Origin: a virus
Lineage: Duplodnaviria > Caudoviricetes
IMG/VR virus record: IMGVR_UViG_3300003580_000011
Span: 1-29,971 of that record
Direction: 5' to 3' (one strand)
Length of the DNA stretch: 29,971 bases
Part shown: piece by piece, positions 1 to 29,971 of the stretch
How positions within the stretch are numbered: the first letter of the stretch is position 1
Layout: the number at the start of each line of letters is the position of its first letter
Notes under the pieces: model-generated
The model's database searches: none
Told to the model about the DNA's origin: nothing
The model's input: only the letters and a program-made list of their open reading frames with translations
Made by a program: the position numbers and the translations under genes

Positions 1-2
1 GC

Positions 3-179
3 GGTATGGGTAAGTACGGTCGCCTTCTTGGTTGGTTATATATTGGAGATGAGGAAGTATCATTGAACGAGCAGATGATCACTGAAGGTTATGCTCATGC
101 CTATGATGGAGGCACCAAAGATATGAATCTAGAAAAACTGAAAGAGATTCGTCGTGCCCACGGTACGCTAGTAGAATGA
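3..179 (+). CDS. C-terminal part of a thermonuclease (SNase-like) protein, 5'-truncated by the window
   Basis: Hand translation GMGKYGRLLGWLYIGDEEVSLNEQMITEGYAHAYDGGTK...LVE*. KYGR-L and N--M--EG-A--Y are staphylococcal-nuclease family motifs. Confidence 0.75.
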   Translation, partial: GMGKYGRLLGWLYIGDEEVSLNEQMITEGYAHAYDGGTKDMNLEKLKEIRRAHGTLVE

Positions 180-259
180 GCGCACTTTTTGTTTTTGTAT
201 TTGTAATCTTACTAGTAGTAGGAATGGAATCAACTTGGTCAGTAAATCAGAGAAAATAA
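176..259 (+). CDS. 27-aa hydrophobic micro-protein
   Basis: MSALFVFVFVILLVVGMESTWSVNQRK*. ATGA overlap with the upstream stop; fills the gap to the next ORF. Confidence 0.5.
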   Translation: MSALFVFVFVILLVVGMESTWSVNQRK

Positions 260-260
260 T

Positions 261-425
261 ATGTTAGATTTTGAATTGGATTTTGAAGACTTTACTATTA
301 TTCTAAATGCTCTTCATTACTATAAAAAAGTAGAAAAGCGAGGAAACTTTGCCAAGTTTGATGAGCAAAAAATAAACGATTTGCGTGACAGAATGTCTAA
401 GCAAGTAACAAATTATTTTGGGTGA
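261..425 (+). CDS. 54-aa hypothetical protein
   Basis: MLDFELDFEDFTIILNALHYYKKVEKRGNF...NYFG*; tightly packed between neighbours. Confidence 0.6.
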   Translation: MLDFELDFEDFTIILNALHYYKKVEKRGNFAKFDEQKINDLRDRMSKQVTNYFG

Positions 426-431
426 TAATGT

Positions 432-2078
432 ATGTCTGATGGTGTATATCTTGGCAATCCTAATCTAAAGAAAGCGAACGTTGCTATTCAGTGGACTGAA
501 GATAACGTTGCAGAATTTATCAAATGTAAAGACGATCCAGTTTACTTTGCTAGAAACTATATTCAAATTGTTTCTCTTGATGAAGGTCTTGTCCCATTCA
601 GGATGTATCCTTTCCAAGAAAAACTGGTAAGGAATTTTCATGAGAATAGATTCAACATCTGTAAGATGCCACGACAGACTGGTAAGTCTACGACGTGTGT
701 GTCTTACTTGTTACATTATCTAATTTTCAACGATAACGTAAACATTGGCATTCTTGCAAACAAAGCATCTACTGCGAGAGATCTCTTAGGGAGACTTCAA
801 CTTGCATATGAGAACCTTCCTAAATGGATGCAGCAAGGTATTGTAGTTTACAACAAAGGATCGATGGAACTAGAGAATGGTTCTAAGATCATTGCTGCAT
901 CTACATCAGCATCTGCTGTTCGTGGTATGTCGTTCAATATTATTTTCTTGGACGAATTTGCGTTTATCCCAAACCACATCGCAGATCAATTCTTCGCATC
1001 TGTATATCCTACAATTTCTTCTGGTAAATCTACCAAGGTTATTATGGTTTCTACCCCACATGGTATGAACCATTTTTATCGTTACTGGCATGATGCAGAA
1101 CGAGGTAAGAATGAATATGTAGCAACAGAAGTTCACTGGTCAGAAGTTCCTGGTAGAGATGCCAAGTGGAAAGCACAGACTATTGCAAACACGTCTGACC
1201 AGCAGTTCCGAGTTGAGTTTGAGTGTGAATTTCTTGGATCTGTTGACACACTAATCAATCCATCGAAACTTAGAAGTTTGGTTTATGAAGATCCAATCAA
1301 GTCTAACAAAGGATTAGATATTTACAATAATCCTGAAAAAGATCATGACTATATTATGACTGTGGACGTTGCTAGAGGAGTTGGTATTGACTACTCAGCA
1401 TTTGTAGTGTTTGATATTACTACATTCCCCCATCAAGTTGTTGCTAAGTATAGAAACAATGAGATCAAACCAATGCTTTTCCCAAGTGTCATTCATGACA
1501 TGGCAAAGGCATATAACGATGCATATATCCTATGTGAGGTAAATGACATTGGAGATCAGGTTGCTTCTATTCTAAACTTTGATCTTGAATATGAGAACGT
1601 TCTTATGTGCTCCATGCGTGGCAGAGCAGGGCAGATTGTTGGACAAGGATTCTCTGGTAAGAAGACACAACTTGGCGTCAAGATGTCAAAAGCAGTCAAG
1701 AAGATTGGTTGTTCAAATCTCAAAGCTGTTATTGAAGAAGATAAACTAATCTTCAAAGACTATGAGATTATTAGTGAACTAACTACATTCATTCAGAAAC
1801 ATCAATCCTTTCAGGCAGAAGAGGGATGTAATGATGACTTAGCTATGTGTTTAGTCATTTATGCTTGGTTGGTTCAGCAAGATTATTTTAAAGAAATGAC
1901 TGACCAGGATGTCAGGAAGCGTCTCTATGATGAACAGAAGAATCAATTAGAACAAGACATGGCACCATTTGGATTTATCTCTGATGGTTTGGAAGATACC
2001 AGTTTTGTCGATGATAATGGTGACAGATGGCATACAGATGCATATGGTGATATGAGTTACATGTGGGACTACCAGTGA
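432..2078 (+). CDS. g17: terminase large subunit gp17
   Basis: Walker A PRQTGKST, Walker B IIFLDEFAF, coupling motif VSTPHG, RNase H-like nuclease VDVARG...DDLAM; T4-like synteny. Confidence 0.97.
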   Translation: MSDGVYLGNPNLKKANVAIQWTEDNVAEFIKCKDDPVYFARNYIQIVSLDEGLVPFRMYPFQEKLVRNFHENRFNICKMPRQTGKSTTCVSYLLHYLIFNDNVNIGILANKASTARDLLGRLQLAYENLPKWMQQGIVVYNKGSMELENGSKIIAASTSASAVRGMSFNIIFLDEFAFIPNHIADQFFASVYPTISSGKSTKVIMVSTPHGMNHFYRYWHDAERGKNEYVATEVHWSEVPGRDAKWKAQTIANTSDQQFRVEFECEFLGSVDTLINPSKLRSLVYEDPIKSNKGLDIYNNPEKDHDYIMTVDVARGVGIDYSAFVVFDITTFPHQVVAKYRNNEIKPMLFPSVIHDMAKAYNDAYILCEVNDIGDQVASILNFDLEYENVLMCSMRGRAGQIVGQGFSGKKTQLGVKMSKAVKKIGCSNLKAVIEEDKLIFKDYEIISELTTFIQKHQSFQAEEGCNDDLAMCLVIYAWLVQQDYFKEMTDQDVRKRLYDEQKNQLEQDMAPFGFISDGLEDTSFVDDNGDRWHTDAYGDMSYMWDYQ

Positions 2079-2090
2079 GGTGTTGAAAAT

Positions 2091-2098
2091 TATAAATA
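2091..2098 (+). promoter_or_regulatory. gp55-dependent late promoter TATAAATA
   Basis: Exact T4 late consensus in the g17-g18 intergenic gap. Confidence 0.85.
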
Positions 2099-2144
2099 TT
2101 TTTAGATCATCTACACATGACACTCTTATCAGAGGAGACAAAAA

Positions 2145-4361
2145 ATGGTATTAGCTAAGTTAGCATCTCCAGGGGTAGCCGTCCAGGAGAGGGATTTTAC
2201 AAGAGGTGGAATTGATCCTTCATTCTTGAACTTCGGTGCGATCTGCGGAGTTTTTGAAAAGGGTCCTATCGACATCCCAACTCTGGTAACTACAGAGGCA
2301 GAATTTATTGAAATCTTTGGTACTCCAAACGACAATAACTTCGAGTACTGGTATTCGGTTTCAAACTTTCTGGAGTATGGTGGCGTATGCTACGTTGTCA
2401 GAATTCTTGACGCATCACAACTGAACGCAGTTACCGATTCACAATCAGGTGAACTGGTCAAGTCATTTGAGCACTGGGAAGATACTGTATCACAGGGCGC
2501 AGGTACATACAAGTTTATTTCAAGAACTGCAGGTACACTGGGTAACAGCCTGGGTGTTGCAGTTGTTGACTACGGTGCAGACCAAAGACTGACACTGGAC
2601 GCAGACACTTACACCTTCGCAAAAGGCGATGCTCTGGCATCACTGGTTGAAGTTGTAATGTCAGATGTAACTGGTCTGGCAGCAGCAGACGAACTGTTTG
2701 TAGGTTCAACTAAGGTTGCTACTGTTACTTCAGTTGTTTCAGCAACAAAGACTGTAAGAGCAAGACTTGAAGCAGGTCAAACAATTGCCGTAGGTAATGC
2801 TCTGGCAGAATCTTCAGGTGGCGCAGCTATTGGTACAGCATCAGCAGTACAAGTATTCACCCTGTATGTTTACAACTGGGATACTGCAACCAAGGCACTG
2901 GACGTTATCTCTGATATCTTCCCTGCTTACAAAGTTGGCGTTGGCGATACATTCCTCGATACCGCTGGCAGTCCTGCAGTAGCAACAGTTTCTGGAATCT
3001 CTGAATGGTACGATCTCCAGAATGTTTACGCTGGCAAGAAGTGGTACGAAGTAGCAGGTAAGCCTGGCACTTCATCATACGGTATTGACAAGAATGTCAA
3101 GTACGACGAAATGCACATCGCTGTCTATGACGTAGACGGTAAGATCACTGGAACCTCAGGGACAATCCTTGAGACTTTCTTGAATGTTTCCAAGGTCTCT
3201 GGTGCTAAAACTCCACAGGGTGGTACAAACTACTTCATCGATGTAGTTCAGGCAAAGTCTGAGTATGTATATCCTAAGAGCACATCCTACACAGTTACAG
3301 ACATCTCTGGTCTGATTGCAACTCCTGGTACAGGTACAGATACCGATGGTCAAATTGGTTCTTCTGACTTCGGTACTGTTGCAGCACCTCTGAGATATGA
3401 TCTGATTGGTTCAGTAGGTTTGACATTTGCAAACGGTACTGATGATCAAGCGCCTACAGTCGGTGAACTGCTGACTGCATATGAGCAACTGGAAGATACA
3501 GAAGCAATTGATATTGACTTCATCATCCAAGGTCCTGCTGGCGGCACCAGACTCGATGCAATCACTCATGCTAAGAAAATCATTGCCATCTGTGAAGCAA
3601 GAAAAGACTGCATGGGATTCATTTCACCATTCAGAGGTTCTGTTGTAGGAATTTCCTCAGCATCTGTTCAGGTTGTCAATGTTGTTGATTTCTTCAACCA
3701 ACTCGGAAGCAGCTCCTATGTTGTATTCGATAGTGGTTATAAGTACATGTATGACCGCTTCAATGACAAGTATCGTTACGTTCCTCTGAACGCTGACGTT
3801 GCTGGTCTGATGGTCAACACTGCAACAGTTGCTGATCCTTGGTTCTCACCTGCTGGTCTGAATAGAGGTAACATCCGCAACGCTGTCAAACTTGCATTCA
3901 ATCCAAGAAAGGGTCATAGAGACACCCTTTATACCAACAGAATCAACCCAGTCGCTGCTTTCCCTGGCGAAGGCACCGTACTCTTCGGAGACAAGACTGG
4001 TCTTTCCGTTAGAAGCGCATTCGATAGAATCAACGTTCGTAAACTGTTCCTTGTTCTTGAGAAGGCAGTCTCCAGAGCAGCAAGAGCTCAACTGTTTGAA
4101 TTCAATGATGTTGTAACCAGAACACTGTTTACGCAAATCATCGAACCTTTCCTCCGTGATGTTCAATCAAGAAGAGGTCTTACTGACTATCTGGTAGTTT
4201 GCGACGAGACTAACAACACTCCAGCTGTTATCGACGCAAACGAGTTTAGAGCAGACATTTACCTCAAGCCTGCTCGTTCGATTAACTTCATCACTCTGAC
4301 ATTCGTTGCTACCCGCACGGGAGTCAGCTTCAGTGAAGTCGTTGCTGCAAACAGAGGTTGA
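2145..4361 (+). CDS. g18: contractile tail sheath protein gp18
   Basis: N-terminal LASPGVAVQERD; C-terminal PWFSPAGLNRG, AFDRINVRKLF, IYLKPARSINFITLTFVATRTG; GGAG RBS. Confidence 0.96.
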   Translation: MVLAKLASPGVAVQERDFTRGGIDPSFLNFGAICGVFEKGPIDIPTLVTTEAEFIEIFGTPNDNNFEYWYSVSNFLEYGGVCYVVRILDASQLNAVTDSQSGELVKSFEHWEDTVSQGAGTYKFISRTAGTLGNSLGVAVVDYGADQRLTLDADTYTFAKGDALASLVEVVMSDVTGLAAADELFVGSTKVATVTSVVSATKTVRARLEAGQTIAVGNALAESSGGAAIGTASAVQVFTLYVYNWDTATKALDVISDIFPAYKVGVGDTFLDTAGSPAVATVSGISEWYDLQNVYAGKKWYEVAGKPGTSSYGIDKNVKYDEMHIAVYDVDGKITGTSGTILETFLNVSKVSGAKTPQGGTNYFIDVVQAKSEYVYPKSTSYTVTDISGLIATPGTGTDTDGQIGSSDFGTVAAPLRYDLIGSVGLTFANGTDDQAPTVGELLTAYEQLEDTEAIDIDFIIQGPAGGTRLDAITHAKKIIAICEARKDCMGFISPFRGSVVGISSASVQVVNVVDFFNQLGSSSYVVFDSGYKYMYDRFNDKYRYVPLNADVAGLMVNTATVADPWFSPAGLNRGNIRNAVKLAFNPRKGHRDTLYTNRINPVAAFPGEGTVLFGDKTGLSVRSAFDRINVRKLFLVLEKAVSRAARAQLFEFNDVVTRTLFTQIIEPFLRDVQSRRGLTDYLVVCDETNNTPAVIDANEFRADIYLKPARSINFITLTFVATRTGVSFSEVVAANRG

Positions 4362-4401
4362 TCCGATCCATTTATCGATAAAAAAATAACGGAGTAAAAC
4401 A

Positions 4402-4998
4402 ATGGCAGAATTTACAACTGGAGCGGCTAACGTCAACATCAGCGCCTTCAAACAGAGGTTGTCTGGTGGTGGCGCTCGCCCCAACTTATTTGAAGTGGTT
4501 CTTTCACTTCCAGACAATCTCACTTTTTCTGACGCTTCTGGCGTTCAGGGTGATGCAAGATTCCTTTGCAAGGCAGCGGCGCTGCCTGCTTCCAACCTTG
4601 GTGTTGTAGAAGTTCCTTTTCGTGGTCGTCAGTTGAAAGTTGCTGGTGACAGAACATTTGACACATGGACTGTTACTATCGTCAACGACACTGACTTCAA
4701 GATCCGTTCAGCAATGGAAGCTTGGACAAACCAGATCAACAACAACTACACCAATATCGGTGTTCAGGATCCAACCTCATATCAGGTTGATGCATTCGTT
4801 GGTCAACTCGATAGAGCAGAGAAGATCCTGAGAACTTACAAGTTCTTCGGAATCTTCCCAACTAACGTTTCGCAGATTGATCTGGCATTCGACAACAATG
4901 ATACCGTCGAAGAGTTCACCGTTGAATTCCAAGTTCAGTGGTGGCAAGCAGCGGCAGGCACTGAAGGTGGTGAAACCATCGGTGGAGCGAACTTCTAA
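4402..4998 (+). CDS. g19: tail tube protein gp19
   Basis: GGARPNLFEV, FRGRQLKVAGDRTFDTWTVT, EEFTVEFQVQWW; follows g18. Confidence 0.95.
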   Translation: MAEFTTGAANVNISAFKQRLSGGGARPNLFEVVLSLPDNLTFSDASGVQGDARFLCKAAALPASNLGVVEVPFRGRQLKVAGDRTFDTWTVTIVNDTDFKIRSAMEAWTNQINNNYTNIGVQDPTSYQVDAFVGQLDRAEKILRTYKFFGIFPTNVSQIDLAFDNNDTVEEFTVEFQVQWWQAAAGTEGGETIGGANF

Positions 4999-5004
4999 TA
5001 CCTG

Positions 5005-5012
5005 ACTAAATA
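5005..5012 (+). promoter_or_regulatory. late promoter variant ACTAAATA
   Basis: NNTAAATA box in the gap before g20; the same variant recurs before g23, g3 and 27386. Confidence 0.7.
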
Positions 5013-5043
5013 GGTATAGTATTCGATCTATATATTTTTTGAG

Positions 5044-6678
5044 ATGCCTGAATTGTTTGGATATTCAATCAAACGAGCAGAGCAGGAGAGGGGTGGTAAA
5101 AAATCCATCTCTCCTGTTCCGCCGAATGAAGATGATGGACAAGTATCCATAGCTGCTGGTGGGCACTATGGATACTTTGTTGATCTAGAAGGTGGTGGAA
5201 AAAACGAACAGGAACTTTTGAGACGTTATCGTGAGATGGCACTTCACCCTGAGGTGGATGGTGCTATCGAAGATATTATTAATGAAGCAGTTGTAAGTGA
5301 TCTATACGATAGTCCCGTACAGATCGAACTTTCAAATCTGGACGCAAGTAATAAAGTAAAGAAACTCATCAGAGAAGAGTTTGAGTACATCAAAAAACTC
5401 CTCAACTTTGATAAGAAAGCACATGAAATCTTCCGCCGTTGGTACGTTGATGGAAGACTTTATTATCACAAAATGATTGACTTTGATGATCCTTCCAAGG
5501 GAATTACGGAGATCAGATATGTTGATCCACAAAAAATTAGACTTGTAAAAGAAGTACAGAAAGACCCAGATCAGATGAAAACTGATCTGAATACCAAGTA
5601 TGACTACGGAAACGTAGTTGAGTATTACATCTACAATCCAAAAGGTTTGAAGCAGAACCCAATGAAGTCTGCTACTGCACCAACTGGTGGTGGTATCAAA
5701 ATTGCAAAGGATGCAATCACCTTTGTACAGTCTGGTCTTCTTGATGCAAACAAAGGTATGGTTCTTTCATACCTTCATAAAGCAATCAAAGCACTCAATC
5801 AACTTCGTATGATTGAGGACTCTCTGGTAATCTATAGATTGTCTCGCGCACCAGAACGTCGTATTTTCTACATCGATGTTGGCAATCTTCCTAAGGTAAA
5901 AGCAGAACAATACCTCAGAGAGGTGATGGGACGTTACCGTAATAAACTTGTTTATGATGCAAGCACAGGTGAAATCAAGGACGACAAAAAACATATGTCG
6001 ATGCTTGAGGACTTCTGGTTGCCACGTAGAGAAGGTGGTCGCGGAACAGAAATTTCTACACTGCCTGGTGGACAGAACCTTGGAGAACTGACTGATGTTG
6101 AATATTTCAAGAAGAAACTGTATCGTTCCCTCAATGTTCCCATTTCAAGAATGGAAGCAGAGGGTGGATTCAACCTTGGTCGTTCTTCAGAAATTCTGAG
6201 GGATGAAATCAAGTTCACGAAGTTTGTCGGTAGACTCCGTAAGAAGTTTAGCGAAATCTTTATTGACATGCTGAAGACGCAATTGATTCTGAAAGGAATC
6301 ACTAGCGTTGAAGAGTGGGAAGATATGAAGGAGTACGTCCAGTTCGACTTCATCTACGACAATCACTTCTCAGAACTCAAAGAGTCCGAGCTCCTGCAAG
6401 AGAGAATCAACCTGGCATCTGCTGCAGATCCATACGTTGGCAAATACTTCTCTGTCGAGTATGTTCGTTCTAAGATCCTTCATCAGACTGATACGGAGAT
6501 GGATGAGATGGACGATCAGATTGAGAAGGAGAAAGAGGCAGGAATCATCCCACCTTCTGAGGAGGAGATGATGGCAATGCAGCAAGGCGGAGAAGGTGGA
6601 GCGTTAGGTGACGTTCCTATGGATCCAGAGGCAAATGGTTCCGCGACTGAACCACCAGAAGGACAAGGACTTATATAA
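5044..6678 (+). CDS. g20: portal vertex protein gp20
   Basis: IYRLSRAPERRIFYIDVGNLPK, EDFWLPRREGGRGTEISTLPGGQNLGE signature. Confidence 0.98.
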   Translation: MPELFGYSIKRAEQERGGKKSISPVPPNEDDGQVSIAAGGHYGYFVDLEGGGKNEQELLRRYREMALHPEVDGAIEDIINEAVVSDLYDSPVQIELSNLDASNKVKKLIREEFEYIKKLLNFDKKAHEIFRRWYVDGRLYYHKMIDFDDPSKGITEIRYVDPQKIRLVKEVQKDPDQMKTDLNTKYDYGNVVEYYIYNPKGLKQNPMKSATAPTGGGIKIAKDAITFVQSGLLDANKGMVLSYLHKAIKALNQLRMIEDSLVIYRLSRAPERRIFYIDVGNLPKVKAEQYLREVMGRYRNKLVYDASTGEIKDDKKHMSMLEDFWLPRREGGRGTEISTLPGGQNLGELTDVEYFKKKLYRSLNVPISRMEAEGGFNLGRSSEILRDEIKFTKFVGRLRKKFSEIFIDMLKTQLILKGITSVEEWEDMKEYVQFDFIYDNHFSELKESELLQERINLASAADPYVGKYFSVEYVRSKILHQTDTEMDEMDDQIEKEKEAGIIPPSEEEMMAMQQGGEGGALGDVPMDPEANGSATEPPEGQGLI

Positions 6679-6681
6679 ATA
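6674..6681 (+). promoter_or_regulatory. late promoter TATAAATA
   Basis: Exact consensus overlapping the g20 stop. Confidence 0.8.
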
Positions 6682-6708
6682 ATACTATTGGATTTCACTT
6701 AAATTGAT

Positions 6709-6996
6709 ATGGAAACTACAGTAATTGATGCAATTATTTCACAAAACAATGCATCAGCGGTTGAGCGTATGAAAGATATGCTTTCTGATAAAGCACTCGA
6801 AATTATCGATGCTAAAAGACAAGCAATCTCTCAGCAAATGTTTGGTGATGCTATCGCAGCAGAACCAGCAGAACCTGAAGAAACAGAAGTAGATACTGAA
6901 GCGGAAGCGGAAGTAGGTACTGATGTTGAGGCGTCATTAGACAATACCCAAGAACCCGAAGAGGAACAAGATGAAACTGATCACAGAACTGAATGA
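6709..6996 (+). CDS. small acidic prohead core protein (gp67/gp68 position)
   Basis: Position between g20 and g21, Glu-rich tail; function inferred from synteny only. Confidence 0.6.
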   Translation: METTVIDAIISQNNASAVERMKDMLSDKALEIIDAKRQAISQQMFGDAIAAEPAEPEETEVDTEAEAEVGTDVEASLDNTQEPEEEQDETDHRTE

Positions 6997-7615
6997 CGAG
7001 GTAGAATTTATCACTGAAGAAAGTGATGGTAAAAAATCCCATTACATTCAAGGTGTTTTTCTGCAGTCCGATATCACGAACAGAAATGGGAGAATGTATC
7101 CCTATCAAGTTCTTGATAGAGAAGTAAAAAATTATAACGAGAAGTATATCCGTACTAATCGTGCGCTAGGAGAACTCGGTCATCCCGATGGTCCTACCGT
7201 AAATCTCGATCGTGTTTCTCACAGAATTACTAGTCTTGCTGCTGAAGGTAAAAACTTCGTTGGTAAGGCAAAACTTCTGGACACCCCAATGGGCAATATC
7301 GCAAAGAACTTGCTTGATGAAGGTGTAAAACTCGGAGTTTCTTCTAGAGGAATGGGTACGCTCAAGCGTGAAAATGGATACAATGTAGTTGGTGAAGACT
7401 TTATGCTTGCTACTGCAGGGGATATCGTATCCGACCCATCCGCTCCTGATGCTTTCGTCGAAGGTATCATGGAAGGAAAAGAGTGGGTTTGGGAAGGTGG
7501 TCTTCTCAAAGAAAGAGAAATCGCGGAATTGAAGCATGGAATCGATCATGCTACTCTAATCAACCTCCAAGAACGCAAAATAAAAGCGTTTGAAAGGTTT
7601 ATTAGAGGATTATAA
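6971..7615 (+). CDS. g21: prohead protease gp21
   Basis: MKLITE start, NRNGRMY, ALGELGHP, LGVSSRGMG, DIVSDPSAPDAFV. Confidence 0.97.
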   Translation: MKLITELNDEVEFITEESDGKKSHYIQGVFLQSDITNRNGRMYPYQVLDREVKNYNEKYIRTNRALGELGHPDGPTVNLDRVSHRITSLAAEGKNFVGKAKLLDTPMGNIAKNLLDEGVKLGVSSRGMGTLKRENGYNVVGEDFMLATAGDIVSDPSAPDAFVEGIMEGKEWVWEGGLLKEREIAELKHGIDHATLINLQERKIKAFERFIRGL

Positions 7616-7618
7616 TTT

Positions 7619-7630
7619 TATAAATAAATA
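7619..7630 (+). promoter_or_regulatory. late promoter TATAAATA(AATA)
   Basis: Exact consensus before g22. Confidence 0.85.
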
Positions 7631-7671
7631 TAGAAATTACCATATTTTTGCCTAACTAAGGAGTATCAAAA

Positions 7672-8679
7672 ATGTCTGAACAGGTCATTGACAATCAATT
7701 ACAAGAAATGGAAACACCTAAACAGGTAAAGGACAAGGTTAATGCATCTGCAAAACCTGCTGACGCCATGCAAAAAATGGCTGACCCTGGCACTGGACTC
7801 GGAGCTATCCAAGATCTTGGTGGTCCAACACCACAAAACTACAAGTCCACCGACGACTCTTCTAAACTGAAGAGCGCAGGCGGATCCCAGTCCAAAACTG
7901 CCGCAAACGCAAAGGCAGGCAAAGCAGAAGCAATGCCTACCGCTGACAAGAAAGGAATGTCATATGAGAATATTGATTTCTCAGACGACGTTGATGCTCT
8001 TGTAGGATCTGAAGCACTCTCTGAGGACTTCAAAGAAAAGGCAAAAACAATTTTTGAGGCAGCACTCAACAGTAAAGTAAATGCTATCCAGGAAGAACTG
8101 GAAGAGCATTACGCTACTAAGTTTGAAGAAGAGCTTGCTGCAGCAAAGGCACAACTCGAAGAGAAAGTTGACGCTACTCTTCAGTATGCCGCTGAAGAAT
8201 GGGCAGAGCAAAATGTCCTTTCTATCGAATCTGGCATCAAGTCAGAGGTCACTGAGTCCTTCTTGGAAGGTCTCAAGGGACTTTTTGAAGAACATTATGT
8301 AACCGTACCTGAAGATAAATATGATGCATTCGATACTATGGTAGAAAAACTTGATGAAATGGAGCAAAAGCTCAACGAACAGATTGAAAGAAATATTCAT
8401 TTGAATCAAGAGATCGGTACACTTGTAAAAGAGACAATCATCACTGATGTTGCTCGCGGTCTTACTGAAACTCAGAAGGATAAGTTCTTCTCAATCGTAG
8501 AGGGCGTTGGGTTTGAGAGTGAAGAATCCTACCGTGGAAAGATTGAGACTCTGAAGGAATCATATTTCAAGTCAGAGATCCCAGTCGCACAATCTGATGA
8601 GCAGGAAGTATTGGCAGAAGAGGTTGAAGTTTCTTCAAGTATGGATTCATATCTTCGCGCAGTTTCCCGCTTCAAGTAA
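7672..8679 (+). CDS. g22: prohead core scaffold protein gp22
   Basis: LSEDFKEKAKTIFEAA, acidic coiled coil, LKESYF; lies between g21 and g23. Confidence 0.93.
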   Translation: MSEQVIDNQLQEMETPKQVKDKVNASAKPADAMQKMADPGTGLGAIQDLGGPTPQNYKSTDDSSKLKSAGGSQSKTAANAKAGKAEAMPTADKKGMSYENIDFSDDVDALVGSEALSEDFKEKAKTIFEAALNSKVNAIQEELEEHYATKFEEELAAAKAQLEEKVDATLQYAAEEWAEQNVLSIESGIKSEVTESFLEGLKGLFEEHYVTVPEDKYDAFDTMVEKLDEMEQKLNEQIERNIHLNQEIGTLVKETIITDVARGLTETQKDKFFSIVEGVGFESEESYRGKIETLKESYFKSEIPVAQSDEQEVLAEEVEVSSSMDSYLRAVSRFK

Positions 8680-8687
8680 TCATTTTT

Positions 8688-8695
8688 ACTAAATA
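8688..8695 (+). promoter_or_regulatory. late promoter ACTAAATA
   Basis: Box in the gap before g23; AAGGAG RBS downstream. Confidence 0.75.
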
Positions 8696-8744
8696 ATAAC
8701 AAGTTCACTCACAAATCGCAACAAACTTTAAGGAGTAAAGATCA

Positions 8745-10088
8745 ATGTTCAAATCCGAACACCTTCAAGAGAAGTGGGCCCCACTCCTCAAGCATGACGA
8801 TCTCCCCGAGATCAAAGATTCATACAGAAGAAACGTAACCGCAGTTCTTCTGGAGAACCAAGAGAAATTCCTCCGTGAGTCAGAAATGCTCACCGAGGCA
8901 CCTACAAACGTAACCGCACCTACAGGCGCTGTTAGAACTTTCGACCCCGTGCTGATCTCCCTGATCCGCCGTTCGATGCCTAACCTGATCGCTTATGATA
9001 TTGCTAGCGTTCAGCCAATGTCAGGTCCTACGGGTCTGATCTTCGCAATGCGTTCACGCTACAACACCCCAGCTGGCGCAGAGGCACTGTTCAATGAGCC
9101 TAACGCTGGTTTCTCTGGTGCAGGTACTGCTGGTTACGATCCTACTGCATCAGCTTCAACAGACAATGACGCAGAAGGTTCAAACCCAGGTCTCCTGAAT
9201 GATTCAGGCACCTACGAACTGACTGGTGATGCTCTGGGCATGACCACATCAGCCTCTGAAGCACTTGGCGATGGTAGCGGCACCAACTTCAGAGAGATGG
9301 CATTCAGCATCGAGAAGGTTGCTGTTACTGCTCGCTCACGCGCTCTGAAAGCTGAGTACTCACTGGAACTGGCTCAAGACCTCCGTGCTATCCATGGTCT
9401 GGATGCAGAGGCTGAGTTGGCAAACATTCTGTCAACCGAAATCCTGGCAGAAATCAACCGTGAGGTTATCCGTTCAGTATACATCACCGCTAGACCTGGT
9501 GCTCAGAACAACGTTGCCTCTGCTGGCATCTTCGATCTGGACCTGGATTCAAACGGTCGCTGGTCTGTTGAGAAGTTCAAGGGTCTGCTGTTCCAAGTCG
9601 AGCGCGAAGCAAACGCTATCGCCCAAGAGACTCGTAGAGGAAAGGGCAACATCATCGTCTGCTCTGCTGACGTTGCATCTGCTCTTACCATGGCAGGCGT
9701 TCTGGACTACACCCCAGCACTCAATGCTAACCTGAATGTTGATGACACTGGCAGCACCTTCGCTGGCACCATCAACGGCAAGTTCAAGGTCTACATTGAC
9801 CCATATTCCTCCAACGTTTCCAACGATCAGTACTTTGTCGTTGGTTATAAGGGTTCCAATCCTTATGACGCTGGTCTGTTCTACTGCCCATACGTTCCTC
9901 TCCAGATGGTTCGTGCAGTTGGTGAGGACACCTTCCAGCCCAAGATTGGCTTCAAGACTCGCTACGGTATGCAAGCAAACCCATTCAGCACAGGTGCCGT
10001 CAATGACGGTACTCAACCTACTTCTGGTATTGGCGCTGCAAATGCAAACCGTTACTACAGAAGAGTCTTGGTTCGCAACCTTATGTGA
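8745..10088 (+). CDS. g23: major capsid protein gp23
   Basis: VQPMSGPTGLIFAMR, SRALKAEYSLELAQDLRAIHGLDAEAEL, FQPKIGFKTRYG. Confidence 0.99.
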   Translation: MFKSEHLQEKWAPLLKHDDLPEIKDSYRRNVTAVLLENQEKFLRESEMLTEAPTNVTAPTGAVRTFDPVLISLIRRSMPNLIAYDIASVQPMSGPTGLIFAMRSRYNTPAGAEALFNEPNAGFSGAGTAGYDPTASASTDNDAEGSNPGLLNDSGTYELTGDALGMTTSASEALGDGSGTNFREMAFSIEKVAVTARSRALKAEYSLELAQDLRAIHGLDAEAELANILSTEILAEINREVIRSVYITARPGAQNNVASAGIFDLDLDSNGRWSVEKFKGLLFQVEREANAIAQETRRGKGNIIVCSADVASALTMAGVLDYTPALNANLNVDDTGSTFAGTINGKFKVYIDPYSSNVSNDQYFVVGYKGSNPYDAGLFYCPYVPLQMVRAVGEDTFQPKIGFKTRYGMQANPFSTGAVNDGTQPTSGIGAANANRYYRRVLVRNLM

Positions 10089-10107
10089 TATCAGTTCACA
10101 TATCATC

Positions 10108-10133
10108 AAGGGACCTTCGGGTCCCTTTTTTTT
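10108..10133 (+). terminator. rho-independent terminator after g23
   Basis: AAGGGACC-TTCG-GGTCCCTT stem with UUCG tetraloop, running into a T tract. Confidence 0.92.
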
Positions 10134-10191
10134 ATGGGTATAAACTTGTAGGCATAAATTATTGTTGTGTGTATGCAAAAGAATACTTTTA

Positions 10192-10200
10192 TGATATAAT
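10192..10200 (+). promoter_or_regulatory. sigma70-type extended -10 promoter TGaTATAAT
   Basis: TG-n-TATAAT, weak -35 (ATGCAA) upstream; no ORF between it and the next terminator. Confidence 0.65.
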
Positions 10201-10205
10201 GAAGG

Positions 10206-10252
10206 TTCCGTGTGAAGGAAGTGCTAGGGGGTCCGAAAGGACCCCTTTTTTT
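10206..10252 (+). ncRNA. putative small RNA (~46 nt)
   Basis: Bounded by an extended -10 box and a GC-rich terminator; contains TTCC-GTGTGAA-GGAA mini-hairpin; no gene-sized ORF. Confidence 0.5.
10228..10252 (+). terminator. rho-independent terminator
   Basis: GGGGTCC-GAAA-GGACCCC followed by T7. Confidence 0.9.
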
Positions 10253-10255
10253 ATG

Positions 10256-10263
10256 TCTAAATA
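10256..10263 (+). promoter_or_regulatory. late promoter variant TCTAAATA
   Basis: NNTAAATA box directly after the terminator and before ORF 10289. Confidence 0.65.
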
Positions 10264-10288
10264 ATTTCAGAACTTTATTATTTTTGTT

Positions 10289-10486
10289 ATGGACTACAAA
10301 CCATATTCACAAGAGTGGCATAGAAAAAGATATTTGAAAGAAGCAATTGACAAGTATTTGGATGATTACGTTGACCCAACTGTAATCCTAGATGATCTTC
10401 GCGATGTACTTCACGTTCGTTCAGAAGTGGCGTATCAAGAATTCAATCGGATCAATCAATTAGAGCACTATCTCTCGGAAGAATAA
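10289..10486 (+). CDS. hypothetical protein
   Basis: 65-aa ORF after a late box, packed with the next gene. Confidence 0.75.
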   Translation: MDYKPYSQEWHRKRYLKEAIDKYLDDYVDPTVILDDLRDVLHVRSEVAYQEFNRINQLEHYLSEE

Positions 10487-10487
10487 T

Positions 10488-10802
10488 ATGCTGTCAACTC
10501 AATACAGACTACGATTGGAGTTTATCTGTAATAAGATCGCTAACAAGGAAGAAGTCAAACTTGAAGATATGATTTGGGCAGAAAAAATTGCCAAGAGATA
10601 TACAACTGCTAGGGACTGGTTGAACAAAGCACGTCGTCAGGCTGCTCAAGATATTGAGGATGGAACGATTGAGGATTTTATGAATAAGATGGGTATTGGG
10701 GACCCCGACCCATCTAATTACAAGAAGGGGTTCTCAAGTGCTGAGGAAATTCTAGATTGGTTCAAGCAAGACAAACCAGAAGACTGGAGACAGAGGGACT
10801 AA
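10488..10802 (+). CDS. hypothetical protein
   Basis: 104-aa ORF MLSTQYRLRLEFIC...DWRQRD, contiguous with neighbours. Confidence 0.8.
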   Translation: MLSTQYRLRLEFICNKIANKEEVKLEDMIWAEKIAKRYTTARDWLNKARRQAAQDIEDGTIEDFMNKMGIGDPDPSNYKKGFSSAEEILDWFKQDKPEDWRQRD

Positions 10803-10805
10803 ATA
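10798..10805 (+). promoter_or_regulatory. late promoter ACTAAATA
   Basis: Box overlapping the upstream stop, before g3. Confidence 0.65.
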
Positions 10806-10825
10806 TTATATAACAGGAGGTGAGA

Positions 10826-11389
10826 ATGTCTTACGTAACCACACCAATCACAAACAGAAATTTTTTATCACCAGGTGGTTTTGATCTCGTCATTGAAGAG
10901 GCACCAAAAGTTCAATTTTTCTGCCAGTCTGCAAACATTCCAGCGATCTCAATGATTGCTGCAGAACAAGCAACAAGACTTAGGAATCTACCAATTCCTG
11001 GTGATGAACTGTATTACCAAGATCTAGAGGTAAATTTCTTGGTAGATGAAGACATGGGAAATTATCTAGAGATTCATAACTGGATGAGATCTTTGGGGTT
11101 CCCTAAGTATGGTGGCGAATACGATTTTACTGAAAGAGGAGTAGATAATTCTTACAGCAGTTCTCGTATTGCAACTAACAAAGTCAAAACTTTCAACGAA
11201 AAATATGAGAGATCAGACATTACTTTGATTATTCTCAACAGCAGTTACAATAGAATAAAAACAGTAAACTTCAAAGACTGTTTCCCAGTATCACTTTCTA
11301 CATTGAGATTTGATTCTCAGATATCTGATGTAGAATATCTAAATGCTTCAGTAGCATTCAAATACACTTACTTTGACATTAATGATTGA
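10826..11389 (+). CDS. g3: tail tube terminator / tail completion protein gp3
   Basis: NRNFLSPGGF, FFCQSANIP, IPGDELYY, FLVDEDM, FPVSLSTLRFD; AGGAGG RBS favours the ATG at 10826. Confidence 0.85.
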   Translation: MSYVTTPITNRNFLSPGGFDLVIEEAPKVQFFCQSANIPAISMIAAEQATRLRNLPIPGDELYYQDLEVNFLVDEDMGNYLEIHNWMRSLGFPKYGGEYDFTERGVDNSYSSSRIATNKVKTFNEKYERSDITLIILNSSYNRIKTVNFKDCFPVSLSTLRFDSQISDVEYLNASVAFKYTYFDIND

Positions 11390-11810
11390 TCTTGAATCTT
11401 TGCAAACCAAATGGGAGAAAGACTCTCAGATGGGTGATGAACTTAGTGACGAATCTAAAAAAATTCCCTCACTACATTCAAAATATTTCAAAATTTATAA
11501 TGAAATCTGCTTGCTGAAAAGGAAGTCAGAGTCAGATCTGAAAGTTCTTAGAAGGAAAAGATGGGAATATTATACAGGAAAAGCAGACCCAGAAGTATAC
11601 GAATCAGAACCTTTTGACTTCAAAGTTCTAAAGCAAGACATCGATAGATATCTGGATAGTGATCCTAAGATACAAAAATTACAACTAAAGATTGACTACT
11701 ACGAACAACTTGTACTGTTCTTAGAGTCTATCCTGAAACAAATCAGTGACAGGCAATGGCAAATTAGGAACGCAATTGAGTTTCAAAAACTAACATTAGG
11801 ATACGGATGA
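11382..11810 (+). CDS. uvsY: recombination mediator UvsY
   Basis: IPSLHSKY, WEYYTGKA, RQWQIRNAIEF; precedes uvsW. ATG at 11382 chosen. Confidence 0.88.
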   Translation: MIDLESLQTKWEKDSQMGDELSDESKKIPSLHSKYFKIYNEICLLKRKSESDLKVLRRKRWEYYTGKADPEVYESEPFDFKVLKQDIDRYLDSDPKIQKLQLKIDYYEQLVLFLESILKQISDRQWQIRNAIEFQKLTLGYG

Positions 11811-11811
11811 T

Positions 11812-13275
11812 ATGAGCGAACTATTGATTTCAAAAAAGAATGAAGTATATCTGAAAATAGAATGTGAACCACATATCAAATACGAACTATCAGATCAATT
11901 TACATTTGATGTTCCTGAAGCAGCGTTCATGCCATCTTATAGAAGTAAGCATTGGGATGGCAAGATACGTTTATTTTCGCCACAAACAGGGGAGATCTAC
12001 TGTGGTCTTCTCGATAGGTTGATTACGTGGTGTGGAGAACATGAATATAAGATGAAGTTTGAATCCAACAAATACTACGGTGACGTGTTGGAATCAAATC
12101 CTATGGTAACCATGGAAGGAGTCAAGTCTTTCATGACATCCATCACATCTTTCAAACCTAGAGAGTATCAAGTCAAAGCAGTATATCAAGCACTCAAGAA
12201 TAATCGTAAACTAATTATCTCACCAACAGCATCAGGTAAGTCAATGATGATTTACTCTGTAGTTAGATATCACGTTGCTAAGGGAGAAAAAATTCTAATC
12301 GTTGTTCCTACTACATCTCTTGTAGAGCAGATGTATAAAGATTTTATTGACTATGGTTGGGACGCTGAATCATATTGCCATAAAATTTATGCAGGATATG
12401 AAAAAGTATCTGATAAAGATGTAACTATTACAACCTGGCAATCTATTTACAAGATGCCAAAAAAATATTTTGATGAATTTACTACTGTAATTGGTGATGA
12501 GGCACACCAGTTCAAAGCAAAATCACTGACTGGTATCATGACTAAGTGTCATAATGCAAAGTATAGGATTGGTTTTACTGGAACACTAGATGGAACCAAG
12601 ACTCATAAGTGGGTATTGGAAGGTCTGTTTGGCCCAGCAGATAAAATTGTCAACACAGAAGAACTTATTGATCAGGGATATCTTTCTAAGTTTGAGATCA
12701 AAGTATTGATATTGAAGCATGAGTATCAGAAGTTTGAAACTTATGAAGATGAAATTCAGTTCCTTATCAACAATGATCGTAGGAATAAATTTATCAGTAA
12801 TCTGGCATTGGATCTGAATGGTAATACTTTGATTCTTTATAGTCGGGTTTCTACCCATGGTCAGGTTATCTATGACCTCCTAAATAATAGTAAGACTCAG
12901 GACAGAAAAGTATTTTTCATACATGGTGGAGTGAATACTGATGAGAGAGAGGATGTGAGAAAAATCACAGAGTCTGAAAATAATGCAATTATTGTAGCAT
13001 CCTACGGAACTTTTTCTACTGGCATCAATATCAAAAACCTTCACAATGTAATATTTTCTAGTCCTTCTAAATCAAGAATTAGAAATCTTCAATCGATTGG
13101 TAGAGTTCTTAGAAAAGGTCAGGCAAAAAATCTTGCAACTTTGTATGATGTGTCTGATGATGTTACTAGTAATAATGGTAAAAAGAATTATACTTTGAAT
13201 CATCTTGTTGAGAGAATAAAAATTTACAATGAAGAAAACTTTGATTATCAAATTATAAACATCGATTTCAGATAA
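11812..13275 (+). CDS. uvsW: SF2 DNA/RNA helicase UvsW
   Basis: WDGKIRLF, SPTASGKS, DEAH, FTGT, QSIGRVLR. Confidence 0.96.
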   Translation: MSELLISKKNEVYLKIECEPHIKYELSDQFTFDVPEAAFMPSYRSKHWDGKIRLFSPQTGEIYCGLLDRLITWCGEHEYKMKFESNKYYGDVLESNPMVTMEGVKSFMTSITSFKPREYQVKAVYQALKNNRKLIISPTASGKSMMIYSVVRYHVAKGEKILIVVPTTSLVEQMYKDFIDYGWDAESYCHKIYAGYEKVSDKDVTITTWQSIYKMPKKYFDEFTTVIGDEAHQFKAKSLTGIMTKCHNAKYRIGFTGTLDGTKTHKWVLEGLFGPADKIVNTEELIDQGYLSKFEIKVLILKHEYQKFETYEDEIQFLINNDRRNKFISNLALDLNGNTLILYSRVSTHGQVIYDLLNNSKTQDRKVFFIHGGVNTDEREDVRKITESENNAIIVASYGTFSTGINIKNLHNVIFSSPSKSRIRNLQSIGRVLRKGQAKNLATLYDVSDDVTSNNGKKNYTLNHLVERIKIYNEENFDYQIINIDFR

Positions 13276-13278
13276 CAA

Positions 13279-13692
13279 ATGGGAGACGATTTTTACGCAG
13301 CAATCAAATTGATATCAGGAGAAGAACTTCTTGCTCAGGTAATGTGGATTCCTGATGATGATATTCTCTTGGTATCTAATGCTATTACTATTAAAGAAGA
13401 TACTATCAACCCACAACCAGGAGTATTAGCAAACATTGTTATTCCTAATATGTGGATGAAATTTTCTGGTGAAGATTGTTTCGTCATTGAAAGACATAAT
13501 ATTCTTACTATTACTGAACTCACTGAAGGAGCAATTGAGTTCTATGAAGAATGTTTTGAAAAAGCATATGCTTCTCAAAGATCAGTTATCTCTACAAACA
13601 AAGTCAACCCTGAAAGGAACGTTGGATATGTTTCTAAGATAGATGATGCTAGAAATTCTCTAGAGAAGTTATTCAATAAAGACTCTAAGTAA
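13279..13692 (+). CDS. hypothetical protein, possible Sm-like fold
   Basis: IKLISGEELLAQV...LLVSNAITI resembles an Sm1 pattern; lies between uvsW and g55. Confidence 0.7.
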   Translation: MGDDFYAAIKLISGEELLAQVMWIPDDDILLVSNAITIKEDTINPQPGVLANIVIPNMWMKFSGEDCFVIERHNILTITELTEGAIEFYEECFEKAYASQRSVISTNKVNPERNVGYVSKIDDARNSLEKLFNKDSK

Positions 13693-13726
13693 TAAAGCTA
13701 TATTGCTTTTGAACCTCCACAAGGTT

Positions 13727-13755
13727 ATTGTACACTGATTCAGGGGTATTGTCAA
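13727..13755 (-). promoter_or_regulatory. sigma70 promoter on the minus strand, TTGACA-17-TACAAT
   Basis: Reverse complement reads TTGACA atacccctgaatcagtg TACAAT. Confidence 0.7.
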
Positions 13756-13777
13756 GCCTGGGTTTCTGTGTTATGAT
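13749..13777 (+). promoter_or_regulatory. sigma70 promoter for g55, TTGTCA-17-(TGn)TATGAT
   Basis: 17-bp spacing and extended -10, 26 nt before the g55 ATG. Confidence 0.75.
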
Positions 13778-13803
13778 GTACACATGAAAACGGACACTTC
13801 TCC

Positions 13804-14277
13804 ATGGCTGCAAAACCAGAACATTATGTAAACAACAAACAATTTTTAGAAGCACTGATTGTTTATCGATCTAAGGTGGCGTATGCTAAAGAGAATGACC
13901 TACCTAAACCGAGAATTACAAATTACATTGGTGAATGCTTTTTGAAGATTGCTAATCATTTATCATATCGACCTAACTTTGTCAACTACATGTTCAAGGA
14001 CGATATGATTTGTGATGGGGTGGAGAACTGTGTCCAGTATGTAGATAATTTCGATCCAAACAAATCTAATAATCCGTTTGCTTACTTCACTCAGATTATA
14101 TACTACGCATTTCTTAGACGAATACAGAGAGAAAAGAAACAGTTAGAGATCAAGAACAAAATTATTGAGAGATCTGGTTTTGATCAGGTGTTCACTGCAG
14201 ACTCAAACGATGTGGGATATGATATCTCAGAGATGAATAGTATCAAAGAAAACGTTGAAGTGAGGATGAACAGATGA
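13804..14277 (+). CDS. g55: late-transcription sigma factor gp55
   Basis: HYVNNKQFL, YIGECFLKIA, NPFAYFTQIIYYAFLRRIQREKKQ. Confidence 0.96.
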   Translation: MAAKPEHYVNNKQFLEALIVYRSKVAYAKENDLPKPRITNYIGECFLKIANHLSYRPNFVNYMFKDDMICDGVENCVQYVDNFDPNKSNNPFAYFTQIIYYAFLRRIQREKKQLEIKNKIIERSGFDQVFTADSNDVGYDISEMNSIKENVEVRMNR

Positions 14278-14543
14278 CACACGAAGAAATGTTAGAGACA
14301 GCAAACCTACGAGAGATGGGTATTCCTGATGATGCAGAATTAGTTGATGATGTATTCTATGTCTGGAAAACTCGTTATGGTTTGTATTCAACAATGACCA
14401 AGGAAGGTCGTCGGATGATGACTGGCGGTACAAAAGATGGTGTCACTATTATGACACGTTGGCACCTTAAGTGTGAACAAGATGGAACTCTTGACCAATA
14501 TACAAGAGTAGTAGGATCTTCTGTTGTGAGTGGTAAACTATGA
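14274..14543 (+). CDS. hypothetical protein
   Basis: 89 aa, ATGA-coupled to g55. Confidence 0.75.
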   Translation: MTHEEMLETANLREMGIPDDAELVDDVFYVWKTRYGLYSTMTKEGRRMMTGGTKDGVTIMTRWHLKCEQDGTLDQYTRVVGSSVVSGKL

Positions 14544-14746
14544 CTGAAATTATAATTACTCCTCAAACATATATTGATATGAATAAGGAATTTGAAGAAG
14601 AGGGTACACCATTCACAATCGCGGTTCCTACACAGGAAGCAATTGATGAGTGGAAATCGAAACCACCACAACCTTATCAGACCCCACCTGCTGTTGATAT
14701 GGTACAACAAATGTGGGATGCTATTGGAGGACGCCCTAATGGATGA
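14540..14746 (+). CDS. hypothetical protein
   Basis: 68 aa, ATGA-coupled. Confidence 0.7.
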   Translation: MTEIIITPQTYIDMNKEFEEEGTPFTIAVPTQEAIDEWKSKPPQPYQTPPAVDMVQQMWDAIGGRPNG

Positions 14747-14927
14747 TTTCAATCAACCTGGATCCGAAAAGATAGGAATAACACCTGTATTCACAGAGTT
14801 TGTTGTACAATTGCAAATAGATAATATTTGTAAGATACTAAAAGGTGAAGTCAAGCATTACATTTGTACTGATAGAAATACAACCCATAAAAAAATTGTA
14901 ATTGAATACGGTCACGAAACCAAATGA
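14739..14927 (+). CDS. hypothetical protein
   Basis: MDDFNQPGSEK...; GGAGG RBS upstream of the ATG at 14739; ATGA-coupled to g47. Confidence 0.7.
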   Translation: MDDFNQPGSEKIGITPVFTEFVVQLQIDNICKILKGEVKHYICTDRNTTHKKIVIEYGHETK

Positions 14928-15964
14928 AAGTAGCTATCATCACGGACCAACACTTTGGTATGAGAAAGGGAAGTCAGATCTTCCACAATTTTATCTCCAA
15001 GTTCTACAGAGATGTCTTTTTCCCTACTCTTGAGGAGGAGGGTATCTATAATGTAATTGACTTGGGAGATACTTTTGATAATAGAAAGAGTATTGACTTT
15101 TGGTCTTTGGAGTGGGCAAAGAAAAATTACTATGATATTCTTAGGCAACACAATACGAAGGTGTATACAGTAATTGGAAACCATACTGCTTACTATAAGA
15201 ATACAAATAAGATCAACACAGTAGAACTTCTTCTTGAGGATTATCACAATGTAGAATGTTATTCACAAGCTACTGAAGTGATGATTGGTGGGTTGCCTAT
15301 TCTTTTCATTCCCTGGATCAATGAAGAGAATGTTGTAGAAACTAACAAACTCATCAAGAGTACAAAAGCAAAAGTTGCTATGGGTCACCTAGAACTTTCT
15401 GGGTTTGATGCACACCCTGGATACAATCATCAACGTGGCGATAGTTCAGATAAATATAAAAAATTTGAGAAGGTGTTCTCTGGTCACTATCATACCAAGA
15501 GCACCAAAGGTAATGTAACATATCTCGGAAATCCATATCAAATCTATTGGAATGATTATGGTGACAGAAGAGGGTTTCACATCTTTGATACTGATGATCT
15601 TAGTCTACGGTACATCAAAAATCCTTACACAATCTTTGATAAAGTTACCTATAATGATGAAGTCAATGATTATTCAGACCATGACTATGAAAATTATGGT
15701 GAGAAATTTATCAAAGTAATTGTAGAAAAGAAAACTGACTATAAAACCTTTGACAAGTTCCTAGAGAATGTTTATTACTCTGGTGCTCACGATGTAAAAG
15801 TTATTGAAAATTTTGATCTGAGTGCAGATGGTGAAGAAGAGATTGAAGTAGAAGATACTTTGACTACTCTTGAGAAATATGTAAACGAACTTGAGACTGA
15901 TCTGAATAAGTCTTCTTTGACATGTATCCTCAAAAATCTATATGTGGAAGCATCAGAGGTATAA
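14924..15964 (+). CDS. g47: recombination endonuclease subunit gp47 (Mre11/SbcD-like)
   Basis: Metallophosphoesterase motifs DQHFG, GDTFD, GNH, MGH, SGHYH. Confidence 0.95.
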   Translation: MKVAIITDQHFGMRKGSQIFHNFISKFYRDVFFPTLEEEGIYNVIDLGDTFDNRKSIDFWSLEWAKKNYYDILRQHNTKVYTVIGNHTAYYKNTNKINTVELLLEDYHNVECYSQATEVMIGGLPILFIPWINEENVVETNKLIKSTKAKVAMGHLELSGFDAHPGYNHQRGDSSDKYKKFEKVFSGHYHTKSTKGNVTYLGNPYQIYWNDYGDRRGFHIFDTDDLSLRYIKNPYTIFDKVTYNDEVNDYSDHDYENYGEKFIKVIVEKKTDYKTFDKFLENVYYSGAHDVKVIENFDLSADGEEEIEVEDTLTTLEKYVNELETDLNKSSLTCILKNLYVEASEV

Positions 15965-16227
15965 TGTTCATACTCACTCTCGAAGGATCTGGTCAGCAAG
16001 CATATGCTTCTAATACCAAGGACGGAAGTAGATCTTTACAACTCTTTATTGACAAAGACGACGCAGTACGCTATGCTGGTCTTCTGGAAGCAGATGATCA
16101 CCCTGCTTTAGAAATCGTAGAAGTAGATGACGATGGTATCGTCAAGACATGCGAACTTATGGGATATAAGTATTCCATTATTACTCCTGATGACTTTGTA
16201 ATTCCTGAACCCAATGATACTTTTTAA
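15964..16227 (+). CDS. hypothetical protein between g47 and g46
   Basis: MFILTLEG...DDAVRYAGLLEADD...ITPDDFVIP; TAATG coupling gives a start at 15964. Confidence 0.75.
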   Translation: MFILTLEGSGQQAYASNTKDGSRSLQLFIDKDDAVRYAGLLEADDHPALEIVEVDDDGIVKTCELMGYKYSIITPDDFVIPEPNDTF

Positions 16228-17929
16228 AACGATTCGGTGGCGTAACTTCCTTTCTACTGGCAATACCTTCACCGAAATTGCTCTGGATAGTTCTCAGGCA
16301 ACGTTGATTGTTGGTACAAATGGTGCAGGAAAATCTACCATTCTTGATGCATTGACATTCTCCTTGTTTGGTAAGCCATTCAGAAAGATCAACAAACCAC
16401 AACTGGTCAACTCTATCAATGCAAAAGAGTGTGTTGCTGAAGTAGAGTTTTTTATTGGTTCTGTTGAATGGAAAATTGTTCGTGGAATCAAACCAAATAT
16501 CTTTGAAATCTATAAGAATGGAACTAAGTTAGATCAGAACTCTTCTGCTGCAGATCAGCAGAAATGGTTTGAACAAAATGTTTTGAAGTTGAACTTCAAA
16601 TCATTTACTCAGATTGTTATTCTAGGCAGTAGTACTTTTGTTCCATTCATGCAACTGCCTGCTGCTGGTAGACGTGAAGTCATTGAGGATATTCTTGATA
16701 TCAAAATTTTCTCTACCATGCATATCTTAGCAAAAGAGAAACTGAGAATGATCAATGAAGAGATCAGGGATTTAGATTCTCGCGCAGAATTGGTCAATGA
16801 GAAGATCAACATTCAAGATAGATTTATTGGTGAACTCACATCTCAGTCGGACAAAAAGATTTCTGAGAAGCAGGAAGAGATTGAGCGATTGAAAAATACT
16901 AAGAAAATTTTATCAGGTCAAATTGACGAGTGCTTTACTACAATAGAAACTTTGGAGAAGATGTATATCTCTCCAAAGAAGTTGCATGAGAAGCATGATA
17001 AACTAAAATCTCTTTCTTTTCAAATTACTTCTAAGAAAAATTTACATAATAGAGATCTGAAGTTCTTCCAACAGACTGATGATTGTCCTACTTGCGGACA
17101 GCATATTGATTCTTCTTTCAAAGAAGAAAAGATCTCTACATATCGAGATAGTGTTGATGAAATGGTCAATGCACTTGAAAAACTTGATGTTGAACTTTCT
17201 TCCTTGAAGACTAATATTGATAACATTGTATCTTTAGCAGATCAAATTCAAGAAAAGAAGTATGACTTCAGAAAACTAAAGAATGACTGTATAAACATCG
17301 ATAATCAGGTTGAGTATATCACTAAAGAGATCTCTAGTATTGGAAACAATAATGTTGACAAAGAGATTGAAAAGCGCCAAGAGTTCTTGGGGCAAAAGAA
17401 ACTTCTGAATGACATGATTTCAGAAACTAAAAAAGCAAGAGATGAGCACGATGCAATCAATTATCTTTTGAAAGATAGTGGAGTCAAGACTCGCATTATC
17501 AAAAAGTATCTCCCTCTCATCAATAGAACTTGTAGAGAATACTTGACTCAAATGGATTTCTCTATCAACTTCTCTCTTGATGGTGAGTTCAACGAAACTG
17601 TAAAGTCTCCCATTCACGAAGACTTTTCCTATTCATCATTCTCTGAAGGTGAAAAGATGAGAATTGACTTAGCACTTTTGTTTACATGGAGAGAAGTTGC
17701 AAGAGTCAAGAATTCAGTCAATACTAATCTTCTCATTCTTGATGAGATTTTTGACAGTTCTCTTGATACATCTGGTACAGAAGACTTCTTGAAGATTGTC
17801 AGGTTTGCAGTCAAGGATGCAAATATATTTGTCATATCTCACAAAGGTGACATCCTTCAAGATAAGTTTGCAGACACCATCCAGTTTGAGAAGGTGAAAA
17901 ACTTCAGTAAGAAGGTGACAGTCAACTAA
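16214..17929 (+). CDS. g46: recombination ATPase subunit gp46 (Rad50/SbcC-like)
   Basis: GTNGAGKS, zinc hook CPTCGQ, signature FSEGE, LILDE, ISH. Confidence 0.96.
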   Translation: MILFKTIRWRNFLSTGNTFTEIALDSSQATLIVGTNGAGKSTILDALTFSLFGKPFRKINKPQLVNSINAKECVAEVEFFIGSVEWKIVRGIKPNIFEIYKNGTKLDQNSSAADQQKWFEQNVLKLNFKSFTQIVILGSSTFVPFMQLPAAGRREVIEDILDIKIFSTMHILAKEKLRMINEEIRDLDSRAELVNEKINIQDRFIGELTSQSDKKISEKQEEIERLKNTKKILSGQIDECFTTIETLEKMYISPKKLHEKHDKLKSLSFQITSKKNLHNRDLKFFQQTDDCPTCGQHIDSSFKEEKISTYRDSVDEMVNALEKLDVELSSLKTNIDNIVSLADQIQEKKYDFRKLKNDCINIDNQVEYITKEISSIGNNNVDKEIEKRQEFLGQKKLLNDMISETKKARDEHDAINYLLKDSGVKTRIIKKYLPLINRTCREYLTQMDFSINFSLDGEFNETVKSPIHEDFSYSSFSEGEKMRIDLALLFTWREVARVKNSVNTNLLILDEIFDSSLDTSGTEDFLKIVRFAVKDANIFVISHKGDILQDKFADTIQFEKVKNFSKKVTVN

Positions 17930-17972
17930 GTGTCCACTCACCCCTAGGGAACCTCCCTAGGGGTATTATAAT
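17915..17972 (+). promoter_or_regulatory. early-type promoter: GTGACAGT..AAGTGTCCAC + hairpin + TATAAT
   Basis: Bipartite motif, 10-bp inverted repeat 17940-17964, TATAAT 17967-17972; second copy at 20831-20886. Confidence 0.7.
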
Positions 17973-17995
17973 ATGTGCATACACAGAGAGGTTCG

Positions 17996-20092
17996 ATGTA
18001 CGTCAATCTAGAAGTCAAGGGTCAACTTGCCAAACTGCTCGCTACCGAGAACCTAATCGTTGAGCACCGCAATGTTGAAACTGCTCAGTTTGATGTGCAG
18101 AAGCGTGTACTGACTCTTCCTAATTGGAAACGTGCCTCTAATCAGGTGTTTGACCTGCTGGTTGCTCATGAGGTTGGTCATGCATTGTATACTCCTAACG
18201 AAGATTGGAGAAAAAAATGTAAAGTGCCTATGCAGTTTCTGAATGTCACTGAGGACGTTCGTGTTGAGAAACTGATGAAGCGTAAGTTTGGCGGTCTTCG
18301 TAAAACCTTTTACAAGGGTTATGGTCAACTTGCTGAACAGGACTTCTTTTCTATCAAAGATGAAGAAGTTGGCAAGATGAATCTTGCTGACCGTGCTAAT
18401 CTTTATTTCAAGATCGGTAACTTCACTGATGTTCCTTTCTTCAATCAAGAAGAGAGTGACATCATCAAAACTATTGAAGACGCAGAAACATTTGAGGATG
18501 CTATTGATGCAGCTAAAAAACTCTACCGCTACTGTAAAGATCAGCACAAAAAGCAACAGGAAGATCAACAGCAACCTACCAATCAAGGTTCTCCACAATC
18601 ATCAACTGATGGTCAACCCCAATCTGAATCAATCCAAATCGATTCGGAAGAGGATTCTGATGAATCTCAAGATCAAGTTGAGACTTCTAACAACACTGCT
18701 GGTAGCAATGTTCAGTCTCATTCAGATTTTACTGATAGTGAATCGTCCGAACCAGAAGTAAAAACTCAGAGTGAGTTGGATGAACAACTCAAAGATTTGA
18801 TTGGACATAATACTCATGATAACAAGTATATCGAGGTCCCCAATCTTGATCTTGATAAAGTTATTCACTCACATGAAAAAGTTCTTGCTGACCTCAATGA
18901 TCACTTTAGTGTCTTTTGTGAAGAATCATTTGATAGTTCTGATCTTTCCTATCGCCAGTTCTGTAAGTCTTCTGCCAAAGAAGTAAACTATCTGGTCAAA
19001 GAGTTTGAGATGAAGAAGTCTGCAAGTCAGTACTCACGTTCCAGTATTGCAAGGACAGGTGTGCTGGATTGTACTAAATTACACACGTACAAGTACAATG
19101 AGGATATTTTCAAAAAAATCACCGTCCTCCCTGACGGTAAAAATCATGGTCTTGTGTTTGTCCTTGACTGGTCTGGTTCTATGGGTGAGGTTATTCTTGA
19201 TACCGTCAAGCAAGTCCTGAACCTTATTTCTTTCTGCCGTAAGGTCAAGATTCCTTTTGAACTTTATGCATTCATCAATTCGTTTGCATGTGATCATGAA
19301 GACCGTTGGATGTCCCCTTTGGTTGAGAATACTGTTGTTTTCTTCAAGGAATTCAAAATGTTGAATCTTATCAGCAGTGAAGCAAAAACTAAAGAACTTG
19401 ATAAGCAAATGCTCAATCTGTACAGGATGGCATACAGTTTCCGTTACTATGTTGAGTACAGTGTTCCTCCTAGTTACGGTCTCTGTGGCACTCCACTGAA
19501 CAATGCTATTGTTACTTTGCATCAAATCATCCCACACTTTCAGAATAAAACTGGTGTTGAGAAGGTTAATGCAATCATCTTGACTGATGGTGAATCTGCA
19601 CCTATTCTTTCATCTGTATGCATTCCCGCAGAACAAAGTATTTACAGTAAAGATTATTGGGGAGTAAGTTCTGTAAATGACCGCACCTATCTTCGCAATC
19701 GTAAGACGGGTCATGTTACCCAGATGGGTTCCTATAGTGATCAGACTTCTAACCTGATCAAAGACCTTAGTGAAACATTTCCCAACACCAATATCATTGG
19801 TATTCGTTTGGTCAGTGGTCGCGACTTCTCTAACTTCCAACGTGACTGGGTTGCTTGGGAAGATCGTGAGAAAGTCACTAAGCAATGGCGTAAAAATAAG
19901 TCTGTTGTGATCAAGAAGGTTGGATTTGACGTGTTCTTTGCCATCGCTTGCAATTCTCTCAACAATAGTGTAGAATTTGATGTGGAGGAATCTGCATCTA
20001 AGACTCAGATTCGTAATGCTTTCAAGAAGTCACTCTCTTCTAAAGCACTCAACAAAAAAATCCTGACCGAATTTATCTCCATCATTGCATGA
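17996..20092 (+). CDS. HEXXH metallopeptidase-like + von Willebrand A domain protein (CobT-like partner of CobS)
   Basis: AHEVGH, EDVRVE, acidic linker, MIDAS DWSGS, GTPL, LTDGE; AGAGAGG RBS supports the ATG at 17996. Confidence 0.85.
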   Translation: MYVNLEVKGQLAKLLATENLIVEHRNVETAQFDVQKRVLTLPNWKRASNQVFDLLVAHEVGHALYTPNEDWRKKCKVPMQFLNVTEDVRVEKLMKRKFGGLRKTFYKGYGQLAEQDFFSIKDEEVGKMNLADRANLYFKIGNFTDVPFFNQEESDIIKTIEDAETFEDAIDAAKKLYRYCKDQHKKQQEDQQQPTNQGSPQSSTDGQPQSESIQIDSEEDSDESQDQVETSNNTAGSNVQSHSDFTDSESSEPEVKTQSELDEQLKDLIGHNTHDNKYIEVPNLDLDKVIHSHEKVLADLNDHFSVFCEESFDSSDLSYRQFCKSSAKEVNYLVKEFEMKKSASQYSRSSIARTGVLDCTKLHTYKYNEDIFKKITVLPDGKNHGLVFVLDWSGSMGEVILDTVKQVLNLISFCRKVKIPFELYAFINSFACDHEDRWMSPLVENTVVFFKEFKMLNLISSEAKTKELDKQMLNLYRMAYSFRYYVEYSVPPSYGLCGTPLNNAIVTLHQIIPHFQNKTGVEKVNAIILTDGESAPILSSVCIPAEQSIYSKDYWGVSSVNDRTYLRNRKTGHVTQMGSYSDQTSNLIKDLSETFPNTNIIGIRLVSGRDFSNFQRDWVAWEDREKVTKQWRKNKSVVIKKVGFDVFFAIACNSLNNSVEFDVEESASKTQIRNAFKKSLSSKALNKKILTEFISIIA

Positions 20093-20841
20093 CATTATCT
20101 AATCAAGATTGTCTGGAGTATATCAAATCTATTCCAGACAATTCTGTGGATCTGGTCCTTACCGATCCTCCTTACTTTATTGGATTTGATGGTGGTAAAG
20201 GTTGGGACTCTCAATGGGGTAGTGAAATAGAATACCTGGAGTGGTGTGATAAATGGACAGAAGAATGTGTTCGCGTTCTCAAACCTGAAAGAATGCTTGT
20301 AGTCTTCGGAACTCTGAAGACAGAGACATTTCTTCTTTATAAGTTGAGAACAACTGACCACAACTCTATCCTCACTCCACAGAATGAGATTGTTTGGAGT
20401 TACAACTGGGGTGGCAGAAGTAAGAACAACTTTGCTAGAAAACATGAGTATGCTTGGTGCTGGTCTAAGGGTAAGCAGTTTCTATTCAACGCCGATGACG
20501 TTCGTGTAGAAAGAAAAGTTTCTAAGAACTTGAGGACTGGAAAAGCGTATGAGAAAGGAACTATTCCTACCTGTGTGTGGGAGAAAAACAACCACACCAC
20601 TAGCAAAGAATATGTGAACTGGCATCCGACTCAGAAACCACTGATGATACTGGAAAGAATTATCAAAGCATATACCAATCCTGGAGATACAGTCCTTGAT
20701 ATCTTCAGTGGTTCTGGATCTACAATGATTGCTGCTATACAATCTGATAGAAACTTTCTTGGATGTGAACTCGATAAATCCTACTATGACAAATCGTTGG
20801 AACGCTATGGAGACCTAGTTGGTGCTCGACTGCCAGTCTGA
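20089..20841 (+). CDS. beta-class amino (N6-A/N4-C) DNA methyltransferase
   Basis: Motif IV TDPPY precedes HPTQKP and motif I DIFSGSGST, then GCELD; ATGA-coupled. Confidence 0.92.
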   Translation: MTLSNQDCLEYIKSIPDNSVDLVLTDPPYFIGFDGGKGWDSQWGSEIEYLEWCDKWTEECVRVLKPERMLVVFGTLKTETFLLYKLRTTDHNSILTPQNEIVWSYNWGGRSKNNFARKHEYAWCWSKGKQFLFNADDVRVERKVSKNLRTGKAYEKGTIPTCVWEKNNHTTSKEYVNWHPTQKPLMILERIIKAYTNPGDTVLDIFSGSGSTMIAAIQSDRNFLGCELDKSYYDKSLERYGDLVGARLPV

Positions 20842-20886
20842 CAACTGTCCACCGCCCCTTGTGAGGGCGGTTTTTTCATGTATAAT
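20831..20886 (+). promoter_or_regulatory. early-type promoter: TGCCAGT..AACTGTCCAC + terminator-like hairpin + TATAAT
   Basis: Same architecture as 17915-17972; ACCGCCC...GGGCGGT stem followed by T6. Confidence 0.7.
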
Positions 20887-20914
20887 ATATACATACACAA
20901 AGGGACGCCCTACA

Positions 20915-21985
20915 ATGCCTCGCAAAACCAACATCAACATGGATGCTCTGACGGTTTTCATTCAAGATAACTTCGGATCCGAGTTTGGTGCAGATGCTAT
21001 CCGTGCTGCTTCTTTGGAGTTTGGCGCTTCCTATCCCACTGTCAGCAAGCGACTTGAGCAATATAAAGTCGGTTACAACAAGTGGAACCTCACTGTTGAA
21101 GAAGCACGTCAGCAGTTTGAAGATAAGATTCAGACTATGGATAATGTGAAGCAAAACCTTGTCCCCGAGAAAGATGATAATTTTATCAAGTTTGGCAACT
21201 TCAACGATATCAAGAAAGTCATTCAGTCCAAGATCTTCTACCCCACGTTTATCACTGGTCTGTCTGGCAACGGTAAGACCTTCAGTGTTGAGCAAGCATG
21301 TTCTCAACTGGGACGGGAACTGATCCGTGTCAACATTACCATCGAAACTGACGAGGATGATCTTATTGGCGGTTTCCGTCTGGTTGCTGGTGAAACTGTT
21401 TGGCATAATGGTCCAGTCATCGAAGCTCTGGAGCGGGGAGCTGTGCTGCTTCTAGATGAGGTTGACCTGGCATCTAACAAGATCCTGTGTCTGCAATCAA
21501 TTCTGGAGGGCAAGGGTGTCTTCCTCAAGAAGATTGGTAAGTATATCAAACCTGCTGCTGGTTTCAATGTGGTTGCAACTGCCAACACTAAGGGCAAGGG
21601 TTCTGAAGACGGTCGTTTCATTGGAACTAACGTTCTGAATGAAGCATTCCTTGAGCGTTTTCCTGTCACTTTTGAGCAAGAGTATCCTACTTTTTCTACT
21701 GAGGTCAAGATTCTCAACAAACTGTGTGCAGATGCTGAATTCTGTAAGCGTCTTGCTGATTGGGCAGACATTATTCGCAAGACCTTTGCTGACGGTGGTG
21801 TTGATGAAGTGATCTCTACTCGTCGCCTGGTTCATATCATCAAGGCATACAACATCTTTGATGACAAAGCAAAGGCAATCCAGATCTGCCTCAACCGTTT
21901 TGATGATGAAACTAAGCAGTCCTTCCAAGAACTGTATGACAAGGTTGATGCTGACGTTGACTTTGACAAAGTAGAAGATTCCTGA
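20915..21985 (+). CDS. cobS: CobS/MoxR-like AAA+ ATPase
   Basis: GLSGNGKT, LLLDEVD, TANTKGKG, EAFLERF, ISTRRL. Start moved to ATG 20915, downstream of the promoter. Confidence 0.9.
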   Translation: MPRKTNINMDALTVFIQDNFGSEFGADAIRAASLEFGASYPTVSKRLEQYKVGYNKWNLTVEEARQQFEDKIQTMDNVKQNLVPEKDDNFIKFGNFNDIKKVIQSKIFYPTFITGLSGNGKTFSVEQACSQLGRELIRVNITIETDEDDLIGGFRLVAGETVWHNGPVIEALERGAVLLLDEVDLASNKILCLQSILEGKGVFLKKIGKYIKPAAGFNVVATANTKGKGSEDGRFIGTNVLNEAFLERFPVTFEQEYPTFSTEVKILNKLCADAEFCKRLADWADIIRKTFADGGVDEVISTRRLVHIIKAYNIFDDKAKAIQICLNRFDDETKQSFQELYDKVDADVDFDKVEDS

Positions 21986-21991
21986 TATAAT
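21963..21991 (+). promoter_or_regulatory. perfect sigma70 promoter TTGACA-17-TATAAT
   Basis: TTGACA aagtagaagattcctga TATAAT with TG extension; upstream of the g45-g44-g62-regA run. Confidence 0.85.
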
Positions 21992-22364
21992 GACTAATGC
22001 ATGGAGTCTACTTTACGATCACATTATGGAATCTGAAACTGAATTGAAATCAGAATTGAATCTTGGACCATCACATTTTTGGAAGTATGATGAAGACCTG
22101 ACACTCAAAGAAGTCCGTGAGTATCTGTCTGGAACCTATCGTGCTCACTACACTTCTCAGGAGTCCCAAACTCAGACACTTGATCTGATTGAAAGTATTG
22201 GTGATGCAGAACCTTTCTGCCGATCAAACGCTATCAAGTATCTGTCTCGCTTCGGTAAGAAGGGTGGCAAGTCCAAGATGGACATCCTGAAAGCAATTCA
22301 CTATTGCATCCTCCTTTACCACTTCGCTGGTATTCACAAACAAACTAGCAACTACCCTCACTGA
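21990..22364 (+). CDS. DUF3310-like protein
   Basis: HY...LDLIESIG...FCRSNAIKYLSRFGKK...DILKAIHY pattern. Confidence 0.75.
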   Translation: MTNAWSLLYDHIMESETELKSELNLGPSHFWKYDEDLTLKEVREYLSGTYRAHYTSQESQTQTLDLIESIGDAEPFCRSNAIKYLSRFGKKGGKSKMDILKAIHYCILLYHFAGIHKQTSNYPH

Positions 22365-22368
22365 ACGC

Positions 22369-23031
22369 ATGATGAAACTGACTAACGATACTAAGAATAT
22401 TCTTCGTAACTTCTGTGAGATCAACCAGTCTCTGCTGGTCAAGAAAGGGAACGTTCTTCGCACGATCTCTAATATGAAGAACATCCTGGCAGAAGCAACT
22501 ATCACTGAGGAGTTCCCTAATGATTTTGCTATCTATGACCTGGGTCAATTTTTGAATGGTTTCAATCTCCATCAGGATCCTGACCTTGAGTTTTCTGATC
22601 AACGATATCTTACGATCAAAGACAATGGCAGTCGCGTAAAGTATTTCTATTGTGAACCATCCCTGATCAAGGCACCCCCTGAGAAAGGGATTCAAATGCC
22701 TTCGATCGATGTTGAGTTTGTTCTCAACGATGGACAACTGAGTCTTCTTCAGAAAGCTTCATCAATTTATAGTCTTCCTGACTTGTGCGTCATCGGTGAT
22801 GGTGCTAAGATTAGTCTGGTGGTGAAGGACAAGAAGAACGACACCTCAAACGAATACTCTATTGTCGTCGGTGAGACTGACAAAGTGTTTGAGTTCTCTT
22901 ACAAGATCGAGAACATTCGTATCCTTCCTGGATCTTATGAGGTTGTCATCTCTGATAAACTAATCTCAGTTTTCAATCACAAGTCTCTGAACCTCAAATA
23001 CTACATCGCTCTTGAACCCGAGACCCCTTGA
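22369..23031 (+). CDS. g45: sliding clamp gp45
   Basis: MKLT..T..IL.NF..IN.S, FAIYDLGQFL, YYIALEP. Confidence 0.94.
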   Translation: MMKLTNDTKNILRNFCEINQSLLVKKGNVLRTISNMKNILAEATITEEFPNDFAIYDLGQFLNGFNLHQDPDLEFSDQRYLTIKDNGSRVKYFYCEPSLIKAPPEKGIQMPSIDVEFVLNDGQLSLLQKASSIYSLPDLCVIGDGAKISLVVKDKKNDTSNEYSIVVGETDKVFEFSYKIENIRILPGSYEVVISDKLISVFNHKSLNLKYYIALEPETP

Positions 23032-23555
23032 ACATCTTCGTTACACAACAAGACCCAAGTGTGTCAGCACAATGTTTGCCTGACAAACACGTAGTCAAAA
23101 TGCCACTAGAGTGCTGTCAGATGCTTGCTATCATCTACAGTAAGTGGTATTATGATTGGGCACCGCTGCCTAAGAAAGATGGTGGTTACTATGCAACTGT
23201 AAAAGGTGCATTCCGTAATCATCCCTGTACAATTTGGGCAGCACAAAACCACTACAACACTGCTTGGTTGATTCAGCATGGTATTGCTTTATGTACCGAA
23301 TACAAGCACCGTTACGGTAAAACACATTCATGTTCTAAAACATTATTTGAGGCAAAGAAAATTTTCCACAGACACTCTGAGAAAACAATCACTTGCTACT
23401 CTCTAGCAGACAACTTCGCCAGAGCAATGCCAGATGAATATAAACATGACACAAGCATTGACACTTTTACTGCTTACAAGATGTACATTAGCAGCAAACC
23501 TTGGGTTGCATCTAATTATCTTCGTGATGAATCCCGAAAACCGAATTGGGTATGA
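23028..23555 (+). CDS. pyrimidine-dimer DNA glycosylase / endonuclease V-like protein
   Basis: MNIF...DKHVVKMPLECCQML...HPCTIW...EYKHRYGKTH family pattern; TTG start overlapping the g45 stop. Confidence 0.75.
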   Translation: MNIFVTQQDPSVSAQCLPDKHVVKMPLECCQMLAIIYSKWYYDWAPLPKKDGGYYATVKGAFRNHPCTIWAAQNHYNTAWLIQHGIALCTEYKHRYGKTHSCSKTLFEAKKIFHRHSEKTITCYSLADNFARAMPDEYKHDTSIDTFTAYKMYISSKPWVASNYLRDESRKPNWV

Positions 23556-23698
23556 AGTGGATTCTTAGAGTAGACGAAGATGGTGTGATCACATTTCCCG
23601 ACGATCTTCTAGAAGTTACTGGATGGGTTGAGGGGGATGTGTTAGAATGGATTGACAACCAAGATGGTTCTTTTAGTTTGAGGAAAAATGAGTCGTAA
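23552..23698 (+). CDS. 48-aa AbrB/MazE/SpoVT-like DNA-binding protein (absent from the ORF track)
   Basis: MKWILRVDEDGVITFPDDLLEVTGWVEGDVLEWIDNQDGSFSLRKNES*; G-I-FP..L....GW..GD.L swapped-hairpin pattern; ATGA-coupled. Confidence 0.7.
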   Translation: MKWILRVDEDGVITFPDDLLEVTGWVEGDVLEWIDNQDGSFSLRKNES

Positions 23699-24635
23699 TG
23701 ATTTTCTTTGGGTTGAGAAGTATCGACCCAAAACTGTGAACGATTGCATCCTGCCAAATGCAATCAAGAAACCTCTCCTTGAGTTTGTAGAGACTGGGGA
23801 GATTCCTAATCTACTGCTTGCGGGTCCTGCAGGTATTGGCAAAACAACGGTTGCCCGAGCGTTGTGTGAAGAACTTGGGTGTGATTATATTGTTATCAAT
23901 GGATCAGATGAAGGACGATTTCTTGACACTGTACGGAACCAAGCAAAGAATTTTGCATCGACCGTATCACTTCAAGCAACTGGTAAACCAAAGGTCATCA
24001 TTATTGATGAGGCTGACAACACCACCCACGATGTTCAACTCCTACTACGGGCAAACATTGAGGCGTTTTATAGCAACTGTAGATTCATCTTCACTTGCAA
24101 CTACAAAAACAAAATCATCGAACCCCTGCACTCCCGATGTGCAGTCATCGACTTTTCAATCGGTAGCAAAGACAAACCTGCAATCGCAGCACAGTTTTTC
24201 AACCGTCTCAGGACTATACTTGAGGAGGAGAATGTACAATATGATCCAAAGGTACTTGCCGAACTAATCAACAAACACTTCCCTGACTGGCGACGTGTTC
24301 TAAATGAGTGTCAGCGGCATGGCACTGGTGGGTCTATCGACACCTCTATCCTGGTTCAGATCACTGACGTTGATACCAACACTCTGGTCAAAAACCTCAA
24401 GGATAAGCGGTTTGGTGAGGTTAGGAAGTGGGTGGTCAACAACCTAGACAATGATCCTGCAACCATCCTGAGGCGTGTCTACGACGCCCTGTACGCCGCT
24501 CTGGAGGGGTCTAGCATCCCTGCTGCTGTCCTGGTCATTGCTAAGTACCAATATCAAACTGCCTTCGTGGCAGATCAGGAGATCAATCTCCTAGCGTGTC
24601 TAACTGAAATTATGGCGGAGTGTGAATTCAAATGA
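23688..24635 (+). CDS. g44: clamp loader large subunit gp44
   Basis: WVEKYRP, GPAGIGKT, IIDEAD, PLHSRC, FPDWRR. Confidence 0.96.
   Translation: MSRNDFLWVEKYRPKTVNDCILPNAIKKPLLEFVETGEIPNLLLAGPAGIGKTTVARALCEELGCDYIVINGSDEGRFLDTVRNQAKNFASTVSLQATGKPKVIIIDEADNTTHDVQLLLRANIEAFYSNCRFIFTCNYKNKIIEPLHSRCAVIDFSIGSKDKPAIAAQFFNRLRTILEEENVQYDPKVLAELINKHFPDWRRVLNECQRHGTGGSIDTSILVQITDVDTNTLVKNLKDKRFGEVRKWVVNNLDNDPATILRRVYDALYAALEGSSIPAAVLVIAKYQYQTAFVADQEINLLACLTEIMAECEFK
24618..24635 (+). repeat. 18-bp direct repeat, left copy (GAGTGTGAATTCAAATGA)
   Basis: Identical to 25139-25156; encodes ECEFK* of gp44. Confidence 0.95.
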
Positions 24636-25156
24636 ATTTGGACTTTTTAAATGAGTATTGGAATATTGTTGGATCTGAACAAGGAACACAAGCAATTCGA
24701 CAGGACAAGCATTTTGAACCTCTTACCAATCTTTTATTGAAAGGTAACAATTCAGGTATTGCTGAAGATAAAATCCCAGTTAAATATAGACCTTGGAAAA
24801 AATGGGACTTACATTTTCCTTCTTTACGTATTGCTATTGAATATAAAAGCATTACCTCAAAAAGTATTGAAAAGTGTAAATATCTTCGTGTTGAAGAAGC
24901 ACTAGGATCTGCAATTGATCTGAAAAAACAAAACGATAATTATCGTTTGGGATTTTTGTTAGTTTTTGCTTTCCCATTTGAAAATGAAAAAATCATTAGA
25001 GCAAGAGATTATATGATCAGCGCATTTAATGATATGGTCAGTGACGGTATTTACGACTTCTTCTGTCCATTGCAAACTAGTTCTGTGGATAATCACTATG
25101 AATTGTCTACAAAAAATAATTTTAAAAAATTTATGTGTGAGTGTGAATTCAAATGA
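24632..25156 (+). CDS. PD-(D/E)XK nuclease resembling the XhoI/PaeR7I type II restriction endonuclease family
   Basis: YRPWKKWDL...AIEYKS...RVEEALGSAIDL...LGFLLV matches my recollection of the family pattern RP-K-WD...AIE-KS...R-EEA-G-A-DL; AT-rich; flanked by direct repeats. Confidence 0.7.
   Translation: MNLDFLNEYWNIVGSEQGTQAIRQDKHFEPLTNLLLKGNNSGIAEDKIPVKYRPWKKWDLHFPSLRIAIEYKSITSKSIEKCKYLRVEEALGSAIDLKKQNDNYRLGFLLVFAFPFENEKIIRARDYMISAFNDMVSDGIYDFFCPLQTSSVDNHYELSTKNNFKKFMCECEFK
25139..25156 (+). repeat. 18-bp direct repeat, right copy
   Basis: Identical to 24618-24635. Confidence 0.95.
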
Positions 25157-25446
25157 TTGATGTAAAACTAATTCGTATTGTAACTGGCGAAGAAATTATC
25201 GCTGAAGTTGTCGGTCAAACCGATGAAACAATCACTGTCAGGAATGGACTTGTAGTTCTTCCTAGTGCTCAAGGTGTTGGATTTGCACCATGGGCGACTG
25301 TTATTGATAACGATAATCCAGATATTACTGTCTCCATGAAACACGTTGTGTATGTGGTAGCAACTCAAGAAGATGTTGCCAAGAAGTACAATGAAATGTT
25401 TGGCAGCAAGATTGTCACACCATCATCTAAGAAGTTGATCGTATGA
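25153..25446 (+). CDS. hypothetical protein, possible Sm-like fold
   Basis: VKLIRIVTGEEIIAEV...ITVRNGLVV; ATGA-coupled. Confidence 0.75.
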   Translation: MIDVKLIRIVTGEEIIAEVVGQTDETITVRNGLVVLPSAQGVGFAPWATVIDNDNPDITVSMKHVVYVVATQEDVAKKYNEMFGSKIVTPSSKKLIV

Positions 25447-25655
25447 TCGTCAAGACAACACCCCAAAACGTAGCAGAAGCACATGAAGGATTGTTTTATG
25501 CTACAATGAACCTACCTACTGCCGCTGCTCACTGTGGCATGTCTCAGAAAGAAATGAAGATGACTTTTTGGGAATATCTAAAGTACCACCAACCTAATTA
25601 TGAAGTCCCTGAAAACACCATTAAGATACCCAGGCGGAAAGAGTCGGGCAACTAA
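25443..25655 (+). CDS. hypothetical protein (possible HTH)
   Basis: MNLPTAAAHCGMSQKEMK resembles a helix-turn-helix; ATGA-coupled. Confidence 0.65.
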   Translation: MIVKTTPQNVAEAHEGLFYATMNLPTAAAHCGMSQKEMKMTFWEYLKYHQPNYEVPENTIKIPRRKESGN

Positions 25656-26427
25656 GTACATTCTTCCTAGATTTCCTCAAGGTCTGAGTGAATATAGAGA
25701 ACCTTTCCTCGGTGGAGGTTCTGTTGCTATCGAAGTGACAAAACGTTTCCCAGGTACTAAGATTTGGGTCAACGATTTGTACGAACCATTATATAATTTT
25801 TGGAAACAACTACAACTAAATGGTAATGAAGTTGCGAACATCCTACTCCAGCTCAAACAAAGGCACCCTGACCCCACTTCCGCGAGGCATCTTTTCAATG
25901 ATGCAAAGAAGTACCTTACCAAAGACCTTTCTGATAGCGAGGATATTCATCGTGCTGTGTCTTTTTACATTGTCAATAAGTGCAGTTTTTCAGGTCTTAC
26001 AGAAGCAAGTTCCTTCTCAAAGCAAGCCTCAGACAGTAACTTCAGCCTTAGAGGTATAGACAATCTAAAGTTCTATCAACAACTGATTGGTAACTGGACC
26101 ATCACAAATCTTTCATATGAAGAATTGATGAATGGTGATCCTGAAACTTTCATCTATCTTGATCCCCCTTATGAGATCAAAGATAATCTTTATGGTAAAA
26201 AGGGTGCCATGCATAAGAAGTTTGATCATGATCTGTTTGCATCTTCTATGGGTGCAGCAAAGTGTAAGTGCATGGTCAGTTACAACGCCAGTCAACTTAT
26301 CAAAGATCGATTCAAGGATTGGAAAACTTATGAGTTTGATCTGACTTATACCATGAGATCTGTTGGTCAATACATGAAAGAGCAGAAAGATCGTAAAGAG
26401 ATTCTACTACTAAATTATGAAGTGTGA
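25600..26427 (+). CDS. dam: Dam-like (alpha-class, D12) DNA adenine methyltransferase
   Basis: PLRYPGGKS, EPFLGGGSV, NDL, YLDPPY, VSYN, EILLLNY. Confidence 0.92.
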   Translation: MKSLKTPLRYPGGKSRATKYILPRFPQGLSEYREPFLGGGSVAIEVTKRFPGTKIWVNDLYEPLYNFWKQLQLNGNEVANILLQLKQRHPDPTSARHLFNDAKKYLTKDLSDSEDIHRAVSFYIVNKCSFSGLTEASSFSKQASDSNFSLRGIDNLKFYQQLIGNWTITNLSYEELMNGDPETFIYLDPPYEIKDNLYGKKGAMHKKFDHDLFASSMGAAKCKCMVSYNASQLIKDRFKDWKTYEFDLTYTMRSVGQYMKEQKDRKEILLLNYEV

Positions 26428-26560
26428 AGTTACTTTGTTCAAAGCAGGCACAGTATTCAAAGAAGAAGTGATAGCTGTCGATTATCAAGATGCCCGTAAG
26501 GTTGCCCTTGCTCGTAACCCTGGAGCAAAAGTTGTTGGTGTTACCGCAGTGTTCAAATGA
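26417..26560 (+). CDS. 47-aa hypothetical protein (absent from the ORF track)
   Basis: MKCEVTLFKAGTVFKEEVIAVDYQDARKVALARNPGAKVVGVTAVFK*; bridges dam and g62 with ATGA coupling. Confidence 0.7.
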   Translation: MKCEVTLFKAGTVFKEEVIAVDYQDARKVALARNPGAKVVGVTAVFK

Positions 26561-26943
26561 AGTATGAGTTGAAAGACTGGTTGAACTCTATCAACCATAC
26601 TAAAGAGGATCTGATTGAGAATGATCCTGATGCAATTAAAAAGTATCCCCCTTTTATTGTAAACAGATGTTTGTCTGGTCATATTGATACACTTCTTTTC
26701 GCTAATGAAATGAATATACATCATAACCTTCCCAAGGACATGCAATATTCTTTCTTTATAAATACCGTTAGGAAAAAGAAACGTTTTTCTCCTTGGATAA
26801 AAAAAGATAAAGTTGAAGACTTAGATTGTATCAAAAGTTACTATGGTTATAGTGACGCCAAAGCACTCCAAGCACTTAGGATTTTATCAACCGACCAAAT
26901 AAACTACATTAGATCTAAACTTGATATTGGGGGATTGAAATGA
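26557..26943 (+). CDS. g62: clamp loader small subunit gp62
   Basis: LKDWLNSIN, YPPFIVNRCLS, ANEMN, KKKRFSPW, YYGYS; precedes regA. Confidence 0.92.
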   Translation: MKYELKDWLNSINHTKEDLIENDPDAIKKYPPFIVNRCLSGHIDTLLFANEMNIHHNLPKDMQYSFFINTVRKKKRFSPWIKKDKVEDLDCIKSYYGYSDAKALQALRILSTDQINYIRSKLDIGGLK

Positions 26944-27365
26944 CCACATTTGCGGAACCAGAGATTCACTGGACTGAATCTCATATGATTGAAGTTACTC
27001 TGAAAGAACCAGATGATTTCCTAAAAGTGCGTGAGACTTTGACTCGTATTGGTGTCGCTTCTCGCAAAGAAAAGAAACTTTACCAATCTTGCCATATTTT
27101 ACACAAGAAGGGTAAATACTATATCGTACACTTTAAGGAACTCTTTGCACTCGATGGGAAAAAGGCTAATCTTACTGCTAACGATGTTCAACGTCGTAAC
27201 CGTATCGTACAACTCTTGTCTGATTGGGGACTCATCGTCGTTGTCAACGCAGAAGTAATCACTGATATTGCACCACTGAATCAAATCAAAGTTATTGCAT
27301 TCAAGGAGAAGGGTGAGTGGATCCTAGAAACTAAATATAATATTGGCAAGAAAAAAACTAAATAG
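26940..27365 (+). CDS. regA: translational repressor RegA
   Basis: DDFLKVRETLTRIGVA, LYQSCHILHKKGKYYIVHFKELFALDG. Confidence 0.97.
   Translation: MTTFAEPEIHWTESHMIEVTLKEPDDFLKVRETLTRIGVASRKEKKLYQSCHILHKKGKYYIVHFKELFALDGKKANLTANDVQRRNRIVQLLSDWGLIVVVNAEVITDIAPLNQIKVIAFKEKGEWILETKYNIGKKKTK
27357..27364 (+). promoter_or_regulatory. late promoter ACTAAATA
   Basis: Box at the regA stop, 21 nt before ATG 27386. Confidence 0.7.
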
Positions 27366-27385
27366 TAGAGCCTTACTATTCTACT

Positions 27386-27703
27386 ATGGCTAATAATAAG
27401 CCTAAAGTAGAGAAGGCAGACGATGATGATAAAAGTGAAGTTCTTGGTAATCTTGTAAAAGTTGTTGTTCTTATTTGGTCTGCTTCTCTCCTTACATTTT
27501 CTTACGTTAGACTTCCAAACGGTCAAAAGATTTTAGATTTTGATCCTACTTTTATCGCATCTGTCTTTTCTGGATCGCTAGCTGCGTTCGGACTGTCCCC
27601 TGCTAAAGCAGGTGGTGGTAACGTTAAAGCAGCACAAGCGAAGAAGGAAGAACCTACTGTTGTTTCCGCCGTTGAGCCAAAGAAAGATGCAAAAACTGAT
27701 TAA
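27386..27703 (+). CDS. small two-TM membrane protein (holin-like topology)
   Basis: Hydrophobic segments VLGNLVKVVVLIWSASLLTFSYV and FIASVFSGSLAAFGL; charged termini. Confidence 0.7.
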   Translation: MANNKPKVEKADDDDKSEVLGNLVKVVVLIWSASLLTFSYVRLPNGQKILDFDPTFIASVFSGSLAAFGLSPAKAGGGNVKAAQAKKEEPTVVSAVEPKKDAKTD

Positions 27704-27965
27704 CGTTGTAGCACTGCTGTCTGGTCTGACCTCTCTTGGTCTTATCGGTGGTAGTGCTTATTTGCTGTTGAATAAGGATGCCCTTATCGATCAAGCAAAG
27801 AGTGCTGCTACTAAAGCAGCAACAGAGGCAGTCGCTGGTGCCCTTCCAGGTATGCTAGATGCTGCTATGCCCGAGTTGCCTAACGTAACTGGCGGTGCCC
27901 TTCCTGCTACTCCTGCAGTTGGTGGTGGTGCTGCTGCGGTTACAGGTCCTGCACTTCCATTCTGA
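27687..27965 (+). CDS. N-terminally anchored Ala/Pro/Gly-rich membrane protein
   Basis: MQKLINVVALLSGLTSLGLIGGSAYLLL signal/TM segment; ATG at 27687. Confidence 0.75.
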   Translation: MQKLINVVALLSGLTSLGLIGGSAYLLLNKDALIDQAKSAATKAATEAVAGALPGMLDAAMPELPNVTGGALPATPAVGGGAAAVTGPALPF

Positions 27966-27967
27966 CC

Positions 27968-28609
27968 ATGGCCATATTCAATCCTAAGAAAAAAGAGACT
28001 GAGCAAGTCACCGAGCAAGTACCGAGCAAGTCGCCCATCAAGGGTATTGCACTTGCACTAGGAGCATTGGTTGGTATTTCTCATATTGGACTTTTAGGGT
28101 ATGTTGTCAGGGACAATACCCCTAAATTGAGAGAAGTCCCTACTATCAATATACCTAGAGGAGATTATTCCTCCTATACTATCAAAGCAGGTAAGGATGG
28201 ATATGAAATTGAATACCGAGCAAACGATCCTGCCATCTTAGAGTCGCATAGATCTCTTGGTGTTAATAAAAATAAGAAAGGATTGTTTGGTGGTGGTACT
28301 GAGGTGCGTCGTGAAACTCGTTACGACCAATACACTATGGACGGAACCCGTAACATAGGAGGAGCGGGAGGTGCAATAGGTGAAGAGGGAAAGATGAATG
28401 CCCAAAGCGCAGAGTGTATAGCGGCGGACGCTGGAGCACGATCACAAGGTGCGATGGCAGGTAGTGCTATTGCTGCTGGTGCCATTGTCCCTGCCGTTGT
28501 CAACATTCCTTACATCGGATGGTTAGCAGGTGGTTGGGCACTACTTCTAGGACAGAAAGCAGGATCATCACTAGGTTCTCAAGTTGGTAGTGTATTTAAT
28601 GATTGCTGA
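27968..28609 (+). CDS. membrane protein with N-terminal TM and C-terminal glycine-zipper-like hydrophobic region
   Basis: IKGIALALGALVGISHIGLLGYV; GAMAGSAIAAG...IPYIGWLAGGWALLLGQKAGSSLGSQVG. Confidence 0.75.
   Translation: MAIFNPKKKETEQVTEQVPSKSPIKGIALALGALVGISHIGLLGYVVRDNTPKLREVPTINIPRGDYSSYTIKAGKDGYEIEYRANDPAILESHRSLGVNKNKKGLFGGGTEVRRETRYDQYTMDGTRNIGGAGGAIGEEGKMNAQSAECIAADAGARSQGAMAGSAIAAGAIVPAVVNIPYIGWLAGGWALLLGQKAGSSLGSQVGSVFNDC
27998..28032 (+). repeat. three tandem AC(T/C)GAGCAAGT(C) units of 12, 11 and 12 nt
   Basis: ACTGAGCAAGTC ACCGAGCAAGT ACCGAGCAAGTC. Confidence 0.85.
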
Positions 28610-29406
28610 TGGATATTCCTATTATTAGTGGTATTGATGTTGATATCAAAGATATCAGTATTGGTGAATTGAGAACATATCAATACACTCCACCATCAGT
28701 TCCTTATGCTGCACCAGTGACGGTCAACATTGGATCTCCAATTGTTAATGTGCCTGGTTGTGTAGAGGCACATGAACAGAATACCACCAAAGAAAGAAGT
28801 GGTGTTCTTTCTGAAGATGATCCCAAAGGGGTCAAAGTATTTTGTGATTCTGGAATGCCGTCTTTCAATCCGATTGACTACAATAAAGATGAATTGAAGT
28901 TTGAATATGAAGCACCTGTTCCAAAGGTAGCATCTCCAGAAAAACCAGAAGCACCTGCATCATCAGTACCGCCAACCAACACCGAGGCAGTAACAGTAAA
29001 ACTATGTCCTACAAGAGATCAGGAACTAAAAAACCCTGTAGGAAAGATCCTAGAGGGCAATAAGAAAATTACTGGGTATGAAAGGGTGGGCAAGGAATGT
29101 TTGATGGTTACCGAGAACCTAACCATTCCTGATCAGATCATCGGCAACATACCTAATGCTGGGGCAGTAACAACTACTGCGAGTATTGCTTTGGTTGCTA
29201 CCACATCTGCACTGTTGGCAAAACCTTTAGCAGATATTCTTCTCAAGGTTGTGAAACCTACTATCAAAAAAGTAATGAAGAAGATTGCTAAGATTAGGGG
29301 GAAACAAATGAAGATCGAGTCTGTAGGGGAGCGCCGAGCTGAGCAGCGTCAGAGGAATGAAGCGATTGCAAAGATTCGCGCTGTTCAGGCGAAGACGAAG
29401 AAGTAG
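28609..29406 (+). CDS. hypothetical protein with Cys pairs, a late TM segment and a basic tail
   Basis: TGATG coupling gives a start at 28609; TTTASIALVATTSALLA hydrophobic segment; K/R-rich C-terminus. Confidence 0.75.
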   Translation: MDIPIISGIDVDIKDISIGELRTYQYTPPSVPYAAPVTVNIGSPIVNVPGCVEAHEQNTTKERSGVLSEDDPKGVKVFCDSGMPSFNPIDYNKDELKFEYEAPVPKVASPEKPEAPASSVPPTNTEAVTVKLCPTRDQELKNPVGKILEGNKKITGYERVGKECLMVTENLTIPDQIIGNIPNAGAVTTTASIALVATTSALLAKPLADILLKVVKPTIKKVMKKIAKIRGKQMKIESVGERRAEQRQRNEAIAKIRAVQAKTKK

Positions 29407-29971
29407 AAGGAATTCTATGTACGTGTGGATGTTTATGTCCTGGAGGATTATTCACAACCACATCAGCACACACCTTATAGTAAGGGGACTTGGGATGAAA
29501 TCGTATTCCACGTAACATCAAATCCCCACAATTCTTGAGTCTCGCAATCTCAAAATCTAACCTTTTGTTAGCAACTAATTGTGAGTTCAATTCAATCTGA
29601 GTTCGTGCTGCTTGTTTACAAAGATCTTGTAAGCTCTTATCGATGGGTGTACTCCATGTCATAGAGAAACCAATGCCTAGACTGTAGTTATCTTTCTGAC
29701 CAGTCCTGGTTTTTTTGTGGAATTGAATGTCTCCTGGATTATCAATTAGACCGTCTCCAATTGGATCGCCATTATCATCGAAGGCACCGTAGTTATCACT
29801 CACATCATAAACAGGATCCATATAATAAGGTTCATATGGTTTAGAAGCAGAAGCACTTCCTGTTACATAGGGAGTGAAGTTGCGAGTGGGACCTTGACAC
29901 TGTATCCCTCCACCATATGTGTTTGTAATGTATGGTCCTTGAAGGACTTGTATAGCCTGGTTTGTAACGGA
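29294..29971 (-). CDS. hypothetical protein, 5'-truncated by the window end
   Basis: Frame stays open from the window edge: SVTNQAIQVLQGPYITNTYGGGIQCQGPTRNFTPYVTG...YMDPVYD...; the ORF-track start at 29821 is probably internal. Confidence 0.8.
   Translation of the reverse strand, partial: SVTNQAIQVLQGPYITNTYGGGIQCQGPTRNFTPYVTGSASASKPYEPYYMDPVYDVSDNYGAFDDNGDPIGDGLIDNPGDIQFHKKTRTGQKDNYSLGIGFSMTWSTPIDKSLQDLCKQAARTQIELNSQLVANKRLDFEIARLKNCGDLMLRGIRFHPKSPYYKVCADVVVNNPPGHKHPHVHRIPSTSSSSPEQRESLQSLHSSDAAQLGAPLQTRSSFVSP

Follow-up and report, generated by a model that had tools for sequence, protein, structure and literature searches.

A T4-like cyanophage carries, behind its major capsid gene, a predicted RNA gene. 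The product would be about 45 nt long, with a 5′ head complementary to the anticodon arm of the host tRNA-Val(CAC), and it likely binds and disables the tRNA, a reading to which a probability of about 0.6 is given. The virus likely acts on this host tRNA and not on the host small RNA Yfr1, because the predicted RNA begins with 19 bases that are exactly complementary to the anticodon arm of the GUG-decoding valine tRNA. The initial annotation had proposed a discrete phage RNA titrating Yfr1. The part that stands is the RNA itself, apparently about 45 nt long, with a host-polymerase-type promoter, a base-pairing action and a conserved head, but not Yfr1 as its partner.

Layout of the predicted unit and its neighbourhood

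The window (the whole stretch of DNA that was analysed, 29,971 nucleotides) is a virus contig estimated to be 16% complete, and its T4-like genes include g17, g23, g55, g47/g46 and those of the clamp loader. By g23 the closest isolate is Synechococcus phage S-BM3 (96.4% identity), the source host of which is WH 7803, and the host is therefore probably a marine Synechococcus. The features of the region are as follows.

8745..10088, + strand: g23, the major capsid gene of the T4-like cyanophage, lying upstream of the unit (phrog_138, E 1e-171)
10108-10134, + strand: predicted intrinsic terminator of g23, hairpin 10108-10127 and T run (terminator prediction, fold)
10138..10194 (10135-10194 in a wider delimitation), + strand: deletion scar that retains the leader element of a small gp134-like gene and its final codons, CVCKRILL* (alignment and translation)
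10192-10200, + strand: extended -10 promoter TGATATAAT (sequence; spacing across relatives)
10206..10224, + strand: antisense head, fully complementary to positions 23-41 of the host tRNA-Val(CAC) (complementarity; conserved core 10210-10221)
10206-10222, + strand: motif TTCC-GTGTGAA-GGAA-GT (read directly in the sequence)
10226-10252, + strand: GAAA-loop intrinsic terminator ending the predicted RNA (terminator prediction, fold)
10257..10263, + strand: T4-type late promoter box CTAAATA, serving the next genes and lying outside the RNA (sequence)
10289..10486, + strand: downstream hypothetical gene, 65 aa (PHROG match, phrog_1461)

From the promoter spacing, the start is predicted at about 10206-10208 and the RNA from about 10207 to 10251. 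The promoter scan lacks the site at 10192-10200 because there is no -35 match there. The terminators, the -10 box, the motif and the GAAA-loop terminator all lie where the initial annotation had placed them; its statements that no gene-sized ORF is present (none of at least 60 aa on the + strand at the unit) and that the next gene has a late box of its own (TAAATA at 10258-10263) also agree with the sequence. TGNTATAAT is present just twice in the window. The predicted fold of the unit consists of the terminator and one hairpin of 3-4 bp, and nothing more. No Rfam family was found over the unit, whether in the window itself or at the 20 related loci, and ARAGORN called 0 tRNA genes in the window.

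Two structural aspects of the earlier description hold locally but are not conserved. The insulation by two terminators is present in the window, but in S-BM3 the unit directly follows the g23 stop; the double insulation is therefore local and the unit itself is the part that has been kept. Likewise, the TTCC/GGAA pairing said to place the seed in a hairpin loop is present here but is not conserved across units, the outer Ts being kept in 57/74 and 33/74 distinct units and the CC being mostly missing in a shifted register. The predicted TTCC/GGAA hairpin mirrors the tRNA anticodon stem.

In Syn9 and S-RIM2, a gp134-like gene is found by alignment at this site, between two terminators. The window has lost this gene, whereas its leader, its last codons and the RNA unit have stayed intact, and the stop codon of the remnant overlaps the promoter of the unit. 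The lost protein has 58 aa, is Cys-rich and lacks a Pfam match, and the conserved leader of its gene belongs, in Syn9, to an inverted repeat. The downstream phrog_1461 gene is not a constant neighbour of the RNA, as other units lie in other contexts. Elsewhere in the window, a 174-aa ORF (24632-25156) lies not far from two DNA methyltransferase genes; it has no PHROG match and a weak match to XhoI restriction endonuclease (E 4e-4, below the cut-off). Over 8700-11400, the contigs of three metatranscriptomes from the same study matched parts of g23 only, and these were from divergent relatives.

Complementarity to tRNA-Val(CAC) and to Yfr1

Positions 10206-10224 pair perfectly, over 19 nt, with positions 23-41 of Synechococcus tRNA-Val(CAC), which comprise the 3′ strand of the D stem and the anticodon stem and loop. 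When the complementary 17-mer is searched in bacterial genomes, anticodon arms of tRNA-Val(CAC) account for 113 of the 119 matches listed. The duplex of head and tRNA is predicted at -35 to -37 kcal/mol, and the 18-nt head (-35.0) has its best partner among 41 host tRNAs in this one, the second best being Val(GAC) at -24.6 kcal/mol; the strongest of 500 shuffled heads reaches -22.4 kcal/mol against tRNA-Val(CAC), and the net binding of the head is -21.1 kcal/mol, all of these being minimum free energies from a model that leaves aside tRNA tertiary structure and modifications. The unselected bases that follow the core also agree with the cyanobacterial tRNA (T in 66/74 and G in 53/74 distinct units).

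The preference is also seen in whole genomes. Across 14 named phage genomes, Val(CAC) accounts for seven of the eight anticodon-covering antisense matches that precede a terminator, and the same scan with shuffled tRNA sets gives 0-2 matches in total. No antisense to the anticodon arms of the other 40 host tRNAs was found in these 14 genomes. A lone 11-mer antisense match to Pro(CGG) is at the level of the shuffles, and a 14-nt complement of tRNA-Gly(CCC) positions 26-39 behind a late box in S-PM2 (81546+, L411) is a single case at chance level. Pairing between the tRNA variable loop and the 3′ arm of the terminator was dropped as well, since the polarity is wrong and the terminators vary.

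The competing proposal is that of a Yfr2 mimic which sponges the host Yfr1/Yfr10, and this is very unlikely. The motif ACUCCUCACAC occurs in Yfr1/Yfr10 and the 5′ end of Yfr2 is complementary to it (PMC2518516), in agreement with the initial annotation on both motifs, and a reporter assay shows that Yfr2 does counteract the repression exerted by Yfr1 (PMC6778093). The phage motif lies at the 5′ end, as in Yfr2, and could form a bulged duplex of 11-12 bp with the Yfr1 motif, which is single-stranded. However, perfect pairing with the five host Yfr1 copies extends over no more than 6-7 nt, the duplex energy of -15.7 (~-16) kcal/mol is equalled by 135 of 500 shuffled heads, and the net binding of -10.5 kcal/mol is weaker than that of all five host Cyano-1 (Yfr2) RNAs (-14.2 to -20.3 kcal/mol). 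The two As that had been regarded as extra are exactly the bases required for pairing with tRNA-Val(CAC). Moreover, Yfr1 motifs are present in Prochlorococcus (PMC2518516), yet the element is found in 0/9 Prochlorococcus phages. A weak side binding of the head to Yfr1 is possible, and it leaves the sequence unexplained.

The unit resembles Yfr2 (Cyano-1, RF01701) in its small size, in the conserved motif with GUGUGA near the 5′ end and in a pairing action, which for the unit is predicted (PMC6778093, PMC2518516, PMC2662882). It differs in being phage-encoded, in having no Rfam match, and in being a perfect complement of a tRNA and not of Yfr1. Yfr2 has a long bulged stem with a conserved central loop of 12 nt (PMC2662882), and this structure is absent from the predicted fold of the unit. 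The Cyano-1 model, which does match 5/5 host genomes, has no match in the window, either at the gathering score or at E<=10.

Recurrence of the unit, a second register and wcaG arrays

An exact 14-mer scan of the viral collection lists at least 120 loci (the A set) and about 640 are estimated in total, part of which are chance matches in GC-rich coding DNA. Among the 120 listed loci, a -10 or late box lies just 5′ of the 14-mer in 73 and a terminator just 3′ in 67. Lack of conservation among relatives had been named by the initial annotation as one refuting outcome, but the motif does recur, with promoter and terminator both flanking it in 56 of the 120 listed loci; two of the 120 lie inside tRNA genes and many of the remaining ones are GC-rich chance matches. 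The core lies within the fetched flank of 4/80 g23 loci, some of which are partial and many not from cyanophages. The contexts of the units include positions behind g23, behind a gp134-like gene, in a tRNA-Thr trailer and in the leader of tRNA genes, many units being leaders or trailers in phage tRNA arrays, and no protein gene is a constant neighbour across them. The terminator sequence 3′ of the head varies among units. The predicted unit is real, and it is conserved beyond chance.

The spacing of promoter and core is informative of the start site. For this comparison, those distinct AT-rich units that have a -10 box were taken from 103 of the 120 A-set loci and from 120 loci of a C set. Of 52 units that have no complementary base upstream of the GTGTG core, 49 show a distance of 6-7 between the -10 box and the core; of 50 units that have at least three such bases, 48 show a distance of 8-11. 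The spacing thus grows with the upstream complement, and the complementarity therefore starts at the predicted +1. A late-type promoter is found in 14/75 A-set units.

Related sequences served as controls. Promoter and terminator surround a shifted anti-Val(CAC) 15-mer in 64 of 120 listed matches, the equivalent anti-Val(GAC) 15-mer in 0/38, and a G26 variant common in other phyla in 1/69. Hence, the view that the match is a chance one, or a non-functional minus-strand scrap of a tRNA, is already largely refuted and is barely credible. Phages do carry tRNA debris and the match is short, but the window has no predicted tRNA gene, the similarity is limited to 19 nt, and the core has outlived the deletion of the adjoining gene and recurs in unrelated contexts, besides the control counts of 0/38 and 1/69. 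Two promoter-led units with a G26-type head variant (L829, L864), one of them with a terminator, lie in an otherwise cyanophage-like context. A phage tRNA array with an anti-Val(CAC) head as a tRNA trailer also contains an abiF RNA match (L100:178-214).

Other phages carry a second antisense register. The sequence ACCCCTTCCGTGTG is complementary to tRNA-Val(CAC) positions 33-46. Among the 120 matches listed, 38 have a terminator behind them, and most of the distinct loci among those carry GGCGATAC(T) upstream, which matches positions 62-70 of the acceptor strand. The second RNA family is thus predicted to be bipartite, with antisense parts against positions 62-70 and 32-46, in the 3′ half of tRNA-Val(CAC). 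Examples are S-CAM1 19771+ (L427), L617, L564 and L547, and no Rfam match is found over the family. This register and the Yfr1 complement have just GUGUG in common, which argues further against a Yfr2 mimic; the second register covers the other side of the tRNA and Yfr1 cannot account for it.

The motif could alternatively act as DNA, either as an attachment or recombination core for the tRNA-Val(CAC) gene or as a protein-binding box at the start site. The anticodon loops of tRNAs are crossover sites of integrases, and one viral contig (L551) carries a long, attachment-site-like antisense copy of the 3′ half of tRNA-Val(CAC). However, the head (positions 23-41) lacks the tRNA 3′ half that would be required to restore the gene, and no integrase is found among the 36 window proteins scanned, from a contig estimated to be 16% complete. 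The orientation of the head and its distance to promoter and terminator are fixed across units, and the two registers have too few bases in common to be compatible with a protein box. A role as DNA is thus highly improbable, and a copy like that of L551 is a possible origin of the second register.

Another group of second-register matches lies directly behind the Rfam wcaG RNA (RF01761), and 6/8 of the loci submitted match its model. This motif has been described from T4-like cyanophages (PMC2864571), and it is treated as a cis-regulatory candidate, with no mention of tRNA pairing in the relevant parts of PMC2864571 and PMC9964418. In seven named phages, UGG tails of the wcaG arrays match the 3′ ends of host tRNAs, with lengths (G-U pairs counted) of 11-15 nt for Leu(CAG), 10-13 nt for Pro(CGG), 11-13 nt for Ala(GGC) and 8 nt for Arg(CCG), and 1.6% of background TGG sites reach 11 nt. 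The arrays are located as follows.

S-RSM4: about 29570-29750, - strand
S-CAM4: about 161200-161340, + strand
S-PM2: 122836, + strand
Syn9: 163212, + strand
S-BM3: 52476, - strand
S-RIM8: 157828, + strand
Bellamy: 157534-157930, + strand

An anti-Val(CAC) module forms part of some of these arrays; the one in S-PM2 is degenerate. The window has no match to the wcaG model and none of the four tail patterns. The predicted RNA is linked to wcaG by its occurrence in the same phages and by the module right behind wcaG with the second anti-Val(CAC) register, but it differs as a single promoter-to-terminator RNA without a UGG tail or pseudoknot.

Distribution, codon usage and proposed action

Either register is present in 11/17 Synechococcus phages, 0/9 Prochlorococcus phages and 0/1 Methylophilales phage, with both exact patterns missing from 6/17 of the Synechococcus phages. 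As phages share ancestry, 11/17 versus 0/9 is to be read as a pattern and not as independent events. P-RSM4, whose host MIT9303 is presumably a high-GC Prochlorococcus, is without the element, and this counts against the proposed action on the tRNA. In the host family, the tRNA-Val(CAC) arm occurs in 147/201 genomes, mostly as a single copy, and in 138/144 genomes larger than 2.0 Mb versus 9/57 at or below 2.0 Mb; a looser Val(CAC) pattern is likewise missing from three small, low-GC genomes. The two registers never occur together in 27 named phages; their strict mutual exclusion is broken by one metagenomic contig (behind L003 and L621) that has both.

A phage-encoded tRNA-Val(UAC) accompanies the element in 9/9 carriers versus 2/5 non-carriers among the 14 whole phage genomes. 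The head pairs poorly with the tRNA-Val(UAC) of the six carriers of the same register (net 0 to -5 kcal/mol). Against those of S-CAM1 and S-CAM4, both of which use the other register, it reaches -28 kcal/mol (net -11 to -15). The tRNA-Val(UAC) of these two phages has an arm similar to that of the host CAC tRNA (L435/L436, L445), and their use of the other register possibly represents self-avoidance (n = 2).

Codon usage differs in the direction expected of the matched tRNAs. GUG makes up 60% of Val codons in 140 kb of one host genome versus 10% in the window, and its frequency per 1000 codons (40.8 in the host sample versus 6.8 in the phages) is the third largest gap, the three largest host-minus-phage gaps being GCC, CUG and GUG. 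CCG and CGG have the highest host/phage ratios among 16 codons listed. These five (GCC, CUG, GUG, CCG and CGG) are the codons of the tRNAs matched by the RNAs and the wcaG tails.

The action proposed for the RNA is one of antisense pairing. The host RNA polymerase would start the RNA at about 10207, and its GUGUGAA would pair first with the anticodon loop, after which the anticodon and D stems would be opened to give a duplex of 18-19 bp. The tRNA-Val(CAC) would then stop decoding GUG or would go to a host RNase. GUG-rich host mRNAs would slow down and translation would shift to phage mRNAs, which are GUG-poor and would be served by the phage tRNA-Val(UAC) that the RNA spares. Some observations count against such disabling. 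The GUG use of carriers is no lower than that of non-carriers (8.5-13.5% versus 7.7-10.8% of Val codons), and the host has a tRNA-Val(UAC) of its own. This tRNA may read GUG by wobble, which could blunt the effect of losing Val(CAC). The late-type promoters on some units fit less well with an early takeover.

The same complementarity would suit an RNA that pairs with tRNA-Val(CAC) for another purpose, for example as a guide for a nuclease or ligase, as a shield of the anticodon against a defence nuclease, or as a sponge of a tRNA half or precursor. This main rival is unlikely, though not negligibly so. It is favoured by the similar GUG use of carriers and non-carriers, by the late promoters on some units and by the many units that form leaders or trailers within phage tRNA arrays. 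Nonetheless, no protein gene is constantly found beside the RNA across contexts, a shield covering the anticodon would block decoding as well, and the tRNAs matched by the RNAs and wcaG tails are those that read host-favoured, phage-rare codons.

The disabling of a host tRNA by a phage RNA would resemble several known systems in part. AgvB and AsxR are phage anti-sRNA sponges and 3′ETS-leuZ is a tRNA-spacer sponge. The predicted unit is like them in being an RNA of about 50 nt that pairs through its 5′ region and ends in a terminator, and some of its copies lie in tRNA leaders or trailers; however, all of these bind regulatory sRNAs, whereas the unit matches a tRNA anticodon arm. T-even infection cleaves the E. 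coli tRNA-Leu(CAG), the reader of a host-common, phage-rare codon, and the anticodon nucleases PrrC, RloC and PARIS AriB are proteins, mostly of host defence. The loss of a single isoacceptor during infection is common to these and to what is proposed for the unit, but the agent here would be a phage antisense RNA and not a protein nuclease. The T-box riboswitch reads a tRNA anticodon by pairing, in cis and over 3-4 nt at each end; in the unit, by contrast, the pairing extends over 15-19 nt and would open up the arm, and there is no gene for it to regulate.

In the mostly open-access literature searched on cyanophage and phage RNAs, no antisense RNA against a host tRNA is described, and within that scope such an RNA from a phage is new in kind. 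AT-rich cyanomyoviruses are usually said to add tRNAs in their GC-rich Synechococcus hosts (PMC11726456, PMC9964418). The supply of tRNAs decides Syn9 infection, and the word 'antisense' is absent from the text available for that study (PMC11726456). The RNA described here points to the other half of this account, in which the preferred tRNA of the host would be removed by antisense pairing. As the element is present in the cultured, well-studied phages Syn9, S-RIM2, S-RIM8, Syn19 and S-BM3, it is directly testable.

It is conceivable, though held tentatively and at a little under even odds, that T4-like cyanophages of Synechococcus carry an antisense kit against the host tRNAs for GC-rich codons, made up of the anti-Val(CAC) RNA, the bipartite family and the wcaG arrays (Leu(CAG), Pro(CGG), Ala(GGC) and Arg(CCG)), which would silence host-favoured decoding while the phages supply their own tRNAs for A/U codons. 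If this is true, the tRNA pool would be reprogrammed by RNA alone, and the orphan wcaG motif would gain a function.

Follow-up and report, generated by a model that had tools for sequence, protein, structure and literature searches.

A predicted XhoI-related nuclease gene at the end of phage g44 and a candidate six-base word that its close-clade carriers almost wholly lack

The analysed stretch of DNA, called the window below, comes from a virus of marine cyanobacteria and comprises 29,971 nucleotides (IMG/VR record IMGVR_UViG_3300003580_000011, positions 1 to 29,971). On its plus strand lies g44 (23688..24635), encoding the clamp-loader large subunit of 315 aa (phrog_168, E 3e-130; Pfam Gp44_lid), and this gp44 shares 98.7% aa identity with that of the cultured phage S-BM3. 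The next gene (24632..25156, +) encodes a protein of 174 aa for which profile, motif and model evidence indicates an XhoI-related PD-(D/E)XK nuclease. It is followed by a conserved cyanophage gene for an Sm-like protein of 97 aa (25153..25446, +; phrog_527), which is translationally coupled to the upstream stop. An exact 18-mer at 24618-24635 and 25139-25156 brackets the nuclease gene and is the sole exact repeat of at least 16 nt in the window, where about 0.013 such pairs are expected by chance. If 3 mismatches are allowed, it spans 26 nt; at 86% it covers 29 nt. The left copy (24618..24635, +), at which a GGAG motif is located (24617-24620), reads MAECEFK*, and its ATGA overlap starts the nuclease; the right copy (25133..25156, +), which contains the 18-mer at 25139-25156, reads MCECEFK* in its 24-nt form and supplies the ATGA start of the next gene. 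The repeat and its overlaps agree with the earlier note on this DNA, which had described the direct repeats, their longer form with three mismatches, the common ECEFK* ends of gp44 and the 174-aa protein, and the ATGA of each copy overlapping the start of the following gene. Scans for promoters and terminators gave chance level only.

The AT-richness claimed for the insert was likewise found, with GC of 30.9% against 40.4% for the window, where three further stretches also have 33% or lower, and GC3 of 0.23 against 0.47 in g44. The window avoids TTAA (23 sites, 102 expected), and four of the 23 sites fall within the 525 nt of the insert (P = 4e-4), again as had been noted.

XhoI is the only Pfam family that matches the 174-aa protein at E <= 1 (PF04555, E 3.7e-4, residues 48-99), with 20.9 bits, which does not reach the Pfam gathering cut-off of 25. 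PADLOC REase_II matches at E 3e-5, and a profile of 20 rows of the family reaches XhoI-family proteins with a best E of 1e-15, 26 of 30 scanned profile hits exceeding the XhoI cut-off. The kinship with XhoI/PaeR7I proposed in the earlier note is in this form distant and profile-supported. No match was obtained in PHROGs below E 0.27, or in PDB sequences and NCBIfam. W58, D59, E70, Y71, K72 and R86 are invariant in 48 of 48 rows, and D59, E70 and K72, which are placed on model strands 56-62 and 67-75, form the predicted catalytic triad of the PD-(D/E)XK motif. Invariance of the triad across members down to about 26-40% identity argues for selection on activity. The segment SFGNNFNNR of the XhoI family, which we take to have a role in recognition, precedes EEA.G and is retained in the members L210, L211 and L213; in the window protein it is replaced by KSIEKCKYLR, in agreement with the earlier note. 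Residues 73-92 are a putative recognition segment.

The structure model (pLDDT 88) predicts a type IIP-like fold, with matches to PspGI (Z 10.3, rmsd 2.9, 146 aligned), NgoMIV (Z 9.5, 3.1, 148) and NucC (Z 8.2). A Foldseek search of the PDB had no row at E <= 0.001 (best weak row E 0.018), and in a viral library the top named row was a 'restriction endonuclease' of S-CAM7 (TM 0.52). The protein is predicted to be a homodimer, with a score of 0.71 against 0.01 for the best of three controls; the same mark was attained for 20 of 30 solved pairs and for 1 of 23 single chains. At least 92% of contacts recur between runs (pLDDT 90), and this pass may reflect likeness to solved dimers. Thus the protein resembles XhoI/PaeR7I in homology, in the motif order WD...E(Y/F)K...R.EEA.G.A.D, in fold and in its predicted two-fold dimer, but differs in its score below the Pfam cut-off, in its length (174 against about 245 aa for canonical members) and in the replaced segment.

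The insert is not an assembly artefact, an objection that the earlier note had raised against itself, because single contigs of 2,010 nt (run X4) and 1,979 nt (run X8) cross both junctions; the runs come from two studies, and neither is marked as a possible source. In run X12, a contig with the same gene end runs into different downstream DNA, and the window-type Sm-like start has about 20 times the depth of the insert. Empty one-copy junctions, with the Sm-like gene directly after g44, occur in S-BM3 and in the contigs L153 (= L065), L154 and L155, the contigs being of the same species as the window phage. The predicted empty junction therefore exists, but the window minus the insert matches none of the four alleles, since the first ~210 nt of its Sm-like gene are a different allele. 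This 5' part (25157..25366, +) is 55-77% identical per 60-nt bin to the same-species empty alleles and 83-95% identical to another phage, L090, and appears as the imported right end of an acquired tract. On the other side, g44 does not differ over its last 130 nt from L153 and L155, two of the four empty alleles. Judged from these alignments, the left 18-bp copy is the host phage's own g44 end, the same allele as in empty relatives, and the 3' end of g44 is both the left recombination arm and an insertion hotspot. The right copy is likely a displaced g44 end brought in with donor DNA, since in 12 of 116 other phage loci g44 terminates with the MCECEFK* allele.

The earlier note read the repeats as a sign of the element's own mobility. 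A self-mobilising element, inserting at the g44 stop with an 18-bp target duplication and leaving by precise excision, would account for the perfect repeat of the window and for those of the carriers L002 (17/18) and L003 (14/18), in each of which the repeat resembles the g44 end of the host phage concerned. A 24635-25139 joint in run X15 also speaks for it, but the shorter side of this joint has only 30 letters, the run is a mixed community, and the joint fits ordinary empty alleles. None of the four same-species empty alleles is the product of precise excision, and the protein has no match to integrases, transposases or recombinases in Pfam and PHROGs. Moreover, the repeat occurs in three of the six g44-linked lineages and is absent from L004 (10/18), L023 (7/18) and L011 (4/18); none is apparent at the copies beside psbA, psbD, g59 or tRNA genes. 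Unrelated HNH, EndoVII and PD-(D/E)XK genes at the g44 stop carry the same duplicated g44 end, and such an element is thus highly improbable.

The next ORF ends in a second copy (at least 14/18) in 7 of 9 cases when it encodes a nuclease and in 2 of 82 cases otherwise (p = 1.5e-7). These counts exclude 29 of 120 loci (4 in which a downstream copy had been matched, 3 duplicates and 22 that were open or too short). The classification rests on a Pfam/PHROG scan of 29 of the 67 next ORFs of at least 90 aa, with one Sm-like control and shorter ORFs left out; most of the others either match Sm-like, Dam or gp62 in BLAST or repeat a type already scanned, and L058 was counted as a nuclease by its phrog_5018 match, its best PHROG label being methyltransferase. 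Because it is absent in three of six lineages and shared by unrelated nucleases, the repeat is not this gene's own target duplication and would be a property of the site. It would be a duplicated g44 end, kept because insertion at an ATGA overlap must preserve both the C-terminus of gp44 and the start region of the next gene. At least four unrelated types of nuclease have thus used the g44 stop as a common landing site, all with this duplicated gene end, and such repeats should not be taken for target-site duplications. A PD-(D/E)XK-type gene occupies this site in cyanophage L074 and probably also in L058, L141 and the cultured S-T4. The statement of the earlier note that T4-like mobile nucleases are usually GIY-YIG or HNH proteins is valid for T4 itself as far as the available text of PMC2988022 goes.

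In the searches made, the nuclease family was observed in viral and metagenomic contigs only. There was no match among 50,697 INPHARED phage records, so that no cultured carrier was found, and one pattern scan of GTDB genomes gave none. The gene is found at g44, after psbA, psbD and tRNA-Pro, and before g59. Among g44-linked carriers, whose nuclease clade has support of 97/94, the downstream gene is variously the Sm-like gene, a 124-aa ORF, a phosphoribosyltransferase gene or g62. In the same three phage pairs, the nuclease is 81-84% identical in amino acids and gp44 62-70%, and identical synonymous codons amount to 63-72% and 49-55%, respectively. By these sequence comparisons, the gene moves horizontally between phage lineages at a fixed g44 address. 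Recent acquisition, as the earlier note supposed, is supported both by the imported Sm-like tract and by a nuclease more alike than gp44 between phages.

Such movement could be that of a classical free-standing homing endonuclease, with a single long target in the g44 or Sm-like gene of empty alleles, or close by, copying by break repair and a repeat that is a displaced gene end. The gene is optional between conserved genes, with four same-species empty alleles; its addresses at g44, psbA, psbD, g59 and tRNA-Pro are typical of homing endonucleases in the parts available of PMC2988022 and PMC6083498; the g44-linked clade crosses phage lineages; the one-sided replaced tract of ~210 nt resembles co-conversion; HNH and EndoVII genes share site and repeat; and the accessible portion of PMC3630166 describes C-terminal duplication around endonuclease ORFs in Glomus and Allomyces. 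However, no immunity patch was seen in g44, which is 93-100% identical to the empty alleles along the gene, and its last 130 nt, being those of L153 and L155, leave no immunity change there. The downstream gene differs among g44-linked carriers, and one long local target would hardly explain why the segment KSITS(K/R)SIEKCKYLRVEEALG is common to copies beside g44, psbA, psbD and g59. The 174-aa model lacks a second DNA-binding domain, and neither Pfam nor PHROGs gave a profile match to known homing families (GIY-YIG, HNH, LAGLIDADG, PDDEXK_5, EDxHD). A single long site would also leave unexplained the genome-wide lack of CACGAG described below, and we consider classical homing unlikely.

XhoI and PaeR7I recognise CTCGAG. 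In the carriers of the discovery set, CACGAG/CTCGTG is the most depleted of 2,080 hexamers, with 1 occurrence against 21.9 expected, a word chosen post hoc among these 2,080. Eleven close-clade records together contain 1 site against 35.8 in codon shuffles, and 22 non-carrier pieces 85 against 110. Two held-out carriers have zero sites, namely G062 (19 kb) and G004 (137 kb), for which the shuffles average 11.6 with a minimum of 8; scans with P0015 and P0016 yielded no further new held-out carriers. G004 avoids many other words as well, so that CACGAG does not rank in the top ten for depletion when the held-out set is taken alone. Among records with at least 2 sites expected, zero sites were found in 5 of 5 carriers and 4 of 28 non-carriers (p = 5e-4). 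The whole window (1..29971) is without CACGAG/CTCGTG, CACGTG and CTCGAG (none observed, where codon shuffles give 5.2, 3.0 and 4.6). The CACGAG counts of nine cultured non-carriers are 57, 55, 59, 25, 57, 5, 49, 65 and 5, never zero, with S-RIM2 and S-SM1 at 57-59. An exception is the intact close-clade carrier L023, in which a CTCGTG that overlaps GATC lies 750 nt from the gene. The scarcity seems to track the loop type, since contigs of members with other loops hold 22, 7, 11, 10, 23 and 1 sites; distant other-loop members without CACGAG (G006, G016, G063-G066, G068, G071, G073-G076) mean that loop and word do not correspond strictly. Some phages without the gene have few sites too (5 in 169 kb in S-BM3, 5 in 181 kb in S-T4, 2 in 85 kb in G046), and 5 of 38 non-carrier records have zero sites, so that lineage or host history can mimic the signal. 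The non-carrier contigs are fragments, and their genomes may have the gene elsewhere.

The absence of CTCGAG was rejected as evidence. Non-carriers have 9 CTCGAG against 78 expected and 13 CACGTG against 83, and eight cultured phages have 0-3 CTCGAG, so that neither palindrome gives carrier-specific evidence. Only the asymmetric CACGAG/CTCGTG is specific to carriers, and it is compatible with the degenerate palindrome CWCGWG. GCATGC, TGCGCA, GTGCAC and other palindromes are likewise absent from carriers and may be targets. CCGG, GGCC, TTAA and AGCT were rejected, being avoided equally in empty S-BM3 and not in other carriers, as were the sites of the CCGG family to which the fold had pointed (CCWGG, RCCGGY and others), which occur in carriers, and the GAATTC within the repeat (8-13 copies per carrier set). 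A literature search for restriction enzymes with specificity CWCGWG returned three irrelevant hits and no such enzyme. A candidate new site, CACGAG/CTCGTG, can thus be attached to the re-specification suspected in the earlier note.

The enzyme may instead have kept the specificity of XhoI (CTCGAG only) and shred the host chromosome, the lack of CACGAG being an older lineage trait or the result of weak off-target cutting. CTCGAG is absent from every intact carrier examined in the phage subfamily, the one site found lying beside the frameshifted copy L203; five picocyanobacterial genomes hold 120-1,116 CTCGAG (and 171-1,014 CACGAG); and chlorovirus restriction enzymes degrade host DNA according to the available part of PMC7253447. 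Against this, SFGNNFNNR is replaced, CTCGAG is nearly absent from non-carriers too and hence uninformative, and the loss of CACGAG is common to unrelated carriers (gp44 identity as low as 49-54%; G004 at 32% GC) but not to members with some other loops. Retained specificity is accordingly not a likely explanation.

Two methyltransferase genes lie within 4.6 kb of the nuclease, one of the N6/N4 type (20089..20841, +; PF01555, E 8e-50) and one Dam-like of the D12 type (25600..26427, +; PF02086, E 4e-32). The nuclease may be half of a dispersed restriction-modification pair guarded by a phage methylase, or a near-neutral passenger with another target word. In addition to these neighbours, the distant copy L017 sits directly before a methyltransferase gene, the exceptional site of L023 overlaps GATC, and the systems of marseilleviruses and chloroviruses are complete pairs in the text available from PMC7253447. 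However, as far as gene content tells, neither neighbouring methyltransferase is linked to the nuclease, because both are also present in empty S-BM3, and no methylase travels with the close clade at the psbA, psbD, g59 or tRNA sites. The earlier observation that no cognate methylase adjoins the gene thus stands. The invariant catalytic residues also speak against a passenger, and either variant is very improbable.

With some reserve, we lean towards reading the insert as a phage gene that is optional and moves horizontally, and that encodes a methylase-free, XhoI-related nuclease, predicted to be homodimeric, which would cut CACGAG/CTCGTG and CTCGAG, possibly CWCGWG, and against which carriers would be protected by site absence. 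Specificity has likely widened from CTCGAG towards CWCGWG. The gene is coupled behind g44 through the ATGA overlap, and the nuclease would be expressed with the replication genes and cut unprotected six-base sites, of which most cultured cyanomyophages tested have 25-65 per genome and the host hundreds to about 2,000. Because nearly all cyanophages have already lost CTCGAG and hosts keep it, widening to CACGAG would gain little against the host and much against rival phages; phage-phage exclusion would then be the likely driver and cutting of host DNA secondary. No methylase would be needed, since carrier genomes are almost wholly without these words. Entry into new lineages would be by recombination, with the left crossover in the conserved g44 end and the right one either in the repeat or in the downstream gene; the tract observed here ends ~210 nt into the Sm-like gene. 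Only genomes with few or no sites would retain the gene. Of the three roles proposed earlier, rival-phage exclusion and host DNA cutting fit best, and classical long-site homing fits poorly, because the g44 end equals two of four empty alleles and the putative recognition segment is near-identical at four addresses.

A variant that we regard as possible but doubtful is that a restriction enzyme shed its methylase and turned into a phage-versus-phage weapon with the new specificity CWCGWG, whose homing-like cuts in conserved neighbours pull the gene in. Where CACGAG is rare, His-Glu codons of psbA, sites in psbD and Ser-Arg-Ala codons of dam and denV, which lie beside g44, would be cut and repaired from the carrier, the site having widened to a word that rivals still carry because cyanophages purged CTCGAG. 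CACGAG is present in psbA or psbD of 7 of 8 cultured non-carriers against 0 of 3 psb-linked carriers; matched codons of the Dam gene (0 of 5 carriers against 13 of 40) are too few to count. The His-Glu codons at the 3' end of psbD were rejected as a target, since neither the 6 cultured phages in which the motif was read nor the 20 picocyanobacterial loci have them as CACGAG. If this variant is true, short sites would have led a restriction enzyme towards gene drive, and such cutting would be one reason why ocean phages avoid hexamers.

If the preferred reading of a methylase-free nuclease is true, lytic phages bear restriction enzymes that are aimed at other phages and from which they are protected by lacking the site. 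This rarely considered idea would give a phage-side cause for word avoidance usually ascribed to host defence, and a compact 174-aa enzyme specific for CWCGWG or its subset. From XhoI/PaeR7I, such a gene differs further in having no linked methylase, in its absence from GTDB genomes in the one scan, and in a carrier genome signal that points to CACGAG/CTCGTG in addition. Chloroviruses and marseilleviruses also have virus-borne restriction enzymes of patchy distribution, used against host DNA or co-infecting viruses; in the portion of PMC7253447 available, theirs have an adjoining cognate methylase and eukaryotic hosts, whereas here the carrier is a bacteriophage apparently protected by site absence. 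Like T4-like Seg/Mob nucleases and F-CphI, as covered by the accessible sections of PMC2988022 and PMC6083498, the gene is optional, coupled to a conserved neighbour by a mobE-like stop/start overlap, and placed at addresses by psbA, tRNA and g59/g32 with replaced flanks. Those nucleases, in the same sections, belong to other families and cut one long site in a neighbour gene, whereas the evidence here points to a six-base word absent genome-wide and the adjoining g44 end is unchanged. Fungal mitochondrial ORFs (Allomyces atp6; Glomus atp6, atp9, cox2, nad3) similarly place an endonuclease ORF between two host-gene 3' ends, but there the incoming copy replaces the gene end (PMC3630166, available part); in the window the left copy matches the end seen in empty relatives, and the duplication, no more than 18-26 nt long, is shared by many unrelated genes. 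The intron homing endonuclease of phiPA3 also aids its carrier by harming a co-infecting phage, as stated in the text available from PMC11620839; it is intron-encoded and homing, whereas the window gene is free-standing, of restriction type and with many predicted sites. Searches of mostly non-subscription literature found no paper on an XhoI-like mobile phage nuclease, and none under 'phage-encoded restriction endonuclease'. What is new here is the depletion of CACGAG/CTCGTG in close-clade carriers.

The 174-aa XhoI-related reading frame at the g44 stop (24632..25156, + strand) is a real, mobile feature. The window belongs to a T4-like cyanophage; in it, terminase, tail-sheath, portal and capsid genes are followed by g46, g45, g44, g62 and regA (most of the upstream gene names were assigned by reading of the ORFs), and the nearest cultured relative is Synechococcus phage S-BM3, whose gp44 is 98.7% identical. 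The earlier note had described an AT-rich gene, rich also in TTAA, set between perfect 18-bp repeats, and each of these points holds: the 18-mer copies at 24618 and 25139 form the longest exact repeat in the 29,971 bases (0.013 pairs expected), GC is 30.9% in a window of 40.4%, and the insert contains 4 of the 23 TTAA sites (P = 4e-4). The empty allele with one repeat copy that it called for is present in S-BM3 and in three contigs (L153, L154, L155). Nor is the insert an assembly artefact, since contigs from sequencing runs X4 and X8 span it with 4 and 2 differences.

The acquired tract extends beyond the nuclease ORF. In 60-nt bins, identity to the four empty alleles is 92-100% along g44, whose final 130 nt match two of them exactly; in the Sm-like gene downstream it falls to 55-77% over the first ~210 nt, where the sequence is 83-95% like another phage, L090, and then returns to 97-98%. 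The left repeat copy is the host phage's own g44 ending, and the right copy, taken as 24 nt, encodes MCECEFK, with which g44 ends in 12 of 116 other loci. Because the Sm-like start is replaced and an MCECEFK right copy faces a host-type left copy, the donor DNA most likely spans the interval between the g44 end and about 25366, and we infer recombination as its route. Over window 25020-25310, one contig of run X12 has the nuclease 3' end followed by different DNA; depth in this run is 66 for the window-type Sm-like start vs about 3 for the insert.

The encoded protein is related to the XhoI family, yet stays below its cut-off. XhoI is its sole Pfam match (E 3.7e-4), and PADLOC matches it to a type II REase (E 3e-5). 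A profile search with the family yielded 62 proteins from one database and 46 cluster representatives from a second; 26 of the 30 hits scanned pass the XhoI cut-off. D59, E70, K72 and R86 are invariant across 48 alignment rows. The closest structural matches of the predicted model (pLDDT 88) are PspGI (Z 10.3, rmsd 2.9, 146 residues) and NgoMIV (Z 9.5, 3.1, 148), followed by NucC, PfoI and BbvCI (Z about 8); Foldseek against the PDB gave no significant match. A homodimer is predicted to make contact through helix 84-99 and loop 51-56 (score 0.71 vs 0.01 for the best control). Of true pairs, 20 of 30 attain that mark, and of single chains, 1 of 23. Three look-alike clusters in the ESM Atlas are mostly viral, with XhoI on 13% of members in one.

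The repeat belongs to the g44 site. From about 1,600 viral loci with the same g44 ending, 120 were sampled and 91 were scorable; the ORF that follows g44 carries a second copy at its end in 7 of 9 cases where it is a nuclease (HNH, EndoVII, PDDEXK_5-like) vs 2 of 82 other cases; on visual inspection, one of these two (L141) shows a PD-(D/E)XK-like motif. As an insertion hotspot, the g44 stop accommodates HNH, EndoVII and PD-(D/E)XK-like genes (loci L057, L060, L067, L074, L096, L107, L125, L141, L151), which finish in, or just ahead of, the g44-end copy, several proteins ending in ECEFK, EYEFK or ECELK. The duplication extends beyond nucleases, because two non-nuclease ORFs (L131, L142), one resembling, as judged by eye, an ATP-grasp/RimK C-terminus, likewise finish with such a copy. 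Within the window's nuclease family it accompanies only three of the six g44-linked lineages, and our tests do not place the insert among insertion sequences. At other g44-site nucleases the copy begins at GGAG about 11 nt ahead of the ATG and so covers the start region of the next gene; the window's right copy has GAG only. Insertions into the ATGA overlap would survive only if this start region were duplicated. A similar duplicated-end layout is described for fungal mitochondrial mobile ORFs (PMC3630166).

The window's own species has a different gene at this position in contig L058 (1115-1510), where the g44 end is again duplicated, and cultured S-T4 has this other gene at g44 with a degenerate repeat (L335:1301-1699). 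These 132-aa genes (phrog_16903; 93% identical), also found in S-PRM1, S-MbCM6 and S-BM1, are annotated 'methyltransferase', but judged by profile matches are probably misannotated nucleases, since phrog_5018 is matched by both this protein and the PDDEXK_5-like L074. In locus L003 (2197-2256), an apparent remnant of a small start-less ORF lies between the right repeat and the Sm-like gene.

Close relatives of the nuclease (58-100%) lie after g44 in six lineages, after psbD in two, after psbA in one and before g59 in one, and distant ones (34-51%) after tRNA-Pro or other genes (g59, psb and tRNA labels assigned by reading of sequences). Pairwise identity among three g44-linked phages is 81-84% for the nuclease vs 62-70% for gp44, and synonymous codon agreement is likewise higher in the nuclease. 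All g44-linked copies except L011 form one clade (support 97/94). The family was not found in GTDB genomes, by one pattern scan, or in the cultured phages searched. The L011 copy (4004-4630) lacks its own stop codon and continues out of frame into g62 for about 100 nt, and psbA- or psbD-linked copies in L010, L024 and L027 begin directly after a terminator-like hairpin and T-run, which could lower their expression.

XhoI recognizes CTCGAG. The segment replacing its SFGNNFNNR is near-identical in copies adjoining g44, psbA, psbD and g59, which favours a short word over a long local target and argues against a classical homing endonuclease, a class in which our tests do not place the protein. 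Carriers of the gene were therefore searched for missing words. CACGAG/CTCGTG, one base away from the XhoI site and chosen after the fact, headed the 2,080 hexamers in the discovery carriers, which total 136 kb (1 vs 21.9 expected); among words present at most once in all 285 kb, its expected count is by far the highest (30.9; next 6.0). Under a codon-shuffle null, carriers have 1 vs 35.8 and non-carriers 85 vs 110. CWCGWG is the top degenerate palindrome (carriers 1 vs 68.5 expected; non-carriers 142 vs 321); since all phages compared are poor in CTCGAG and CACGTG, only the asymmetric word is carrier-specific. The word does not occur in held-out carriers G004 (137 kb) and G062 (19 kb), though it does not lead the ranking when the held-out set is taken by itself. 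It is missing from 5 of 5 carrier records vs 4 of 28 non-carriers, and from 5 of 38 whole non-carrier records; counts in nine cultured phages range from 5 to 65. Family members with other loops can lie on contigs with many copies (22 within 22.7 kb in G015, 23 within 136 kb in G072). Against the link, one site occurs in carrier L023; S-BM3, S-T4 and a few contigs lack the gene yet are poor in sites; and many distant family members are likewise free of the word. A frameshifted member (L018/L203:10001-10460) lies near a CTCGAG on a contig of 145 kb that has 6 CACGAG, as if sites were regained once the gene broke.

The product most likely works as a methylase-free restriction nuclease. Host genomes (five, from Synechococcus and Prochlorococcus) hold 171-1,014 CACGAG and 120-1,116 CTCGAG, and cultured phages 0-3 CTCGAG and mostly 25-65 CACGAG. 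With XhoI-type specificity alone, the enzyme would make hundreds of cuts in the host; a wider site would oblige the carrier to give up about 55 of its own copies and would supply new targets mainly in rival phages. From this balance we infer phage exclusion as the main benefit. Chlorovirus and marseillevirus restriction enzymes have such roles, but are accompanied by methylases (PMC7253447), and an intron nuclease is reported to damage a co-infecting phage (PMC11620839). The window's species looks pre-adapted, since S-BM3 has only 5 sites, all of them more than 16 kb from g44, and contig G005 none. Counts are small, and only suggestive of a possible homing-like side effect, for the word in psbA or psbD (7 of 8 cultured phages vs 0 of 3 psb-linked carriers) and in dam adjoining g44 (13 of 40 non-carriers vs 0 of 5 carriers).

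Several minor features were also seen. CTCGAG is nearly lost from cyanomyophages (0-3 per genome in eight cultured phages, W02-W09, and S-BM3), and its avoidance in hosts is slight (941 vs control 1,092 in one genome). A 50-aa AbrB/MazE-like gene (phrog_661; 23546-23698, +) lies between denV and g44 and is unannotated in S-BM3. A 149-aa ORF in the +1 frame within g44 (23818-24267, +) is open in L003, L004, L008 and L009 with 47-54% identity. The post-cobS gene of S-BM3 (phycoerythrobilin) and L001 is absent from the window. CCGG (0 vs 19 in the window, 0 vs 93 in the whole S-BM3 genome) and TTAA (23 vs 102 and 76 vs 552) are strongly avoided, as are GGCC and AGCT in both; this avoidance is independent of the insert, and other nucleases or methylases in the lineage may be its source.
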